64,000 bases of DNA from Nitrospirales bacterium. GTDB lineage: Bacteria; Nitrospirota; Nitrospiria; Nitrospirales; UBA8639. The position numbers and the translations under genes were made by a program. Shown here piece by piece: positions 1 through 64,000 of this stretch (within the stretch, counting starts at the first letter, position 1; the number at the start of each line of letters is the position of its first letter). The stretch is from the NCBI GenBank assembly GCA_965223295.1, contig CBDCWC010000002.1, positions 96,001-160,000 of the forward strand. Reading direction: 5' to 3'. The notes under the pieces were generated by a model. The model saw only the letters and a program-made list of their open reading frames with translations. It did no database searches and had not been told where the DNA came from.

Positions 1-101
1 GGTTGAGATTCCGGTCATGAGAGGTTCTCCTTCGTGTGTTTTTTCGTAAGATGTTTTTCTAGAAAGGATAGAAGTTGAGTTCTTCGAAACCTCATAGGCA
101 A

Positions 102-962
102 TTAGGCGACCCGAACCTGGGCTTCTTCCATGAGATCTAACATAGGAGAAAGCTGCTTGCCCGCTTCCAACAAGCACATTTTGATGGCCTCTTCATCCAA
201 GCTGGTGAGCGACCATGATTCTGGAGCGACTTGAGCTTCCCAATTTCCCTGACCATTTGGCGTTTGGAACCCTTCAGTCAGTGCACCTGCTATGTTGAGC
301 AGGGCAGCTTCGAATTGATAGTCAGGAGTCCCGTTGGGATTATGCTGATGCCGAATGGCTTCTCCCAAATTTTTCGGTAATTCCCATAAGTCAACGAGGG
401 CTTTTCCTACTTCCGTGTAATCAAATCCAATGATGCGTTGCTCTGCAGTATAAATCGGTTCCCCCGTCTCAGCTGATTTTTTCATGGCCTCTTCAGCTTG
501 CTCCGGAAGGTACTGGTATAATAGAAGGTGTCCAAGGTCTCGAAGGAGACCTTCCACAAACATTCGTTCGCTATCGATCAAGAAGCACTTCCTGGCTAAT
601 TCTCGGGCCGCTAACCCACTAAAGAAGCTATTGGCCCAAAAAATATTCATATTCATGACCTGTTGAGATAAGCCTCCAAACGTTTTAGTAACTGATACGG
701 CTAATACCAAATCATGGAGAGGTTGCATCCCTAAAATTCCCACGGCTCGGGAAATGGTTTCCACCTTTCTTGGCATCCCATAAAAGGCACTGTTGACGAG
801 TTTGAGTACCATGGCGGTCATGCCGGGATCGATGCTGATCGCAGCAGAAAGATCAGCCATTGTGGCATCAGGGTCGTCGATAACTTTTTTCACTTCCAAG
901 TAGACTCCTGGGAGCGAAACCAGTGAGGAGCATTGCTTGACTAGTTCTTCAGCGGTTTTCAT
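102..962 (-). CDS. HDOD domain-containing protein
   Basis: SLP...DPGMTAMVLKLVNSAFYG...ISRAV..LG, GLLRDLG and W.LP..L..AIRHQH motifs. ATG at 962 (MKTAEEL) preferred over the ORF-track start at 1034. Confidence 0.88.
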   Translation of the reverse strand: MKTAEELVKQCSSLVSLPGVYLEVKKVIDDPDATMADLSAAISIDPGMTAMVLKLVNSAFYGMPRKVETISRAVGILGMQPLHDLVLAVSVTKTFGGLSQQVMNMNIFWANSFFSGLAARELARKCFLIDSERMFVEGLLRDLGHLLLYQYLPEQAEEAMKKSAETGEPIYTAEQRIIGFDYTEVGKALVDLWELPKNLGEAIRHQHNPNGTPDYQFEAALLNIAGALTEGFQTPNGQGNWEAQVAPESWSLTSLDEEAIKMCLLEAGKQLSPMLDLMEEAQVRVA

Positions 963-1096
963 AGTTGACCTATTGCGGATAAACAGGGTGTGTGTCTCGT
1001 CCACCTTGGGGATACTTATACCTCTTTCGGTCATTCATTGTTAGACCTTGACCGTCATGGATGTATGCGACTCAATCTAAGTGAAAATACTTATCT

Positions 1097-1346
1097 GGGC
1101 GTGTTGAATATGACAACCCATCAGAGGCAAATTTGCTCATGATCACATCGGATACCAACAGCTTCGAGGCGGTTCAAAAAAGTCCGCTCGGCTGCGCGCT
1201 TGCGCGGTGAAGCGCTACTGCGCGTAAACGCGAAGCCGCTTTCAGCCTTCGTAACGATTTCGGCGAAGGCAGGAATGTTGCTCCCGGCCTTCGCAGCCTA
1301 TCGAGTTACTTCGGCGGAGTAGACGGCGGCTTTTTTCAACAAACCC
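1097..1346 (+). mobile_element. MITE-like element, degenerate copy with nested palindromic inserts
   Basis: Ends GGGCGTGTTGAA / TTCAACAAACCC and internal GGTTCAAAAAAGTCCG match the other family copies. No target-site duplication visible. Confidence 0.7.
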
Positions 1347-1373
1347 AAAAAGGTGGAGAATTGGGAAGGAAAT

Positions 1374-2771
1374 TTAGTGAGTAGCGGAGGAATGAGATTC
1401 GCTCTGACTTTCGGGGGCTGAATACTGTCGTTGGATCCGATTTTTCCCCCAGGTGATGAGCCCGAAGGAGAGGCCTAACGCGATGGGTACAAAAATACCT
1501 GATGCAAGGACAGCGTTGGGAAGCCATCCTAACTCGTGCAGGGCCTTAAAGAGATAATGAGCTAATCCACTCAGATAATAGGCGATGACGATGACGGATA
1601 ACCCTTCGACCGTATGTTGGAGCATGGCCTGGCTTTTGGTGGTCTGGTCGACGCTCGCAAGCAGTTTTGTATTTTGGTCCTGAAGGAGGAGGTTTTGTTC
1701 TTGTCTTGCTAGTTCCACCTGGGTTCGCAGGACAGCGATGGTGCCCTCAAAGTCTTGTTCCAGGGAATGAATTCTGGTTAAGAGCTGTTGGTACCCGTCA
1801 GCGACACCAGTTGTTTTCCACCGAAAGTAATTGTTCAGGGTTCGGCCAAAAGCAAGAGATTCATCCTGTAACGTTTGGAGGTTACTTTGGATGATTCGGT
1901 CATAGGGAACTGATGCCGACAGCCGAACGCGCATAGAATCGGCAAGCCGACCGACCTCCAAAAAATCCTGCGTGAGCCCTTCCAGCCATTGTTGAAGCGT
2001 GGTATGGGTCGCGCCTTTGAGTTGTTTCGTAATCAGGCTGCGCTGATACAGGTGGCGTTGCTCATAAATCTGTACCTGATCCACGGTGCGTGAAAACGCT
2101 TGATAGGGTAAAAGAATTAAATGCGTATAATTTTCAAGTGTAATCAGAATATCAATGAGTTGGGGAAGTTTTGGCAGGAGCCGTTGGGAATTTGGCGACC
2201 ATATTAAGTAGCGTTCACGGCCATGTTCATCTGGGGTGAAACTGGTAGCGACAGAAATATCTTCCCCCAAGACTTTACTTGCATACATTTGAGGTCCTGG
2301 TAAACGGGTGGCTAAATCTTCTTGGTCATATGTTTGCGAGGGCGTGACAAGTAAGTCCAAGGCATTCACGGCTAATCCCAAAGGTGAAATCGGAAACGCA
2401 TACCCTGGAAAGGTTAAAGGGCCAAAGCCCAGTGGCTGAGTTTGATCTTGGGGAATATGCCAAATTTGATAACTGTAATATTCGGTGTGTGCTTCCCAAC
2501 GGGCAAGTAAACGATCTCCATTGGGCGCCGTCGTGACGCCAAACCCAGATTTTTCTTCGATGACTTGATTCGATGGTTCAATGTCTAAACAGGTGAGGAG
2601 TTGTTCAAATTCTTTCCGGCTTTGAGGCCGTTCAATGCTTGGATTGGCCATCCGATGAGCCATGTGGTGGATATGCGCAGGCGCATCCAGCCATCCTTCT
2701 AGATACTTTTCATGCGCCTGATGAATGTGGCGAAGCAGGCCTTTTCCTGGCAATGTTGGTTTAAGACTCAT
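1374..2771 (-). CDS. DUF3422-like membrane-anchored protein
   Basis: RWEAHTEYYSY, LRTQVE and C-terminal LQHTVEGLSVIVIAYY followed by two TM segments. Confidence 0.8.
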   Translation of the reverse strand: MSLKPTLPGKGLLRHIHQAHEKYLEGWLDAPAHIHHMAHRMANPSIERPQSRKEFEQLLTCLDIEPSNQVIEEKSGFGVTTAPNGDRLLARWEAHTEYYSYQIWHIPQDQTQPLGFGPLTFPGYAFPISPLGLAVNALDLLVTPSQTYDQEDLATRLPGPQMYASKVLGEDISVATSFTPDEHGRERYLIWSPNSQRLLPKLPQLIDILITLENYTHLILLPYQAFSRTVDQVQIYEQRHLYQRSLITKQLKGATHTTLQQWLEGLTQDFLEVGRLADSMRVRLSASVPYDRIIQSNLQTLQDESLAFGRTLNNYFRWKTTGVADGYQQLLTRIHSLEQDFEGTIAVLRTQVELARQEQNLLLQDQNTKLLASVDQTTKSQAMLQHTVEGLSVIVIAYYLSGLAHYLFKALHELGWLPNAVLASGIFVPIALGLSFGLITWGKNRIQRQYSAPESQSESHSSATH

Positions 2772-2926
2772 CAGAATAACCGGATGGCGATATGGAAGGT
2801 TTGAACATCTCTTTTTCAGGTTCTACCTCAGTTGGTTGAAAAGCCGCAAGGGGGGACATCATCTTGTTAGGCGGGAACGTAGCTAGTCTGTAGACTTTTA
2901 TTGGCGAGTTTCTCGGTTAAGTCTAT

Positions 2927-3141
2927 GGGGCTGTTGAAAAAAGCCGCCAGCGGCGTTCTGGCCCTTGTTCCGTGCTCACGTCATACCAGTACGCTCCGCG
3001 CGCAAACATGGCTGCGGCCTTCCCTTCGAGAAGCCTCAGGACAGGACTGGACGGACTTTTTTGAACAGACCCGAGGCCTCTGACATGTGACGTCGCAGAG
3101 ACGAAATTTGGCCGTAGATATCATCATTATTCAACGGCCCC
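2927..3141 (-). mobile_element. MITE-like element with 5-bp TSD (TCTAT)
   Basis: Terminal inverted repeats GGGGCTGTTGAA / TTCAACGGCCCC. TCTAT occurs at 2922-2926 and 3142-3146. Near-identical to the 6334-6523 copy in reverse orientation. Confidence 0.9.
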
Positions 3142-3142
3142 T

Positions 3143-4123
3143 CTATGATTGTTGCTGAATCCAGTCCAGGATACGGTTTTCTGCCCAAAAGGGATCTTCA
3201 TTGAGGCCCTGACGTTGGAAAAATCCACAATGTCCTCCGTAGATTGGTGCCTCCATTTGGATGAAAGAGTTCTCCTTAATGGAAGGCCTGTCAAAAATGG
3301 AATAGGGAATAAAAGGGTCGTCCTGTGCAGTGATGATGAGAGTGGGACGCTGAATAGCATGGAGCACATGTTGAGCGGCGCTTTTTTCATAGTAGTCCTC
3401 TGCGTCTTGGTACCCTCCATCAGGTGCCGTATAGATCTCGTCAAATTCCCACATCGTTTGAATGGTTGGCAGGCGGGAGAGATCCCATGTCCCAGGATAG
3501 AGCTGAGCTTTGTGCCGCAATTTTGTTTTTAAACTTCGTAAGAAATATTGATGATAGATCCAATTGGACGGGCGTTGGAGTGCCCGTACACACGTGGCCG
3601 GCTGAATGTTTGGGCAGACCGCTGCGATACCGCGCAAGGACGGGAGTGTCTTGTGTATTTCTCCTGCCAACTTAAGAACCAAATTGCCTCCCATGGAATA
3701 GCCAATCAACCAAACTTGACGGCATTCATCGTGTTCCGCCAACTCTCGAATAATTTGGCCATAATCCTGACTCAATCCATTGTGATAAAGAGTAGGAGTC
3801 AGGTGTTCTGAGCCGCCACAGTTCCGCTGGTTAATACGGATACAACTCCATCCTCTGCGCCAGGCTTTTTGGGCCAGGCCAATCATGTAGTGGGACTCTG
3901 TGCAACCTTCGAGGCCGTGAACGATCAAAAGGGTAGGTTTGTCGGTAGAGCCTGGTTGCCAGTGACATTTGGCGAGGATGGCGGTTTCGGGAGTGATTTG
4001 GAACGTGCGCTGACGAGTTGAGAGTTCTGAAGGCATGTCTCCCCGAGGCCACCATCGGGGGATGAGACTCATCCGGTGCGGACCTTTTAATAAAGGATGG
4101 GGTTGGAATGGGGGAAAATTCAA
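3143..4123 (-). CDS. YheT-family alpha/beta hydrolase
   Basis: HGLEG, GYSMGG nucleophile elbow, DDPFIP and GGHCGF motifs. Confidence 0.9.
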   Translation of the reverse strand: MNFPPFQPHPLLKGPHRMSLIPRWWPRGDMPSELSTRQRTFQITPETAILAKCHWQPGSTDKPTLLIVHGLEGCTESHYMIGLAQKAWRRGWSCIRINQRNCGGSEHLTPTLYHNGLSQDYGQIIRELAEHDECRQVWLIGYSMGGNLVLKLAGEIHKTLPSLRGIAAVCPNIQPATCVRALQRPSNWIYHQYFLRSLKTKLRHKAQLYPGTWDLSRLPTIQTMWEFDEIYTAPDGGYQDAEDYYEKSAAQHVLHAIQRPTLIITAQDDPFIPYSIFDRPSIKENSFIQMEAPIYGGHCGFFQRQGLNEDPFWAENRILDWIQQQS

Positions 4124-4407
4124 ACTGGAATAGTCATATGTTGATGGTGAACGATGTGCATGTCTCCAGAAGTAGACCTAAATGCTGAAGAGGATGCCAA
4201 AAGAACATGCCCTGTTTTAACCGGTCAAGCCTTCTTGAGGCTGAAGGGAATGCGAATGTCTTTCGAAAGATTTTCTTGACTTGATCGTAATTGACAGTCT
4301 CTCCTGAATTTAGGTACAGGAGCAATGAGAAAATTAATTCATACGAACCGAGGCGGTTATGACGAGCGAAGATACAAGCGCCCTGAGTATTCAGGATCAG
4401 ATCTTTT

Positions 4408-4950
4408 ATGAAAAAATCTAAGCCATCAAAAAATTCTGGAGGACGAGAAAGTTTTTTAATTTTCATGGTCGTCGGTTGTGGTCTGTTGGCGACTGTGTCG
4501 CTTCATTCAGTAACAAAGCCTGGAACAGGGTTACAGAATGAACGTGGTGAAGAGAAAGCCGAGCAATCCAAACAATCGTTGAAAGAAAAGAAAGAAAAAC
4601 CGTTGGCCCTGATCGATGTCCCTTTGGCGACGGGGAATGAGCCGCTTGATAAATTGTTTGTACAGTCTGGGTGTGCCGTTTGTCATACCATTCCAGGCAT
4701 TGGTCCAGCAAAAGGGCGGCAAGGTCCAAAGTTAGTCTTAGGCACAAATGGTCCGAAACGGATAGCGGACCCGAATTATGAAGGAACGGCGGAAAGTGTT
4801 CGGGAGTACATCCACGAATCCATCTTGAAGCCTGGCGCCTATGTCGTGCCTGGTTATTCTGATCGAGTGATGCCGCGGTGGTATGGGAAACGCCTTAATG
4901 CTCAAGCTTTGGATAGGATTGCCACGTATTTAGAGGAAATCAGAGAATAG
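4408..4950 (+). CDS. Membrane-anchored monoheme c-type cytochrome
   Basis: N-terminal TM segment, CAVCH heme motif, YIHESIL.P.A.VV.GY..MP distal Met region. Confidence 0.85.
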   Translation: MKKSKPSKNSGGRESFLIFMVVGCGLLATVSLHSVTKPGTGLQNERGEEKAEQSKQSLKEKKEKPLALIDVPLATGNEPLDKLFVQSGCAVCHTIPGIGPAKGRQGPKLVLGTNGPKRIADPNYEGTAESVREYIHESILKPGAYVVPGYSDRVMPRWYGKRLNAQALDRIATYLEEIRE

Positions 4951-4994
4951 ATCGTACGATGGATTTACGCAAGGAAATAGCGGAATGCCTGATC

Positions 4995-5524
4995 TCAGGG
5001 ATGGAAGCGGAATCCGAACATTAAACCGACATTGAGATTGTCACTGTTTCTGCGATTATCAAAGTCCAGATCTTGAAATGTGAAGATCAACGTGCTGGCT
5101 AAAGAAATCGTTTGGGTCACGTGAAAGGCTGCAGTGGCTCCGAATGGGAAGCTATAGCTTGCCTCCTGATCATCACTCCCTCTACGTTCATAATCTCCGA
5201 AGACAAAGCCTATTCCACCGAACGGGACTAAGGAGAGGGAGCCCATTGGGATGTGATAGCGAGCGATACCAGCAAAAGTGAGCTGGGTTAAATCTCCGCC
5301 AGGGGTAATGAGGACTTGAGGGCCTATTGAAAAATCTGAATCTAAATAGTAGTCGCCCTGAAAACTGAGCGTAAATACGGTGTCATCAGCCGTATCGGCA
5401 AGAAAGCCGATGTCGGAGCCAAATCCCCAAGAGTTTTCTGCCTTTACGCGGAATTATTTCCTACCGTATAAAAAAAGAGGAGAGCCAAAATGGCTAATAT
5501 GGTTTTTATCCATCTGCCTATCAT
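4995..5524 (-). pseudogene. Frameshifted outer-membrane beta-barrel protein
   Basis: Signal peptide MIGRWIKTILAILALLFFYTVGNNSA* from ATG at 5524. A second frame from about 5450 gives VKAENSWGFGSDIGF...GLMFGFRFHP with alternating beta-strand pattern. One missing base near 5447-5455 would join them. Confidence 0.7.
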
Positions 5525-5760
5525 ATCTGGAACCACTTCTCACTTCGCGATAGCTCCGCCCGACCGGCTGTAGGTTGTCTCCGCTTCATGAATGAACTCA
5601 ATATACCCCAGACAATCCCATAATTTCACCTTTTTGTAGAGCTTTGGGACAAAATACTCCCAACCATTCTAACGATGGCAAGCGGAATGTCTGTTGTCTA
5701 GAAGACAAACCTCTAAGGCCAAATGTTGGAGCTTACATTGCTAAGGAAGTGGATTGTCCG

Positions 5761-6099
5761 TTAATCTTTTAAGCCAACGGCTTCCGTTACTGTCTCACTG
5801 GTTGAATCTGCCGCATCGCTCAGAGCTTCTCCAGCGCTTTCTGTGGCGTCTTGAATCGCTTCTCCTGTATTTTCAAGAGCCTCATTCATTGCGTCGCCGG
5901 CATCTTCAGCGGCGTTGGTGATCGCCTCTCCTGTGCTTTCCATGGCATCACTTACCGTATTCGTTGTACTTTCAATTGCGTCGTCTACCGCCTTTCCAGC
6001 CTGTTGCGCAGGTCCTTCCTGTTCACCGCAGGCGACACAGAACAGGGCAACAGCACAAATGAGGGTGGTAGATAGTTTTCGGGTGTGACTGTGTTTCAT
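5761..6099 (-). CDS. Acidic Ala/Thr-rich repeat lipoprotein
   Basis: Lipobox-like VAC-G, 11-residue helical repeats (DAMESTGEAIT-like), RBS GGAGG upstream. Confidence 0.8.
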   Translation of the reverse strand: MKHSHTRKLSTTLICAVALFCVACGEQEGPAQQAGKAVDDAIESTTNTVSDAMESTGEAITNAAEDAGDAMNEALENTGEAIQDATESAGEALSDAADSTSETVTEAVGLKD

Positions 6100-6333
6100 G
6101 TGGCGAACCTCCTGTTAGAAAATGGCTGACGTCGTGACATCCTTTCTCGTTTGGATGTCCATTGGGGGAGTGTAAACCGGCAGGATTGATTGGATGGTCT
6201 AATGATCACTCCAGTTAGGAATCAACAGTAACTGTTCTTATTGTATCCTAAAAATACCAAAGTGCAATGGTTAGAGTTGATGTCTTGCAGAATCCTCCCG
6301 GAAAGGGGTGTTGGTGGAAATGGCAGACGGTGT

Positions 6334-6523
6334 GGGCCTGTTGAATAATGATGATATCAACGGCCACATTTCGTCTCTGTGACGTCACATGTCAGAGGCC
6401 TCGGGTCTGTTCAAAAAGTCCGTTCAGCAAGGCCGCAGCCATGTTTGCGCGCGGAGCGTACTGGTATGAGGTGAGCACGGAAAAAAGGCGAGAACGCCGC
6501 TGGCGGCTTTTTTCAACAGACCC
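6334..6523 (+). mobile_element. MITE-like element with 5-bp TSD (GGTGT), simplest full-length copy
   Basis: TIRs GGGCCTGTTGAA / TTCAACAGACCC. GGTGT occurs at 6329-6333 and 6524-6528. Internal third end GGGTCTGTTCAAAAA at 6403. Confidence 0.9.
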
Positions 6524-6699
6524 GGTGTTGTTCCAGAATGGGGTTGAGAACGTAGGAGACGATCACGTCATTGTGGAAGAGGGCTAGAGTTTTTGTCGTT
6601 TTGCCTTAACTTTTTTTCAAAGATGTCGATAAGCATCTGTACGGACTGTCTATTGGAAGCTGTCTAAAGATCCACAATTTCAATAATTTTGAGGATATT

Positions 6700-7377
6700 A
6701 TGGGAAAACCAGTTGGAAAACTCAGAAAAATTAATTTAAGTGAAGTATGGGCAAATGAAGCGGACGGATTTGCCGCATGGCTTCAACAAGAAGAAATATT
6801 GGAAATGTTGGGTGAGTCCTTGGAGCTAACTCTGAAGCCCACCGGGGGAGAGATTCCACTGGATACGCTACCTGGCGGAGTGTTGGCTAAAGATACCAAA
6901 CGGGGTGATTATGTGCTGATCCTTGGACATTTAGACGGTATGAGCCATGAGGCTTTTGGCAAGCTGATCATGTATTCTGCAGGGTTGGAAGCCAAGTGTA
7001 TTGTGTGTGTGGGACAAGAAATCACGGCAGAAATTCGTCAGAGTTTTGATTGGCTGAATATGGTTTCACGGGATGACGTCAATTTTTACGGCCTTGAACT
7101 CGAATTATGGCGGATTGATGATTCGGTGCCTGCCCCTAATTTCAATGTGGTCTGCCAGCCCAACATGTGGGCCAGACAACTGAAGATGGGCCAAGAGGAG
7201 GGAGAACCTAACAGCAGTCCAAAGTCTAAAGAATCTTCTGCCTCAAAAGCCCAGAAAGAAGAGCCTCCTAAAAATTCCAAAGAAAAAGCTTCAGCTCCAC
7301 AAGGAAAGACTGGCGCAGGTTCTAAAGACGGAGTATCTGTTCGGCAAAACTTTGTCTACACGAAAACGTTCTCGTAA
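6700..7377 (+). CDS. Hypothetical protein resembling the N-terminal nuclease-like domain of DUF4268 proteins, degenerate
   Basis: GKL.KINLSEVWANEA.GF..WL, GKLIMYSAGLEA, DWLN, FYGLELELWRIDDSVPAPNFNVV.QPN.W motifs, followed by a low-complexity tail. RBS GAGG upstream. Confidence 0.7.
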   Translation: MGKPVGKLRKINLSEVWANEADGFAAWLQQEEILEMLGESLELTLKPTGGEIPLDTLPGGVLAKDTKRGDYVLILGHLDGMSHEAFGKLIMYSAGLEAKCIVCVGQEITAEIRQSFDWLNMVSRDDVNFYGLELELWRIDDSVPAPNFNVVCQPNMWARQLKMGQEEGEPNSSPKSKESSASKAQKEEPPKNSKEKASAPQGKTGAGSKDGVSVRQNFVYTKTFS

Positions 7378-7423
7378 GGTTTTTCAGATCTTGTCTCATG
7401 TCTAACGATTGAGAGTGGAGAAC

Positions 7424-7501
7424 ATGAAAATCCTTCTCGCAGTCAATGATTTTTATGAGGAGCCGTTTTCTGCGATTCAACAGTTGCCTTTGGGCTGTTG
7501 A
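7424..7501 (+). pseudogene. Possible universal stress protein N-terminal remnant (25 aa)
   Basis: RBS GGAGA then MKILLAVNDFYEEPFSAIQQLPLGC*, resembling the USP start MKILLAVDxS. Confidence 0.4.
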
Positions 7502-7658
7502 GTTTTTCCGAAGATTGACTTAAGAGTAGTTTCTCTCTCGCCCACAAAAAGCTTTCCGTTTTCAAAACCTAGGGATCCTACCTAAGCGTCTTGAGGGCTC
7601 GCCTTGAAAATTTCTAGACAGAACCTTTGGCTTGCGCTAATCTACCGCACCCCCACTT

Positions 7659-9341
7659 ATGATATCCTCTCACCACAATTCTCCCACAGATTTTATTCGC
7701 AGCGCGATTCTCTTGGATCAGGAGAGTCGGCGATTTGACCAGCGCGTCCATACCCGATTCCCTCCTGAGCCGAACGGACATTTACACATTGGTCATGCGA
7801 AGTCGATTTGTTTGAATTTTGGCATTGCTCAAGAATTTGGAGGGCTTTGTAATCTGAGATTCGATGATACGAATCCGACAACAGAGCATATGGATTATGT
7901 GCAATCGATTCAAGAAGATGTCAGATGGTTGGGCTTTGAGTGGGACAACCGGTTGTTTTATGCCTCGGACTATTTTCAAACGATATACGAATATGCATTG
8001 AAGCTCGTTCGAAAAGGTCAAGCGTATGTTGATAGTTTATCAGCAGAGGAAATACGAGAGTATCGAGGGACCTTAACGGAGCCCGGCAAAGAAAGTCCCT
8101 ATCGTTATCGAAGTCCTGAAGAAAATTTAGAGTTATTGAACAAGATGCGGGCTGGAGACTTTGAAGATGGGGCTCATGTCCTACGTGCCAAAATTGATAT
8201 GGCTTCTCCCAATATTAATCTGCGTGACCCGGCTTTATATCGTATACGCCATGCGACTCACTATCGGACTGGAGATGACTGGTGTATCTATCCGACGTAC
8301 GATTTTGCTCATCCTTTATCGGACGCTCTTGAAGGCATTACGCATTCCTTGTGTACGCTGGAATTTGAAGATCATCGTCCCTTATATGATTGGGTTTTGC
8401 GTGAATGCGAGGTATCATGCCATTCCCAGCAAATTGAGTTTGCCCGTTTGAACCTTGGTCACACAGTCATGAGCAAGCGAAAACTCTTGCAAATGGTCGA
8501 AGAACGGCAGGTCAACGGATGGGATGATCCCCGTATGCCGACTCTGAAGGGGCTTCGACGGCGTGGCTATACTCCGACCGCCATTAGGAATTTTTGTGAT
8601 CGCGTGGGCGTGGCGAAGCGGGATAGCGTGATTGAAATGGCACAGTTAGAACATGCCATACGGGAAGATTTAAACCAATCAGCCTCTCGGGTGATGGCGG
8701 TGCTGCGTCCACTCAAAGTCATCATTGAAAACTATCCGGATGGGCAAACCGAAGAGGTCGAAGCTGTCAACAACCCTGAAGATGAGAGCCAGGGAACTAG
8801 GCAACTTTCATTTTCTCGGGAAATCTATATTGAAGAAGACGACTTTCGTGAAGAGCCACCTAAAAAATTCTTTCGTCTTTCGCCCGGGCAGGAAGTGCGT
8901 CTCCGCTATGCCTATATCATCCGTTGTGTTGCGGTCGAAAAGGATGAGCAATCAGGGACTATTACCGCGATTCGCTGTACCTATGACCTAGATAGCAAGC
9001 GTGGTGGATCTCAGGCTGGTCGAAAAGTCAAAGGGACGCTTCATTGGGTCTCGGCGGGCCATGCCATTGCCGCAGAGGTTCGGTTGTTTGAACCCTTGCT
9101 CACAGAGGCGTCTTCTGATCCTCAAGCACAGCCTTCTCTTCCGATGCTCAATCCAGATTCTTTGATGGTTCTTTCAACCTGTTGGGTTGAGCCTAGTCTG
9201 AAGCAGGCTGAAATCGGGAGCCGGTTCCAATTTGAACGGCAAGGGTATTTTTGCTTGGACCCTGACTCTTCTGACCAGAAGTTAGTCTTTAACCGAACCG
9301 TCTCTCTTCGTGACTCCTGGGCTAGAATCCAGAAGAAGTGA
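7659..9341 (+). CDS. glnS: Glutamine--tRNA ligase
   Basis: [18 protein letters not shown] (HIGH), [15 protein letters not shown] and FQFERQGYF motifs. Confidence 0.97.
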
Positions 9342-9440
9342 GACATTGCTTGAAAGTGCTCTATCACATTTATGTATCGAATATTTCCTCAAGATTCATA
9401 CCATAAAATATATTCATCATGATCATTTGTAAGGCCTGTC

Positions 9441-9707
9441 ATGTTGTGGCGCAAACGTGAACAGCAGATTGATTCTTATTCAAAAAGAATTCTCTTAGAA
9501 CGAAAAATGTTCTGGGGGCGACCGCATACCCGCAAATATATTGAACGCGATCTTCCTCATGCCAAGGGCCATCCGGTGGGAACGGTCTTTTGTTTAACCC
9601 GGCTTCGCCCCTTTTGGCGATTCAGGCTACGGAGACCCTTGCAGTCGACCTATTTTACGCTGAACGCCAAAAGGCGATGGATTCAAACGTGTCGAACCTT
9701 TCATTAA
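9441..9707 (+). CDS. Small basic hypothetical protein
   Basis: 88-aa ATG ORF in an otherwise empty region. No recognisable motif. Confidence 0.3.
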   Translation: MLWRKREQQIDSYSKRILLERKMFWGRPHTRKYIERDLPHAKGHPVGTVFCLTRLRPFWRFRLRRPLQSTYFTLNAKRRWIQTCRTFH

Positions 9708-10293
9708 GTTTCATTTTTTCGTTATTCTGTCGCGACTCAAGGTATGGAACGGAGTTAGTGGAACCTTAGATCTTCATAAGAGAGAAATGGGTTAGAGCCT
9801 TGGGTGTCAAATTTTACTTAGGTAGAAAAATTTATAGAAAGAATAGCCTGTTACTCGTTACCATAGAAAAGCAAAAGCCCTCTAGACGAAGAAACGTCAT
9901 TGATTAAGAGATTTTGGGTAAAGATTTTTCAGAATCCTGCCGATAGTTTAGTATAGATGGCAGGAAAGAAGAACCGCTTCATTGAGGGGTCTTCCACATG
10001 TTTGGGAAAGCATGTTTTGTGTTAGCTGTTGTCTGTTTAGCCTGTTGCGTTGCCGTGCTGTCTTGGTTTGGCTGGGTGCATGGTATATCTTGGTCACGTC
10101 GAAGAACGAGTTTTCCCACTCACGTATAAGTCCTTGTTCTGGTTTTTCCCTCCCTGCCTGTTTGACGTAAAAAATCCTTAACGGTTCTGCAAGAAAAAGG
10201 ATTTTCCCCTGACTGTACTCATTCAGTACGGTAGTCAATGTATTCTGCAAGAAACTTCAAACGGATGCATTCCCGAAGAACAATTGGTGTGCG

Positions 10294-11034
10294 ATGCTTG
10301 ATAGCAGTTTCTCAGTCACGGAAATGAACGCTCAACACGTTCACTCAGAGTTTGGGCAACATTGGGCGTCTGGAGAGGCCTATCCGAAACCAGATAGTTT
10401 GAACGATACGTTCTGGCGATGGGAGTTTCTTCGCCGGCGGACTGATTATCGTCAAGATTGGGAGAAGTATTTTCAGTCAACCTATGAATACGATGTCGCC
10501 TGTGCAAACGATCCGAATTATCCCACCCGATATCAAAAAAAAGTTTTTTCTCCTGACCATCCAGCGTTTAAAGCCCGTATGCCGAACTCCCTAGAAAAAT
10601 ATCACTTGAGTGGGCTTCCAAATCCCACAATTGCGAAACCATGGATGCTGTCATTTGATTCCAACTATGGACGAATGTACTTTGGTCAAGGTCCTGATTG
10701 GTTAGGCGGGGGCGAAGAAGTGAGTTTGTGCCTTTCTGAATGGCGGGTCGCTGCGGTCTTTGATTTGAAAAAACCCCTCTCTCCACAAATAGACAAAGTG
10801 AAGGCAGATCTCTTGGAATGGCAAGAACATCAAGTGGGGCGAAATTTAGAGCGGAGAAAATGCCGGGATGAATGGCCGCTCTATCTCAGAGTGTTAGATG
10901 GCGTTGAAGTTGGTGTGTCGTTTCGGGAAATTGGGCATAGGCTTTTGGATATCAAGGAGGATGACGTGGCGGAGGCTCGCATCGCCCAGTTGTATAAACA
11001 AGCCTGTCAAATTAGTTTGCATTTTCCCGTGTAA
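10294..11034 (+). CDS. DUF6499 + DUF2285-like transcriptional regulator (FseA-like architecture)
   Basis: N-terminal WRWEFLRRRTDY and C-terminal YLRVLDGVEVGVSFREIG helix-turn-helix-like segment. Confidence 0.7.
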   Translation: MLDSSFSVTEMNAQHVHSEFGQHWASGEAYPKPDSLNDTFWRWEFLRRRTDYRQDWEKYFQSTYEYDVACANDPNYPTRYQKKVFSPDHPAFKARMPNSLEKYHLSGLPNPTIAKPWMLSFDSNYGRMYFGQGPDWLGGGEEVSLCLSEWRVAAVFDLKKPLSPQIDKVKADLLEWQEHQVGRNLERRKCRDEWPLYLRVLDGVEVGVSFREIGHRLLDIKEDDVAEARIAQLYKQACQISLHFPV

Positions 11035-11159
11035 AGCGTGGAGGAGAAAAGTTTTCAAAGAGAAAAGACCATGAATAATCGATTGAACAAGAATGGCATA
11101 CGAATATTCACCAATCATGAAGCATGACGGTGTGCGCATCGAACCATTAAGGAATACCT

Positions 11160-13739
11160 ATGAGTAAATTAATTGAGGCTCTCAATCGGTTGCAAACAAT
11201 GAAAGACGACGCTCCTCCTGCCATGGTTGCCGAAACAGATCCCGTTGAGGTTATGGAAACTCCGTCACTTTTCAGTTCTGTTATCCCATCTGAAAGTCCG
11301 AAGAAAGTTTCCGTCAAGAAAACGGTGGAAGCGGATCGGCCATTGTTCAATATGGCTGCGGATGATTGGCTTGGGGTGATCCAGCAAGAGTATCTGAGTA
11401 AATTTGTCAGAGAGGGTGGCGGTGCGGTGAAGGTTGCCGTCTTCCCTGATCACGACTCTTTAAAGAATTGCCGTCAGGAGCTAGATACCTTAGCCAATAA
11501 AGAAGCGTATGTTTTTGTGAAGGTTGATGCCCGGTTTACGAAAATACATATGGTGGAGCGGCTCTTTCACAAAATTGCCAAGCAGATCGATTGGGATGAT
11601 TTAGCCTATCGGTTTCTGCTTCGGTTATTCGAAGAAAATGGATATCAAAAACCTGATAGCCGGAAAGAGTTCTCTTTGCGTCAGATTGCGGCGTTGAATG
11701 AGCGGAAAGAACCCATGTTGCGTCGGGATGTCCAGACGTGGCTAGAAAAATCTATCGAAGGGGACTCCGGGCTTTGTCGTGAGTTTCGGATGGCGATGAT
11801 CCGTCTCTGTATAGCTCAATTAGAAGCTGGTGATTCAGATCGCGTGATGGCTACGGCTGTGAAGCAATGGTTGTGTGGTGATCTTCGTCTCATCTCTGGG
11901 GTCAAGAAAGCTATGATCTATCAAAAGGTGGCGCGGCATAATGCGCGGCATATGTTGACGTCGTTGACTCGGTGGTTGCGGTTGACTGGCATGGGCGGGC
12001 TCATTCTTACTCTGGATATTTCCCGGTATTTTGGTAAACGCCATGAATCTCCAGAAGACGGTTCCTTGAAATTCACACCTTCAGCCACGATGGATTTATT
12101 TGAATTGCTTCGACAATTTTTAGATACGGCTGATGAAATTGAAGGCCTTCTCATGGTGGTGATGGCACCTCAAGAATTTCTCACAGATTCGCGCCGAGGT
12201 GTTGACCGATATGAAGCGTTAAAGTTGAGAGTCTGGGATGATATCCGGCCGAAACATCGCCAGAACCCTTTAGCCTCAATGGTGCGGATTCAAGGTGTGG
12301 AAGAAGGAGCCCTTGCGTCCAGTCCCCTTTCTCCGCCAACCCTTCAAGGGCATGGGACTGTGCCGGATGTCGAGGCTCGGCGAGTGATGGAAGGTCTCCG
12401 GGCAGGGGTGCCCAATCAGAGCGTGGTTGCGGCGTTAGGCTGTTTGCAGCCTGAGATCGAGGGACGGTTCCGTCGGATGCTGGAGGCCACTCAACAAAAC
12501 ATTACGACAGGTCCTTGTCCGCGAGGGATGGTGATTGAGGGTGGATTTGGAAGTGGAAAATCTCATGTCCTAGAGTTTTTGCAACATCTGGCCTTGGATG
12601 CCAATTTTATTTGCAGCCGCGTGGTCATTAGTAAAGAAACGCCGTTCTATCATCCTGTTCGACTGTTTTATTCGGCTATTGAATCGGCCGTTGTTCCGGA
12701 TAAACAGGGGGAGGTGTTTGCGGAAATTGCCAGTGAATGTGATGTGTGGGCGCCTCGCTATAAGGAGCTTGTGGCCTGGGTCAATGATCCTGAGCATCAT
12801 ATTGATACGCGTTTTGCTGCGACCTTGCTTCTCTACGAACGGATGAGTTCGGATTTAGAATTAGGTCACAGAATGGCTCGTTTTTGGACAGGGGATCCGA
12901 TTGGGGTCGGAGAGTTGAAAAAGTATCTGAAAGAGGCTGGTTTTGGAGGGCATTATACGTTTGGTCGCGTATCGGCCGCTGAGCTAGCCCTTCAGCGGTT
13001 CCAGTTCGCATCTCGGTTGATGCAGGCAGCTGGCTATGCCGGATGGATTTTGCTCATTGATGAAGCCGAACTGATCGGGCGGTATTCTGTCAATCAACGA
13101 GCGAAGTCTTACGCGGAAGTGGCTCGCTTAATGAATATGATCGATGGACAAATGCTGCCAGGGCTGGGAACGGTCATTGCCTTAACCAACGATTTTCGAG
13201 AAGAAATTTTAGAGAAAAAAGGCGATAGCGTGAAGTTGTTGGAGAAACTTCGTAACAAACAGACTGAGGCTGATCGGATCCTAGCCGACAAAGCGGAATT
13301 AGGCATGAGCCTTCTTCAATCTCAACGCATTCCGCTAGGACAACCGTCGTTCGAGACGATTCAGGAAGTGTATCAAGTTGTCCGAGGGCTTCATCTTAAG
13401 GGACATGGCTGGCGTATGTGGGAGAATACCTCAGAGGATTCACCCACGATGGTGGCTGGAACGAGAATGCGGAAATACGTGAAAAGTTGGGTCACGGAAT
13501 GGGATTTTTCCCGTCTCTATCCAGGGGAAGCCTGTGAAATTGAAGTGTCACCTTGGAAGCCTTCCTATGATGAACCCGAAGAGGTTTTTGATGAACCAGC
13601 AGAACCTGAAGTCAGTCCTACGATACAAATTTTGGAAGTGCCTGACGTATCGCCTAGCAGTTCTTCAGAAGATGCCGGTGAATGTGAGGCTCCTTCCACT
13701 TCTTCGACCATGGATTCTTTGCCTCCGTCCTCGTCTTAG
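11160..13739 (+). CDS. Fused double DUF2791/BrxD-like P-loop protein (paralogue 1)
   Basis: C-domain EGLRAGVP, Walker A GGFGSGKS, Walker B ILLIDEAE. N-domain GGGAVKV...LRQFLD...RYEALKLR lacks the P-loop. Extra low-complexity N- and C-terminal tails. Confidence 0.8.
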   Translation: MSKLIEALNRLQTMKDDAPPAMVAETDPVEVMETPSLFSSVIPSESPKKVSVKKTVEADRPLFNMAADDWLGVIQQEYLSKFVREGGGAVKVAVFPDHDSLKNCRQELDTLANKEAYVFVKVDARFTKIHMVERLFHKIAKQIDWDDLAYRFLLRLFEENGYQKPDSRKEFSLRQIAALNERKEPMLRRDVQTWLEKSIEGDSGLCREFRMAMIRLCIAQLEAGDSDRVMATAVKQWLCGDLRLISGVKKAMIYQKVARHNARHMLTSLTRWLRLTGMGGLILTLDISRYFGKRHESPEDGSLKFTPSATMDLFELLRQFLDTADEIEGLLMVVMAPQEFLTDSRRGVDRYEALKLRVWDDIRPKHRQNPLASMVRIQGVEEGALASSPLSPPTLQGHGTVPDVEARRVMEGLRAGVPNQSVVAALGCLQPEIEGRFRRMLEATQQNITTGPCPRGMVIEGGFGSGKSHVLEFLQHLALDANFICSRVVISKETPFYHPVRLFYSAIESAVVPDKQGEVFAEIASECDVWAPRYKELVAWVNDPEHHIDTRFAATLLLYERMSSDLELGHRMARFWTGDPIGVGELKKYLKEAGFGGHYTFGRVSAAELALQRFQFASRLMQAAGYAGWILLIDEAELIGRYSVNQRAKSYAEVARLMNMIDGQMLPGLGTVIALTNDFREEILEKKGDSVKLLEKLRNKQTEADRILADKAELGMSLLQSQRIPLGQPSFETIQEVYQVVRGLHLKGHGWRMWENTSEDSPTMVAGTRMRKYVKSWVTEWDFSRLYPGEACEIEVSPWKPSYDEPEEVFDEPAEPEVSPTIQILEVPDVSPSSSSEDAGECEAPSTSSTMDSLPPSSS

Positions 13740-13931
13740 CATCCAGCTTGGTGCGAGACACGTTCCCTGTGTTAATCTACAGTCCGAGTGAAGGAGCGTT
13801 TGCCAAGAACGCTCTTTGCAGCCCTATTCTTTGTCACGTCTTTTCCTCTTTATTTTGTTTCTAGGCACTTCATTTTCTCCTGAAACCCGTCTTCATTTGC
13901 CTATTCCCGGATAATCGTTAGGATAGTCTTC

Positions 13932-15227
13932 TTGCTACACAGTTCCTCCTCGCCTGTATCAACCATTTTCCGTATGTGGTGGCCGTTAGCGGGCAGTTGG
14001 CTTCTGATGGGAGTGGAATTGTTGTTAGTCGCGGCCATTGTGTCTCGTTTAGCCAATCCGGAAATTCATTTAGCCGCCTATGGTGGGGTGGTCTTTCCAC
14101 TTTCCCTGTTGATTGAAGCACCCATCATCATGATTTTGGTGGCCTCAACGGCGTTATGTAAAGACTGGCAGGCTTACCGCTTGATGCGAAATTTTATTGT
14201 GACGTTAGGGGCGGGTCTCACGTTCCTTCATATGCTTTTGGCTTTTACCCCTTTGTACGATGTGGTTGTGAAAGTCATTCTAGAGGCTCCACAAAGTATT
14301 TGGGAGCCTGCCAGAATGGGGTTGCAAATGATGACGCTCTGGACCATGGCAATTGCGTTGAGGCGGTTTTTCCAAGGTCTGGTGATTCGGGCGAGCCGGA
14401 CTCGTCTTGTGGGTATTGGGACGATACTTCGCTTGGGCGTTAGTGCATCAGTCTTATTTGCTGGGCTGATGATACAAAACTTTTCAGGCATCTTTGTGGC
14501 AACAGCCGCTCTCTCGGCTGGGGTGCTTGTTGAGGCAGGTTTTATGTTCTGGTGTGTTCATCCGATTGTGCAAAACTTGCGTGATCAGCCTGTGGTGCCC
14601 GAGTGGAAGCCGTTAACGCTTTCTTATTTAATGAAATTTTATTGGCCATTGGCGGTTACTCCGTTAATTGCTTTGGCCACGCTCCCTATCTTAAGCGCAG
14701 CCATCAGTCGTATGCCGCAGGCCTTAGAATCATTAGCGGTATGGCCAGTGATAAGCGGGCTCACCTTCGTGTTCCGAAGTGTGGGGATTGCGGTTCAAGA
14801 GGTGGTGGTGACTTTTTCAGACCGGCCTCAATATTTTCGGCCTCTGCAACACTTTGTGGGGTTGGTGTCTTTGGGTTCTTTCGGATCGTTGTTCTTGATT
14901 GCTGCTACGCCGCTGTCAACGTTTTGGTTTGGAACTGTCGCGGCTCTCAGTCCTGAGCTTGCGGCCATGGCCAATACTGCACTGTGGATAGCGGTGATCT
15001 TGCCAGCCCTAAGTCCCTGGGAAAGTTATTTTCAAGGAAAACTGGTCTATCATGGCGCGACCGTTTCTATTACACAAGCTGTCAGTCTCTATCTCATAGG
15101 AATGGCGCTCCTCTTAAGCCTGGGAATCATATATGGACAAATCCCAGGTTTGTATATAGGACTCACCGCGGTTCTGGTTGGGTTAGGAGTCCAAATAAGC
15201 TGGCTTTGGAAGCATAGTCAAAGATGA
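13932..15227 (+). CDS. MATE/MOP-superfamily-like multi-pass membrane protein
   Basis: About 12 TM segments in two related halves (WWPLA / YWPLA repeats). Start codon uncertain. Confidence 0.7.
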   Translation: MLHSSSSPVSTIFRMWWPLAGSWLLMGVELLLVAAIVSRLANPEIHLAAYGGVVFPLSLLIEAPIIMILVASTALCKDWQAYRLMRNFIVTLGAGLTFLHMLLAFTPLYDVVVKVILEAPQSIWEPARMGLQMMTLWTMAIALRRFFQGLVIRASRTRLVGIGTILRLGVSASVLFAGLMIQNFSGIFVATAALSAGVLVEAGFMFWCVHPIVQNLRDQPVVPEWKPLTLSYLMKFYWPLAVTPLIALATLPILSAAISRMPQALESLAVWPVISGLTFVFRSVGIAVQEVVVTFSDRPQYFRPLQHFVGLVSLGSFGSLFLIAATPLSTFWFGTVAALSPELAAMANTALWIAVILPALSPWESYFQGKLVYHGATVSITQAVSLYLIGMALLLSLGIIYGQIPGLYIGLTAVLVGLGVQISWLWKHSQR

Positions 15228-15235
15228 TTATATAA

Positions 15236-15273
15236 GGGGTCAGACTCGAATTAAATAATTCGAGTCTGACCCC
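15236..15273. repeat. Perfect 18-bp inverted repeat
   Basis: GGGGTCAGACTCGAATTA-aa-TAATTCGAGTCTGACCCC. Confidence 0.9.
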
Positions 15274-15288
15274 CTATTGTTAATATTT

Positions 15289-15380
15289 GAGAGTGTTGTA
15301 TATTGCAACGCACCAGAGGCAAATTTGCCCGTGATGACGTTGGGTGCCAAGCACCGCTGGTGGCTTTTTTCAACAGGCCC
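15289..15380 (+). mobile_element. Internally deleted MITE copy (92 bp) with 5-bp TSD (TATTT)
   Basis: Ends GAGAGTGTTGTA / TTCAACAGGCCC. TATTT occurs at 15284-15288 and 15381-15385. Shares CAGAGGCAAATTTGC with the 1097 copy. Confidence 0.8.
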
Positions 15381-15395
15381 TATTTAGATAGAAGG

Positions 15396-15434
15396 TGCAT
15401 GAAAATCCATTCAAAGTGTATGGATTTTCATGCA
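15396..15434. promoter_or_regulatory. 15-bp inverted repeat upstream of a response regulator (operator or hairpin)
   Basis: TGCATGAAAATCCAT-N9-ATGGATTTTCATGCA. Confidence 0.5.
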
Positions 15435-15549
15435 TAGTGAATATGTGATGGGACAGAGTTGAATCTTGTAAGTTATTGAATTGTTTATAAAATTTTTTCT
15501 AATTTCTAGGGATATTTATAGGAACATACATTGCTTGTGTTTGGGTACT

Positions 15550-15915
15550 ATGCAGAAAGTATTAGTCATTGAAGATGATGAACTGGTACGAGATTCTGTC
15601 TCGCTTTCTTTGGAATCGGCTGGGTATGAGGTGATGGAGGCATCGAGTAGCCTGGAAGGCCTTCAAAGTCAGAAGCAATTTGGTGCTTCAGTCATCATTT
15701 CTGATGCCTTGTCGTTAGAAAACGAAGAAGGGAAGGCTTTTCAGCAATTTTGCCTACAATCTCCAGGCATTCCTCTTATTACATTAATGGGTTCCATGTC
15801 AGATTCTGATACTTTGCACTCAGACTCTGCAGTGTCTAAGTCTCCACACACGTTGCAGAAACCCTTTACTCTAGATGAGCTTCTCGCCACAGTTGAAAAC
15901 GCCTTAACTCATTAA
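15550..15915 (+). CDS. Single-domain response regulator (receiver)
   Basis: MQKVLVIEDD...VIISD...LQKPF. ATG at 15550 preferred. Confidence 0.85.
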   Translation: MQKVLVIEDDELVRDSVSLSLESAGYEVMEASSSLEGLQSQKQFGASVIISDALSLENEEGKAFQQFCLQSPGIPLITLMGSMSDSDTLHSDSAVSKSPHTLQKPFTLDELLATVENALTH

Positions 15916-16024
15916 GAGCACCGGCAGTTTTCTTTCCTGATCGTTTAGGTCTGTTCTTCCAGTTACCCGAACTCGCAAACATTGTAGACGGTCAGGCTGT
16001 CAAGCCGCCTTTGTTTTCTTAGCG

Positions 16025-16492
16025 TTAGTCGCTAGGTGGTTCGAAATGTCCCGGTGGACGTGAACCCCACGGGACTGTGGTGGCGCGGATTTGTTTAGAC
16101 AAGCTTTGAAGGTTGACATGGGCCGCTCGAATGAGTTTTGGGTCATCGTGATGAATAAGGTTGGTGAGTAAGACAAAAAGATCCGGATAGTCACGTCGGG
16201 CTTGAATCATCCGTTCGAAGATAGGGTCGATGTCATGACCTGTGGGCAATTCGGGTTGGTCGTCATCCAGGTCATTCCATAAACGTTGAATGATCAAGGG
16301 GTGGTAATGAAGCCATGAGATGGGGATCTGCAAATATCTGGCAAGCGTTGCGAGGAGAGAAACTGTCGGATCCATACTCCCATTTTGGATGCCCTGTAAC
16401 GTGCTGAGATCAATAGCCGATTGTTGGGCCAGTTTCGAGAGAGGGAGTTGACGATATTGACACCATGGTTGAAGATACAGTTCTTGAGGCAT
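16025..16492 (-). CDS. XRE-family HTH protein
   Basis: LSKLAQQSAIDLSTLQGIQNGSMDPTVSLLATLARYL helix-turn-helix pattern. Confidence 0.7.
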   Translation of the reverse strand: MPQELYLQPWCQYRQLPLSKLAQQSAIDLSTLQGIQNGSMDPTVSLLATLARYLQIPISWLHYHPLIIQRLWNDLDDDQPELPTGHDIDPIFERMIQARRDYPDLFVLLTNLIHHDDPKLIRAAHVNLQSLSKQIRATTVPWGSRPPGHFEPPSD

Positions 16493-16666
16493 GCGAGATC
16501 ATAGCCAACCGCTGTATGCAAGTCCACCATATAAAATGTGAAAAATGCAGCGTGGAGGGCGACAATCGAGATAGGCACTAACTCTGCTCCTGAGATGGCT
16601 TGCACTCTGAACGACATGCCATTCACTAATTTGGAATGTGTCAAGGTGGTGAGGTAGAGTCTCTTC

Positions 16667-18442
16667 GTGTCAATCTCTGCACGATATGTGTTGCCAGTAG
16701 TGGTCCTGATGTGGGTGTTACTTCCGCTAGCCATTTCGGCCGAGGTCTTGCCTGAACAGGTGGCTGTGCTCGTAAATATCCAAAATCCTGCCAGTCAAGA
16801 ATTGGCGAACTACTATATGGAGCGTCGACATATTCCGCCTGTTAACCGCGTGGACTTGGATCTCCCTACCTCCAACGCGATTAATCGCGATGCGTACGAC
16901 AAGGATTTGGTTGTGTCTGTGCGAAAAGCATTAAGGAAAAAGGGATTGGCGGATACGATTAGCACATTGGTGAGCGTATTTGGCATACCATTGCGAGTCC
17001 GTGCTCCCAAGCCAACGGAAGAAGAACAAGTCTGGATAGAGGATGCCAGAGGCTGGAGACAGTCGGCTCTGAATCTCCTGCACGAACAGGAACAAGAGGT
17101 ACGAAATTTACAGGCGCGTGTGATGCTAGCTGAGCAGCCTCTTGCCAAATTCATTATTCCGCCACCAGATACAAGTGGGCAGCCAACCACATCCAAAATC
17201 CGCACTTGGAAAAATAGCCTCACGACATTGCTCAAGACCAGCCATGAAGACATTGTTGTAAACGCTCATGCGCAGAACAAAGAGGAGGTCCTTGCCGTAT
17301 ACCGGAAAATTGTTCGACGTATGTTTGGGAAATTTGGCGTGAAGGCGTTTAGTAGAGAGATGTCTGGTTCATCGGTTGATTCTAAGGGTGAAGAAGTTGT
17401 GGCTCAGCAGCGGATAGCAAGGCTCATGCAGCAGCCGTCCTTCAAGACGCGGACTAAAGCCTATGGCCTTGTGCAGCCAGCGTTTGGTCTATGGGGGATT
17501 TTGGCACTCGCCCATTGGGAAATAGAACGATATGGACAGGCTGACGGAAGTGCAAGTGTCGATAGTGAGCTGAGTTTTTTGTGGTGGAATGCTGAAACGT
17601 ATCCTGTTGGGGGACGTCTGCCCAATCCCTTGTACCTGGGGTATGCTGGCCAGGTTGCTGAGTGGCCACTTCCTACTTTAATGGTGAGTCGATTGGATGC
17701 CCCAACTCCTGAACATGTGCGAGGGATGATTGATCAATCCATTGAAACGGAATCACGAGGTCTTTCCGGCAAGGTGTACGTGGATGCACGAGGCATAAAA
17801 AAGGAAGGCGCTCCTTTGTCCACTGGGTTTTACGATTTGGATATGCAGAATTTTGCAACACAATTCCGGAAAGGTTCGAACTATCCTGTGATCTTAGAAA
17901 ATACCGAACAACGTTTGAGTCAACCGGGAGATGCACCAAATGTTGCGCTCTATGTTGGGTGGTATCGGCTGAGGCATTACGAAAATGCTTTTACGTTTAA
18001 TCCGGGTGCAATTGGCTATCATATTGCCTCTGGCGAAGCGGCGAATGTTCATAATCCGCAAGAGTCCGGGTGGTGTAAAAACGCTTTGGAGCGGGGAATT
18101 ACGGTCACACTCGGTCCAGTTGATGAACCCTATTTAGATGCGTTCCCTTTGCCCACGGAATTTTTTGGTCTGTTGTATTCCGGGAAGTACTCTCTTGTCG
18201 AAGCCTATTATCTTTCCACACGGTATCTCAGTTGGAAAATGGTGCTCTTTGGCGATCCCTTGTATCGCCCTTGGCCGCCTTCGGATGTTGGGCGGCAAAA
18301 AGTGGTGCAGACATTATTACAGAAGGCCTCTTTGCCGAATCCTCCTTCTTTGCACATCTTTCCTTCTCCAAACACGGAATATGATTCCAGAAAATTCCCA
18401 GGAAAATATCCTCCATTTGATGTGAGAATGTTGAATCCATAA
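16667..18442 (+). CDS. TIGR03790-family exported protein (PEP-CTERM system-associated)
   Basis: Signal peptide, V.VLVN...S..LA.YY...R.IP, ASVDSEL, MVSRLDAP, LYVGWY, PGAIGYHIAS and G.V.EPYL.AFP motifs. Confidence 0.85.
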   Translation: MSISARYVLPVVVLMWVLLPLAISAEVLPEQVAVLVNIQNPASQELANYYMERRHIPPVNRVDLDLPTSNAINRDAYDKDLVVSVRKALRKKGLADTISTLVSVFGIPLRVRAPKPTEEEQVWIEDARGWRQSALNLLHEQEQEVRNLQARVMLAEQPLAKFIIPPPDTSGQPTTSKIRTWKNSLTTLLKTSHEDIVVNAHAQNKEEVLAVYRKIVRRMFGKFGVKAFSREMSGSSVDSKGEEVVAQQRIARLMQQPSFKTRTKAYGLVQPAFGLWGILALAHWEIERYGQADGSASVDSELSFLWWNAETYPVGGRLPNPLYLGYAGQVAEWPLPTLMVSRLDAPTPEHVRGMIDQSIETESRGLSGKVYVDARGIKKEGAPLSTGFYDLDMQNFATQFRKGSNYPVILENTEQRLSQPGDAPNVALYVGWYRLRHYENAFTFNPGAIGYHIASGEAANVHNPQESGWCKNALERGITVTLGPVDEPYLDAFPLPTEFFGLLYSGKYSLVEAYYLSTRYLSWKMVLFGDPLYRPWPPSDVGRQKVVQTLLQKASLPNPPSLHIFPSPNTEYDSRKFPGKYPPFDVRMLNP

Positions 18443-18507
18443 ATGCTATTCATTATCCATTGATGAGGCTTGCGTACTTGTAAAATTTTACATGAAAGGG
18501 TTGGGGG

Positions 18508-19008
18508 ATGGCTGAATCTTTAACGTCTTCTTCGTATTGTATCTGGCCTAGTCCTGTAGGGCGGCTTTTACTCGTTGGCGATCATGATGGGCTGCGAGGC
18601 CTGCATTTTCAGGATGGCAAACATCCTGTGAAAATAGACAAGTCATGGAAAGAGAACCGAGGTCCTTTTAAGGACGTGATTAAACAATTGGACCAATATT
18701 TTTCTGGGCGGTTGAAAAATTTTACTGTTCCATTGGCTTTAGAGGGGACGAAATTTCAACGTTCTGTGTGGCGAGCGTTGACAACTATTCCCTATGGAGC
18801 CACCGTTTCATATGGGGCCATTGCGAAAAAAATTGGGAACTCCCATGCTTCGCGGGCTGTGGGAGCAGCAAATGGGCAAAATCCGGTTTCCATTATTGTG
18901 CCCTGTCATCGGGTGATTGGTAGTAATGGACGATTAGTGGGGTATGGAGGAGGATTGTCGATTAAAGAAACCTTATTGGATTTGGAAACAAATTTTGTCG
19001 GGAATTAA
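18508..19008 (+). CDS. ogt: Methylated-DNA--protein-cysteine methyltransferase
   Basis: GT.FQ..VW..L..IPYG.T.SYG, RAVGAANG.NP and PCHRV active site. Confidence 0.95.
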   Translation: MAESLTSSSYCIWPSPVGRLLLVGDHDGLRGLHFQDGKHPVKIDKSWKENRGPFKDVIKQLDQYFSGRLKNFTVPLALEGTKFQRSVWRALTTIPYGATVSYGAIAKKIGNSHASRAVGAANGQNPVSIIVPCHRVIGSNGRLVGYGGGLSIKETLLDLETNFVGN

Positions 19009-19057
19009 AGGATGACTAGGGAAACAGAAAGTTTCGCCTAGCTTGCTCTGAGACGTT

Positions 19058-19669
19058 CTACGTCCTGGGATATTCTTGTTTTGAAATTGCCCCAAAGTGG
19101 ACTTGAAATGGTGGCTGAGCAACATTGTTTACGTAGCGGTTTAACGTTTCTCTAATCACAGGAAAAGCCAGTTGGTCCCATGGAATAGCTTCAATGGGCA
19201 TCAATTGCACTTCCAGGCTTTCTTCGCCTGGCCCAAAGTTCAAGTCTTGTAAGAGGGCACGATACACCACATACACTTGGCTGACATGTGGCAAGCTAAA
19301 TAGCGCGAATAACGAGTCAATCGTGACATTGGCTTGAGCTTCTTCCAGCGTTTCCCGAGCGGCCGCTTCTTCGATGCTTTCTCCTAATTCCATAAAGCCA
19401 GCTGGAAACGTCCAGAAGCCCAGACGAGGTTCAATTGCCCGTCGGCATAACAGAATCTGATCTTCCCATTCAGGTATGCATCCAGCCACCATTTTCGGAT
19501 TTTGGTAATGAATAGCCTCACAGGAAGGGCAGACCGCACGCAAGAGGGTTTCCCCCTGCGGGATTTTCTGCTCAACTTCTTCTCCACACTGGCTGCAAAA
19601 ATTGATTGGCGGAACCATTGAAGAAGACGTCGTAGATCGAAGGTTAGGCATGGCGCATCTCTTTCTCAT
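19058..19669 (-). CDS. NUDIX hydrolase with N-terminal zinc ribbon
   Basis: FCSQCG...CPSC, Nudix box GFMELGESIEEAAARETLEE. True start may be 19651 or 19618. Confidence 0.92.
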   Translation of the reverse strand: MRKRCAMPNLRSTTSSSMVPPINFCSQCGEEVEQKIPQGETLLRAVCPSCEAIHYQNPKMVAGCIPEWEDQILLCRRAIEPRLGFWTFPAGFMELGESIEEAAARETLEEAQANVTIDSLFALFSLPHVSQVYVVYRALLQDLNFGPGEESLEVQLMPIEAIPWDQLAFPVIRETLNRYVNNVAQPPFQVHFGAISKQEYPRT

Positions 19670-19760
19670 ATGATACTCAGAATCCTGCCTATTTCAAATT
19701 GTGCAGTGGCGGCGTCATTTTACGGTGCTTTCGTTGCTTGAAGCTATGCCCTGTCCATTT

Positions 19761-19985
19761 GGGAGTGTTGAATAATGAGGATATCAAAGGTCGTATGTCG
19801 GCATAAAACCCTTGGCGATCAATAGCGCCGGGTCTGTTCAAAATAGTCCGCTCGCCTGCGCGAAGCCGCTTCGGCGAAGCCAAGTCCAGCAAGGCCACAG
19901 CCATTTTTGCGCGCGGAGCGTACGGGCAGTACGTGAGTACGGAATAATGGCGAGAACGTTGCTGGCGGATTTTTTCAATCGATCC
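19761..19985 (+). mobile_element. MITE-like element with one palindromic insert
   Basis: Left end GGGAGTGTTGAA, degenerate right end TTCAATCGATCC. Insert CTCGCCTGCGCGAAGCCGCTTCGGCGAAGCCAAG follows AATAGTCCG. No clean TSD. Confidence 0.8.
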
Positions 19986-20090
19986 GTCATCATTGTGAAT
20001 CTGTCTGGTCCTTTGGTAAGGTGAACCGCATTTTTCGTCGTCAATTCAATACATTCATCAACAGTAGGAATTGTAAAGGAAAGACCTGGC

Positions 20091-21779
20091 ATGAGTGCGA
20101 ATGATAAGCAAGTTATTTTTTCTTTAGTAGGTGTTGGCAAAATTCACCCCCCGAAAAAGCAAGTGCTGAAGGATATCTATCTGTCATTTTTTTATGGCGC
20201 GAAGATTGGTGTGCTGGGTTTAAATGGGTCAGGAAAAAGTACACTTCTGCGAATTATCGCGGGTGTCGACAAGGACTATGTCGGAGAAATAACTTTTTCG
20301 AAAGGCTATTCAGTCGGACTCTTTGAACAAGAACCGCATCTTGAGTCGGGGAAGACTGTGAAGGAAGTTGTAGAAGAGGGTCGTGCCGAAGTTGTCCAAT
20401 TGTTGCGGGATTATGAAGATGTCAGTCAACGATTCGCAGAGGAGATGACTTCGGAGGAGATGGAAGCGTTAATTGAGCGGCAAGGGAAACTGCAGGAACA
20501 AATTGAGGCTGCGAATGGTTGGGAATTAGAGCATCAATTGGATGTAGCCATGGATGCATTGCGCTGTCCGCCAAAAGACGCGTTGGTGGATGATTTGTCA
20601 GGAGGGGAACGTCGCCGAGTGGCCTTGTGCCGTTTGCTCATTCAGGAGCCGGATATTTTGTTGCTGGATGAACCGACGAATCACTTAGATGCTGAGACGG
20701 TGCAATGGTTGGAACAGCATCTTCAGCAATATAAAGGCACCGTGATTGCGGTAACCCATGACCGCTATTTTCTTGATAACGTGGCAGGGTGGATCTTGGA
20801 ACTCGACCGTGGACAAGGGATGCCATTTCAAGGGAATTATTCTTCCTGGCTAGAGCAAAAGAAGGATCGGTTAGCTAAGGAAGAAAAATCTGAATCGAAA
20901 CGACAGAAAACTCTTGAGCGGGAACTTGAATGGATTCGCATGTCACCCAAAGGCAGACAAGCTAAGGGTAAAGCGCGAATGAGCAGGTATGAGCAGTTGG
21001 TGGGGGAAGAGCAGGCTAAACAAGTTGATGATTTGGAAATTTATATTCCGTCCGGTCCCCGATTGGGTGATGTGGTCGTGGAAGCAGAAAATCTTGCCAA
21101 AAGTTTCGGTGAAAATTTGTTGTTTGATCAGTTGTCTTTTTCCTTGCCGAAAGGTGGGATTGTTGGCGTGATTGGCCCAAATGGAGCCGGCAAATCCACT
21201 TTGTTTAAGATGATTGCTGGGCAAGTCACGCCTGATTTCGGGACGTTAACCTTAGGTGAGACTGTCAGATTGGGTTACGTCGATCAAAATCGACTGATCG
21301 ATGACGCGTTGAATGTGTGGGAATGTATTTCAGATGGCAAAGAAACGGTAATGCTAGGAAAAGTCGAAGTGAATTCCCGAGGGTACGTGTCCCGATTTAA
21401 TTTCTCTGGGTCGGATCAGCAAAAAAAAGTGAAAGATCTTTCTGGTGGTGAACGCAATCGTGTGCACTTAGCCCGTATGCTGAAAGAAGGAGCCAATGTG
21501 TTGTTATTAGATGAGCCGACCAACGACTTGGATGTGAATACGTTGCGTGCTCTCGAAGAAGGGTTGGAGCATTTTGGAGGTTGTGCGGTGGTGAGTAGTC
21601 ATGACCGATGGTTTTTGGATCGTATTGCCACACATATTTTAGCCTTTGAAGGCGATAGCCAAGTAGTATGGTTTGAGGGGAATTATTCAGAATATGAAGC
21701 TAATCGGAAAAAGCGGTTGGGGAAAGCCGCTGAAAGCCCCCATCAGATCCGTTATCGCAAATTAACCAAATCTTCCTAA
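20091..21779 (+). CDS. ettA: Energy-dependent translational throttle protein (ABC-F)
   Basis: LSFFYGAKIGVLGLNGSGKST, two ABC cassettes, ELEWIRMSPKGRQAKGKAR linker, WFEGNYSEYE tail. Confidence 0.95.
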   Translation: MSANDKQVIFSLVGVGKIHPPKKQVLKDIYLSFFYGAKIGVLGLNGSGKSTLLRIIAGVDKDYVGEITFSKGYSVGLFEQEPHLESGKTVKEVVEEGRAEVVQLLRDYEDVSQRFAEEMTSEEMEALIERQGKLQEQIEAANGWELEHQLDVAMDALRCPPKDALVDDLSGGERRRVALCRLLIQEPDILLLDEPTNHLDAETVQWLEQHLQQYKGTVIAVTHDRYFLDNVAGWILELDRGQGMPFQGNYSSWLEQKKDRLAKEEKSESKRQKTLERELEWIRMSPKGRQAKGKARMSRYEQLVGEEQAKQVDDLEIYIPSGPRLGDVVVEAENLAKSFGENLLFDQLSFSLPKGGIVGVIGPNGAGKSTLFKMIAGQVTPDFGTLTLGETVRLGYVDQNRLIDDALNVWECISDGKETVMLGKVEVNSRGYVSRFNFSGSDQQKKVKDLSGGERNRVHLARMLKEGANVLLLDEPTNDLDVNTLRALEEGLEHFGGCAVVSSHDRWFLDRIATHILAFEGDSQVVWFEGNYSEYEANRKKRLGKAAESPHQIRYRKLTKSS

Positions 21780-21788
21780 CACGATGAC

Positions 21789-22052
21789 ATGTCTTCTGGT
21801 CCTCCAAAAACGCCTGACTCTATGAAGTCGACTCCTGATTTGCCAGAAACTCATAAATCAGGACCAGTTATTGTTGCAAGGGTTCTGGGCATTCTGTTTG
21901 TGGCTGGAGGGTTTATGTTAGGCATTCAGGGCTTGGATCATCCTCAGTCTCCGATGCTTCCTACTGCTTTAGGCCTCATCGTTGCGGGGCTGGTTGCTCA
22001 GGTCTTTGCACTGATTCGGTCATGGTACCTGTATTCTCAACGAAACGTCTAA
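21789..22052 (+). CDS. Small two-TM membrane protein
   Basis: Two hydrophobic segments, tightly packed between ettA and the next gene. Confidence 0.65.
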   Translation: MSSGPPKTPDSMKSTPDLPETHKSGPVIVARVLGILFVAGGFMLGIQGLDHPQSPMLPTALGLIVAGLVAQVFALIRSWYLYSQRNV

Positions 22053-22059
22053 GTCAGCA

Positions 22060-22512
22060 ATGTGGTCTGTTTTGTTGAATCGCACCGATAAAGATAGATT
22101 TGTGACGTACTGGGAGTTGTTTGTCGTTTTGGGATTGAGCCTGTTCATGGTGAGCTGTGAGCCCTGGCGCGACAGCTATCTTGATAAGGGGATCGGTGTG
22201 CTGACACAGCCGGAGGTGCGAGAAAAATTAGGAAAGCCCCATGCGATCGAAGATCCCTTACTGTCGGATGAAACCACATGGCGATACCGATATGTTCTGA
22301 CTGAAGGTGATTTAGATCCGTGGGGAATTAAGACCTTTGGGAAAGAAGCTGGAAGTGTCTTAAGTGGTCCGGAAGGAACCTTGAGGGAAAAGGTGTATTG
22401 TTATGTGCATGTATTAGTTTTTGATAAGGAAAAGGTGCTTCGCGAATGGGAACGAGAGTTATGCCAAGTTCCGACCCGTCCTAATCCTTTTGAACAAACA
22501 CTTTCTGAGTAG
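22060..22512 (+). CDS. Putative lipoprotein (SmpA/OmlA-like)
   Basis: MVSC lipobox, TQPEVREKLGKP...W.Y.Y...LVFDKEKVL pattern. Confidence 0.65.
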   Translation: MWSVLLNRTDKDRFVTYWELFVVLGLSLFMVSCEPWRDSYLDKGIGVLTQPEVREKLGKPHAIEDPLLSDETTWRYRYVLTEGDLDPWGIKTFGKEAGSVLSGPEGTLREKVYCYVHVLVFDKEKVLREWERELCQVPTRPNPFEQTLSE

Positions 22513-22604
22513 AAGGGCTATCCTTCTGAGATTTCTGCTAGTAGAAGGCGTTTTCGAAGGAGTGAGCGTTATCTCTCGAACAAGCTATTCTAGGTACAAC
22601 TCTT

Positions 22605-22949
22605 ATGCCTGTGTTTAACAGCGGAGCGTTCCTTCAGCAATGTTTTTCCGTGCATCCCCTCACTTTGACCCTAAAGTTAGTCACGCCTCCTGCCCTTGTC
22701 GGGGTCGTGTGCACGAATTGTCGGATGAAACATCGGTTAACCGTCAAACAGGTAGGGCAAAAAGAAGGAGAAAATGCCGCAGTTGCTGAAGATGAGATGG
22801 GCGTATTTCAAGTATGCTACCAAACCCATTATGAAGATGTTCGTATTTCAGAGGTTGATGTGATCAAGAATCTTGTGGAATTTCGGTGCTTTCCTTGTCG
22901 GCGAACGTTTCGCTTTGATCTAGAGAAAATTGAAACACATCAACCCTGA
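22605..22949 (+). CDS. Hypothetical protein with two C-x3-H-x18/19-C-x2-C units
   Basis: CFSVH...CTNC and CYQTH...CFPC. Confidence 0.7.
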   Translation: MPVFNSGAFLQQCFSVHPLTLTLKLVTPPALVGVVCTNCRMKHRLTVKQVGQKEGENAAVAEDEMGVFQVCYQTHYEDVRISEVDVIKNLVEFRCFPCRRTFRFDLEKIETHQP

Positions 22950-23013
22950 ACAGAGCCATACAGTTGTCACGAAACTTGAGATCCTGAGATTTACTGAGGA
23001 AGTACGAGGCTTG

Positions 23014-23047
23014 AACGCCCGCAACGAATTGCTCTGTTGCGGGCGTT
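23014..23047. terminator. Hairpin between convergent genes (probable terminator)
   Basis: AACGCCCGCAAC-N10-GTTGCGGGCGTT, 16 nt past the peroxiredoxin stop. Confidence 0.7.
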
Positions 23048-23063
23048 TCAGAAAAAGAAGACC

Positions 23064-23699
23064 CTAACGGTTTGGCTGTGGCGTATAACGAAGATAAGGT
23101 TTGATGACCCGATGACCTTTAGGAAATAAATTTGGAATATCGGCATCGGCGACAGCTGGAGTAATGATACAATCTTCACCATCTGTCCAGTTTGCTGGCG
23201 TTGCCACTTTGTATTTTGCGGTGAGTTGCAGGGAATCCACCACTCGCAAAATTTCTTGAAAATTCCGGCCTGTAGAGGCGGGATAAGTGAGCATCAATTT
23301 GACTTTTTTATCAGGCCCAATGATGAAGACTGAACGCACCGTCATATTATCTAACGCATTGGGATGAATCATGTCATAGAGATTGGCCACCTTCTTGTCA
23401 GGGTCAGCAATAATGGGGTAACTCACAGTGCAATTTTGGGTTTCATTAATATCGTTGACCCAGCCCTTATGAGAGTCAATGGGATCAACGCTGACGGCTA
23501 GCACTTTCACATTACGTTGTTTAAATTCGTCCGTGATCTTTGCCATCGTTCCGAGTTCGGTCGTACAAACAGGCGTATAATCTTTAGGATGAGAAAACAG
23601 GATACCCCATCCATCGCCAAGCCACTCATGAAAGTTCACAGTGCCTACTGTGGTTTCTGCGGTAAAGTTGGGTGCTTCGTCGCCAAGTCGTAATGCCAT
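23064..23699 (-). CDS. 1-Cys peroxiredoxin (Prx6 class)
   Basis: FSHPKDYTPVCTTELG, YPASTGRNF.EILR and ATPANW motifs. Confidence 0.95.
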   Translation of the reverse strand: MALRLGDEAPNFTAETTVGTVNFHEWLGDGWGILFSHPKDYTPVCTTELGTMAKITDEFKQRNVKVLAVSVDPIDSHKGWVNDINETQNCTVSYPIIADPDKKVANLYDMIHPNALDNMTVRSVFIIGPDKKVKLMLTYPASTGRNFQEILRVVDSLQLTAKYKVATPANWTDGEDCIITPAVADADIPNLFPKGHRVIKPYLRYTPQPNR

Positions 23700-23938
23700 A
23701 ATGCCCCTCTTTTCTGTGAGAAGAATTGTGAATAAAGATATCTGGGTTTGAACTACCCATAATGTATGATCGTTACTCAGGAAGAAATATCAACAACTGT
23801 CTTCTGAGCTTGAGGAATACCGAAAGTCTAAGTCAGTCTCCTTGAGATGGTCAATATAGAGGCGAGGCAATACGTTTTCAAGAAATAGACTAGGGTTCTT
23901 TTTCGTAAACCTTATACACAAGGGAGGGATAGGACGGT

Positions 23939-24427
23939 ATGGCAGAATCTTCTTTGCAGGTCTCAGTGATCATGGGCAGTAAGTCTGATTGGGAGACCAT
24001 GAAATTAACAAGTGAAACGCTGGAAAAATTGGAAATATCTCATGAATGCAAGGTTCTCTCAGCTCACCGGGCTCCGGATGCATTGGTCGAGTATATTAGA
24101 CAGGCCGAAACGCGGGGCGCTCAAGTGTTTATCGCCGGCGCGGGGGGAGCGGCTCATCTAGGTGGGGTGATTGCGGCAAAAACTCAATTACCTGTTCTCG
24201 GGGTGCCTATGCAATCAAAGTCCTTGGGAGGGCTGGATTCGCTCCTCTCAATTGTACAAATGCCAAAAGGCATTCCGGTTGGTTCATTAGCGATTGGTAG
24301 TGCAGGGGCGATTAATGCTGCCTTATTGGCTGCAGCCATATTGGCCCTGGCTGATTCTGCCCTGGCAAAACGATTGGGTGCCTATCGTGAAGCGCAGACT
24401 CAGGCGGTATTAGCCGACCAATTATAA
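23939..24427 (+). CDS. purE: N5-CAIR mutase
   Basis: [22 protein letters not shown] and [11 protein letters not shown] motifs. Confidence 0.96.
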
Positions 24428-24480
24428 TTGATACCTTGAAATTTTTTGCAAGCAGAGCTTTAAGCTTGTAAATGTGTTAT

Positions 24481-24696
24481 GAGCCTATTTAATAGTGATG
24501 ATAGCAACGGCTACATCTAGTCTCTGAATCTTAATAGGGCAGAGGCCTCGGATCGGTTCAACAAATTCCGCTCGTTTGCGTGGTGAAGCGCTACTGCGCG
24601 TAAACGCGCAAGCGGCTTTCAGCCTTCGTAGCCGCTATGGCGAAGGAGTCCCGGCGAAGCCAGGGAGCACCGCTGGTGGCTTTTTTCAAAAGACCC
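24481..24696 (+). mobile_element. Degenerate MITE copy with nested palindromic inserts
   Basis: Ends GAGCCTATTTAA / TTCAAAAGACCC. Shares GGTGAAGCGCTACTGCGCGTAAACGCG and TTTCAGCCTTCGTA with the 1097 copy. Confidence 0.7.
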
Positions 24697-24714
24697 TATA
24701 TTAATTTTTCATCC

Positions 24715-24942
24715 TCATGAGGGTTTTCTTTTTTCTTGGTCGAGTAATGCAAATCGAGGGATGCTTTTTCCTTCTATCTCGACTTTCTCATAGAACATGT
24801 CTAAGGGTCTGACCCATAATCCGCATTCACCATAGAGGGCTCGGTAGACCACCATCTGTTCTTCGGTCTTTGAATGTGTAGTAATACCGATGACTTGATA
24901 GGTGTTCCCTTTGTAATGACGATATGTGCCTGGTTGGATCAT
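24715..24942 (-). CDS. DUF1653-domain protein
   Basis: G.YRHYKG..Y.V...H..TEE.MVVYRALYG..GLWVRP..MF motif. Confidence 0.9.
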   Translation of the reverse strand: MIQPGTYRHYKGNTYQVIGITTHSKTEEQMVVYRALYGECGLWVRPLDMFYEKVEIEGKSIPRFALLDQEKRKPS

Positions 24943-24987
24943 GTGATATTTCCTTGAAGAGAAAAGCTCGCTAGGACAAAGCTCAGA

Positions 24988-25773
24988 TTAGATTGGTGAT
25001 TGTTTGCACTGCTGTGGATGTTGTTGTCGATAAGAATGTAGCGCAATGCTACTCGCAACGGTGGCGTTCAATGGAATGGACGGGTGAATCTGAGAGATGC
25101 AAAATTGTCGTGAAAAGGGCAATGAAGGTATGCCCATGCCTTCTTCCCCAATGAGCAGACGAATGTTTTGAGGCCAAGTAAGAGTGGCGATATCTTCCCC
25201 TTGCATGTCCAGTGGGATAATCCATTGTAATCTGTCTGGTTGGTGTAATTCCGAGATTGAACACCCCAAGGTGAGTGGCTGAAAAAAAACGGCTCCACTG
25301 CTGGCTCGAATGACCTTGGGATGAAAAGGATGAACAGCCTCGCATAGAAGGACGACCCTGTGGACCCCGAAGGCCAGACAGGAACGAAGGAGGGCTCCTA
25401 GATTACCTGGATCGCCGATTGGACAGAGGACTTCTAACCCTGCGGGTGCTTGCGTGAGATCGAATGGTGGTAGAGAGGGAGTGGCGCAGACCATCAATGG
25501 ATCTTTAGTCCCGAAAATATCTAATTCATCATAGAGTGATTTAGATAATACAAATCTCTGGCCGCCGCAGGCCAGATCTTCATCGGCGTCATACTTGGGA
25601 GGTAGCAATATCTCGGAGAGAGAAATTTCAGAATGTTGGCTAAGTTCTTTTCTGAGTTTGGTTCCGGCTACGACACATTGCTGGTGAGTTTTGACGCCTT
25701 GGGAATCCAGTAGTGAAACCCACCGTTTAAATCGAGGATTCTGTCGGCTCGTAATGGATTGCACTGATCGCAT
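24988..25773 (-). CDS. TrmH/SpoU-family RNA methyltransferase
   Basis: ITSRQNP, DPGNLGALLRS, RASSGA, IGEEG.GI and LNATVA motifs. Confidence 0.88.
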   Translation of the reverse strand: MRSVQSITSRQNPRFKRWVSLLDSQGVKTHQQCVVAGTKLRKELSQHSEISLSEILLPPKYDADEDLACGGQRFVLSKSLYDELDIFGTKDPLMVCATPSLPPFDLTQAPAGLEVLCPIGDPGNLGALLRSCLAFGVHRVVLLCEAVHPFHPKVIRASSGAVFFQPLTLGCSISELHQPDRLQWIIPLDMQGEDIATLTWPQNIRLLIGEEGMGIPSLPFSRQFCISQIHPSIPLNATVASSIALHSYRQQHPQQCKQSPI

Positions 25774-26140
25774 AAGAATTGGAGATAGCAATGAAGGATG
25801 AAATATTTGCTGAAAGAGGTGAGGTTGGAAGGCTCTCCTGTTTTGGTGAACAACCGATTCTCACCCTCATCCTTGGTCCCTCTTTGGAATCAAGCCCTCA
25901 AGAGAGAAAGAATGTTCATAGGTTTCAGTTGAACGTTAAAACCCTGTAGTACTAAATTCTACAAAACCGCATGTTTTTTAGCCTAAATCTTAGCAAATCT
26001 GCCTTAAGAGACCTATAAAAATAGCCGATAACTGACTTAAACAGAGTTTTTTGACCCCTAAATACTGTGTTGTACGCGAGAAGCGATTATTGACTCTCTC
26101 TAAGTATCTCAACGTTCAGTACGTGTAACAGGAGACAGCT

Positions 26141-27292
26141 ATGTTTGGATCTTGGTCTGGAGGAAAAGCTGCTCAGAAAGATCAAACAACCGTGAGCCCC
26201 TCTAAGACACCCGCTTCGAATGGGACTACTCAATCAAAAGATTTTGATCAAGCTATAGAATCTTTGGCCAGAGTGCTGCGTTGTCTCGGACGACATTCAT
26301 TTGAATTAGAGCAGCAAACAGAAAAAGAAATTGAAAAAGAATTTGAACGATGGGCCATGCATGTGTTGGTTGGAGCGACGCTTCGCGATGAGGATTCCGA
26401 GACTGAAGAAGGGACGATTCGGCGTGACTGGGGGGAACTGGCCAAGTTTGTGAATCGGCATCGGCAACAAGAAAAAAACTATGTTGATCGTAATCTTCAA
26501 GATGTGCGAAATGTCTTGTGGGAGTTTACCAACACGGTCGGGCGTGCGATTGTTGAAGATAAAGAATCCGACCAGCAGGTGGATAGCTACCTTGGGCAAT
26601 TACGAGTAGCCACGGAGGCCGGATCGTTTAACGAGGTGAAGCATGCGTTGTTAGCGGTCGTTCAAGGGATGAATGCCGTCGTTGACGAAAGAAAAAAGCG
26701 ACAACAGCAACGGATAAAACGGCTGGGTGAAAAATTGAAGGCCGTTGAACAGGAACTGGGAAGTGCGCGAAAGGAAATGGAATTAGATCCACTCACCCGG
26801 CTCTATAATCGTGGGGCTTTGGATTTACAGCTAGAGCGGACGGTCGGTGTGAGTTTCTTTTCGGAAACTCCAGCCTGTGTGTTCATGGTTGATATCGACC
26901 ACTTTAAGCAAGTCAATGATACGCATGGTCATCCTGCCGGAGATGCTGTCATTCAGCAAATTGCGGATCGTTTGGTGTCGACGTTTCCCAGAAAAACGGA
27001 TTTTGTGGCACGGTATGGAGGTGAAGAATTCTGTATTTTACTGCCGGGAGCGAGTCTTGAAGTCTGTCAGCGCTTGGGAGATCGTCTGTTGGAGGCTGTG
27101 CGTCGTGAGCCTTTTCAGTACCAAGAGTTGAGCATCCCTGCCACGGTCTCTATCGGGATGGCAGAGTTAGTGCCTGGGGAATCTGTGCCAAGTTGGTTGG
27201 AACGGGCTGATCGGGCATTGTATCGAGCGAAGGAAAGCGGTCGAAACCAAGCCTGTATCGCACTTGAGACCGAAGCTTCAACCAAAAGTTAA
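26141..27292 (+). CDS. Diguanylate cyclase
   Basis: DPLTRLYNR, DIDHFKQVNDTHGH, RKTD I-site and RYGGEEF. Helical N-terminal region. Confidence 0.95.
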   Translation: MFGSWSGGKAAQKDQTTVSPSKTPASNGTTQSKDFDQAIESLARVLRCLGRHSFELEQQTEKEIEKEFERWAMHVLVGATLRDEDSETEEGTIRRDWGELAKFVNRHRQQEKNYVDRNLQDVRNVLWEFTNTVGRAIVEDKESDQQVDSYLGQLRVATEAGSFNEVKHALLAVVQGMNAVVDERKKRQQQRIKRLGEKLKAVEQELGSARKEMELDPLTRLYNRGALDLQLERTVGVSFFSETPACVFMVDIDHFKQVNDTHGHPAGDAVIQQIADRLVSTFPRKTDFVARYGGEEFCILLPGASLEVCQRLGDRLLEAVRREPFQYQELSIPATVSIGMAELVPGESVPSWLERADRALYRAKESGRNQACIALETEASTKS

Positions 27293-27325
27293 GAAAGATT
27301 GCAGCCAGATATTCCGATCTCTGTG

Positions 27326-28312
27326 TTAAGTTGTTGACTCTTGGGTTTGTCCTGCCAGTTCTGTTACCGCTAAGCAGTGAATCTTCTCAATGTCTTCAAT
27401 CTTCCCAAGCCGAGTATGAAAGAAGCTGGCGATTTGAGGAATTCCTGTCATGATATCTTCTAAGATTGGTTCCCAGGCTTCTGGCTGAATGATTAACCGA
27501 GCTTGGCTTTTTTCTCTGACCATGGCAATTGCTGTTTCGGGTGTTTCTGTTACCCACATATCCGCGACGAAGCTGGATAAGGCCACGACATCGACCAAAG
27601 CCTGAAATTCCGGAGGAGTTTCAAACAATTCTGGAGTATGGCTATAAAGAATTGCCACTTGAAACTCTTCAGGCAGTTCCCATTGTTGAGCCAGCCATGC
27701 ACCAACTTGCGCATGGTCGACGCCCAGATGTTCGAGTTCAATCCGATTTAAATCAGCATGATTCTGAGGTGTGTGTTTCTGGATCGACTGCATTTCTCCT
27801 GTTGCGACTTCATGCAACGCCAAAATTCCAATATCCTGGAGGAGTGCCGCAAGGAACATGAGTTCGGTGTCAGGGTGGGACAGATGTTTCCCAATCGCTC
27901 GGGCGGTGATACTCGCAAAAATTGACCGTCGCCAATATTGCATATGGTCAATCGCGGAGTTAGAACTATCTTTGATATCTTTGATAAGACGATAAAAGCA
28001 AAATGAAAGTGCCAAATTGGCAATCTTTGAAAACCCGAGTAGCGTGACGCCCTGTAGAACGCTGGTCACCTTGTGACGCGTCCCTCCGTAATAGCCTGAA
28101 TTGGCCATAAACAGGATTTGTGCCGCCATCCCGGAATCTTGAACAATCAACTCAGCGAGGGTTGAAGCGTCTGTTTCTTCGTCTTGGCACATCTTGAGAA
28201 TTTTCGAAGCCAATGGAGATAAGATGGGCAGAGACTTGCAGTCTTTAATACGCTCCAAGATCGTGGCTGTTTCTTCGTGTTCTTCGACATCAAGCGGTAG
28301 TGACAGTTGCAT
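27326..28312 (-). CDS. HDOD domain-containing protein
   Basis: LP.L...D....AQIL.MANS.YY, AALLQDIG, DHAQVGAWLAQQWELP motifs. Confidence 0.9.
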   Translation of the reverse strand: MQLSLPLDVEEHEETATILERIKDCKSLPILSPLASKILKMCQDEETDASTLAELIVQDSGMAAQILFMANSGYYGGTRHKVTSVLQGVTLLGFSKIANLALSFCFYRLIKDIKDSSNSAIDHMQYWRRSIFASITARAIGKHLSHPDTELMFLAALLQDIGILALHEVATGEMQSIQKHTPQNHADLNRIELEHLGVDHAQVGAWLAQQWELPEEFQVAILYSHTPELFETPPEFQALVDVVALSSFVADMWVTETPETAIAMVREKSQARLIIQPEAWEPILEDIMTGIPQIASFFHTRLGKIEDIEKIHCLAVTELAGQTQESTT

Positions 28313-28454
28313 GGACAGATCCTTGGTAATAAGGGATTATCATTGTCAGTCGAAATTTACGTTCTCGTTTCTTTCTCTGATTCTGTTCCTCTGTTTCGGT
28401 TAGAACCCTGCTCAGCTTAAGAAGAAGCTTGATGGTTCCGTGAGTAAAAGGGAA

Positions 28455-30431
28455 CTAAGTTGAAGTATTGTGGAAAAATATATACTCAATTCCGAGTCGG
28501 AAGGTGAGAGGCGGGGCGGGAAACCCGCGAAAGTTTTCATAGGAGGCATTGGTCAGGTTTTCCAAAGCCACATACCCGCGCCAGTTTGGGGTAGGAAGAT
28601 AGGTGATCGTGGTGTCGGCTTTGGTATAGCCTCCCACGCGAGCTATTTGGGTGGGTATTTGGAAGTCCATTCGTGAACTGACAATGGTCACCCGGCTGCT
28701 CAGGCTGAGGTTGGGAAACAGTTGAACGGTCAATCCTAATCCACCTCGCCATTTGGGTCGATTTCTTAAGAGGTCTCCAGTTCCGGTGGAGCGGGTGGTT
28801 AAATAAGTAAGATTACCCTGGAATGAGACAGAGGCATTAGGAGAGAGTCCCAAAGAAAATTCCCAGCCCTTTGTCCTGGCCGACTTGAGATTTGTCAGTT
28901 GAAAGATTCCTTGGTCCAAAAGATCCGGATCTAAATCGATGAGTCCGCGAAAGCGATTCTGAAAATAGGTGATCGAGGCCGTGATTTCTTGGTGAGATGT
29001 GGCATACTCCAGGCCGATGTCCCAGCCTGTGTTGGTTTCTGGTTTTAAGTTAGGGTTACCAATAAGCGGATCGCCTAGGCTGGCTAGTCCCGGCAACTTA
29101 AAGCCTTTGCCGTAGGCGCCACGAACATGCAGTAACGGAAGCAATGTATATCGTGCGCTCATTCGAGGACTTAGTTGAGGTTGCGATTGTTTGGTTAGGT
29201 CTAGGCGCGCGCCGGTGTTGAGCGTGAATGTTTCCCAGGGAGTCGTGGTGAGTTCGACAAAACTCCCCCCAAATGTCCGGTTCAGAGAAAAATCCAATGG
29301 TTCATCAGCAGGACCTCCCAGCGAACTCAAGTCTTGTGTGCCGTCACGGTGTCCTCTTTCGTGCGTGAGTTGTCCGCCAAAGGAGAATGTCCAATGCGGT
29401 GTTATTGTCCAGGTTTCAATGAGACGCCCCTGATAACGCTGATAATCGGTGGTAAAGCGGGCTGGAGGAATTTGGAACTGAGACGGAGAAGAGAGAACTC
29501 CCGGGCTGTCTACATCTTGAGAGCGTTTGGATAGGCTCAAAAAAAATTGATGATCCCAAGTGTCGGGAATGGAAAAAGAAGTTGTGAAGCCTGTCAAGAA
29601 TGAGTGTGTGTCGCGCTTCTCCGTTTCCTGTAAAAGCGCAAAGGTAGGACCGCCACTGCCTTCAGGAAAATTTTTCACTGAAGTATCCGTATAATTGCCG
29701 GTGAGACGAACATTCCAATGAGGTTCTGAATGCATGCCGAAGTTCCAAGCGATGGTATGTTGAGAAAATGCGTCTTTCTCAACTTGTTCGCCATTGTGGG
29801 AATGGGATGCTGACAGGTTTGCGGATACGGGGCCTAAGATGCCCTGGCCTTGGATCACGCCTCTGACTGAATCAAATCGTCCGCCTTCAAGGAGAATGCG
29901 ACCTTTTGTCTGTTCCGAATCCATGTCTGTCACGAGATTAACCGCACCGGCCATGGCCTCAGAGCCATAGAATGCCGAGAGCGGCCCACGGACGATTTCA
30001 ACGCGCGAGACTTGGTCAATGGGGATTGTTGAAAGGTCTACCGAACCACCGCGTTGGTCAGTGGTATCATTGAGAGGGATGCCATCGATCATGACTAAGG
30101 TGAAGTTTGGATCGGCACCGCGAAGGTAGATCGAGCTGATTCCCGCACGGCCACCCATTTCATCAAGATGCACTCCAGAGATCTGCTGGAGCATACTGCT
30201 AAGACGATTGGGTTGAAGGGATGACAATTTTTTCTGATCGAGGAGTTCATGACTTTGTGTCGTACGGTCAAGTCGAGTAGGATGCGCAGATCCGGTTACA
30301 AAGATTGGATCAAGGGTAGGGATAGTCAAGTCATCGGCATGCCCCATTGAAGTGCCGAATAAGTTAGATGCCAAAGCGATGGTGTAGAAGTATTTGATGA
30401 GGAAAACGGACTTATTGTACAAGGACATCAC
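28455..30431 (-). CDS. TonB-dependent receptor
   Basis: Signal peptide, plug motifs IYLRGA...VMIDGIP and RVEIVRGPLSAFYGSEAMAGAVN, NPNLKPE, ENLTN. Confidence 0.92.
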   Translation of the reverse strand: MMSLYNKSVFLIKYFYTIALASNLFGTSMGHADDLTIPTLDPIFVTGSAHPTRLDRTTQSHELLDQKKLSSLQPNRLSSMLQQISGVHLDEMGGRAGISSIYLRGADPNFTLVMIDGIPLNDTTDQRGGSVDLSTIPIDQVSRVEIVRGPLSAFYGSEAMAGAVNLVTDMDSEQTKGRILLEGGRFDSVRGVIQGQGILGPVSANLSASHSHNGEQVEKDAFSQHTIAWNFGMHSEPHWNVRLTGNYTDTSVKNFPEGSGGPTFALLQETEKRDTHSFLTGFTTSFSIPDTWDHQFFLSLSKRSQDVDSPGVLSSPSQFQIPPARFTTDYQRYQGRLIETWTITPHWTFSFGGQLTHERGHRDGTQDLSSLGGPADEPLDFSLNRTFGGSFVELTTTPWETFTLNTGARLDLTKQSQPQLSPRMSARYTLLPLLHVRGAYGKGFKLPGLASLGDPLIGNPNLKPETNTGWDIGLEYATSHQEITASITYFQNRFRGLIDLDPDLLDQGIFQLTNLKSARTKGWEFSLGLSPNASVSFQGNLTYLTTRSTGTGDLLRNRPKWRGGLGLTVQLFPNLSLSSRVTIVSSRMDFQIPTQIARVGGYTKADTTITYLPTPNWRGYVALENLTNASYENFRGFPAPPLTFRLGIEYIFFHNTST

Positions 30432-30550
30432 GATGTTGTTTGATGTGTTGCAGGTACACAGACGGCTGTGAGATTGTACTGAATGTGGAGCTTGATCTGT
30501 AATCTTTAAATCCTTCTCTGAAAATTTTCTCCTTCAATCACAACCTGGTT

Positions 30551-31906
30551 ATGTCACAAGAAGAGACTTCTCCGAAAGCGTTGGATGGTTTGGCTATGCC
30601 TCCGGGTGTCTTGCATCTAGTAGCGAACGAGGGGGCGGAACGGTTTAGCTACTATGGGATGCGGGCAATTCTGGTGGTGTTCATGACCAGTCTGCTCATG
30701 AACAGCCAGGGAGAACTTGAGCCTATGGGTGAGGCGGAGGCAAAGACGTATTTTCATCTTTTTGCTTCAGCTGTGTACTTCTTTCCGTTTGCCGGAGCGT
30801 TGTTAGCAGATGTCTGGTGGGGGAAATACCGCACAATTTTTTTGTTGTCTCTTGTCTATTGTGCAGGGCACGTGGCCTTGTCTCTGGATCATACTCGAGT
30901 GGGTCTCTTGATTGGGTTGGCACTCATTGCTATTGGCTCCGGAGGCATTAAGCCCTGTGTGTCAGCTCTGCTTGGCGACCAGTTTGATTCGAACAATCAA
31001 CAACTGCTTCCCAAAGCTTTTTCCTGGTTTTATTTTGCCATCAATGTCGGGGCGTTCTGTTCCATGATGGTTACGCCTATATTACTCGATCGGTATGGGC
31101 CAGGGCTGGCTTTTGGTGTTCCGGGAATTCTGATGTTTGTGGCGACATTTATTTTCTGGATGGGCCGGCAACGGTATACGCTCATTCCACCGGATAGAAT
31201 TGGGGTTCTTCGAGAGTTAAAAAGTCCTGCAGCTTGGCAAGCCATTTTCAAATTGTCCGGCATCTATATATTTGTCGCATTTTTTTGGTCTCTGTACGAT
31301 CAAACGTCTTCTGCTTGGGTTTTGCAAGCACAGCACATGGATCGCCAGTGGATGGGGATAGAATGGCTGCCGACTCAAATTCAAGCTATTAACCCGATTT
31401 TGATTTTGTTGTTTATTCCACTCTTTGTGTATGGGATCTATCCCTTGTTAGGGCGCTGTATAGAATTAACGGCCTTAAGAAAAATCTCGATAGGGTTTTT
31501 TGTGACGGTAGTGGCGTTTATGATTTCGGCGTACATTGAACAACTCATAGCTCGGGGGCAGGTACCAACTATTGCCTGGCAAATATTGGCCTTTGTGGTC
31601 ATCACGGCGGCTGAAGTGATGGTCTCGATTACCTGTCTGGAGTTTTCCTATACGCAAGCCCCGCTGAAACTCAAGTCGCTGATCATGGGACTGTTTTTAC
31701 TCTCGGTCTCTCTCGGAAACGGCTTTACTGCCTTAGTAAATTATTGGATTCAAAATCCGGATGGCAGTGTGGCGCTCACTGGCCCAGACTATTACTGGTT
31801 CTTTGCTGGTGTGATGTTTGTGGTGGCTTGTATGTTTCTCTTTGTGGTGGGCAGGTATCAGGAAACGACTTACCTTCAAGGTTCAGAGCGAAAAGCGGAG
31901 GCATGA
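30551..31906 (+). CDS. POT/PTR-family proton-dependent oligopeptide transporter
   Basis: EGAERFSYYGMR, GGIKPCVS..LGDQF, FYFAINVG and LEFSYTQAP motifs. Confidence 0.95.
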   Translation: MSQEETSPKALDGLAMPPGVLHLVANEGAERFSYYGMRAILVVFMTSLLMNSQGELEPMGEAEAKTYFHLFASAVYFFPFAGALLADVWWGKYRTIFLLSLVYCAGHVALSLDHTRVGLLIGLALIAIGSGGIKPCVSALLGDQFDSNNQQLLPKAFSWFYFAINVGAFCSMMVTPILLDRYGPGLAFGVPGILMFVATFIFWMGRQRYTLIPPDRIGVLRELKSPAAWQAIFKLSGIYIFVAFFWSLYDQTSSAWVLQAQHMDRQWMGIEWLPTQIQAINPILILLFIPLFVYGIYPLLGRCIELTALRKISIGFFVTVVAFMISAYIEQLIARGQVPTIAWQILAFVVITAAEVMVSITCLEFSYTQAPLKLKSLIMGLFLLSVSLGNGFTALVNYWIQNPDGSVALTGPDYYWFFAGVMFVVACMFLFVVGRYQETTYLQGSERKAEA

Positions 31907-31920
31907 AAGTCGTGAATTCG

Positions 31921-32706
31921 CTACTTAGCAGAAGGTGCCACGTGGGTTTCTTGCCGAAGATAGAGAATTTGGTTAACCCGAAAAGCCTGGTCGTAATCGC
32001 CGGGTTGGATGTATTGTGAATGAAAACATCGGCCATCAAACATCATCAAGCGATTGGGTTTCATCTCGATAAGTTGAAGTAACTCCCAATAAGGGTTCCC
32101 ATCATTGATGTAGCGATTGTCCCGGCAGGCAAAGAGCGGATTGAAAATCATACTATTTTGAAAGTTTTCATAACCTTCTGGGCTTGCCAGAAATTCATCA
32201 CTTAATTCCAGCCGATCCGCTAACTGCCTAATTGATCCATCCGGCATGATCGGGACTCTTTCGAGTTCGGTCGGCCGATGACGATAGAGCCCCGTTCCAC
32301 CTTTACAGAATCCTTCAGGGTTGAGATACACCATCGCGGTTACATCTTGGTCAATATGGGGTTGGCGTTGACCGACGTTTAAACGGAAATCCTGCATCTT
32401 GATGCCTTGAAAGACTACCGGCTGCGGCGAAAAAAATGGGAAAAGGTTTCCGCCCCACATCTGACTTAAATGGTCAATCAAGGGTTGGGTGTTCATGTTG
32501 AGTGTGGCCCGGACACCTGGAAAGTTCCCCACAATTTCAAATCGATCTGTATAGGGTAACTCCAGCGCAGTTTGGAGGATATCGTCAGGGTAAAGATAAA
32601 AGTGATCCGCAAGGATGGTCTTGTGCTGTCCTAACCCAACTTGAAGAACCGAAATCTTAGGATTCGGATTAACAGCAAATAAATCTGGACGAACAGGCTT
32701 GGGCAT
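31921..32706 (-). CDS. DUF6445-like / 2OG-Fe(II) oxygenase-like protein
   Basis: D.FY..PD, FPGVR, QPHID, VYLN...GGTGLYRH and NRL..FDG..FHS (HxD...H). Confidence 0.75.
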   Translation of the reverse strand: MPKPVRPDLFAVNPNPKISVLQVGLGQHKTILADHFYLYPDDILQTALELPYTDRFEIVGNFPGVRATLNMNTQPLIDHLSQMWGGNLFPFFSPQPVVFQGIKMQDFRLNVGQRQPHIDQDVTAMVYLNPEGFCKGGTGLYRHRPTELERVPIMPDGSIRQLADRLELSDEFLASPEGYENFQNSMIFNPLFACRDNRYINDGNPYWELLQLIEMKPNRLMMFDGRCFHSQYIQPGDYDQAFRVNQILYLRQETHVAPSAK

Positions 32707-33062
32707 CGAGTCCCTTTAAAGAAAATTATGGAGTAAAATAGAGAAAGAAATCCGAAACATGGTGCGCTGGATAAGCCAAGAGAGTCAAGTCTCCTGAATG
32801 CTCTTGCCCCTCTGGGGAAAGGGCAGGGTGAGGGGAACACAGTAAATGGTGCGCGAGCGTGAAATAGAGGAAGAAAAATTTTCGTTAATAAAGGAAAGTC
32901 TTTGGACATGCTCAGTATGCTCTCAATGCTAAAGTTGTCCTTTTCCACGTTGTTTGTCAGGAATCCATCCTAACTTTTTTGTGGTTGATAGAGGTGAAAA
33001 CAGTTGATGGATTTATTTGCAGGGATCTACCAAAAAACAATAGTTGAGCAAATTTTGATGAT

Positions 33063-33244
33063 GCCGGGACTCGCCCCGGCGGGCGAGGTCCTTTTGTTTC
33101 GGTAAAAGGGCCCAAAACCATTGACGCTCAGTTCGGGAGATGAAGAGGGGACAGACGCCAGATGGAGAGCGAACCAACTCGCAGGGCTCAAACAAGGTTC
33201 GTAAGAAGAGAGCGTCCGTCCCGAGACCGAACAGCAGGCGTCGA
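33063..33244. ncRNA. Uncharacterised structured repeat, copy 1 (RNA or ssDNA element)
   Basis: Five or six nested or adjacent stems. Homologous to 45085-45272 with compensatory changes. Confidence 0.55.
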
Positions 33245-33354
33245 GAGGAGAGGCGGATGTAGAAGGTTGTGTTGAAGAGTCTTTTGCCCCGAGGTTGTTC
33301 GCCATGAATGAATCTAACTGAGGATCTGATTTTTTCTTAAAGGAGGTGAGTCTG

Positions 33355-34998
33355 ATGACTGCTCCCTATCGAAAAATTTTGGAGACCGTTCGGACGGCTT
33401 TTCCTAAGCCAATTTCTGATCGTGTGCATGATTCCTATTTTGTCCATAGTGTCATGCGGGCAATTGATGCGGTCGATACGATGAAAAGTGAGCGGCCTAT
33501 TTTGGGTGAACGCAAGCCTCTGGATTATGGGGCGGCGAAGCAGAGTCGTCTGGCCGAAGAGGGGAAGACAGTGGAAGAGGTGACTCAGGAACTGGTGGAG
33601 TATTGTGAAGGCCTGACCCTATGGGGCCATCCTCGCACGCAACAGAATGTTGTGCCGCCAGTGACGATTTCTTCTCTCATCGGAGTGTTGTTGTCGTCGC
33701 TGTATAATCCCAATTTGGCATGGGATGAATATAGTCATCGCGTAGCGTTGGCGGAGGTGGAAGTGGTGACCATGTTGGCAACACTTCTAGGCTATGATCC
33801 TGAACAAGCGGGTGGTGTGTTTACCTTTGGTGGAACTGGTACCACGTTGTACGGGATGAAAATCGGTTTAGAAAAGGCACTGCCAGGGTCTTTAGAGCAT
33901 GGCATTCGTGAAGATGCCGTGATGTTTGCCAGTGATGGGAGTCACTATTGCCGGTACAACATCGCGGGGTGGTTGGGTTTAGGAGCTAAGAATCTGGTGA
34001 CAATTCCTACTACAGGCCATAATTCAATGGATGTGGCTGCGCTTCGCACGCAAGGTACGCAGGCACTCAAGGCTGGTCGAAAAATTTCCGGTATCATTGT
34101 TACGCTCGGAACAACGGATGCCTTTGGTCTGGATGATCTTCGAGCTATTATGGCGCTGCGGGATGAATGGGTCAAAGAATTTGATTTACCGTACATGCCG
34201 CACATTCATGCCGATGCAGTGATTGGATGGGCCTGGTCGGTGTTCACAGACTATTCTTTTGAAGACAATCCGCTGGGGTTTCGTCCCCGTACCCTACGTG
34301 CGTTAGCAGGAGCTTGTCACCATATCCGAGATCTGGCTTCTGCCGATTCCATTGGCATTGATTTTCACAAATCTGGCTTTGCACCGTACATTTCCAGTTT
34401 GCTGTTGGTGAAGAATGAAGAGGATCTTATGCGGTTGCAACGACCGCAAGAGCAAATGCCCTATCTGTACCAATTTGGCGAACATCGTCCAGGAATGTAT
34501 ACCTTGGAAACCTCCCGGGCAGGGACGGGTACGTTGGCTGCTCTCGCTAACTTACGGCTCTTTGGGAAGAAAGGTCTACGTGCCATCATTGGACATATTG
34601 TGGAGATGGCGCAGCTCTTGAGTGAACATTTAGAAAGTCATGCCTATACGAGTGTGCTGAACCGCGATAATTTCGGCCCTGTCACGCTGTTTCGCGCCTA
34701 TCCCGACGGAGTGAATACATTTGAGATCAAAGAAAAGGAAATTCATGATGCGGCCTTTCGAGATGCGCTTCTGAAGCATAACGAGTACAACCGGAAAATT
34801 TATGACTTTGTCCATGCAGAAGGAATGGCGGGGCGTGGAGTGGTGTTGTCGCTCACGGATTGCTATCGAAAGACGGACTATGGCGAACCGATTGTCGCGT
34901 TAAAGTCATTTATTCTTTCACCCTTTGTGGATAAAGAGAATGTAGAAATGGTGGTGAAGAAAGTGCTGGAAGCCCGAAATCTTTTAGCATCGAAATAA
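33355..34998 (+). CDS. Group II PLP-dependent decarboxylase
   Basis: GGVFTFGGTG, GTTDAFGLDD, HIHADAVIG and DSIGIDFHK (PLP Lys). RBS GGAGG fits the ATG at 33355. Confidence 0.9.
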   Translation: MTAPYRKILETVRTAFPKPISDRVHDSYFVHSVMRAIDAVDTMKSERPILGERKPLDYGAAKQSRLAEEGKTVEEVTQELVEYCEGLTLWGHPRTQQNVVPPVTISSLIGVLLSSLYNPNLAWDEYSHRVALAEVEVVTMLATLLGYDPEQAGGVFTFGGTGTTLYGMKIGLEKALPGSLEHGIREDAVMFASDGSHYCRYNIAGWLGLGAKNLVTIPTTGHNSMDVAALRTQGTQALKAGRKISGIIVTLGTTDAFGLDDLRAIMALRDEWVKEFDLPYMPHIHADAVIGWAWSVFTDYSFEDNPLGFRPRTLRALAGACHHIRDLASADSIGIDFHKSGFAPYISSLLLVKNEEDLMRLQRPQEQMPYLYQFGEHRPGMYTLETSRAGTGTLAALANLRLFGKKGLRAIIGHIVEMAQLLSEHLESHAYTSVLNRDNFGPVTLFRAYPDGVNTFEIKEKEIHDAAFRDALLKHNEYNRKIYDFVHAEGMAGRGVVLSLTDCYRKTDYGEPIVALKSFILSPFVDKENVEMVVKKVLEARNLLASK

Positions 34999-35018
34999 AC
35001 AATCTCTAGAAGAAACGT

Positions 35019-35192
35019 TTGTTTGTGGGAAACTTAACGGGTGGGGTGTTTGACGATGGATCGCCAGGAGGGATTCCTGGAGGCCAAGTGAACCTCTATA
35101 CGTTTACAGGGGAACCACCCTCCGGGGTGCCTGAGCCAGCCACACTTGTGCTCATGGGCTCTGGTCTCGGTATTCTCTTCTATCACTGGTAG
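35019..35192 (+). pseudogene. Orphan PEP-CTERM C-terminal remnant
   Basis: Frame reads ...FTGEPPSG-VPEPATLVLMGSGLGILFYHW*. Upstream in-frame stop at 35007 and no signal peptide. Confidence 0.7.
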
Positions 35193-35320
35193 TACGCTCC
35201 GCGCGCAAAAATGGCTGCGGCCTGGCTGGACGGACTTTTTTGAACAGACCCGACGCTGTTGATCGCCAAGGTCTTCCTGGCGAAGTATGGCCTTTGGCAT
35301 CTTCATTATTCACGACTCCT
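35191..35320 (-). mobile_element. Truncated MITE copy
   Basis: AGTACGCTCCGCGCGCAAAAATGGCTGCGG...TTGAACAGACCCGACGCTG...CATTATTCAC matches the 37740 copy. One end is missing. Confidence 0.8.
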
Positions 35321-35431
35321 TTACTGGAGTGTCCAGTTAGAGCGTGTTGCACCTGATAAAACACGGCAACGTGAATGTTTGCTGAAAAATGATTCGGAGA
35401 GTTGAGAATTTAGTCAGGCAGCTGGTGCGTC

Positions 35432-36010
35432 TCAATAAGAATGGTCACTATGCATGTCGAGAAATTTTGGTGCTAACACGCGGCTTTCCACGGTGAGAAA
35501 GCCCCGTTCCCGGAAGCTGTGGTAGGACAGAGAGATTTCCGTCTCTGAGCCTCGCCAGGTATACTGTTGATTCAGTCCTCGCATAATTCTTCCAGGTGAC
35601 CTAGGCCTTCTGCCGAACTGGTCTTCTAAGTATTCCAGTAATGATTGATGGGCGACCTCACCTTTGTAATAGAAGAGGGCTCGTGCATATTGATCGTCCA
35701 CACTATAAAGTTTAACGGACTCCATAAGGATTCCCTCTATCTGAGGAGCTCCTTTTTTGATGGTATAAATCCTGATTGCTTCGGATGTATCAATTTCCCG
35801 AAGGTCCGGTCGGTTGGCTAGAGGCGTACCCCACGTGATTCCATAGAACCCGTTTGGATCTTGTTTAATAGGGATTCCGCCAATTGCTGGTGCCGATAAA
35901 GCAAGAATGGCGAAAAAAATTATCGAGGCCCCGGACCAGCGGTGCCTCATGGAAAGTTTTTGGGTAACTCGGAGAAGAAGGCGAAGCATGAGAGGGCGAA
36001 AAGGTACCAT
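35432..36010 (-). CDS. Exported hypothetical protein
   Basis: Signal-like segment then DPNGFYGITWGT. Start uncertain. Confidence 0.65.
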   Translation of the reverse strand: MVPFRPLMLRLLLRVTQKLSMRHRWSGASIIFFAILALSAPAIGGIPIKQDPNGFYGITWGTPLANRPDLREIDTSEAIRIYTIKKGAPQIEGILMESVKLYSVDDQYARALFYYKGEVAHQSLLEYLEDQFGRRPRSPGRIMRGLNQQYTWRGSETEISLSYHSFRERGFLTVESRVLAPKFLDMHSDHSY

Positions 36011-36105
36011 GGTTATGTCTAGAGGGCAATTTTGAAGGATAATCGTGTGCGTCTTTCCAGTTTGCCAGTTCTAGCAATGCCACCTAACAAAATAGGAAGT
36101 GGTTG

Positions 36106-37053
36106 TTAGGCAGAAAGAAAGGCCGGTTGGAGATCCGGCAGGGAGGTTGAGTGGGAACTTAAAGCTATTCGATTGAGCATTTCAGGTTTAGTGGTGGTTC
36201 CAGCATTCATCGTAATCCATTTATCAGGGTTGTCGAGAATCGCTTGCACGAGTTGAGTGTGCAGAAGGTGCCCCGCTCGTTTAGCTTCAAAGCGTCCGAT
36301 AATGGGGAAACCGATAAGAGAAAGATCTCCAATAAGGTCGAGCACTTTGTGGCGAACACATTCATCCTGAAACCGTAAGGGATCCTCATTCACTAGGCCC
36401 GATTCGGAAAAGACAATTGTATTATTGAGAGAGCCTCCCAAGCCTAGGCCACGTGACCAAAGAAACTCCACTTCCTGCCGAAATGCAAATGTTCGAGCTG
36501 CAGCGATATTTTTGATGAATTCTTGAGGAGTGCAAGAATGTCGATAAGTTTGCTGTTCAATCATGGGATGTGGAAAGTCGATGAAATAACTTATATCCGG
36601 AAGCGCTGAAGGCAATACAGCAATAGACCGTTGTCCATCCTCTACATGGATGGGCAGAATTATTTTGATAAAGTTTCGTGGTTCTTCTTGAGAGGTGCGA
36701 CCTGTCTTTTGCACAGCTTCCACAAAAGGGGCTGCGCTTCCATCGAGCGCAGGGATTTCATTTCCCTGTACTTCAATATAGGCATTATCAATTTCTAGTC
36801 CAGCTAATGCAGCGAGAACATGTTCAACTGTTTGTACCTGAAAATCGCCAGATTGTAATGTCGTGCAGTGATCAGTTTGTTCTAGGGTTTGAATACTTGC
36901 CGGACAAGAAGACAGATGGTTGCCAACCTGCTTAACGAAGATGACTCCCGTGTTGCTGGGGGCAGGATGAATGGCGATTGAAGTGAGATTTCCTGAATGG
37001 AGCCCGATTCCAGATAAGAAAACAGACTTTGAGACCGTATGTTGCTGAGTCAT
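36106..37053 (-). CDS. lpxC: UDP-3-O-acyl-GlcNAc deacetylase
   Basis: QHTV....GIGLHSG, TVEHVLAAL, DGSA, ARTF, RHKVLDLIGDL and AGH motifs. Confidence 0.96.
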   Translation of the reverse strand: MTQQHTVSKSVFLSGIGLHSGNLTSIAIHPAPSNTGVIFVKQVGNHLSSCPASIQTLEQTDHCTTLQSGDFQVQTVEHVLAALAGLEIDNAYIEVQGNEIPALDGSAAPFVEAVQKTGRTSQEEPRNFIKIILPIHVEDGQRSIAVLPSALPDISYFIDFPHPMIEQQTYRHSCTPQEFIKNIAAARTFAFRQEVEFLWSRGLGLGGSLNNTIVFSESGLVNEDPLRFQDECVRHKVLDLIGDLSLIGFPIIGRFEAKRAGHLLHTQLVQAILDNPDKWITMNAGTTTKPEMLNRIALSSHSTSLPDLQPAFLSA

Positions 37054-37316
37054 AAAAGACATATTAAACAAGCAAATACGAAAAAAATGAAGCCATACTG
37101 TGAATAACAGGACGAAAATGACTGCAAAAGTTATACTAAATGTTTTAGTGAAAAAACCAGTGTTTTTTTAACCACACGGATAAATTAAAATTTTGTATGT
37201 TGTAGGAATACAACAAATGTCTCTTTTTTTCTTAGTATCGATAGAAGAGAATCAAATAATTTTTTCGGATTGGCGTGGGAGAAAAAAGGAATGGTTTCCG
37301 GTTCGTGTGGCCTTGG

Positions 37317-37658
37317 CTAACAGGAGCGTGTATTAGTAAAAGTTCGTAGAAAGCGGAGTGATTCTTTTGTCTCAGCGAAAGATGCTGGAGAGGTTCGTGC
37401 TAATTGCGTAATGATTCCTCGGTGTTTCAGTGACAATCCGGATGCTTCAAAAATCTTTTCGAAGAGGGACCATTTTTCTTCGGGGTTTTTTAGCAGGGTT
37501 TGGGGGAAAAGTTCTGGTTTTGTGCGAAGGGTATTAGACAAATGTTGAAGAGCTTTTTCAATACTATGATACGGTGGAGCCAAGTTGAGGTGGGTATAAA
37601 ATGATTCTAGTTGGACACGAAAATCTTGTCGAAGTTGTTGAATAGGGTCGGAAGACAT
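37317..37658 (-). CDS. Hypothetical protein
   Basis: 113-aa helical ATG ORF filling the intergenic space. Confidence 0.6.
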   Translation of the reverse strand: MSSDPIQQLRQDFRVQLESFYTHLNLAPPYHSIEKALQHLSNTLRTKPELFPQTLLKNPEEKWSLFEKIFEASGLSLKHRGIITQLARTSPASFAETKESLRFLRTFTNTRSC

Positions 37659-37739
37659 GACAGTTCTTCTTTTGTGTAGCTGCAGAGTTGGTGTCTAGGC
37701 ATATGCTAAGGAGGTGCCACCTGTTTTGACAAGTCTGAC

Positions 37740-37931
37740 CGGTCTGTTGAAAAAAGCCGCCAGCGGCGTTCTCGCCCTTTTTCCGTGCTCACGTAGTGCC
37801 AGTACGTTCCGCGCGCAAAAAAGGGCTGCGGCCTTGCTGGACGGACTTTTTTGAACTGACCCGACGCTGCTGAGCACCAAGGGCTTCCTGGCGAAAGATG
37901 GCCTTTGCTATTGTCATTATTCAACAGTCCC
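37740..37931 (-). mobile_element. MITE-like element with 5-bp TSD (CTGAC)
   Basis: Ends CGGTCTGTTGAA / TTCAACAGTCCC. CTGAC occurs at 37735-37739 and 37932-37936. Confidence 0.9.
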
Positions 37932-38020
37932 CTGACCGTTTTGGTCAGAGGGGATCTTCTTTGGGAAGGATTAAGAGTGTTTCTGTCTGAGAGTAGAGTG
38001 AGGGCCTTAGTGTGCACAAA

Positions 38021-39166
38021 CTATTTGATGGCTGCGAGCATATCTTTCATCCGGGGTTCTTTTAATTTCTGCAAGGCCTTGGCTTCAATTTGCCTGACAC
38101 GTTCGCGGGTAACGGACATGCTTTGTCCCACTTCCTCAAGCGTCCAGGGTTCGTCTTGGCCAATTCCAAATCGAAGCCGAATGACCATCTGCTCCCTCGG
38201 AGTTAACGAGTCTAAAATGTGTGCAACCTGTTGATTGGTTTCTTGACGAGAAACTGGTCCATCGGGGGTGATGGTTGTTTGGTCAGGAATGAAGTCAGTG
38301 AGAAAGGTGTCGCCTTCTCCTATAGGGGTCTCCAAGGAGATCGGGTCCTGAAACGCTTGAATGGTTTCATGAACTTTCTCCCGGCTCAGGTCTAGCGCAT
38401 CACCAATATCCTCCATCTGTGCCGGACGAGCTAGACGTTGCGTTAAACGCTTGGAGGTTCTGGCAATTTTGTTGGAGATTTCGTTGAGATGGACGGGAAC
38501 CCGGATGGTCCGGGACTGATCTGCCAGCGCTCTGGTAATTCCTTGCCGTATCCACCACGTAGCGTAGGTGCTAAATTTAAACCCTTTTTTATATTGAAAG
38601 CGCTCTGCGGCTTTCATCAGCCCAATATTCCCCTCTTGTACGAGATCAAGAAACGCGAGTCCGTGACCTGTATACCGTTTGGCAATATCCACAACTAAGC
38701 GTAAATTTCGTTGAACCAGTTCGGATTTGGCTTTCTCTAATTGAAATTTAGCCTGATGCAATTGTTGGCAAAGTGACTGCGTGGTGTTGTGGTGCTCAGG
38801 AATGAACGTTCCCAGATCCATCAGCATGGCGCGTAATTTTTCAAGAGCTGGAGAAGAAAGTCCGGTTAAGGCGGCCGTTTCTTTAAGTACCTGGATGGCG
38901 TTCTCTTTCTCAGAACTCTTCTTCAGGCTGTGCGTGAGTTGAAGGCCTTGTTTAATGATGGCTCGAATAGCACGGGAGGCATCGTCAATTTCTTTCGCGA
39001 GCCCAAATTCTGAATCTTTATTCAAAAGCGGACGGCTGCCGAATGACCGGAAGTACAAGGATTCCAGAGCCGGACTATATCCCTTAACTTGAGATTTCGT
39101 TTCATGTGTTTTGGTCTCACCCCTCTCTGTGTCACTGGGATGTTCCAAGAGGCTTTGATGTTTCAT
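38021..39166 (-). CDS. RpoD/RpoS-family sigma-70 factor (no region 1.1)
   Basis: NLRLVVDIAKRY, DLVQEGNIGLMKA, KFSTYATWWIRQ and TLEEVG....VTRERVRQIE motifs. Confidence 0.93.
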   Translation of the reverse strand: MKHQSLLEHPSDTERGETKTHETKSQVKGYSPALESLYFRSFGSRPLLNKDSEFGLAKEIDDASRAIRAIIKQGLQLTHSLKKSSEKENAIQVLKETAALTGLSSPALEKLRAMLMDLGTFIPEHHNTTQSLCQQLHQAKFQLEKAKSELVQRNLRLVVDIAKRYTGHGLAFLDLVQEGNIGLMKAAERFQYKKGFKFSTYATWWIRQGITRALADQSRTIRVPVHLNEISNKIARTSKRLTQRLARPAQMEDIGDALDLSREKVHETIQAFQDPISLETPIGEGDTFLTDFIPDQTTITPDGPVSRQETNQQVAHILDSLTPREQMVIRLRFGIGQDEPWTLEEVGQSMSVTRERVRQIEAKALQKLKEPRMKDMLAAIK

Positions 39167-39588
39167 AATAGGTTTCTGAGGAATCCCTTTCGTTTCAAAA
39201 TGTGGATGTTGTCAATCTGTGTCTTCTCTTTTTCTCTATGCGTTCAATGTTGAGATAAAAACTATTCAGCAAAAATCAAGCCAGCCGTATCAAAGTCGCT
39301 TCAATGAACCCTCGACGCGTAAGTTTTTCCTTCAATTTTTTCTTAGTCGTGGTTCTTTGTTCTTCTACTATTTTAGTGACGTATTTTTTAAATTTTCTTT
39401 GAAAACATTAAAGAAAATCCTGATATTCCCACAGCGCAATCAAGGCGGGGACACTGCTCGCTCATTCAAGATCGGCAATTCTTTCAATTCACTGGATGGG
39501 TCAACAGGGGAAAAGCTTGCATTGAGCACAAAAATGTGCCTAAAAGCGGTAGAAATTGTGGAGGTATTTGACAGGTGCGTTAAATTTC

Positions 39589-40278
39589 TTACACATCGTT
39601 GCAGAAACGGTCCAAATCTTCTTCTTGTCCAATCATGACCAAGACATCACCTTTTTCGACGACATCATCCGGCTTGGGTGTAAAATTAAAGGTTTCTTCT
39701 GTTGCGATTTGTCCTTTCACCATACGACTGATTTGTTTTTTGATGCCAATAATATTGAGGTTGTGTTGCCCGCGTAATTTAATTTCTTCTAAGCTCATCC
39801 CAGATAATGTATCAGAGACCGACACTTCTTCGACGCTATACCCAGGAGAGAGTTCCAAGTATTCGATGACACCTGGAGAGACCAGCCGATGAGCAAGGCG
39901 AATAGCTGCATCTCGTTCAGGATAAATGACTTCGTCGACTCCCAGGTTCATCAGGATCTTTCCTTGAATGGGGGCCACGGCCTTTGCCACGATGGACTTC
40001 ACGCCCATTTCTTTGAGTGTTTGCACAATGAGAATGCTGGCTTCAATATTTTCTCCAATACTCACAACAGCCACGTCAACATTTTGGGCGCTGACGGCTT
40101 TTAATGCGCGTTCATCAGTGGCATCACATTGGACCGCAAACGTCGCAATGTCACTAATGGCCTGAATGCGTTCCTCGTCTTTGTCGATAGCCAAGACTTC
40201 ACAGCCTTTAGAAACCATGGTTTGGGCCACACTATATCCAAATCGCCCAAGGCCAATAACGGTGAAGAGTCGTTTCAT
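39589..40278 (-). CDS. TrkA/KtrA potassium-uptake regulatory subunit
   Basis: VIGLGRFG Rossmann motif, VIYPERD, TrkA-C domain. Confidence 0.92.
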   Translation of the reverse strand: MKRLFTVIGLGRFGYSVAQTMVSKGCEVLAIDKDEERIQAISDIATFAVQCDATDERALKAVSAQNVDVAVVSIGENIEASILIVQTLKEMGVKSIVAKAVAPIQGKILMNLGVDEVIYPERDAAIRLAHRLVSPGVIEYLELSPGYSVEEVSVSDTLSGMSLEEIKLRGQHNLNIIGIKKQISRMVKGQIATEETFNFTPKPDDVVEKGDVLVMIGQEEDLDRFCNDV

Positions 40279-40527
40279 GAGTTAACGTGTACAAAGATTA
40301 ACAGCACCGACACGCGACTGAGGTGAGAACAAATCAAAGACAATGTTGGGATAGGTCCACAATTGTGGGAACGGAATGGATATGACATGAATCATACGGT
40401 TGATGGTTAAGGCTGTCAAGAAAGGATTGAGGGCTTGAGATACGTCCCACCACTTTATGTTACTCAAGATCGTCCATTATTTCGATGGGTATCTCCATAA
40501 GGAAATCAACTGGTAGAATTCGAGCCA

Positions 40528-41427
40528 ATGAAATATTTCCAATCAGGGGAACGGATTCATCTCGTTGACAAGAAGGAGCGGCATTATGCCCTTACGTTAA
40601 AAGCCGGAGAAGTCTTTCAGCATAGTGGAGACCGTATTGCTCATGATGCCATTATCGGTCAACCTGATGGCACGGCTGTCGAGTTTTCTTCAAGCAAAGT
40701 CATGATCGCCATCTATCCAACCCTGGCCGAATATGCGGTAAAAATGCCAAGAGGGGCGCAGGTCATTTATCCAAAAGACCTCGCGATGATTCCGATGTGG
40801 GCCGATATTTATCCTGGTGCTAGAGTATTCGAATCGGGGGTAGGGTCGGGGGCACTTACTATGGCCCTGTTGCGAGCCGTGGGTGATCGAGGGTGTGTCG
40901 TCAGTTACGAAATACGAGAAGATTTTGCTGCCACAGCTACTAAAAATATTGAACGATTTATGGGAAAAACGCCTAATCATTTTTTGAAAGTTCGCGACGC
41001 CTATGAAGGCATTGAAATTGGCGAAGGCACGTCGGCTTGGTTTTTTGATCGAGTCGTTTTAGATATTCCTGAGCCATGGCAGGTTGTGCCTCATGCTGCC
41101 CGGGCTTTGCGGGCCGGCGGGATTTATCTGAGCTATGTGCCCACGATTCCACAAGTCATGCAAACTGTCCAAGCCATCGAAGAAAGCAGAGTGTTTACGT
41201 TCGTCAAGAATTTTGAGACTCTTCTCAGAACCTGGAATGTCAAAGGCCGTAGTGTGCGTCCCGATCATCGGATGGTGGCGCATTCAGGATTTATTACAGT
41301 CGCACGGAAAGTTGATACCCGTAAGTGGCAAGCTGGCGGGGTGGCTGAACAACATTCTCGAGAGAATTTCGATCATCAGTTCATCAAGGAGGATGAATGT
41401 CAAGAGCATGAATTAGAAACCCCCTGA
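40528..41427 (+). CDS. trmI: tRNA (adenine-58-N1)-methyltransferase (TrmI/GCD14 family)
   Basis: MPRGAQVIYPKD, ESGVGSGALT, LDIPEPW and RPDHRMVAHSGF motifs. Confidence 0.9.
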   Translation: MKYFQSGERIHLVDKKERHYALTLKAGEVFQHSGDRIAHDAIIGQPDGTAVEFSSSKVMIAIYPTLAEYAVKMPRGAQVIYPKDLAMIPMWADIYPGARVFESGVGSGALTMALLRAVGDRGCVVSYEIREDFAATATKNIERFMGKTPNHFLKVRDAYEGIEIGEGTSAWFFDRVVLDIPEPWQVVPHAARALRAGGIYLSYVPTIPQVMQTVQAIEESRVFTFVKNFETLLRTWNVKGRSVRPDHRMVAHSGFITVARKVDTRKWQAGGVAEQHSRENFDHQFIKEDECQEHELETP

Positions 41428-41463
41428 GCCCAATGTGGGTCAACTAGCAAAACTGGGATAAGT

Positions 41464-41841
41464 ATGAGTTCGTCCATTAAAACCATTCTGATTGCAGATG
41501 ATGATGAAGATCTCAGGCTGCTGGTACAGGTCACACTTGAACAGCCAACCTACCGCATTCTTACCGCCGCAGATGGTCCCCAAGCCTTAGATGCCGCGCA
41601 GCAACACCATCCCGATTTACTTGTTATTGATTGGATGATGCCTGGTCTGAACGGACGTGAAGTGATTACTCAACTTCGTCAACAGTCTGCAACGGCTACT
41701 ATTCCCATTATCATGCTCACAGCCAAAAGTGATCAAGAAGCTCGTGAGCAGATGGTCGTGTTCGCGTTAGTGGGGTACTTAGTCAAACCCTTTAGTCCGC
41801 TTGAACTAATTAAAAGAGTCAAAGAAGTGTTGGGTTCATGA
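41464..41841 (+). CDS. Response regulator (receiver)
   Basis: ILIADDD, IDWMMP, MLTAK and KPFSP motifs. Confidence 0.92.
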   Translation: MSSSIKTILIADDDEDLRLLVQVTLEQPTYRILTAADGPQALDAAQQHHPDLLVIDWMMPGLNGREVITQLRQQSATATIPIIMLTAKSDQEAREQMVVFALVGYLVKPFSPLELIKRVKEVLGS

Positions 41842-42725
41842 ATCTTAATATTTCTCAACCCCATGGAAAAGGCGGCCCGCGTCGTATAAAGAAAAAGTCT
41901 CTGCAATCCAGCGTCTCGCCACTAGAGGACAGCTCTTTGCAAGCAGCTCGTTCTCAATTGATGGTGTATGCCCAAGATTTCAAACAGTTGTTGGAAAAAG
42001 AGGAGAAAAAAACCCAAAAGCTTCAACAAGCGCATGGACAACTACTCTCCTATGCCAAGGATCTAAAAGTTGCTCTAGAGGCAGAACAGCAAAAAAATAG
42101 CGAGTTAGAGCAGGCCTATACGGATACCATAATGCGGTTGGCCAGGGCTTCACGCTATAAAGACGAAGAAACGGGTGCGCATATTGTACGGCTGAGTCAT
42201 TATTCTCAATCGATCGCCTTGTTTGTGGGGTGGGATCAGCAGAGGGCACAAGGGTTGTTTGCTATTGCCCCAATGCATGATGTGGGAAAAATTGGTGTGC
42301 CGGATGCTGTATTGGGAAAGCAAGGGCCTTTGACAGAAGAGGAATGGGAAGCCATAAAATTGCATCCGTTGTTGGGGGCCAGTTTGTTGAGTGGCTCGGC
42401 GTCACCGCTATTGGAAATGGCTCGAGAGGTGGCTTTAACTCATCATGAGCGATGGGATGGGACCGGCTACCCGTGTGGATTGCGAGGGAAACAAATTCCC
42501 ATTACCGGGAGAATTGTGATGCTCTGTGATCTGTATGATGCCCTACGCAGCCAGCGCCCCTATAAACCTGCTTTTTCGCATAAAAAAGCTGTGGATATTA
42601 TGCTCAATGGAAATGACCGCACAAAGCCGACGCATTTCGATCCAAAATTATTAGAAGCCTTTAGAGAAATGCACCACCAATTTGACGAAATATTTTTGAC
42701 AGTCACAGATTCCACAGAACTTTAA
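41838..42725 (+). CDS. HD-GYP phosphodiesterase
   Basis: ETGAHIVR, MHDVGKIG, HHERWDGTGYP and RPYK motifs. Overlaps the receiver gene by 4 nt. Confidence 0.93.
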   Translation: MNLNISQPHGKGGPRRIKKKSLQSSVSPLEDSSLQAARSQLMVYAQDFKQLLEKEEKKTQKLQQAHGQLLSYAKDLKVALEAEQQKNSELEQAYTDTIMRLARASRYKDEETGAHIVRLSHYSQSIALFVGWDQQRAQGLFAIAPMHDVGKIGVPDAVLGKQGPLTEEEWEAIKLHPLLGASLLSGSASPLLEMAREVALTHHERWDGTGYPCGLRGKQIPITGRIVMLCDLYDALRSQRPYKPAFSHKKAVDIMLNGNDRTKPTHFDPKLLEAFREMHHQFDEIFLTVTDSTEL

Positions 42726-42744
42726 CGCCCTATCCGCAGAAGGT

Positions 42745-43164
42745 TTATCGAGGGTTTTCAATGGGATATCGGGCTTCTGCCCACGCGTTCATACTGCCTT
42801 CAACATTGTAGACATTTTTATACCCCAAACTCATCAGCGTTTCTGCGGCAATATTGCTGCGATGCCCTGATTGGCAGTACACCACTACGTGGCTGTCTAG
42901 TTCAGCACCTAACTCCTGATGCCGGTTTTGAATGTCCCGAAAATCAATATTGAAATCAGTGCCAGGGATGAATCCACCTTGATGTTCATCTGGTGAACGA
43001 ACATCGATGAGCACAAACCCTTTTTGACTCGGTTGCGCGGCCTTGTCCATACTGGCCTTCAATTGTTGAACCGTTAACAGGTACGGCTCGGCATACGTTG
43101 GGTGAGGTGTCGAAACGACAAAGGCCAAAAGAAGAAAGAATGTGGAAAAGGCTATGCGTGCCAT
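42745..43164 (-). CDS. Exported rhodanese-like protein
   Basis: Signal peptide, LIDVRSPDE and VVYCQSGHRS motifs. Confidence 0.9.
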   Translation of the reverse strand: MARIAFSTFFLLLAFVVSTPHPTYAEPYLLTVQQLKASMDKAAQPSQKGFVLIDVRSPDEHQGGFIPGTDFNIDFRDIQNRHQELGAELDSHVVVYCQSGHRSNIAAETLMSLGYKNVYNVEGSMNAWAEARYPIENPR

Positions 43165-43309
43165 GATTTCACTCCTTCATGCAAGGGAGATTGACTCAAT
43201 ATTAGTGTAGAAACACAGGCATTGTCTGTATAAAATTGTATGTCTCATTGAAAGACATGGTCAAGCTTGAGCTGGTGTGAAGATTTAGGTAAGGGAGGTG
43301 TTCGAGAAT

Positions 43310-43885
43310 TTACGGTGAGGAAGGAACTGTCCGTTTTAAATCATCAAGGCTGAGCAGGGAGAAAAGCGTCAGGTCTTGTTGTGTAAGGTTTTGGTGTTGG
43401 TTTGTTTCTGAGCGATCGACGATTACGAACGCATGATTGACCTGTAGGCCTTGATTGCGGGCCGCATCTGTAGCTTTGAGGAGTGAGCCTCCGGTCGTGA
43501 GGACATCATCTACCACGACAGCCTCTTCGCCTGGATCAAATGTGCCTTCTATTAGTTTGCCTAAACCATGATCTTTGGGTTGCTTGCGGACAACGAATGT
43601 GCGCCATTCTTGTTTCGGGTTAGCCGAAAATGCACAGTCTGAAATACTCGTAGCAAGAGGGATCGCGCCAATTTCCAACCCGCCAATCAATTGAAAATCC
43701 TGGTCTTTGAGCAGTTCAAATGCTAGTTGGGCGACGAGGTGACGAGAGTAGGGGTGAGCCAATATAATACGGCAGTCCACATAGTACGGGCTGATTTTTC
43801 CTGATGCCAAACGGAAGCCGTCTTGGCTGTTCCATTTAAAGGCTTCAAGATCATGAAAGGCTTGGAGCAGCGCGTCTTTGGACAT
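43310..43885 (-). CDS. pyrE: Orotate phosphoribosyltransferase
   Basis: F.LASGK.SPYYVDCR, RKQPKDHG, VVDDVLTTGGS PRPP loop. Confidence 0.93.
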   Translation of the reverse strand: MSKDALLQAFHDLEAFKWNSQDGFRLASGKISPYYVDCRIILAHPYSRHLVAQLAFELLKDQDFQLIGGLEIGAIPLATSISDCAFSANPKQEWRTFVVRKQPKDHGLGKLIEGTFDPGEEAVVVDDVLTTGGSLLKATDAARNQGLQVNHAFVIVDRSETNQHQNLTQQDLTLFSLLSLDDLKRTVPSSP

Positions 43886-44060
43886 TAGTCAATAGTCAGA
43901 TAGAAATAGCAAGATTTGTTTAAACCGTTAGCGGTGAGGTTCTACCATTACGACTTTCGAAACTGCAAGGCAACATCGTGGAATATTTAGATAGTTCGAA
44001 AATAATTTATGTACACAGTATCGATTGATCTAAGCTTACGAGTAAAAAGGAGTCAGGGCC

Positions 44061-44918
44061 ATGTACAAAGTCAAGAAGCGGCCGATAAAAAAAGAGAAAG
44101 CCCCGGTTCTCTATAACATTCTCGAGAACTATACGGACCACGATCCTCCCGGGAATGTCATGGTCTGTGCCATGACCGGTGCAGTTAATCTCGCCATGCG
44201 CACGAAGGTGCTTTCTGAGAGTTATGATATCCCTCAAGACACGGTGGAACGCCTACTGGCCGAGGGTGGCGTCTTTCTCTATCCACAAGATGGTCTCCTG
44301 GTCACAAAAGGCGCGTTTGTGTCCAAGGTCGATGCAACTGGGAAAGAACCCACGCAAACTTGGGTCATGGATGTTGAGCAATATGCGGCGGCCGAACGGT
44401 TGCGACAAAGTTATGGAGTATCACTCGAAGAGGCCATGGAGCGTGTGTTTTATCGTGGGTTGCCGCAAGAATTGCAAGATCGCCTTAAGAAGCCAAATTT
44501 AGACTTAGACTATGCTACGCTGGAATCAGCGGCCGCTGCTGGCGGCGATATCCGGTATATCGATTTTAGAAAAGATTGGTCCCCGCATTTTAAGCGTAAA
44601 TGCGTCATGCCAGATGGACGTCTCATTGAAACCAGCGGCTTGGAAGATTTTGCTGAATTGCATGGCACCACAGTGGAGGATGCCCGTACGCTCCTGGATC
44701 ATGGAGGAACGTTAGAGTTAAAAGATCTAGGAGTGTTGGCCTGTCAAATTATCAATGGACAACCTTCCGTCGCTCGTTTCAATGTACGGCAGTACAAGAA
44801 AGCCAAAGCCTTAGTCAAAGAAAAAGAGCTTCATCTATTAGATGCCCTCAGTGAAGTGGCCTATCAAGATCCCATCCTTATGCGCGCCCTCAGCAAAGCC
44901 GACACCTCTTCCTCCTGA
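44061..44918 (+). CDS. Hypothetical protein with internal duplication
   Basis: RBS AAGGAG and a long ORF with two related halves. No family recognised. Confidence 0.75.
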   Translation: MYKVKKRPIKKEKAPVLYNILENYTDHDPPGNVMVCAMTGAVNLAMRTKVLSESYDIPQDTVERLLAEGGVFLYPQDGLLVTKGAFVSKVDATGKEPTQTWVMDVEQYAAAERLRQSYGVSLEEAMERVFYRGLPQELQDRLKKPNLDLDYATLESAAAAGGDIRYIDFRKDWSPHFKRKCVMPDGRLIETSGLEDFAELHGTTVEDARTLLDHGGTLELKDLGVLACQIINGQPSVARFNVRQYKKAKALVKEKELHLLDALSEVAYQDPILMRALSKADTSSS

Positions 44919-45084
44919 GGCCCATGTTTGAAATCGTCAATTTTGTTTTTGACTTACTGTCGAGCTTCTGTTCCTCCTATTTGTAAGAGGAGGATTAAAG
45001 TGGGTAGAGTCATGCTCATGTCCAGTGGTTGGTCTGGCTATCGTCAATGACATAAGTGGCGAAGTATTTTTGTCTTTGTGAGTT

Positions 45085-45272
45085 ACCGAGTTCCGGCCTG
45101 ACAGTCGAGCCACTTTTGTTTCGGCAAAAGTGGCCAAAACTATTGACGCCCAGTCCGTCTACATTTGATTGGATGGACGCAAGGCATGGAAAGGTGGACC
45201 ATCTCGCTTTGCTCAGACAAGGTCCACCGATTGCTAGGAGCACCCATCCATGGGGACGGACTGCAGGCGTCG
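45085..45272. ncRNA. Uncharacterised structured repeat, copy 2
   Basis: Same stems and conserved linkers as 33063-33244. Confidence 0.55.
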
Positions 45273-45307
45273 GATGCTGGAAGGTTTAAATCTTTTGAGG
45301 CCATATT

Positions 45308-45327
45308 CCCCGCTGCTTGCGGCGGGG
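45308..45327. repeat. GC-rich REP-like hairpin
   Basis: CCCCGCTGC-TT-GCGGCGGGG. Confidence 0.5.
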
Positions 45328-45346
45328 ATCATTTATTGGCGTAACT

Positions 45347-45766
45347 CTAGGTTTTAATATTAACGTTTGCTGATTTTGCCAGAACGATAATCTCTGATCC
45401 AGATTGAAATAAGAATGAGCATTTCCAATTTACATCAGGTGTTTTATCAGTCCAAACCTGATTGACACACCAATCTTTATCTAAAAGTTACTCAAAACTG
45501 ATAAGACAATCATCTTCTGAAAACGGCATTGTAGGATTTCTTGGTTTTACTTCAAGATGATAGGCATCTGATATTCTTAACGAAATAAAGTGCGACAGAA
45601 AAAGGTTTACCCAATCTCCAGTTCCTCTTTGCCATTCGAGTGTAATTAACTTTTCCCTGATAGCGTAACTAAATTTATGGAAATCGTAATCATTGTGAAG
45701 ATCATATTCCTGTGAATCTTTTTTCAAATAAATGCTGTCAGGCCAAGAAAAGTTATTCGTAACCAT
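45347..45766 (-). pseudogene. AT-rich hypothetical gene interrupted by an in-frame stop
   Basis: MVTNNFS...EDDCLISFE*(45488-45490) continues in frame as LLDKDWCVNQVW...FLFQSGSEIIVLAKSANVNIKT* to 45347. Confidence 0.6.
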
Positions 45767-45976
45767 CGTGGACTCCTTCAAGAGTAGGCGATTAGGTGCA
45801 TGTTTTCTCTAGAATAAAGCGCTGTGGTTCAGCTCTATCCGTAATTTTCATTCGGCTTTTTGGGAAAGTTGTCCTCTGAAATGCTGAATTAGATCAATAG
45901 TCTATGATTTATGCTATTTGATTTTCGAAGTTAATAGCACGTCAAGACTCTTGATTTAACAACAGCCTCTTTCTTT

Positions 45977-46774
45977 CTATTTCATATTTCTGACTAATGG
46001 TGGTTTTACGGCTTTGGCGGCTAGGGCCATGGCGAGGGGGTGGGGGATGATCTTGCTGAACCAGTGGGCGAGGCGACCTTGCCAGCCTATGGTTACGACG
46101 GTGCGTTTGGATTGGAGAGCCTGCAGCGAGGTTTGGACAACTTGTTGCGGGGATTGTGCCGATAGGGCGTGATTGGGTTTGTGTCCGGCAGTTTGATGGA
46201 AATCCGTGTCGGTATAGCCAGGACAACAGACTTGTATGGTGATGCCTTGGTCCTGTGTTTCCCTTGCCAGCCCTTCTGAAAAAGTAATAAGAAAGGCTTT
46301 GGTGGCGGCGTATTCCGTCATATAGGGAATAGGGAAAAATCCGGCCACAGATGCGACGGTAATGATGGCGCCTTGTTTGCGATCCTGCATGGCCGGCAAA
46401 AATAGTCGAATGCTTTCTACGATCGTGTTGATATGCAATAGAAGCATATTTTGAATGCTTGCCATTGGCATATCGGCAAATTCCCCATAGCGTCCAAACC
46501 CCGCATTATTGATCAAAAGTGAAACCTCTGATCCATAAGACTGGGCCAGTGCATGCAATCTTTCTGCGGCTTGAGGTTGGCTCAGATCTAGTGATTCCAC
46601 CCAGATCGTACCGTGGGATAGAGCCTGCAGTTCCGTCTGCAATGTCTTGAGACGTACCTTATCTCGTCCAATAAGGAGGAGATCATAGTCTTGACTTGCG
46701 AGAGTTCTGGCATATTCCGCTCCAATCCCTCGAGAGGCGCCGGTAATGACTGCAAATGGTTGCATCTGATTCAT
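45977..46774 (-). CDS. Short-chain dehydrogenase/reductase
   Basis: TGASRGIG, LINNAGFG and YAATK motifs. Confidence 0.93.
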   Translation of the reverse strand: MNQMQPFAVITGASRGIGAEYARTLASQDYDLLLIGRDKVRLKTLQTELQALSHGTIWVESLDLSQPQAAERLHALAQSYGSEVSLLINNAGFGRYGEFADMPMASIQNMLLLHINTIVESIRLFLPAMQDRKQGAIITVASVAGFFPIPYMTEYAATKAFLITFSEGLARETQDQGITIQVCCPGYTDTDFHQTAGHKPNHALSAQSPQQVVQTSLQALQSKRTVVTIGWQGRLAHWFSKIIPHPLAMALAAKAVKPPLVRNMK

Positions 46775-47031
46775 CTCCTTTCTTTCTCTCTCATGTCTCG
46801 CAGTATATCTGGTGAGCTTCTCTCAAGGTAGTTGTCGAGAACAAGGAGCACAAATTTTCCAAAAACAGCATGTATTTTTTGCACGGCCATGATGCAAATG
46901 GGCTGAAAATATTAAGAATTTATTAGTTTCTTCCGAATACTTCTCTCAGGTGCCAATCAGATGGATTCCCACTCAGGGGTGGGATCACGTGTGTGCGAGG
47001 AGAGTCTTCCCAAAAATGATGACAAAGGAAT

Positions 47032-47910
47032 GTGAGTGCCATGTCTGATTCATACGAGGTTGAATCGGCTACCAGTCTATTGGATTGTGCTGATCCCCAG
47101 ACTTCTCCGCCAGTTCCGTCCCAAACGGGAAGCCTGGAACAGGCCTTAGCCGATATTGAAGAACAAGCGGCCGAATTAGTGAAAACGACCAAGCAAGTGA
47201 TGGCGTCGTTTAAAAAAATAAAAGATGCGGCCAAAGTGGGCGATTTGGTGAAGCTTCGTAAACTACTGGAGGAAGGCAAGACGGCAACGTTGAATTTGGG
47301 CTGTGATTTCGTCAAAACGCAAGAACGTCTGAACTTTGATGAAGCCAGTTATTTGGCTGGAAAAGCCTTTCGTCAAGAACTCCTTTCTACCGCCCAACAA
47401 ATGGGGGTAAACCTTTATGAACATGATGAATTTTTGTTTTCGTATCCAGTTCTTTTGAAAATCCTGCATGAGGAGAGAGCTGTCTCCATTGATCGTATGC
47501 GCGAAAGCCGGTTGCGCCCATCCGTACTCGTGAAACGCCTCAAAGAAGTTCAAAATAAGCCGTTGCGCTTTAAGCCCAAGACGTTTTTAGAAATGCTCTA
47601 TACGGCCTATGCGATTGTCGTTGCGGGTCGTGGGAAACACTTAATTGGAAAGGGGACGGTGATTCCGCTCCTTGAACTCTATCAATTGTTAACGCTTTTG
47701 CCTTGGCAGGCCAGTGAATATACACGACAGGAGTTTGGACGTGATGTGTATTTACTCGATAAAAGTGGAACTATCGCGACGAAAAATCACTATCGGGCAA
47801 ACTTCCATGCCAGTACTGGGGTTCGGGATGTTTCAAAAACCTTAACGGTGATTGCGCAAGGTGGACGAGAAAAAACCTATTATGGGATTTCATTTGTGAA
47901 AGCAAGCTAA
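47032..47910 (+). CDS. Hypothetical protein leading the double-DUF2791 cluster
   Basis: N-terminal helical/coiled-coil region and C-terminal globular region (LYQLLTLLP...YTRQEFGRDVYLL). Co-oriented, 82 bp before the first ATPase. Confidence 0.75.
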   Translation: MSAMSDSYEVESATSLLDCADPQTSPPVPSQTGSLEQALADIEEQAAELVKTTKQVMASFKKIKDAAKVGDLVKLRKLLEEGKTATLNLGCDFVKTQERLNFDEASYLAGKAFRQELLSTAQQMGVNLYEHDEFLFSYPVLLKILHEERAVSIDRMRESRLRPSVLVKRLKEVQNKPLRFKPKTFLEMLYTAYAIVVAGRGKHLIGKGTVIPLLELYQLLTLLPWQASEYTRQEFGRDVYLLDKSGTIATKNHYRANFHASTGVRDVSKTLTVIAQGGREKTYYGISFVKAS

Positions 47911-47992
47911 CGACGGTGAGCATGTTATTTAAGTTTCCCTAGGGAGAACCGACAAGAGGAAACAGCATAAAAGGATTATTGAGGAAAAATTT

Positions 47993-50269
47993 ATGGCACC
48001 ACAGGAATGGCTCAACGTTCTGAAAGTTGCATACCTTCAAGGGTTTATCCGTCGTGGGGGTTCGGCGGTGAAGTTTGCAGTTGTCGAGGAAGCTTCCGAC
48101 ACGAAGTCGGTAGTTTCTGGCATTGAGGAAATCGCCCGAGAGGAAGGCTTTCTCACACTGGCTGCCGATTCCCGTAAGACCAAGGTGCAGCTGATAGATC
48201 TCTTGTTTCAAGAAATGGCGAGACGGATTGATTGGGAGGGGCTGGCCTTCGAATTCATGAAAAAGCTGTTTCATGATCATGAATGTCAGATTCCTGAACA
48301 GCGGGAAGAATGTAGCTGGCAAAGTGTGGCGTCGCTCAATAATTCTGATGAGTCTACTTTGAAACGCGATGTGAACTCCTGGCTTGAACGTGCGTTGTTT
48401 CAAGATTTTCAGATGAGCCGGGAATTTCGTTTAGCGATGATCCAGTTTTGCCTGGCGCAGATTGATGAGGTTACACGACAATCAAAAGAAGCCAATGCCA
48501 TTCGATCATGGCTTTGTGGCGAGTTGAAACAAATGTCTGTTCTCAGGAAATTATTGATCTTCCAGAAAGTCAATCGCAGCACGGCTCGTGATTTGATTGC
48601 CTCGTTTACGCATTGGGTGCGTCTTATCGGCAAGCCAGGTGTGGTCTTAACTATTGATATTTCGGCTTTTATGGACTCAAAAAAGAAAGACACGAATTCG
48701 CTGAATTATACGCCGTCTGCCGTCATGGATGCTTATGAAATGTTACGGCAATTTATCGATGGCAGTGATGATATGGAAGGGCTGTTGCTCGTTGTCGTGA
48801 CCCCGAAGAAATTTTTAACTGACCAGCGGTTAGGCCTCAATCGTTATGAAGCGTTGAAGCTTCGGATATGGGACGATGTACGAGATAGGTTTCGGGCAAA
48901 CCCGTTTGCGCCAATGGTTCGGCTCTTTGAGCAGGCTGAACAGTTTGGAGACAGCTCCGCGTTAGGGCGTGTGGGTAGCCGACAGGATGATGTTCAGCAT
49001 CAACAGGTGATTGAGTCGCTGCGGGCTGGAGTGCCCAGTCCAGGGGCAGTGAAAGCCCTGGGCTGTTCTCAACCAACCGTCAAATCCAAATTTCAGCAAA
49101 TGCTGCAGGATGCGGAAGCCAGTATTCATAAGGGCTGGACGACGCAGGGTCTGCTCATTGAAGGGGGATTCGGGACAGGCAAGTCACATTTATTAGAATC
49201 GCTTCGGCATATGGCTCTCGACTCAAATTTCGTGTGCAGCAAAGTGGTGATTAGTAAAGAAACCCCGCTCTATAGCCCGGCGTTGATGTTTCGTGCGGCG
49301 ATGGGCGCAGCCAATATTCCCCAGAAACGAGGCGATGCTCTAGCCGAAGTAGCAGGTGATTTGAATTTCAAGAGCCCTCAATATGCGGAATTTTACGAAT
49401 GGGTCCATCGTCAAGGTGGAGAAATTGATGGGCGGTTTGCCGCCACGTTGTTTCTGTACGAACGAATGGTCAATGATCCTGAATTGAGTCATCGAATCCT
49501 TCGCTATTGGGCAGGTGACCCAATGACTGATGCCGAAATTAAACGGTATCTGAAATCCTGTGATCCCAATGTGTCGTATCGGTTTGAACGGGTCTCACCG
49601 ATGGAAATGGCCTTGCAGCGGTTTAAATTTGTCTCACGGTTGATGATAGCTGCGGGGTATTCCGGGTGGATTTTACTCATTGACGAAGCAGAAATCGTTG
49701 GCCGGTATTCCTTTAGGCAGCGGGCTCAATCCTACGCGGAGTTAGCACGATGGCTAGGACGTTTAGAAGCATCGAGTTTTGCTGATCTGGGTTATAAGTC
49801 GGGGTTAGCTGCTGTGATGGCGTTAACCGATGATTTCCAAAGCGCTATTTTGGATGAAAAAGGAGACCGCGAAAAAGTTCCGGAGAAGTTACGCGAAACC
49901 GGATCGGAAACGGATTTGGTGCTGGGTCGTCAAGCTGAACAAGGTATGCGATTGATCGAGTGCGAAAGGATTCCTTTGGTTGGTCCCTATGATCAGTTGG
50001 TAGAAGATATCTATCACAAAATTCGTGCAATTCATGGTGCGGCATATGGTTGGGAACCTCCACAAGTGCCAACAATTGAGCGGCTATCCAGCACACGAAT
50101 GCGTGAGTATGTGAAAGGGTGGATTACTGAGTGGGATTTGAAACGACTCGATCCGAATCAGAAAGTTGATATTGAATTGACGGAGATTAAACAGGATTAT
50201 TCAGAGGATATTGAATTAGAAGGTTTGCAGGAAGAAGTTCGGCAACCTGCTCTGACGGAGTTTCCGTAA
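47993..50269 (+). CDS. Fused double DUF2791/BrxD-like P-loop protein (paralogue 2)
   Basis: ESLRAGVP, GGFGTGKS, ILLIDEAE. N-domain without P-loop, with RYEALKLRIWD. Confidence 0.8.
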   Translation: MAPQEWLNVLKVAYLQGFIRRGGSAVKFAVVEEASDTKSVVSGIEEIAREEGFLTLAADSRKTKVQLIDLLFQEMARRIDWEGLAFEFMKKLFHDHECQIPEQREECSWQSVASLNNSDESTLKRDVNSWLERALFQDFQMSREFRLAMIQFCLAQIDEVTRQSKEANAIRSWLCGELKQMSVLRKLLIFQKVNRSTARDLIASFTHWVRLIGKPGVVLTIDISAFMDSKKKDTNSLNYTPSAVMDAYEMLRQFIDGSDDMEGLLLVVVTPKKFLTDQRLGLNRYEALKLRIWDDVRDRFRANPFAPMVRLFEQAEQFGDSSALGRVGSRQDDVQHQQVIESLRAGVPSPGAVKALGCSQPTVKSKFQQMLQDAEASIHKGWTTQGLLIEGGFGTGKSHLLESLRHMALDSNFVCSKVVISKETPLYSPALMFRAAMGAANIPQKRGDALAEVAGDLNFKSPQYAEFYEWVHRQGGEIDGRFAATLFLYERMVNDPELSHRILRYWAGDPMTDAEIKRYLKSCDPNVSYRFERVSPMEMALQRFKFVSRLMIAAGYSGWILLIDEAEIVGRYSFRQRAQSYAELARWLGRLEASSFADLGYKSGLAAVMALTDDFQSAILDEKGDREKVPEKLRETGSETDLVLGRQAEQGMRLIECERIPLVGPYDQLVEDIYHKIRAIHGAAYGWEPPQVPTIERLSSTRMREYVKGWITEWDLKRLDPNQKVDIELTEIKQDYSEDIELEGLQEEVRQPALTEFP

Positions 50270-50371
50270 TGGCTTCTTCGCGTAGGCTTGACTAGGCTTT
50301 ATGCCGATGGAAGCAGGTTCCAAACAGGCGTCAAATAGGCATTCCCCAACAACATGTAAAGGATAGGTGTT

Positions 50372-52696
50372 ATGGAGTTACAGCCTCAGGAATGGTTGCA
50401 GACGATTCGAGAAGAATATCTCCAACGATTTGTTGGACAGGGTGGTTCGTCCGTCAAATTTGTCGTCACGCCTTCTGATTCTGATCGAACTCAGGTTCAA
50501 GAACGCTTGGTCTCCCTGGCTGAAAGGGAACATTATGCCAGTGTGAGTGTTGATGCCAAGGAGACAAAAATTCATATGATGGATAAGTTCTTCCATCAAG
50601 TGGCGCGCCGGGTTCCGTGGGATGAGTTAGCGGCACAATTTGTCCGGCGGTTGCTTCAAGAAAATGGTTACCAGATTCCAGAAGGCAAAGAAGATTTCTG
50701 TATGGCCGGAGTGGCTCGGATGAATGAACGTGCCGAACCCCTGTTGCGGCGCGATTTGAATAGCTGGTTAGAACGAGCGATTTATCGTGATACTCATATG
50801 TGTCAAGAATTTCGGATGGCCATGATTCGCCTTTGCTTGGGACAATTAGATTCTGGGTCTGATAGTTCCTTTATGATTGAACCGATCAAAGCCTGGTTAT
50901 ATGGTGAGTTACGTCAAATTTCCGCAGTGAAAGAAGCCTTGATTTTTCAAAAAATTGTCAGAACCAATGCCCGGTACATGTTTGCATCCTTGTCCCGCTG
51001 GCTGCGTGTCGTTGGAAAAACTGGTCTCGTGGTGTCACTGGATTTAAGCCGATGCTTAGAAAGTAAAAAGCCCGAATCTCCAGAAGGCTTCTACTACGGA
51101 GTCTCCGCGACACTTGATGCCTACGAAATGTTGCGGCAGTTTATCGATGGGACAGATGATTTAGAGAGTCTCATGTTGGTGGTCTTTGTTCCTCCGTCAT
51201 TTTTAACAGATGCACGCCGTGGCCTGAATCGTTATGAGGCATTGAAGCTGAGGATCTGGGATGAAGTTCGTGACCGGCAATACCAAAATCCCTTAGGGGC
51301 ACTGATTCACTTGGGTGGTTTTGCCGATGATCAAGAAAACGTGACGGCCCATGAACTATACGAAGAACAGGCTGCCATGGCCAATGGGAATGTGAGCTAT
51401 CAACGCGCAATGGAAGCGTTACGTGCAGGAGTGCCCAATCGGGATGTTGTCAATATCTTGGGCAGTCACCAACCCGATCTAGAGGGGAAATTTCGGCGGT
51501 TGCTCCAAGAAATGGAAACCCAGGCTCCTCAAGGGATTCCTACCAAAGGATTGGTAATTGAAGGGGGGTTTGGAAGCGGAAAATCCCATCTGCTAAAAGC
51601 GTTACAGCATGTAGCGCTTGAGCAAAACTTTGTCTGTAGCCCAATTGTGATTAGTAAGGAAACACCCTTCTATAATGTCGCCACGCTGTTTCGCGCGGCT
51701 ATTACCGATGCGCTTGTTCCTGGTAAACAGGGAGATGCCTTAACCGAAATAGCGGGAGAGTTGAATTTTCAAAGTCCGCAGTATATCGACTTATTTGATT
51801 GGGCGCATCGAAAACAATCTGGCTGTGATTCCCGATTTGCCGCCACGCTCTATTTGTATGAACGGATGATGAATGATCCAGAGCTCAGCCACCGCATGAT
51901 CCGATTTTGGTCAGGAGATCCTTTGAGCAATGGGCAGCTCAAAAAGTATCTCCAGGGTTGTGCTCCTGAAGAAGAATATGTGTTTGAGAGAGTGTCGGCA
52001 CAGGAGTTGGCTTGGCATCGCTTCCAATTTGTCTCACGCCTGATGATCGCTGCGGGTTACAAGGGTTGGGTCTTGCTTATTGACGAAGCAGAAATTATTG
52101 GCCGTTATTCATTTAAACAACGCACCAAATCCTATGCAGAGGTGGCCCGTTGGATGGGGGTAATGGAAGAAACGGTGTGTCCTGGCATCATGAGTGTGGT
52201 GGCGTTAACCGATGATTTCCAAAGTGTGGTGATGGACGAAAAACAAGACACCAGGAAGATTGAGCAATTATGTCAGGATGGAGAGGCCGTCGGCGGTACC
52301 TATCTGGCGCATTCTGCCCTTCAAGGGATTCGTCTGATTGAGCAAGAGAGTGAGCCGCTTATTCGGCCTTATGAACCGATGGTCGATGCCTTATATGAGC
52401 AACTTCGAGGGCTCCATGGCTCTGCCTATAGCTGGAATCCTCCACCGGTTTCGGCTGTGGAAAAATTGTCCAGTACGCGAATGCGTGAATATGTCAGAGG
52501 CTGGATTACAGAATGGGATTTGCGTCGATTGTATCCCGAAGCTCAGCTCGATATTGAAATTTTAGATGTTTCCCAAACCTATGATGAGGATCAAGAGCTA
52601 GAATCCGCTATCACCGATGACGCAGATAATGTGCAGACCACTGAAGCACAAGAGGCTATGCTTGCCGTTGCCATGGAAAATCAAGCTCCTGTGTGA
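50372..52696 (+). CDS. Fused double DUF2791/BrxD-like P-loop protein (paralogue 3)
   Basis: EALRAGVP, GGFGSGKS, VLLIDEAE. N-domain without P-loop, with RYEALKLRIWD. Confidence 0.8.
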   Translation: MELQPQEWLQTIREEYLQRFVGQGGSSVKFVVTPSDSDRTQVQERLVSLAEREHYASVSVDAKETKIHMMDKFFHQVARRVPWDELAAQFVRRLLQENGYQIPEGKEDFCMAGVARMNERAEPLLRRDLNSWLERAIYRDTHMCQEFRMAMIRLCLGQLDSGSDSSFMIEPIKAWLYGELRQISAVKEALIFQKIVRTNARYMFASLSRWLRVVGKTGLVVSLDLSRCLESKKPESPEGFYYGVSATLDAYEMLRQFIDGTDDLESLMLVVFVPPSFLTDARRGLNRYEALKLRIWDEVRDRQYQNPLGALIHLGGFADDQENVTAHELYEEQAAMANGNVSYQRAMEALRAGVPNRDVVNILGSHQPDLEGKFRRLLQEMETQAPQGIPTKGLVIEGGFGSGKSHLLKALQHVALEQNFVCSPIVISKETPFYNVATLFRAAITDALVPGKQGDALTEIAGELNFQSPQYIDLFDWAHRKQSGCDSRFAATLYLYERMMNDPELSHRMIRFWSGDPLSNGQLKKYLQGCAPEEEYVFERVSAQELAWHRFQFVSRLMIAAGYKGWVLLIDEAEIIGRYSFKQRTKSYAEVARWMGVMEETVCPGIMSVVALTDDFQSVVMDEKQDTRKIEQLCQDGEAVGGTYLAHSALQGIRLIEQESEPLIRPYEPMVDALYEQLRGLHGSAYSWNPPPVSAVEKLSSTRMREYVRGWITEWDLRRLYPEAQLDIEILDVSQTYDEDQELESAITDDADNVQTTEAQEAMLAVAMENQAPV

Positions 52697-52818
52697 AAGT
52701 CTTGTGTTCGGGCAGTGGTACAGCACGACGTAGATTTTGGGCGTGCGACTCATTCAAACGGTTTTGCCCAACTTCTTCCTGATAACTCTGTCGATAGAGT
52801 AAAAAAGAATGAAAAGCG

Positions 52819-53118
52819 TTATGGCATCGTACTGCCAGGTGGGGGGCCTGATCTGAATGGCCGTTTCTCTTCCAGTGGTCGCGCTTCATTCACCACGAGA
52901 ATTCTCCCTCCTAGATCTGTTCCATTCAGAGCATTGATGGCTTCAGAGGCTTCTTCTTGACTGGACATTTCCACAAACCCAAATCCTCGTGACCGTCCTG
53001 TAAATCGATCGGCTATGACCTTGGCCGAGATCACGGTGCCTTGTGATGCGAAGTGATCGTGCAATTCCTGATCAGTGGTTGAAAAGGGGAGGTTTCCTAC
53101 ATAAAGTTTAGCGCCCAT
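52819..53118 (-). CDS. RRM-domain RNA-binding protein
   Basis: KLYVGNL (RNP2), RGFGFVEM (RNP1) and VNEARP motifs. RBS AGGAGG. Confidence 0.95.
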   Translation of the reverse strand: MGAKLYVGNLPFSTTDQELHDHFASQGTVISAKVIADRFTGRSRGFGFVEMSSQEEASEAINALNGTDLGGRILVVNEARPLEEKRPFRSGPPPGSTMP

Positions 53119-53426
53119 CGGTTTCCTCCTAAGGCTATTTCTCGCTCATCCTGTTTGTGTGTTAGCGAAGGGAAACAGGAATGAGAGAGGCTAGATGTAT
53201 GTGGTTCTGAATGATTCGCAGACAGTCGACCCTAGCACTGGATTTCTTACAAATCAACTTCTTGGGCGGGAGAGATTTATGGATATTGCCAGAAGTTCTT
53301 GGCGGTATTGAAGCGTTCTGTCACGAAAATCAGATGCTAAATTTCTGTCAGTATTTATCCGATACTGTTTTCAGAGGAATGCCCTGTTTGAGGGAATGGC
53401 AATTATTCTCAGGTTAGGAAACACTC

Positions 53427-55157
53427 GTGTCGGATGGGACGCTAAACAAAGAAGCACCCTTGCAGGCATATGGCATATGGAGCAAATTTGTAGAGAGCGT
53501 TTTAAGGGGATTGGAATTTCTTTATCAACAGACTATCCCGATATTAACCCTTCTTTTTGGTCTCTGTTTACTGGTGATCTATATTCATATTTCGCAGTTG
53601 AAAACACAAATGGTCGCAACTATTGCCCTCCGGGGTGCTGATACTCATTCCAGGGAATCAAGTGACATGCGTGAGTGGTATTCAATCGAAGCCGTTCAAC
53701 GGCTGCATGTCTTAGGCATTAAAGATTCAGAAGCGTACCGAGAAAAAGAAGGCGCTATTCCTTTGCCTGCGTTGTTAATCCGGAACTTGGGTGGCCAGAT
53801 GTTTTCTGGGAGGCCCGGGGAACGCGTCCGTTTAGTGAGCAAGCATCCGTTCCATCAAGTAGGAGATTCCGAGCAGGTGATGGATTCCTTTCAAGATAAG
53901 GCCTGGACATTTTTAAACCAACATCCTGAGCGGTCTTTTTATCGTGTCGAGCAAGTAGATGGACTTCAATCCCTGCGTTTTGCTACAGCCGCACGTATGC
54001 AGCAAGAGTGCGTCAATTGTCATAATGAGAACGCTGATAGTTTAAAACGTGATTGGCAAGTGGGACAGGTGGGGGGAATAGTAGAAGTCGTCTACCCATT
54101 AGATTCGTTAGAGAAAATCACGAGGATGGACTGGGTCGACTCTTATGGGATGATGGGAGTCTTGGTTCTGCTATGGCTAGGAGGGTTTGGATTAGTTGTG
54201 CTAAAGCTTCGTCGAGTATCCGAAGAGTTAGAAAATCAAGTACGGAATCGGACGTCCGACTTGAATGCCACAAATCGCCAGTTGGAATTGGAAATTTCTG
54301 AACGGCACATAGCGGAAGAGACGCTACGCCAGGCCAGAGATAACCTGGAAAAACGTGTGCAAGAACGAACGGCAAAATTAGCTGCCTCGAATGCCGAAAT
54401 GATCCGAGAAGTGGCCGAGCGGAAAAGGGCCGAAGAAGATATCCGTAAGCTGAATGCGACGCTTCTACAACGTTCTGCGCAATTGGAAGCCAGTAATAAG
54501 GAACTAGAGGCCTTTAGTTACTCCGTCTCTCATGATCTCCGAGCTCCGTTGCGGGGAATTGACGGATTCAGTCAAGCCGTCCTAGAAGACTATGAGGAAA
54601 AATTAGATGAGTCAGGGCGAAATTACTTGAAGCGGGTGCGTGCGGCGAGTCAGCGGATGTCGCAACTCATTGATGCCATGCTGAATTTAGCCCGTTTGAC
54701 TCGAGCGGAAATTCATACGAAAGCCTTTGATATGAGTGTGATCGTAGAGGGAATTTTAGATGATCTACAAAAGCAGGAGCCTGAACGAGAAGTGAAATGT
54801 GTTGTGGCCCGTCATGTATTCGCCACTGCAGATCCGCAACTCATTCGAGCGGTTTTGGAAAATCTCTTAGGTAATGCCTGGAAATTTACTCGACAGCAGC
54901 CCAAGCCTCGGATTGAATTCGGGCATGGTCAGTATAAGGGGCAGGCGGCGTATTTCGTGAAAGACAACGGTGCAGGCTTTGATATGACCTATGCCCACAA
55001 ACTGTTTGGCGCCTTTCAGCGACTGCATGCTTATACAGAGTATCCGGGGGTTGGCGTAGGGTTGGCCACGGTACATCGCATTGTCCAGCGCCATGGAGGA
55101 CAAATTTGGGCAGAGGGCGCAGTCGACAAGGGTGCCAGTTTTCATTTTACATTGTAA
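53427..55157 (+). CDS. Membrane sensor histidine kinase with DUF3365-like heme-c sensor domain
   Basis: Two TM segments flank a domain with CVNCH. Coiled coil, SHDLRAPL H-box, NAWKF and DNGAGF motifs. Confidence 0.92.
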   Translation: MSDGTLNKEAPLQAYGIWSKFVESVLRGLEFLYQQTIPILTLLFGLCLLVIYIHISQLKTQMVATIALRGADTHSRESSDMREWYSIEAVQRLHVLGIKDSEAYREKEGAIPLPALLIRNLGGQMFSGRPGERVRLVSKHPFHQVGDSEQVMDSFQDKAWTFLNQHPERSFYRVEQVDGLQSLRFATAARMQQECVNCHNENADSLKRDWQVGQVGGIVEVVYPLDSLEKITRMDWVDSYGMMGVLVLLWLGGFGLVVLKLRRVSEELENQVRNRTSDLNATNRQLELEISERHIAEETLRQARDNLEKRVQERTAKLAASNAEMIREVAERKRAEEDIRKLNATLLQRSAQLEASNKELEAFSYSVSHDLRAPLRGIDGFSQAVLEDYEEKLDESGRNYLKRVRAASQRMSQLIDAMLNLARLTRAEIHTKAFDMSVIVEGILDDLQKQEPEREVKCVVARHVFATADPQLIRAVLENLLGNAWKFTRQQPKPRIEFGHGQYKGQAAYFVKDNGAGFDMTYAHKLFGAFQRLHAYTEYPGVGVGLATVHRIVQRHGGQIWAEGAVDKGASFHFTL

Positions 55158-55185
55158 GTGACAAATACTAACCAGGGAGGCAATC

Positions 55186-55635
55186 ATGACAAACAAACAC
55201 ATTCTTCTAGTTGAAGATCATCCCGATGATGAAGAGCTGACCATGCGTGCGTTAAAGAAAAACAATATTATGAATGAAGTGGTTGTTGCTCGTGACGGAG
55301 TAGAAGCTTTGGAGTATCTATTCGGGACCGGGGCTCATGCTGGAAGAGATATGAATATTATGCCACAGATCATCTTGTTGGACTTGAAATTGCCTAAAAT
55401 TGATGGCTTGGAGGTCTTGCGACGGTTGCGCGCGGATGATCGCACAAAATTTTTGCCAGTCGTTGTGCTCACGTCCTCCAAAGAGGAACAAGATATTGTG
55501 AAAAGCTATCAATTAGGTGCCAATAGCTATGTGCGCAAGCCGGTAGATTTCCAAGAATTTTCTCAAGCGGTTCAGAACTTAGGACTGTATTGGCTTATAT
55601 TGAATGAGTCAGCGCCCGAGCGAGTTCCGGTTTAA
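55186..55635 (+). CDS. Response regulator (Rcp1-like receiver)
   Basis: [22 protein letters not shown] and GANSYVRKP motifs. Confidence 0.95.
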
Positions 55636-55946
55636 TAAATAAGAATCGAGGGAAATTCTGTTTCGAGCTTGTCCTTCCAGATTAGTTGGTTGAAATAGAT
55701 AGCAGTCGGGTGTTTTGCGTCAATAGCTCCGACAAGCCGTCAAATTTTTGGGTCTGTTAGATCGCTGCCAGAATATCCGGTCCCTGTCTCATTGTTGTCT
55801 GCTCCCAGACGACTCTTCCTGTACTTCCGTGGTTTTTTACGTCTCTTTTTTCCGTTGCGGTAGGTTGAAGGGTTCCCTCTTTATCAGGCATATCCCTTGC
55901 TCCTTCCAAGAAAAAAGTCAATGTTTTTCGATGACGGAGGGATGCC

Positions 55947-56339
55947 ATGAGACGACTTCAGGAAATGGAAAATTCGGAACTTCTTTATTCAGACAAACCG
56001 CGACTACATTCGAGGCGAAAAAAGCATATTGATGGGCTACGGTCGGGATCCTCGAAGAGTGGCAAACATCATAGTGGTGGAGTCGGGCAATGTGCGGAAT
56101 GTGGGGGGGAAGTAAAAGTGCTCGTCTCGCCACGGCGTAACCCACATTCCAGTAAACTGGGTCGGGCCGTTTCCATGAAAGATCATGATTTATGCCGCCG
56201 ATGCTGGCGAAAACTCATGTATCAACAACGGCGTGAAGGAGTCATCATGTTGCCGCGTTCTATGTTTATTGGAGGAAAAAAGTTGCGTACTCGCCTTCTC
56301 ATTCCGACGCCTCCGTCATTACCTAGAGAGGCTTCCTGA
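55947..56339 (+). CDS. Basic hypothetical protein with putative zinc finger
   Basis: CAECG ... HDLCRRC. RBS GGAGG before the ATG. Confidence 0.6.
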   Translation: MRRLQEMENSELLYSDKPRLHSRRKKHIDGLRSGSSKSGKHHSGGVGQCAECGGEVKVLVSPRRNPHSSKLGRAVSMKDHDLCRRCWRKLMYQQRREGVIMLPRSMFIGGKKLRTRLLIPTPPSLPREAS

Positions 56340-56400
56340 AAGATATCTCTGGAGCCGCATGGTCTTATAAAGGGATATGTTTGGGAGATAAATTTGATCT

Positions 56401-56967
56401 TTAAGGTGCAGGAACAGGCATCTCTGTCTCTTGAATGAACGCCGATGCGAATGTGCTGTTCTGATACACGACCTTGAGTATCATATTCCCGAATGGACGG
56501 CGGACCACCTTTAACACGACCTGACCATTTTCATACCCTGCTTGGAGTTCTTGCACGTTCTTGTTCAGAAATGCTTGCATCGTCTCATCCGTAAAATCAT
56601 GGGTGAGTTGATAACTATTCCCTAAAATCATTTGAAGTTGCTGGTACCATTCATCATTGTAGCGTCCCATCTCGATGGTAATTTGTGCCAGCTTGGAAGC
56701 GTGGCCAGGAGGTGAGTCAGGCAAGGCCCCCTCGCTAGCGTAGGTGAGGTATAGATAGCGATTTTTATTGGAAAGTTCATAAAGACATTCATGGGCTGTT
56801 GAGCAAGCGGGAAGAGCTTGGATTTCCTGTGGGCTCATGCCAAACTTCAGATCTCGAAATCCATCGATTGGTTCGGCAGCATTGATTGGAGTGCTGTATG
56901 CTAACAGGATGATGGATAGAGTCCCCCAATAGGAAACAAAAGGATTGCTGAAAAGGGTATGATGCAT
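56401..56967 (-). CDS. Exported hypothetical protein
   Basis: Signal peptide then AEPIDGFRDLKFGMS. Confidence 0.7.
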   Translation of the reverse strand: MHHTLFSNPFVSYWGTLSIILLAYSTPINAAEPIDGFRDLKFGMSPQEIQALPACSTAHECLYELSNKNRYLYLTYASEGALPDSPPGHASKLAQITIEMGRYNDEWYQQLQMILGNSYQLTHDFTDETMQAFLNKNVQELQAGYENGQVVLKVVRRPFGNMILKVVYQNSTFASAFIQETEMPVPAP

Positions 56968-57164
56968 AGATTCAATTCCTTCTCTAAGAGTAAACCCTCA
57001 CTGAAGAATGTTGCAGGCTGCAACATCGTGTTTATCCAAAAATTCCAACATATCAGACCTAGTCAGGAAAAGGCGATCTTTGGAGAGAAAAATAGGGGCT
57101 TAGAATGCAAGAAAACGTGAGTGTGTAGGGAGCGGAGAGTCGAGTGCTGGCGGAAAAGAAGAAG

Positions 57165-57446
57165 TTAATACGCAGGTTCTTTAATATGCCAATGCAAATC
57201 ATTCATCAGCCACCATGGACGACGATGATAGCCCTTGTCCAACATGCATTGTTCAATGCGTTGTTGGAGTAATTCCTGTTCGATCACTTCTCCCTTAGTC
57301 GCGCGGTTGATTTGCTGGACACATGCGACTTGTTCGTCGGGGGGGGCTTCATGCCCATCTGATTTCATCCAGGTTGAGCGAGAACAACCAAATGACGCAA
57401 CGCATAGTAAGAGTCCAATGGCGATGACAGGTAAAAATGACTTCAT
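57165..57446 (-). CDS. Small lipoprotein
   Basis: FGC lipobox, C...CM..KGY motif. Confidence 0.7.
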   Translation of the reverse strand: MKSFLPVIAIGLLLCVASFGCSRSTWMKSDGHEAPPDEQVACVQQINRATKGEVIEQELLQQRIEQCMLDKGYHRRPWWLMNDLHWHIKEPAY

Positions 57447-57947
57447 AGGGAACTGGGGAATCTAATGAAACGGAGCAGATCCCAAGACTATTTTTAAAAA
57501 TTAAAAACTCTAACGCATTACTCTAACAACCATTATACAGAATATTCCCGTTAATGCCACATCAAAATATAATGGAGATGAATTGCACCCCATACCTTTG
57601 CATATGTTTGTCGACAACGTTTGAAATCAGGCAGACACTGTTGAATAATTCAATGGCTGAGCTGTACCATTTAATAAATGTTCGAAGCAAACTGAGTATT
57701 TACGAAATTCAAATGAAGACCATATGGGCACCTCTAAAAACTGATGATTTTTTCTGAGGGCAAGGAAGCGGCGCGCGGAAAACCGGAGTGTATGGGCCAA
57801 TACATAAGGATTTGAGCACGACGCTGACGCCACCATCGGGGAAAAGGACAGTTTTCAGAGGTTCCCATATTAACCTTATGGCTTTTTTGATATATTCTTA
57901 GTGGCGTTCTCCAAGATTGCTCAACCTGATCTAGAGGGGTAGATTCA

Positions 57948-59018
57948 ATGAAGAAAAAGTTTCAAGCCATGACAGTACTGATCTTTTGTGGAATGGTAGG
58001 ATTTCCATCTCCCGTTTCCAGCGTATTGGCCCATGAACTTGACCATAATATGGCGATCGACATGATTCTGGCACATGGAAAGATTGTTCCTAATATCGGG
58101 CCATTGCCGACCGCGATACCACAGCCAGCGGCCAATCTCAACTATGCGGCGAAAATCTCGCTCGGCAAACAGCTGTATTTTGATGGGCGTTTGTCAAAGA
58201 ACAATGCGATTTCTTGTGCATTTTGCCACAATCCTGCAACAGGTTTTGCTGACCCCAAACAGACATCAGTGGGTGTGACGGGGGAGCGGGGAGGACGTCA
58301 GGCACCGACAGTGTATAATACGGCGTTCAATCCTTTTCAATTTTGGGACGGGCGGGCAGGATCCTTAGAAGAGCAAGCTATTGGTCCCATTCATAATCCG
58401 ATTGAAATGGCTGAGACTCATGAAAATGTGGTCAAGAAGTTGAACGAGATTCAAGGGTATCGTGACCAGTTTCAAGCCGTGTTTGGATCCGGTGTGAGTA
58501 TTCAGGGGATTGGAGACGCGATTGCGGCTTACGAGCGAACGGTAATCTCAACGAATTCAGCCTTTGATCAATATGTCTTAGGCGATGAAAAAGCCATGGA
58601 TGAATCCGCCCAACGGGGTTTGTCTGTGTTTAAAGGCAAAGGACGATGTATCCTCTGTCATAATGGTTCGAATTTTACCGACAATCGTTTTCACAACACG
58701 GGCGTACCTCAAGTCGGTCCTCAGAAAGAAGATCTGGGCCGATATTACGTGACTCGACATGATCATGATAAGGGTGCATTTAAAACACCGACTTTGCGAA
58801 GTATTACCGAAACCGCTCCTTATATGCATGACGGAGCTTTTCAGACGTTAGAAGAAGTGGTTGATTTTTACAATGCAGGAGGAAAGGCAAATTCTCAATT
58901 AAGCGCCTTGATAAAACCCCTGGGGCTTTCTTCTCAGGAAAAAACAGATTTGATCGAATTTCTCAAGGCCCTAACCGGGGAACCTCTTCCTTTCGAGTTT
59001 CCAGCGTTGCCTGAATAA
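57948..59018 (+). CDS. Diheme cytochrome c peroxidase (bCcP/MauG family)
   Basis: CAFCH and CILCH heme motifs, QFWDGRA, FKTPTLR and APYMHDG. Confidence 0.95.
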   Translation: MKKKFQAMTVLIFCGMVGFPSPVSSVLAHELDHNMAIDMILAHGKIVPNIGPLPTAIPQPAANLNYAAKISLGKQLYFDGRLSKNNAISCAFCHNPATGFADPKQTSVGVTGERGGRQAPTVYNTAFNPFQFWDGRAGSLEEQAIGPIHNPIEMAETHENVVKKLNEIQGYRDQFQAVFGSGVSIQGIGDAIAAYERTVISTNSAFDQYVLGDEKAMDESAQRGLSVFKGKGRCILCHNGSNFTDNRFHNTGVPQVGPQKEDLGRYYVTRHDHDKGAFKTPTLRSITETAPYMHDGAFQTLEEVVDFYNAGGKANSQLSALIKPLGLSSQEKTDLIEFLKALTGEPLPFEFPALPE

Positions 59019-59087
59019 GAGTTTTAAAGTGTGGAACCTATCGAACGAATCTCATTGCCGAAAAATTAGAAAGACGTGAAGAAGGCG

Positions 59088-59957
59088 TTAGAGACTATGC
59101 ACAAAGGCGGGACTGATTTCTCCTCGAGCCACTTCGGTTACTGGTCCCTTCATCGTGACATGATATTGAGGGTCTACGGTAATCAGGAGCGTCCCGCCAG
59201 GGGCTTTAACTGTCACAGGGCTTTTGACAAGGCCTAATCGCACCCCTGCACAGGCGGCGGCGCATGCTGACGAACCTGAGGCCTGGGTTTCTCCGGCGCC
59301 ACGTTCCCAAATCAGGATGGAGATGGCTTTTGGGCCAATGGGAACGGCCAGTTGGACGTTCGTCCGTTTGGGGAAAATGGTGTGATTTTCAAGTTCAGGC
59401 CCGATTTCCAGCAAATCTTTCCGAGACCAACGTTGTTCCTCATGTTTCTTGTAGACTACACAATGAGGATTGCCGATACTGACACCCGTAAATCGAAGAG
59501 ATTGTTCGGCCGCTTTGACGGGTTGCTGAATAAGTTCGGGTACGCGGAGAGTACAGGGTAGGGCAATGGGCTGAAAGATGGCTTGCCCCATATCCACGGT
59601 CGCGCCTCCGATAAAGCCATGGCCATTGAGTTCTAAGTGGACCTCAACCAATCCACCTTTCGTTTCTACCGTAAAGTGTTTTTTCCTGGTGTACTTCATG
59701 TGGAAGAGGTAACAGCCAAAAATCCGCAACCCATTCCCTGACTTTTCCGCTTCACTGCCGTCAGGATTATAAATCCGAAGACCAAAATCCGCTTTTTTGG
59801 AAGGAACAAGTGCCAAAATTCCGTCACTGCCAATGCCCCAATTCCGATCACACAAGGCCCGAATCGTGCGGGGAGTCAATTTGAACGATAATTTGCCTGG
59901 ATTGAGGGCAATATAGTCGTTGCCCAAGCCATGCCCCTTAAAAAAATGATTTTTCAT
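59088..59957 (-). CDS. dapF: Diaminopimelate epimerase-like protein (Ser/Ser active-site variant)
   Basis: K.HGLGNDY, GIGSDG, NPDGSEAEKSGNG, GNPH and WERGAGETQASGSS motifs. Confidence 0.85.
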   Translation of the reverse strand: MKNHFFKGHGLGNDYIALNPGKLSFKLTPRTIRALCDRNWGIGSDGILALVPSKKADFGLRIYNPDGSEAEKSGNGLRIFGCYLFHMKYTRKKHFTVETKGGLVEVHLELNGHGFIGGATVDMGQAIFQPIALPCTLRVPELIQQPVKAAEQSLRFTGVSIGNPHCVVYKKHEEQRWSRKDLLEIGPELENHTIFPKRTNVQLAVPIGPKAISILIWERGAGETQASGSSACAAACAGVRLGLVKSPVTVKAPGGTLLITVDPQYHVTMKGPVTEVARGEISPAFVHSL

Positions 59958-60121
59958 GCCTACTCCGCCGTGGAATGAGTATTTGCCAGGAGAGGACCTT
60001 CCTGAGATCAGTCCTGGCTTTTCGGTAGGACCTGAATTATACGTAAAAAAGACAAAAGAGGAAAGTCCTAATTCCTTGCAGCGGAAGAATTGCGCTAGGA
60101 GAGGGGGTAGAAGATCGTGCT

Positions 60122-61957
60122 TTAGGCCCGTTTGGCTTGGTTGCGGGCCGCGCGGCGTTCGTTGTCGGTGAGGAAACGTTTGCGTAGCCGGATATTTTTG
60201 GGTGTCACTTCGACCAGTTCATCATCTTCGATAAATTCTAACGCAAATTCCAACGTCATTTCCCGTGGAGGAATGAGGTTGATCGCATCATCCGATCCGG
60301 CTGCGCGAATATTGGTGAGTTTCTTTTCGCGGATCGCATTGACCACAAGGTCGTTCCCTTTATTATTAATGCCGACCAACATCCCTTCATAAATATCGGC
60401 TCCCGGATGAAGGAAGATTTCTCCTCGATCTTGCAACCCCCACAATCCATAGGCCACGGCTTGTCCTGGACCATGAGAAATGAGGACGCCGGCAGAACGA
60501 TGAGGAATATCACCCTTGTAGGGTTGGTATTCATAGAAGATTTGCGACATGATCCCGGTCCCTCTGGTCATCCTCAATAATTCACTCCGAAATCCTAAAA
60601 GAGCCCGTGAGGCAATGTGGAATTCCATACGGACGGTGCCTACCGAGCTAATTTGGAGGTCTTTCATGTCAGCTTTTCGGCTCCCAAGCGCTTCAATTAC
60701 GGCGCCCTGATATCCGGGATCGACTTCCACTACCACCAGTTCAACGGGTTCCAGAACTTCTTTATCGATTTCTTTGAAAATAACTTTAGGCGGAGACACT
60801 TCCAATTCAAAGCCCTCGCGCCGCATGGTTTCAATTAAGATGGATAAATGGAGTTCGCCTCGTCCAGAGACTTTAAAGCGTTCTCCTCCATCGGCTTCTT
60901 CCACTTTGATGCCGACATTCATCATGGCTTCGTGCGCGAGGCGTTCTCGAATATGACGAGATGTGAGAAATCGCCCGCCGTCTTTTCCAGCTAACGGACT
61001 GGTGTTGTGTGAGAAGTTCATAGAAATGGTGGGTTCATCCACATTGACAGTCGGCAGAGCTGTTGGATTTTTAGGAGAGGCCAGGGTTTCGCCAACGCGA
61101 ACATCTTCAATCCCAGCCAAAGAAATAATGTCTCCAGCTTGGGCAGATTCGCTCTCGATACGAGTGAGTCCTTGGTAGGTCAAGAGTTTCGTGACCTTTC
61201 CCTTCGCGACGTTCCCATCTCTTTTGACGGCGACAATTTGATTGCCAACTTCAATTTTTCCATGGACAATCCGGCCAACGGCCACTCGACCGATATAGGA
61301 GTCATATTCCAACATTGTTACAAGCATTTGAAAGGGTTGTTCAGGGTCGGCCACCGGTGGCAAGACTCGATGGATAATGGTGTCTAGTAAGGGTTTCATA
61401 TCTTCGACGGGATCGTGGAGATCTAACGTGGCTTTCCCATCTTTGCCGGAAGCATAGACAATGGGGAAGTCCAATTGTTCGTCAGTGGCGTTGAGTTCAC
61501 AAAACAAGTCGAAGGTCTGATTCACGATTTCTTCGGGCCGCGCATTTGGGCGGTCAATTTTGTTAATGACCACAATGGGTTTCAAATGGAGTTCCAAGGA
61601 CTTTTTGAGGACGAACTTAGTTTGGGGCATCGGGCCTTCAAAGGCATCCACCAAAAGTAGTACGCCGTCTACCATTCGGAGAATTCGTTCAACCTCACTG
61701 CCAAAATCGGCATGGCCTGGGGTATCGACTAAATTGATTCGAATATCTTTATAGTCCAGTGAGGCATTCTTAGAAAAAATTGTGATTCCGCGTTCTTTTT
61801 CCAGGGGATTTGAATCCATGATGACGGCTTCACCTTCTTTGAACACATGGGCGCCGGTCTGTTTGAGCAACGCGTCAACCAAGGTGGTCTTACCATGATC
61901 CACATGCGCGATGATGGCGACATTGCGAAGGTCCTTGCGTCGTTTTTGATTAGGCAT
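60122..61957 (-). CDS. typA: Translational GTPase TypA/BipA
   Basis: [39 protein letters not shown] and [11 protein letters not shown] motifs. ORF-track start is 61987. Confidence 0.97.
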
Positions 61958-62181
61958 GACAAAAATTCCTTTGTACAGGATGGACACATCGCACCAGGCA
62001 CTTAAACGTGATCGTTTAAGGCTCGCGGGTCTTTATCGAGGCCGGTCTGCGGAGATTTGAGCAACGACACCGACCAGAACGGCCGGAGAATGGCTTGGTC
62101 TTACCAGACGGTCGATTCATCTTACACGGTACCGGAACAACGGAGTTAACGCAACCGGAAAGCTTCTGGGGTTACCCCGAA

Positions 62182-63492
62182 TTAGTAGGAGATGTCGAGA
62201 AACTTGACGGGGAGTTCTAAGGTAAAGGTGGCGCCTAGACCTGGGCCTTCGCTCAAAGCCGTAAGGCTTCCTCCTAAATTTTTGGCGGCGATGGCATTGC
62301 GATGGAGGCTATCTCCCTGGTCGCTTCCTGATGTTGAACAAGATTGGGCAAAAATTCTTTGGAGATTTTCGTTCGGGATTCCAATGCCTGTATCGCGTAC
62401 CTGGACGATGACTCGATTCTTGTCTGCTGAATGCAAATGAACCCGAATGGTAATGTGGTGCAGATCTGAGTCTTGTTGCTGAATGGCAACTTGAGCATTA
62501 CGAATTAAGTTGTTCGCAATTTGGACAATGGATTGCTTGTCCGTAATCACTTGGGGAAGGTCGGCATAGTCTCTGGTTATGGTAATGTGCTGGCGCTCAA
62601 GTTCCTGAGCATTCATGTCTAAGGCGCTTTCGATCAGGTCTTTCAAGATCATGGGTTCATGAATGGCGTTGGTTTGCGTCAGATCCTGCTGAGCAGTGAT
62701 GATGTCATTGACATGATCAATTTGCCCAATTAAGGAATCCAGGTCCTGACATGTCTGAGCATGCTGATCGCGTAAATGGTCTCCGAGTTGCCGGAGAAAG
62801 GCCGGGATTTTTTGGCCTTTGGCATCTTGAGTCAGGAACGATCCTAAGTCTTCCTTATGGTGTTCCAACAGGCTAGAAATGCGCTTCACATCCTGAATGG
62901 GCATGTCACGAACATGTTGTGCAATGAGGCCCGCGGAGACATTCAAGCTGTTTAACACATTGCCAACATTGTGGAGAACGTCAGTGGCGACTTCTGCCAT
63001 GCCCAGCCGGCGAGAACTTTCCAAAAGCTCATGGGTCAACCGTTCTCGTTCAATAGCGGCTTTGCGACGTTCTTGCGCATGTCGTATGACCCGTTCCAAA
63101 AGGCCGGGGTTGGTTTCCCCCTTGACCACATAATCGGCGGCTCCCAGTTTAATGGCTTGCATGTCAATTTCCGGATCAGTCGTTCCTGTCAGCATGATAA
63201 TGGGTACACGGCAGCCGAATCGCAGCGCTTCCCCTAGAACATCCAGTCCGGTTTCTTTGCCGAGGCAATAATCCAATAGGCAAATATCGTGAGTATCTTC
63301 TTTGAGCCTTTCCAAGCCTTGGCGAAAGGTTGACACCCATTGGACATCAAAGGTGCGGCCTCGAACCCTGGTCAACATGGCTTCTGCGATCAGAGCATCA
63401 TCTTCGTTGTCATCAACAAGAAGGACACGCATAGGGACAGTGTTCATGTTGGAGCTGGCAGTCTCTATTGGAGGTTGAGTCGTTTCAAGCAT
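62182..63492 (-). CDS. Hybrid receiver + histidine kinase
   Basis: N-terminal VLLVDD/LLDY receiver, HNVGNVLN H-box, DTGIGI and GPGLGATF motifs. Confidence 0.9.
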   Translation of the reverse strand: MLETTQPPIETASSNMNTVPMRVLLVDDNEDDALIAEAMLTRVRGRTFDVQWVSTFRQGLERLKEDTHDICLLDYCLGKETGLDVLGEALRFGCRVPIIMLTGTTDPEIDMQAIKLGAADYVVKGETNPGLLERVIRHAQERRKAAIERERLTHELLESSRRLGMAEVATDVLHNVGNVLNSLNVSAGLIAQHVRDMPIQDVKRISSLLEHHKEDLGSFLTQDAKGQKIPAFLRQLGDHLRDQHAQTCQDLDSLIGQIDHVNDIITAQQDLTQTNAIHEPMILKDLIESALDMNAQELERQHITITRDYADLPQVITDKQSIVQIANNLIRNAQVAIQQQDSDLHHITIRVHLHSADKNRVIVQVRDTGIGIPNENLQRIFAQSCSTSGSDQGDSLHRNAIAAKNLGGSLTALSEGPGLGATFTLELPVKFLDISY

Positions 63493-63526
63493 CTGTATTC
63501 TATTCCAGGAAGGTTTGGTTAGTGGA

Positions 63527-63925
63527 TCACAATGCTAGGCAGACGTTGGGATGTTCGATAGCAGCTCGCAAGGCTGCTAACAGATAATTGAAATCGTAAG
63601 GTTTTTCAAAAAACGCCGTTTCTCCAATGGCCATGGCTTTTTGGCGTAATTCGGGTTGTTTGCTAGCCGTCAAAAAGATGATGGGAGCGTTTTGGCTTTT
63701 GGTCGACGTTTTCAAGCGTTCTGCCAGCGTCAGTCCGTTGCCGCCGAGCATCGTAATATCAAGCAAGATCGCATCAGGACTGGTATCCATGGCTTTTTGC
63801 ATGCCCATGACGGCATCAAAGGCTAGTGCGGTCTGATATCCACGTGCGTTTAAGCGGACCTCTAAGGCTTTGGAAATATTTTCATCATCTTCAATAATCA
63901 ACACTTTGTGGTTCATCTCAAGCAC
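63527..63925 (-). CDS. Response regulator (receiver)
   Basis: VLIIEDD, ILLDI, FLTAS and EKPY motifs. ATG at 63916 is an alternative start. Confidence 0.9.
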   Translation of the reverse strand: MLEMNHKVLIIEDDENISKALEVRLNARGYQTALAFDAVMGMQKAMDTSPDAILLDITMLGGNGLTLAERLKTSTKSQNAPIIFLTASKQPELRQKAMAIGETAFFEKPYDFNYLLAALRAAIEHPNVCLAL

Positions 63926-64000
63926 TCCTTTGCTTTGGCCTTGAACCTCGTATAGTGAAACTAAATGTACTGCCCTGTCCCACTGTGCTGGAAACCGACA

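Follow-up and report, generated by a model that had tools for sequence, protein, structure and literature searches.

The two copies of a folded, ~210-nt element found in the 64-kb stretch of Nitrospirales DNA analysed here (the window) are best read as non-autonomous, modular and mobile structured intergenic elements of a lineage-wide family that probably act as RNA, an interpretation in which our confidence as a whole is about even. Each element consists of a nearly invariant module of ~65 nt and an interchangeable arm. The module is modelled as two hairpins with UUUCGG loops, a short pseudoknot-type helix overlapping the first hairpin and the linker CCAAAACCAUUG, and the arm of the window copies is predicted to consist of four helices, one nested within the next, with the conserved loop AACUCGCnnnGCUCAAACAA at the tip. 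Compensatory changes preserve the fold, species differ about five-fold or more in copy number, elements are present or absent at matching sites, and the arm is swapped at a single locus. Moreover, one subfamily moves within a MITE having inverted ends and target duplications, and Gammaproteobacteria and a Saccharimonadia genome carry the constant module as well. Part of the spread of the family as DNA can be followed directly; more generally, the elements may spread by hitch-hiking in MITEs and recombining between copies, while the constant module would provide the handle for a putative factor acting in trans. Co-transcribed with adjacent genes, they would then act as folded RNA, like known structured intergenic repeats.

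The window covers positions 96001-160000 of contig 2 of a Nitrospirales genome of 3.78 Mb (three contigs, 100% complete). Covariance model R1, built from 11 copies of this genome, places the limits of copy 1 at 33058-33260 and those of copy 2 at 45080-45289, both on the plus strand, which denotes the strand modelled and is not an assignment of the functional strand. The copies share 77% column identity across ~250 columns. An initial sequence-only reading had described common linkers joined to stems that differ yet remain complementary at these two sites, which the alignment bears out; all stem pairs it listed are present in both copies, while further helices at the 5′ end had escaped it. The parts are as follows.

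33058..33260, plus strand: copy 1, whole element (181.8 bits, E 2.8e-53, model R1)
33063-33068/33075-33080, plus strand: copy 1, 5′ hairpin GCCGGG/CCCGGC, which covaries over 112 copies and lies outside the model
33070-33074/33083-33087, plus strand: copy 1, overlapping helix CUCGC/GCGAG (N-N pair: GC 38, CG 19, UA 10)
33088..33111, plus strand: copy 1, hairpin P1 GUCCUUUUG-UUUCGG-UAAAAGGGC, stems 33088-33096/33103-33111 (94.9% of cells paired)
33112..33122, plus strand: copy 1, linker CCAAAACCAUU (at least 90% conserved, 112-copy consensus)
33123..33242, plus strand: copy 1, long arm (type A) with four nested helices predicted (helices 5-9: 72-90% paired)
33123-33127/33238-33242, plus strand: copy 1, closing stem GACGC/GCGTC, by pairing
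33129-33136/33227-33234, plus strand: copy 1, stem CAGTTCGG/CCGAACAG, by pairing
33148-33158/33212-33222, plus strand: copy 1, stem GGGACAGACGC/GCGTCCGTCCC, by pairing
33169-33175/33196-33202, plus strand: copy 1, stem GCGAACC/GGTTCGT, by pairing
33176..33195, plus strand: copy 1, conserved 20-nt apical loop AACUCGCAGGGCUCAAACAA
33243..33262, plus strand: copy 1, purine-rich 3′ tail (GGA..A.RG.A conserved, 105 copies)
45080..45289, plus strand: copy 2, whole element (195.8 bits, E 1.4e-57; fold z -5.05)
45109..45134, plus strand: copy 2, hairpin P1 GCCACUUUUG-UUUCGG-CAAAAGUGGC, stems 45109-45118/45125-45134, by fold and covariation
45145..45271, plus strand: copy 2, long arm, by fold and covariation
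45145-45149/45267-45271, plus strand: copy 2, closing stem GACGC/GCGTC, by pairing
45151-45159/45255-45263, plus strand: copy 2, stem CAGTCCGTC/GACGGACTG, by pairing
45170-45180/45240-45250, plus strand: copy 2, stem TGGATGGACGC/GCACCCATCCA, by pairing
45194-45201/45221-45228, plus strand: copy 2, stem GGTGGACC/GGTCCACC, by pairing
~45201-45220, plus strand: copy 2, apical loop AUCUCGCUUUGCUCAGACAA, read within the long arm
45307..45328, plus strand: terminator-like hairpin 18 nt past copy 2 (9 pairs, 7 of them G-C, then TCATTTATTG; a consensus match only)

Minimum-free-energy folding recovers the nested arm alike in both copies. The fold of copy 2 is exceptional on its own (none of 200 shuffles equally good), whereas 21 of 200 shuffles fold as well as copy 1 (z -1.36); since copy 1 alone does no better than its shuffles, the case for the structure rests on covariation. 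Tested on the 11 own-genome copies, the structure taken from copy 1 has 81.9% of its cells paired and 24 of its 50 pairs changed on both sides, values that 0/500 shuffles reach, and slid controls pair in 35-46% of cells. The larger set comprises 112 copies from 98 loci in many genomes; it was aligned to R1 and, being fitted to the model, leans towards it, with pairing in 88.7% of cells, two-sided change in 44 of 50 pairs, again 0/500 shuffles reaching these values, 637 two-sided-change cells observed against 199 expected, and slid controls at 32-50%. The claim that the stems drift but stay paired thus holds in the own-genome set as well as in this alignment. Over the 112 copies, 6 of the 10 P1 pairs have changed on both sides, and no pair of the long arm (helices 5-9) is without copies in which both sides have changed.

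The helices upstream of P1 show the same behaviour. The 5′ hairpin covaries though it is absent from the model (CG 70, GC 23, UG 5 and UA 2 at one pair); it is weak in copy 2 and reads GUCAGG/CCUGAC in one gammaproteobacterium. A second helix, UCGN/NCGA, overlaps the loop of this hairpin and covaries with the counts listed above, 32 cells being unpaired. Because only two nucleotides lie between them, the two helices may alternate rather than coexist. The consensus further contains two invariant single-stranded stretches, the linker CCAAAACCAUUG and AACUCGCnnnGCUCAAACAAGG. UUUCGG loops cap both 5′ hairpins, and arms of a second type, type B, add C(UUCG)G and G(UUCG)C loops. In the source genome, the loop motif AACUYRCnnnGCUYARAYA is confined to copies of the element (10/10 matches). 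Downstream of the closing stem, positions +1 to ~+18 are conserved and purine-rich in 105 copies. An outer closing helix between the U-rich 5′ flank and this tail was considered and rejected, as cognate pairings average -8.3 and non-cognate ones -8.5 kcal/mol (p 0.67); a few subfamily cases appear compensatory. For a possible pseudoknot of the apical loop with the 5′ CGAG, the two partners do not vary, and the adjacent position is without covariation (CC 45, CA 22, CG 19). Small ORFs within the element and the MITE were ruled out as coding because their reading frames are not kept, and a 92-aa minus-strand ORF at 33027-33305 is merely a translation of the element.

The strand of action we treat as unsettled. 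On the strand as given, G-U wobbles outnumber A-C combinations by 302 to 166 over the 112 copies, and two columns at the arm's base account for 119 of the 302. In the 5′ module, A-C exceeds G-U, mainly at one P1 column (32), which leans towards the minus strand, while the arm, with 143 G-U and 94 A-C, leans towards the plus strand; given this conflict, the sequence-only reading was right that wobble pairs do not decide the matter. The plus strand is favoured by the reading of the UUCG loops, the orientation of neighbours and a leading-strand bias (11 of 14 classifiable own-genome copies, with two ambiguous), the minus strand by the link to TwoAYGGAY RNAs discussed below.

At the gathering scores of Rfam 15, the whole 64-kb window has no match, and at E up to 10 the two copies gave nothing but a chance DnaX match outside the element; on seven further loci, the element itself was likewise without a match. 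This answers the question raised by the sequence-only reading of whether an existing Rfam family would claim the element. Literature on Nitrospira repeats, integrons, MITEs and non-coding RNA yielded no description of it either. Building and searching with a covariance model, as that reading had suggested, uncovered a family. The statement that the element is present twice was correct for both sites and an undercount for the genome: BLAST with copy 1 finds 11 clear copies there, and R1 recovers 13 strong and 3 weaker ones plus 2 doubtful matches.

Nitrospira-like bacteria are key nitrifiers, and the literature searched gave no account of their repeats or non-coding RNAs. Across the genus of the source genome, all 36 of 36 genomes have R1 matches, at 7 to at least 39 per genome; as 39 candidates were scored in each, many of these counts are lower bounds. 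Beyond the genus, one of 24 genomes from three other families of the order gave a weak match, and in an even sample of the phylum, 5 of 7 genomes of a sister genus from the same family but 0 of 18 from the next family were positive. Three genomes of a further family match at the apical hairpin only, and the 20-nt apical loop also occurs on a hairpin of its own in another Nitrospirota family. Viral contigs contain no match to the 28-nt P1 motif, and plasmids none to a 73-nt version of the module.

Which genes adjoin the elements bears directly on a cis-acting role, i.e. that of a riboswitch or attenuator leader for the decarboxylase and other downstream genes. Copy 1 would suit such a role, as a PLP-dependent decarboxylase gene starts 86 nt past its end and its second 5′ helix followed by CCUUUUGU scores as terminator-like. 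Of 63 copies, however, 26 have their nearest downstream ORF in the same orientation, 25 have it in the opposite one and 12 have none, which leaves only 26 of 51 in the orientation a leader requires, and a convergent gene faces 5 of the 11 own-genome copies. Only 3 of 15 decarboxylase orthologue loci have the element nearby, upstream of the gene in the source genome and G016 and after it in G013. The proteins encoded beside own-genome copies, several of them named by eye, are mutually unrelated as well (PLP decarboxylase, SlyD-like, YceI-like, Bat-operon, PIN and MazF-like). A rule of element followed by gene, suggested by the pattern in one array, is broken across the 63 copies and was dropped. 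We therefore regard a leader function as barely credible, in line with the sequence-only reading, which had thought a riboswitch less likely; no fixed relation to a downstream gene exists. Clustering of 922 flanking ORFs from at least 100 loci returned no recurrent neighbour, its one large cluster being the element translated. Upstream ORFs are co-oriented in 35 cases and opposed in 21.

Comparison of matching sites between relatives illustrates how the elements come and go. The remaining 12 decarboxylase orthologue loci are devoid of the element, and in genome G064, the site matching copy 2 is occupied by 594 unrelated nucleotides in which the model finds nothing at E up to 1. Being multicopy, dispersed, and gained and lost between relatives, the family bears out the earlier suggestion of a dispersed ncRNA or mobile structured element. 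A further site is a Bat-operon locus at which six species carry the element in the same position. The flank and the 5′ module are common to all, the flanks being 70-93% identical, and homology breaks directly past the constant module. Four species have a type B arm (G000, G016, G035 and G005); the other two (G064 and G027) have a type A arm, then different extra ORFs of 165 and 84 aa, and the ORFs beyond vary by species. The P1 stems at this locus differ by compensatory changes that do not follow arm type, an independence which indicates mosaic exchange between module and arm. The 165-aa ORF was considered as a moving cassette and discarded, since it was inherited, not moved: the three genomes with this ORF have the entire locus in common. 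Short forms of ~97 nt consist of the module and a small hairpin only.

The same locus raises the possibility that these are small RNA genes serving the host, either trans-acting or as protein sponges, whose module binds a host protein, whose arm gives specificity and each of which is under selection at its own locus. The retention of one site in six species with compensatory P1 changes among them, within flanks of the stated identity, looks like long vertical retention and would favour a host function, and a repeat that is purely parasitic would not usually have conserved loops and single-stranded stretches. In addition, some elements form tandem arrays with a period of ~324 nt that resemble arrays of sRNA genes, the leading-strand bias fits, and copy 2, which sits between the stop codon of the ORF 44061-44918 and the possible terminator, is followed by the terminator-like hairpin. 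Yet an alignment of the sequence upstream of 134 copies revealed a conserved T-rich tract at -11 to -8 and TT at -2 and -1 but no conserved promoter at a fixed distance, and none was predicted at copy 1 or copy 2. Seven to at least 39 copies within one genus, their absence from matching sites in close relatives and the carriage of some in a MITE also speak against this explanation, and the arm swap fits exchange between repeats better than conservation in place. On balance, we consider small RNA genes unlikely, although they deserve to be taken seriously beside the mobile structured elements that we prefer.

Clustered elements occur among accessory and defence genes. Seven regions of relatives hold 31 matches. 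Arrays are made up of 5 to 8 elements, nearly all in one orientation; in region L224, seven elements point the same way within ~8.5 kb and an eighth points the opposite way. The intervals contain Mrr, HEPN/MtlR-like, GNAT, TIR, methyltransferase, DUF5677 and GGACT genes as well as an rve integrase, an IS110-family gene and ORFs without a family, on both strands. A unit of ~1.35 kb, made up of the element and a DUF5677 gene, is common to 2 of 41 genomes with unrelated flanks, and one copy (C3:1344791) is deleted exactly between its two TTTCGG motifs. With tens of intergenic sites per genome, the family marks places where accessory and defence genes come and go.

Such arrays invite comparison with integrons. 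The elements could be integron-like recombination sites or hot spots for accessory cassettes, with the TTTCGG hairpins as core sites, perhaps in the form of folded ssDNA, and the arm brought by incoming DNA. Same-orientation arrays separated by accessory and defence genes and insertion sequences would be expected of this, as would the break of homology past the module at the Bat locus with different ORFs following, the DUF5677 unit in unrelated flanks and the exact deletion; a wobble count without a clear strand is compatible with it too. Against it, the best match to an integron integrase in the complete source genome (TIGR02249) reaches 82.9 bits where the cut-off is 265, no recombinase recurs beside the copies, and cassette genes are found on both strands. 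Ordinary homologous recombination between repeats of 65 nt is enough to account for these patterns, the one cassette candidate of 165 aa was inherited at its locus in three genomes, and the canonical C(UUCG)G loops of type B arms point to RNA. We accordingly rate a recombination site as improbable. As far as the IntegronFinder 2.0 article describes attC sites and integrase-less attC clusters (PMC9024848), the likeness lies in a structure that is kept while its sequence drifts and in same-orientation arrays separating diverse accessory genes, and the difference in a 210-nt multi-domain fold with a large invariant block instead of a single bulged hairpin. Further differences are that R′/R″ GTTRRRY boxes were not seen in the two window copies, that the source genome yielded no such integrase over the cut-off and that cassette genes occur on both strands.

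A constant scaffold with a variable part, in an element of this size, is also reminiscent of orphan guide or template RNAs such as the omega RNA of TnpB or IscB, the IS110 bridge RNA or the msr-msd of retrons, and one array does include an IS110-family transposase gene. That gene, however, has no element next to it and is encoded on the opposite strand; the complete source genome has 0 matches to both PF07282 (TnpB zinc-ribbon) and PF00078 (reverse transcriptase); flanking-ORF clustering found no recombinase, guide-system or reverse transcriptase gene that recurs beside copies; and the Rfam families HEARO and IS605-orfB are without a match. A guide or template RNA is hence hardly tenable. The sequence-only reading had proposed checking for HUH/RAYT transposases and reverse transcriptases, and none proved to be linked to the element. 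Y1 (HUH) transposases occur in 39 of 41 genomes of the genus and in 3 of 5 copy-bearing genomes of other phyla, but they are missing from G007 (at least 25 copies) and G036 (at least 39 copies) as well as from copy-bearing G068 and G069, and the three own-genome Y1 genes with listed places are far from every copy. Given this patchy occurrence, Y1 does not track the element.

Transposition can be observed for one subfamily, whose similarity between genomes spans from about -142 to +52 around the core. The unit is ~404 nt long, has 28-bp inverted ends (GGATCATACAGAATTTATGGTTCGAGCC and its complement) and encodes no transposase. Target duplications of 8 bp are exact in 4 of 9 aligned copies and one base off in 3 more, and two further exact ones were found at other loci. 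The same ends bound core-less elements of ~215, 260 and 340 nt. With up to 3 mismatches allowed, 33 of 41 genomes contain the end word, which occurs ~77 times in G005 and 0 times in the source genome. A search for an autonomous transposon with these ends found none: four regions in which the ends lie far apart contained short elements only. No inverted repeats flank either window copy; with the end word missing from their genome too, this route of transposition is therefore inapplicable to them. As to inverted ends, the earlier remark that the element lacks TIRs and TSDs is correct for both window copies; it is wrong for the subfamily carried inside a MITE in relatives. Compared with MITEs (reviewed in an article cited by PMC12542641), this subfamily is similar in its inverted ends, target duplications and want of a transposase; here, though, the structured core is cargo, and most copies of the core are without such ends.

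Several families of bacterial repeats behave in related ways. REP/BIME/REPIN with RAYT, ERIC/IRU, Correia (NEMIS), RUP and BOX are high-copy and intergenic, often following genes or lying between convergent ones; they are transcribed together with genes nearby, form folded RNA, differ in number from strain to strain and are found nested with insertion sequences. The present element is longer than these, multi-helical and equipped with conserved loops and a predicted pseudoknot-type helix, its module crosses phyla, and inverted ends are restricted to the one subfamily. Unlike REPINs, it has no linked RAYT, Y1 being missing from four copy-bearing genomes.

How far the module reaches is indicated by the exact 28-nt P1 motif, which among the matches listed occurs in Nitrospirales, Nitrospira, Acidiferrobacterales, Sedimenticola, Lysobacterales, Rhodanobacteraceae, Ahniellaceae, Gammaproteobacteria, Saccharimonadia, Natronospirales and other metagenome-assembled genomes. 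All 14 loci tested from other phyla match R1, and five of the genomes concerned have 2, 20, 17, 6 and 3 copies; G066 is one of these, and among 150 further genomes drawn evenly from its class, 16 had an R1 match. There too, the module is constant and the 3′ part variable, with some copies of ~97 nt. The element, which is not in Rfam, belongs as a Nitrospirales variant to a class of intergenic elements that is modular, multicopy and structured and extends across phyla.

TwoAYGGAY is a structured RNA class known since 2010, defined by a pair of hairpins that have AYGGAY loops and share a basal stem; no assigned function was found for it in the literature. A permissive Rfam scan of G066 loci returned this family (RF01731) at 43.8 and 43.5 bits, the gathering score being 43, and the whole G066 genome has 14 RF01731 matches, 7 of them above the 43-bit cut-off. 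Ten of the 14 border on R1 matches or fall within them; these ten are on the opposite strand, just 3′ of the module in R1 orientation. In six aligned G066 units, the module is accompanied by a small hairpin, a linker and a pair of hairpins whose loops spell AYGGAY when the opposite strand is read, and one conserved mismatch that is A-C on the R1 strand becomes G-U on the RF01731 strand. No RF01731 match occurs in the source genome at E up to 0.01 or, at E up to 0.1, in 11 loci taken from as many other Gammaproteobacteria.

A preprint of September 2026 describes an extended TwoAYGGAY with three extra hairpins and a 3′ pseudoknot; according to its text, the elements number 11-23 (medians) and up to 202 per genome, vary between strains, occur mostly as divergent doublets and lie beside REP arrays (Li et al., bioRxiv 10.64898/2026.09.22.753630). 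The extension is said there to be largely confined to Pseudomonadota, and the main text has no mention of Nitrospir- (10.64898/2026.09.22.753630). Read on the Rfam strand, the module next to RF01731 matches in G066 shows three extra hairpins and a putative 3′ pseudoknot, consistent with that textual description. On the terms of the preprint's text, the two are alike in being multicopy (tens per genome), different between close relatives, intergenic and covarying in structure, and in forming doublets and clusters beside other repeats. They differ in that the window copies are without AYGGAY loops and have another arm with its own 20-nt loop, and in that the Nitrospirales elements belong to a different phylum and mostly form direct arrays instead of divergent doublets. 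Judged by the preprint's text, the family probably represents in Nitrospirales what the extended TwoAYGGAY represents in Pseudomonadota.

This ties the Nitrospirales element to the TwoAYGGAY structured RNA class, and the shared module offers a cross-phylum search model, a candidate binding site and a way to distinguish parasites, RNA regulators and recombination junctions. A bolder idea, which we consider a long shot, is that the module is the handle of a putative trans-acting system exchanging the DNA 3′ of it, so that the elements would be the junctions of an integrase-less, integron-like cassette platform in Nitrospirales, Gammaproteobacteria (including TwoAYGGAY) and candidate-phyla bacteria; if this were true, TwoAYGGAY-type RNAs would gain a function. 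As regards arrangement, six nearby pairs, in G066 and five other Gammaproteobacteria, are convergent in R1 orientation, which corresponds to divergent in the orientation used by the preprint.

Individual copies can depart from the common architecture of the element. In one copy that lies outside the window but in the same genome (C3:1344791-1344974), the sequence that separates the two UUUCGG motifs is missing: the 5′ half of the first hairpin runs straight into the 3′ half of P1, the form of joint that a deletion between these two short repeats would produce. The apical loop can also carry extra sequence: in the orthologue of copy 1 from a relative (L205, G016), a hairpin of ~24 nt is inserted between CUCGC and GCUCA, and the differences between its apical stem and that of copy 1 are compensatory changes. 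An apical-loop insertion of the same type is found in the window's own genome at C2:170155.

The 20-nt apical loop recurs on a hairpin of its own in another Nitrospirota family, where it is part of a different conserved intergenic element that has no match in Rfam.

Hairpins carrying the 20-nt loop AAACUCGCUUCGCUCAGACA
L297 (locus in genome G071, C22), ~530-575, minus strand
L299 (locus in genome G134, C13), ~505-550, minus strand

The conserved module, in turn, occurs fused to another RNA in the gammaproteobacterium G066, where matches to TwoAYGGAY (RF01731) lie antisense to it (L238, L240 and other loci); these fused units show compensatory changes in their hairpins when copies are compared.

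Within the window, one ORF overlaps copy 1 and three lie around copy 2.

ORFs at the two window copies
33027-33305, minus strand, 92 aa, overlapping copy 1
44061-44918, 285 aa, flanking the BrxC/BrxD-family ORF
47032-47910, 292 aa, flanking the BrxC/BrxD-family ORF
47993-50269, plus strand, 758 aa, BREX BrxC/BrxD ATPase family (E 3.2e-32)

The 92-aa ORF is likely a mis-called gene, because its resemblance to ORFs at other copies reflects the translated element and nothing more. Since the 758-aa ORF matches the BrxC/BrxD family, copy 2 sits at the edge of a possible defence island; neither flanking ORF belongs to a Pfam family.

In relatives, the MITE family (e.g. L275-L283 in G005 and G028) has 28-bp inverted ends, 8-bp target duplications and at least four kinds of internal cargo, with total lengths of ~215, 260, 340 and 404 nt; its ends match ~77 times in G005 versus 0 times in the window's genome. 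In another relative (G012:C15), 67 matches to a Y1 (IS200-type) transposase, the majority identical in score, point to an insertion sequence that has recently proliferated in this one species of the genus.

Follow-up and report, generated by a model that had tools for sequence, protein, structure and literature searches.

Fused BrxD-like ATPase genes of marine Nitrospirales: a possible domesticated derivative of an unnamed defence-type gene cassette

Introduction

What do BrxD-like ATPases do in a genome from which the BREX partners are missing? The question is raised by three co-oriented genes, here called A, B1, and B2, at positions 47032-52696 of a 64,000-nt stretch of contig CBDCWC010000002.1 (the window), which belongs to a 100% complete genome of a marine nitrite-oxidising Nitrospirales bacterium. 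In PMC12839542, BrxD is placed among the ORC/Cdc6-type AAA+ ATPases; it lacks its own DNA-binding domains, shows tight linkage to a helicase, and is suggested to act as the loader or activator of that helicase. A preliminary description of the Nitrospirales locus had presented it as a stand-alone module of a 292-aa protein and two double BrxD-like ATPases, serving either as a new defence system or as a domesticated complex. Here, we compare the locus with its relatives in other genomes and weigh what its function may be.

Locus Organization and Upstream Region

The genes lie in the order A, B1, B2 within the open reading frames 47032-47910, 47993-50269, and 50372-52696, separated by intergenic gaps of 82 and 102 bp, just as had been described. 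They are flanked by an SDR gene (45977-46774, minus strand) and an RRM gene (52819-53118, minus strand). The GC content across the locus (0.45-0.50) is similar to that of the remainder of the window, in agreement with the host-like base composition noted before. About 100 nt 5' of gene A, at 46910-46938 on the plus strand, lies a promoter-like motif composed of TATTAAGAA, about 14 nt, and CCGAAT. When 13 orthologous upstream regions are aligned, its core letters do not vary, and it has a single match within the window; it may represent a promoter-like element of gene A. As a regulon signal the motif had four matches genome-wide vs. four for a reversed-pattern control, and hence no regulon is shown; a scan of promoters and terminators likewise gave the same counts as in shuffled sequence. 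No RNA runs containing the locus were listed; the only four runs that contain the stretch, all from one study, are of unspecified kind. The A/B locus had no match in collections of plasmid, phage, and viral sequences, in which such uncultured bacteria have few relatives.

Gene A

Gene A (47041-47910, plus strand) encodes an orphan protein of 289 aa. The reading frame is open from a GTG at 47032 (292 aa), but translation probably starts at the ATG at 47041, as most of the 158 homologues have a length of 289 aa. No family was found for protein A in Pfam, NCBIfam, or PADLOC. The AF2 models (pLDDT 80.7 and 86.2) show a disordered N-terminus and, at residues 35-99, a long hairpin of helices; a small alpha/beta domain comes next, and the C-terminal domain is winged-helix-like. 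The C-terminus compares with winged-helix folds at Z 4.7-6.3, values at which, by the rating of the tool, the arrangement may be a common one; the best match (Z 6.3) has an rmsd of 3.8 Å over 94 residues, and 25 chains reach Z >= 5 and none Z >= 8. Foldseek searches of the PDB with the whole protein and with its C-terminal part returned nothing at an E-value of 0.001 or better, a profile of A gave only noise of the P-loop or coiled-coil kind against the PDB sequences, the matches of a wide fold search with the whole protein were filled by the helical hairpin, and the C-terminal part hit only unnamed clusters in the ESM Atlas (score 0.93). An adaptor or DNA-binding role had been suggested for this protein, and the winged-helix-like C-terminus (Z up to 6.3) gives this weak support, in that the modeled domain is possibly a DNA-binding winged helix.

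The Fused ATPases B1, B2, and B3

B1 (47993-50269, plus strand; 758 aa) combines a BrxD-like half that lacks Walker A (residues ~1-330, hereafter dead) with an intact, or live, ATPase half (~335-745), and B2 (50372-52696, plus strand; 774 aa) has the same two halves. With 50% identity over 748 residues they are diverged paralogues, and their double BrxD-like nature, both points of the preliminary description, is borne out by the Pfam profile PF10923 (BrxC_BrxD), which matches three stretches in each protein (E 3e-32 and 5e-32) distributed over both halves: profile positions 141-331 in the N half and 6-123 and 171-283 in the C half. The scores of B1 (112.4 bits), B2 (111.8), and a third paralogue, B3 (112.0), exceed the gathering threshold of 22.2 bits. 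Walker A (FG[TS]GK[ST]H) and Walker B (LLIDExE) are confined to the C half; the N half carries the invariant motifs GGxx[VI]K[FV] and hhhhD[ILN][ST] without GK[ST] and without the Glu. When the profiles of the two halves are compared with each other, the match is weak (probability 6.7%), although the Walker B regions align in register. Both Walker motifs are intact in 46/46 examined B1 orthologues, while among 39 B2 orthologues GK[ST] is present in all and the Walker B DE in 38. B2 evolves faster than B1; in the tree the B1 and B2 clades have support values of 100 and 99, and their sister relationship has a support of 85.

More distant comparisons are less specific. The NCBIfam BrxD equivalog NF033438 scores 78.9 and 99.6 bits, under its cut-off of 350, and the P-loop region has faint matches, far under the family cut-offs, to DnaA, DnaI, Hda, an ORC-CDC6-like family, and a helicase loader. 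B1 and a profile of the C half likewise found only noise of the P-loop or coiled-coil kind among the PDB sequences, the best match being 9zn5 (BrxC-BrxB; E 0.022 over 46 residues). A complex prediction for B1 (residues 1-735) with A (residues 35-292) scored 0.07 against a mark of 0.32 and carries no weight for or against such a complex.

B3 (11352-13739, plus strand) lies 36 kb away and had been overlooked in the preliminary description, as had the relation of the locus to the helicase-nuclease cassette described below. Its frame is open from 11160, with a conserved start at M65. B3 matches PF10923 at E 4e-32, is 45% identical to B1, sits on a long tree branch (1.06), and has orthologues in three further genera (59-83% identity). 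The three fused paralogues (758-859 codons) are the only PF10923 matches of the genome. B3 is not accompanied by an A gene: a 246-aa ORF in front of it was considered as a hidden A homologue and rejected, as it has no BLAST or HMM similarity. A 431-aa ORF behind B3 was rejected as a partner as well. It adjoins B3 in three genera, but 12 of the family's 13 genera have it, among them genera that lack A, and in genus g9 it is remote from the second B copy.

A Five-Gene Cassette in Other Phyla

The subfamily normally occurs outside BREX and as a dead/live pair, which departs from the earlier picture of BrxD as a single-domain BREX ATPase. The pair is part of a cassette with the order A, dead BrxD-like protein, live BrxD-like ATPase, a protein of ~188 aa, and an SNF2 helicase that is usually fused to an Mrr nuclease. 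Of 271 candidate stretches taken from species-representative genomes, 238 contained homologues of A, of which the best 80 were kept; these homologues lie ahead of the ATPase genes in many phyla and head the cassette in at least seven other phyla, so the anticipated association of the 292-aa protein with these ATPases holds. Among 21 loci of the split type with at least 3 kb of sequence after the ATPase genes (labeled Deltaproteobacteria/Syntrophales, Dehalococcoidia, Bacillota, Binatia, Gemmatimonadaceae, Thermodesulfovibrionia, and Nitrospinota in their records), SNF2 is present in 19 and the 188-aa gene in 16. PADLOC matches the helicase-nuclease as ZorD/DpdE-like, and a profile of the 188-aa protein gave only noise of the P-loop or coiled-coil kind against PDB sequences. 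At least one cassette (L081) adjoins further defence-type genes, DUF499, DUF1156, and PLD-SNF2, which a NAR 2026 paper counts among the systems related to BREX. The domains that it contains and its patchy spread suggest that the cassette would be a defence system. No name for it was found in PADLOC 2.0.0 or in the searched literature, and the papers on Nitrospira and BREX, judged by title or abstract, include none about the locus.

The Nitrospirales locus is related to this cassette at 44-55% identity for A and 44-57% for the dead and live ATPase halves, and the tree separates fused from split B proteins with a support of 100. None of 34 fused loci contains SNF2 or the 188-aa gene. In the genome studied here no homologue of the 188-aa protein was found, and the sole SNF2 match is unlinked, on another contig, with 36% identity over the motor core. 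The fusion of dead and live halves also occurred independently in another subfamily, at locus L120, whose identity is 46-48% with its split relatives but 34-35% with the proteins of the window. Such independent fusions predict that the two ATPase proteins of the cassette work as a physical pair. L120 and six loci of genus g8 have A and the ATPases without a helicase and without a kinase, from which it follows that the A-ATPase core can persist without either partner.

Neighboring Kinase and Receiver

The earlier account of the flanks was correct for the SDR and RRM genes but overlooked a histidine kinase and a receiver (53427-55635) behind the RRM gene. The latter (PF00076, E 5e-24), of the RNA-binding type, lies between B2 and the kinase; it is found in genera with two B copies and is absent where A, B, kinase, and receiver make up one block. 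The kinase (53427-55157, plus strand; 576 aa) is a membrane protein with, in order, a transmembrane segment, a periplasmic Tll0287-like domain with CxxCH, a second transmembrane segment, a coiled coil, HisKA (PF00512), and HATPase_c (PF02518). The receiver (55186-55635, plus strand; 149 aa) is a stand-alone CheY-like protein (PF00072). With Pfam domains above the cut-offs, the two are classed as a two-component pair and phosphotransfer between them is predicted. In other genera the kinase orthologues follow a single fused B, have 429-444 aa without the periplasmic domain, and are 51-61% identical over ~355 residues. The receiver is near-invariant, with 94-99% identity in the genus, 81-94% in most other genera, and 65-66% in G212.

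Kinase and receiver are both present in 33 of 34 fused loci, a count that does not amount to 33 independent events, since the loci come from one family (plus one 6-kb contig labeled Nitrospinota), in which conservation extends to the upstream SDR gene. B, kinase, and receiver share a strand in four other genera, where 9-85 nt separate B from the kinase and the receiver gene either overlaps that of the kinase by 4 nt or directly adjoins it. The genome of L114 has B, kinase, and receiver, with no room for A upstream. Across 61 genomes of the family, A occurs together with a receiver orthologue in 29, A alone in one, the receiver alone in two, and neither in 29; in the two genera g11 and g9 they are co-present or co-absent (one genus with both in one genome and neither in four, the other with both in three and neither in one). 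In the genus of the window, the opposite-strand RRM gene between B2 and the kinase means that B2 and the kinase are not one transcript. The A-B module is probably coupled to the phosphorelay.

Conservation and Selection

Within the genus, 41 of 43 genomes have gene A, with conserved synteny, and the whole SDR-to-receiver block is syntenic across the family. Relative to six orthologous loci, identities are 80-91% for A, 75-89% for B1, and 69-87% for B2, as compared to 71-85%, 55-89%, and 69-85% for the neighbors TrmI, SDR, and HD. The dN/dS values vs. the nearest locus are 0.04 for A and B1 and 0.06 for B2, near 0 for the receiver, and 0.05-0.18 for the other neighbors. A, B1, and B2 are thus conserved as strongly as their housekeeping neighbors or more.

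Possible Function and Alternative Explanations

The comparisons show directly that one marine Nitrospirales family fused the dead and live ATPase genes, that a kinase and a receiver stand there in place of the helicase-nuclease and 188-aa genes, that the genus of the window duplicated the fused gene, and that the live halves keep their ATP-binding and hydrolysis motifs under strong purifying selection on A, B1, and B2. The ATPase part of the cassette, retained as strongly conserved core genes beside a sensor kinase and its regulator but minus the DNA-cutting motor, suggests that a machine of the immune type was taken over for a cellular job. Our tentative preference, which falls a little short of an even chance, is that the locus is a domesticated derivative of the unnamed defence-type cassette in which a phosphorelay has replaced the effector. 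In such a scheme A and B would form a complex, with A supplying in trans a winged-helix-like domain to an ORC/Cdc6-type dead/live pair, and B1 and B2 may form a hetero-oligomer. In the ancestral cassette the complex would recognize a DNA state and load or activate the SNF2-Mrr effector; in Nitrospirales the phosphorelay would take the place of this effector, and either the ATPase complex would feed the kinase or the phosphorylated receiver would switch the ATPase complex. The output would be regulatory, and not the destruction of foreign DNA. A narrower version, in which an immune-type DNA sensor was rewired into signaling by exchange of SNF2-Mrr for the kinase and CheY-like receiver, is conceivable but doubtful. 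If true, the sensor would link the DNA or nucleotide state of the cell to a regulatory output and, in the genus of the window, also link in a periplasmic haem-type signal.

The same synteny can be read differently. A, B1, and B2 could be a DNA-associated AAA+ complex with an autonomous cellular role, for example in processes of the chromosome, of replication, or of repair, next to which the kinase pair is merely inherited synteny. The family-wide SDR-to-receiver block, the RRM gene that separates B2 from the kinase, the strong purifying selection, and the helicase- and kinase-free loci of g8 and L120 all agree with this, as does G064, a member of the genus that keeps A, B1, and B2 after the loss of kinase and receiver. 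However, B2 of G064 has DQ instead of DE in Walker B and a long branch (a single case), and the tight co-directional packing of B, kinase, and receiver in four genera as well as the joint presence or absence of A and receiver in g11 and g9 also speak against independence of the two parts; an autonomous ATPase is rather unlikely. An anti-phage or anti-plasmid system, in which A and B sense invading DNA and act through a distant effector, growth arrest by the phosphorelay, or ATP-dependent DNA sequestration, is unlikely. Its appeal lies in the PF10923/BrxD-like family, in the patchy, cross-phylum spread of the split forms, and in the closest relatives, which reside in SNF2-Mrr cassettes, at least one of them (L081) beside defence-type genes. 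Against this stand the neighborhood, without nuclease, methylase, or helicase, a genome without PglZ or a 188-aa homologue, and a host-like base composition. Moreover, the locus belongs to the syntenic core of its genus and is not a variable island, evolves as slowly as housekeeping genes or slower, and has no match in plasmid, phage, or viral records, in which relatives of such bacteria are few. Given the core status, synteny, purifying selection, and lack of matches in these records, domestication fits better than a new defence system, the other option of the preliminary description. Finally, the missing helicase-nuclease and 188-aa gene might mark the locus as a decaying remnant, drifting leftovers of a cassette that lost its effector. 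This is very improbable, as it is contradicted by the conservation data: full-length open frames, dN/dS of 0.04-0.06, Walker motifs in every B1 orthologue examined, and retention across several genera with duplication.

The locus offers a view of both the ancestral and the derived form, which is rare for defence genes turned to housekeeping or signaling, and the derivative sits in ecologically important marine nitrite oxidisers. If the coupling to the phosphorelay is true, an ORC/Cdc6-like ATPase pair would be re-usable as a signaling module, and the locus would provide a handle on the role of BrxD-type ATPases.

Comparison With Known Systems

The absence of other BREX genes, claimed from the start, is confirmed: PglZ (PF08665) has no match in the complete genome (two of 14 control genomes have one), and PglX, PglW, BrxHI, and a large BrxC/PglY ATPase (~1200 aa) are missing from the neighborhood. 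PADLOC, proposed as a check, matched no named system to the locus. The locus is not free-standing in origin, however, being the fused and duplicated remainder of the widespread SNF2-Mrr cassette. With the BrxD-BrxHI pair of type 2 BREX (Pgl) it shares the family PF10923, and the ancestral cassette also pairs BrxD-like ATPases with a helicase. However, BrxHI is Ski2-like, the partner helicase of the relatives is SNF2-Mrr, and the window locus has no helicase; unlike BREX BrxD, the dead/live pair is fused here in one chain and duplicated.

Shango consists of the TerB protein SngA, the ATPase SngB, and the helicase SngC. The PADLOC model of SngB matches B1 and B2 (E 5e-17 and 1e-13) and the ATPase-plus-helicase design is similar, but the matches are weaker than those to BrxD and neither a TerB protein nor a helicase is near the locus. 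The resemblance to ORC/Cdc6 and to DnaA/DnaC loaders comprises the faint P-loop matches and the comparison of the A C-terminus with the winged helices of ORC, Cdc6, and Cdt1 (Z 4.8-5.8), whereas the P-loop matches are far under the cut-offs and the winged helix would come from a separate protein. Detocs and other two-component defence systems have in common with the locus a histidine kinase and a receiver-only protein adjoining genes of defence ancestry, yet PADLOC has no meaningful match on kinase or receiver and there is no receiver-effector protein. The five-gene cassette shares with the locus homologous proteins in the order A, dead, live. Compared to this cassette, the locus in Nitrospirales has fused halves, a kinase and a receiver instead of the 188-aa gene and SNF2-Mrr, and two to three paralogues, and it is vertically inherited, syntenic, and slow-evolving.

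The Three-Gene Locus and Its Dead and Live Halves

The locus had been described from the sequence as three co-oriented ORFs, two of them paralogous double BrxD-like ATPases, and this observation is confirmed, because the ORFs, the paralogy and matches of both ATPase halves to the BrxC_BrxD family (PF10923) were all found. On the plus strand, A, which encodes an orphan protein (47032-47910), is followed after 82 bp by B1 (47993-50269, 758 aa) and after a further 102 bp by B2 (50372-52696, 774 aa). The start codon of A is probably the ATG at 47041, since most A homologues are 289 aa long. B1 and B2 share 50% identity over 748 residues. Each matches PF10923 in three stretches, and the score, about 112 bits, lies above the gathering threshold of 22.2. 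When the genome was searched with the family profile, positions 141-331 of the profile (44-343 in B2) aligned to the N half, and 6-123 and 171-283 to the C half, so that both halves contribute and both proteins are members of the domain family. Membership in the NCBIfam BrxD equivalog was rejected, as the B proteins score 79 and 100 bits, far under the curated cut-off of 350 bits. PADLOC matches of B1 and B2 are limited to BrxD and, more weakly, SngB, and A has no match in Pfam, NCBIfam or PADLOC. The flanks are those named in the preliminary description, an SDR gene upstream of A and an RRM gene downstream of B2, both on the minus strand, and the GC content of the locus equals that of the rest of the window, in agreement with the host-like composition proposed there. 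About 100 nt upstream of A, 13 orthologous loci have a conserved motif (46910-46938) consisting of TATTAAGAA, about 14 nt and CCGAAT, possibly a promoter of the alternative-sigma type; the rest of the genome shows no enrichment of it.

The two halves of each B protein differ in their ATPase motifs. In alignments that combine fused and split relatives, Walker A (FG[TS]GK[ST]H) and Walker B (LLIDExE) are invariant among 16 C halves. The invariant motifs of 17 N halves are GGxx[VI]K[FV] and hhhhD[ILN][ST], and the N half therefore lacks GK[ST] and the catalytic Glu. When the two halves are compared profile against profile, the match is weak (probability 6.7%), with the two Walker B strands still in register. 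In each B protein a dead and a live half are thus joined in a single chain. Among the fetched loci all three motifs are kept in 46/46 B1 orthologues, while B2 orthologues retain GK[ST] in 39/39 and DE in 38/39.

PF10923 matches in the genome (3.78 Mb, 100% complete) are confined to three fused paralogues, B1, B2 and B3, the last of which (11352-13739, with a conserved start at 11352) is 45% identical to B1. The surroundings of B3 (11160-15915) comprise a 246-aa ORF before it, with a weak PF20109 match, and after it a 431-aa ORF without a family and a 144-aa receiver. The 431-aa gene adjoins B3 in three genera and is present in 12 of the 13 genera of the family, genera without A included. Two further ORFs of the window, 16667-18442 (591 aa) and 44061-44918 (285 aa), belong to no Pfam or PADLOC family; the latter is 76-94% identical across the syntenic block.

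An Unnamed Five-Gene Cassette in Other Bacteria

A large protein collection contains 158 homologues of A, the named ones mostly from Nitrospirales, with 46-56% identity in other groups. An exhaustive search of representative proteins with B1 gave 1523 relatives at E <=0.001 (350 at E <=1e-30), mostly of half length. With the A alignment as query, 238 of 271 candidate stretches from species-representative genomes were confirmed; in the best 80 of these 238 the ORFs were mapped by script and labelled by BLASTP. In metagenomes at least 460 stretches were confirmed (460/599 among the matches listed).

Thirty of the best 80 loci have a split order, in which A (~265 aa) is followed by an N-half protein (~320-335 aa), a C-half ATPase (~415-430 aa), a 185-193-aa protein (the 188-aa protein hereafter) and a ~740-aa SNF2 helicase with a C-terminal Mrr_cat nuclease domain (Pfam), for which the best PADLOC models are ZorD and DpdE. 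Like A, the 188-aa protein matched no PADLOC model. Where at least 3 kb follow the ATPase genes, the SNF2 gene is found in 19 and the 188-aa gene in 16 of 21 split loci. The records carry labels from Deltaproteobacteria/Syntrophales, Dehalococcoidia, Bacillota, Binatia, Gemmatimonadaceae, Thermodesulfovibrionia, Nitrospinota, and others. Variants occur: in a Binatia locus (L088, 13055-16468) the genes for the live ATPase and the 188-aa protein are separated by one that encodes a single 1137-aa protein with zinc-ribbon, nucleotide cyclase, AAA_16 and TPR domains, and L081 combines SNF2 with a separate nuclease of the pPIWI-associated type, beside DUF499, DUF1156 and PLD-SNF2 genes. In the latter (L081:1-9904) the cassette follows directly on the DUF499, DUF1156-methylase and PLD-SNF2 genes, surroundings that look like a defence island.

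The fusion of dead and live halves is, by these gene maps, not unique to Nitrospirales. One locus (L120) encodes A and a 736-aa fused B, with neither helicase nor kinase downstream, and this B is 46-48% identical to split relatives but just 34-35% to the proteins of the window. In another (L122) a fused B is followed by SNF2, and the search of representative proteins contains further fused-length proteins at 35-42% identity (P0247-P0251). From these independent fusions we argue that the dead and live proteins would function as physical partners.

A divergent split A-dead-live trio was also seen in 7 of 38 genomes of one genus (g8; L100-L103, L110, L111; genomes of 2.1-3.2 Mb), its A being 33-38% identical to that of the window. 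Of these six loci, five lack the helicase and continue with genes for a DUF4143 ATPase, an MFS transporter or an ABC transporter, and in the remaining one (L110) the sequence stops behind an incomplete 188-aa gene.

The Fused Form in Nitrospirales

Among 301 genomes of the order, all at least 80% complete, A occurs in 62. By family the counts are 60/105 for that of the window, 0/171, 1/20 (a split cassette) and 0/4, and A is present in 41 of 43 genomes of the window's own genus. Fifty of the best 80 loci are of the fused type, with dead and live ATPase as one gene. Of the 34 with room downstream, none has the SNF2 or 188-aa gene, and 33 have both a histidine kinase and a receiver. The 100% complete genome of the window contains no homologue of the 188-aa protein and a single SNF2 match, unlinked, on another contig.

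In the window the kinase gene (53427-55157, 576 aa) directly follows the RRM gene, and a stand-alone receiver of 149 aa is next. The kinase consists of a transmembrane segment, a periplasmic Tll0287-like domain with CxxCH, a second transmembrane segment, a coiled coil, HisKA and HATPase_c. The periplasmic domain, whose CxxCH is a haem-c-type motif, is found in the kinase of the window's genus and is missing from the 429-444-aa orthologues elsewhere; with this domain the kinase of a nitrite oxidiser may sense redox state or a gas. Other genera of the family have a single fused B, then the shorter kinase (51-61% identical to residues 222-576 of that of the window), then the receiver, on one strand, with a gap of 9-85 nt between B and kinase and a kinase/receiver overlap of 4 nt or abutting genes (L104, L106, L107, L114). 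One of these loci (L114) has 668 bp before B, a stretch that could not accommodate A, and a search of its 91%-complete genome for A was negative. Three genera, that of the window and two others, carry both B1 and B2 together with the longer kinase and an oppositely oriented RRM gene (L108, L109).

A 6.3-kb contig labelled Nitrospinota (L065) bears a fused A-B-kinase-receiver order with identities as in Nitrospirales genera (receiver 85%), a pattern due either to transfer or to mis-binning of the contig. Kinase and receiver labels were given in 8 of 80 metagenome loci, each of which belongs to the Nitrospirales fused type. The simple ORF caller used yielded no labelled ORF in 12 of the 80 loci, most of them on GC-rich contigs.

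A quick maximum-likelihood tree of 47 rows, hand-picked for spread (three window proteins, 24 fused proteins from 13 fused loci, and 20 split loci with halves concatenated), separates fused from split forms with support 100. The B1 (100) and B2 (99) clades are sisters (85), and B3, on a long branch of 1.06, groups with the single-copy B of other genera (85).

Structure of Protein A

In an AF2 model of A from 15 sequences (pLDDT 80.7) the N-terminus is disordered, residues 35-99 form a helical hairpin and an alpha/beta region is present, and the C-terminal 193 residues modelled alone reach pLDDT 86.2. Foldseek gave no match at E <=0.001. In a wide structural search residues ~178-292 align with many winged-helix domains at Z 4.7-6.3, none reaching Z 8, among them a Pol III subunit, Polycomblike, ORC/Cdc6/Cdt1, kleisin C-termini and MarR. 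As a lead only, the modelled C-terminus may be winged-helix-like and possibly bind DNA or an ATPase head. BrxD has no DNA-binding domains of its own according to a 2026 paper in NAR (PMC12839542), and A could supply such a domain in trans to the BrxD-like ATPases.

Conservation, Co-occurrence, and Function

Compared with six orthologous loci, protein identity is 80-91% for A, 75-89% for B1 and 69-87% for B2; values for the neighbours are 94-99% (receiver), 71-85% (TrmI), 69-85% (HD protein), 67-87% (phosphoribosyltransferase), 55-89% (SDR) and 64-80% (kinase). dN/dS (NG86) could be read against the nearest locus alone, synonymous sites being saturated against all others, and is 0.04 for both A and B1 and 0.06 for B2, with ~0 for the receiver and 0.05-0.18 for other neighbours. 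To judge from these comparisons, A-B1-B2 behave as core genes and not as a fast-evolving, patchy defence island. No relatives were found in plasmid, phage and viral collections, which contain few such uncultured lineages. The ancestry and conservation of the locus are solid, and we tentatively favour a domesticated sensor/loader module of the cassette that would be functionally coupled to the kinase-receiver pair. That the locus is still an antiviral system is improbable, its conservation being that of core genes, and a decay product is very improbable indeed.

A further alternative, which we consider rather unlikely, is a cellular ATPase that works autonomously and merely has the kinase pair next to it. 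In 61 family genomes at least 90% complete (receiver orthologue at E <=1e-40), fused-type A and the receiver are both present in 29, A alone in one, the receiver without A in two and neither in 29, counts that overstate independence because the genomes are kin. Within genera, g11 has both in one genome and neither in four, and g9 both in three and neither in one. Plain synteny is a live alternative, since the upstream SDR gene is conserved as well as the kinase pair. Of the two genomes with the receiver and without A, one (G181, receiver identity 82%) has a kinase remnant, the receiver and, at a distance of 3.4 kb, a B3-like gene, and the other (G212, 65%) has B-kinase-receiver. The genome with A alone (G064; L115 = L043, G064:C1:3176000-3192000) keeps A-B1-B2-RRM and is the sole one of its genus in which the kinase pair is missing. 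Its B2, on a long branch, is the only one of 39 with DQ for DE in Walker B, a single case. In one locus (L105 = L067, G098:C1:4054000-4073000) kinase and receiver follow A, the B between them is reduced to a remnant of ~50 aa, and a second, B3-like copy lies ~10 kb away.

Comparison with Known Systems

PglZ was not found in the 100% complete genome, and membership in BREX is therefore refuted. In the literature searched we found no description of the double BrxD, the five-gene cassette or the kinase-linked form. Among described proteins, BrxD of type 2 BREX comes closest; PMC12839542 presents it as an ATPase of the ORC/Cdc6 type that is tightly linked to the helicase BrxHI and has a proposed role in loading or activating it. 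The "BREX-related" systems of the same paper are centred on DUF499 and distinct from the locus; they were met just as neighbours of the split cassette in L081. With respect to the unnamed cassette, the effector genes are not matched by the locus, whereas the A-dead-live core is.
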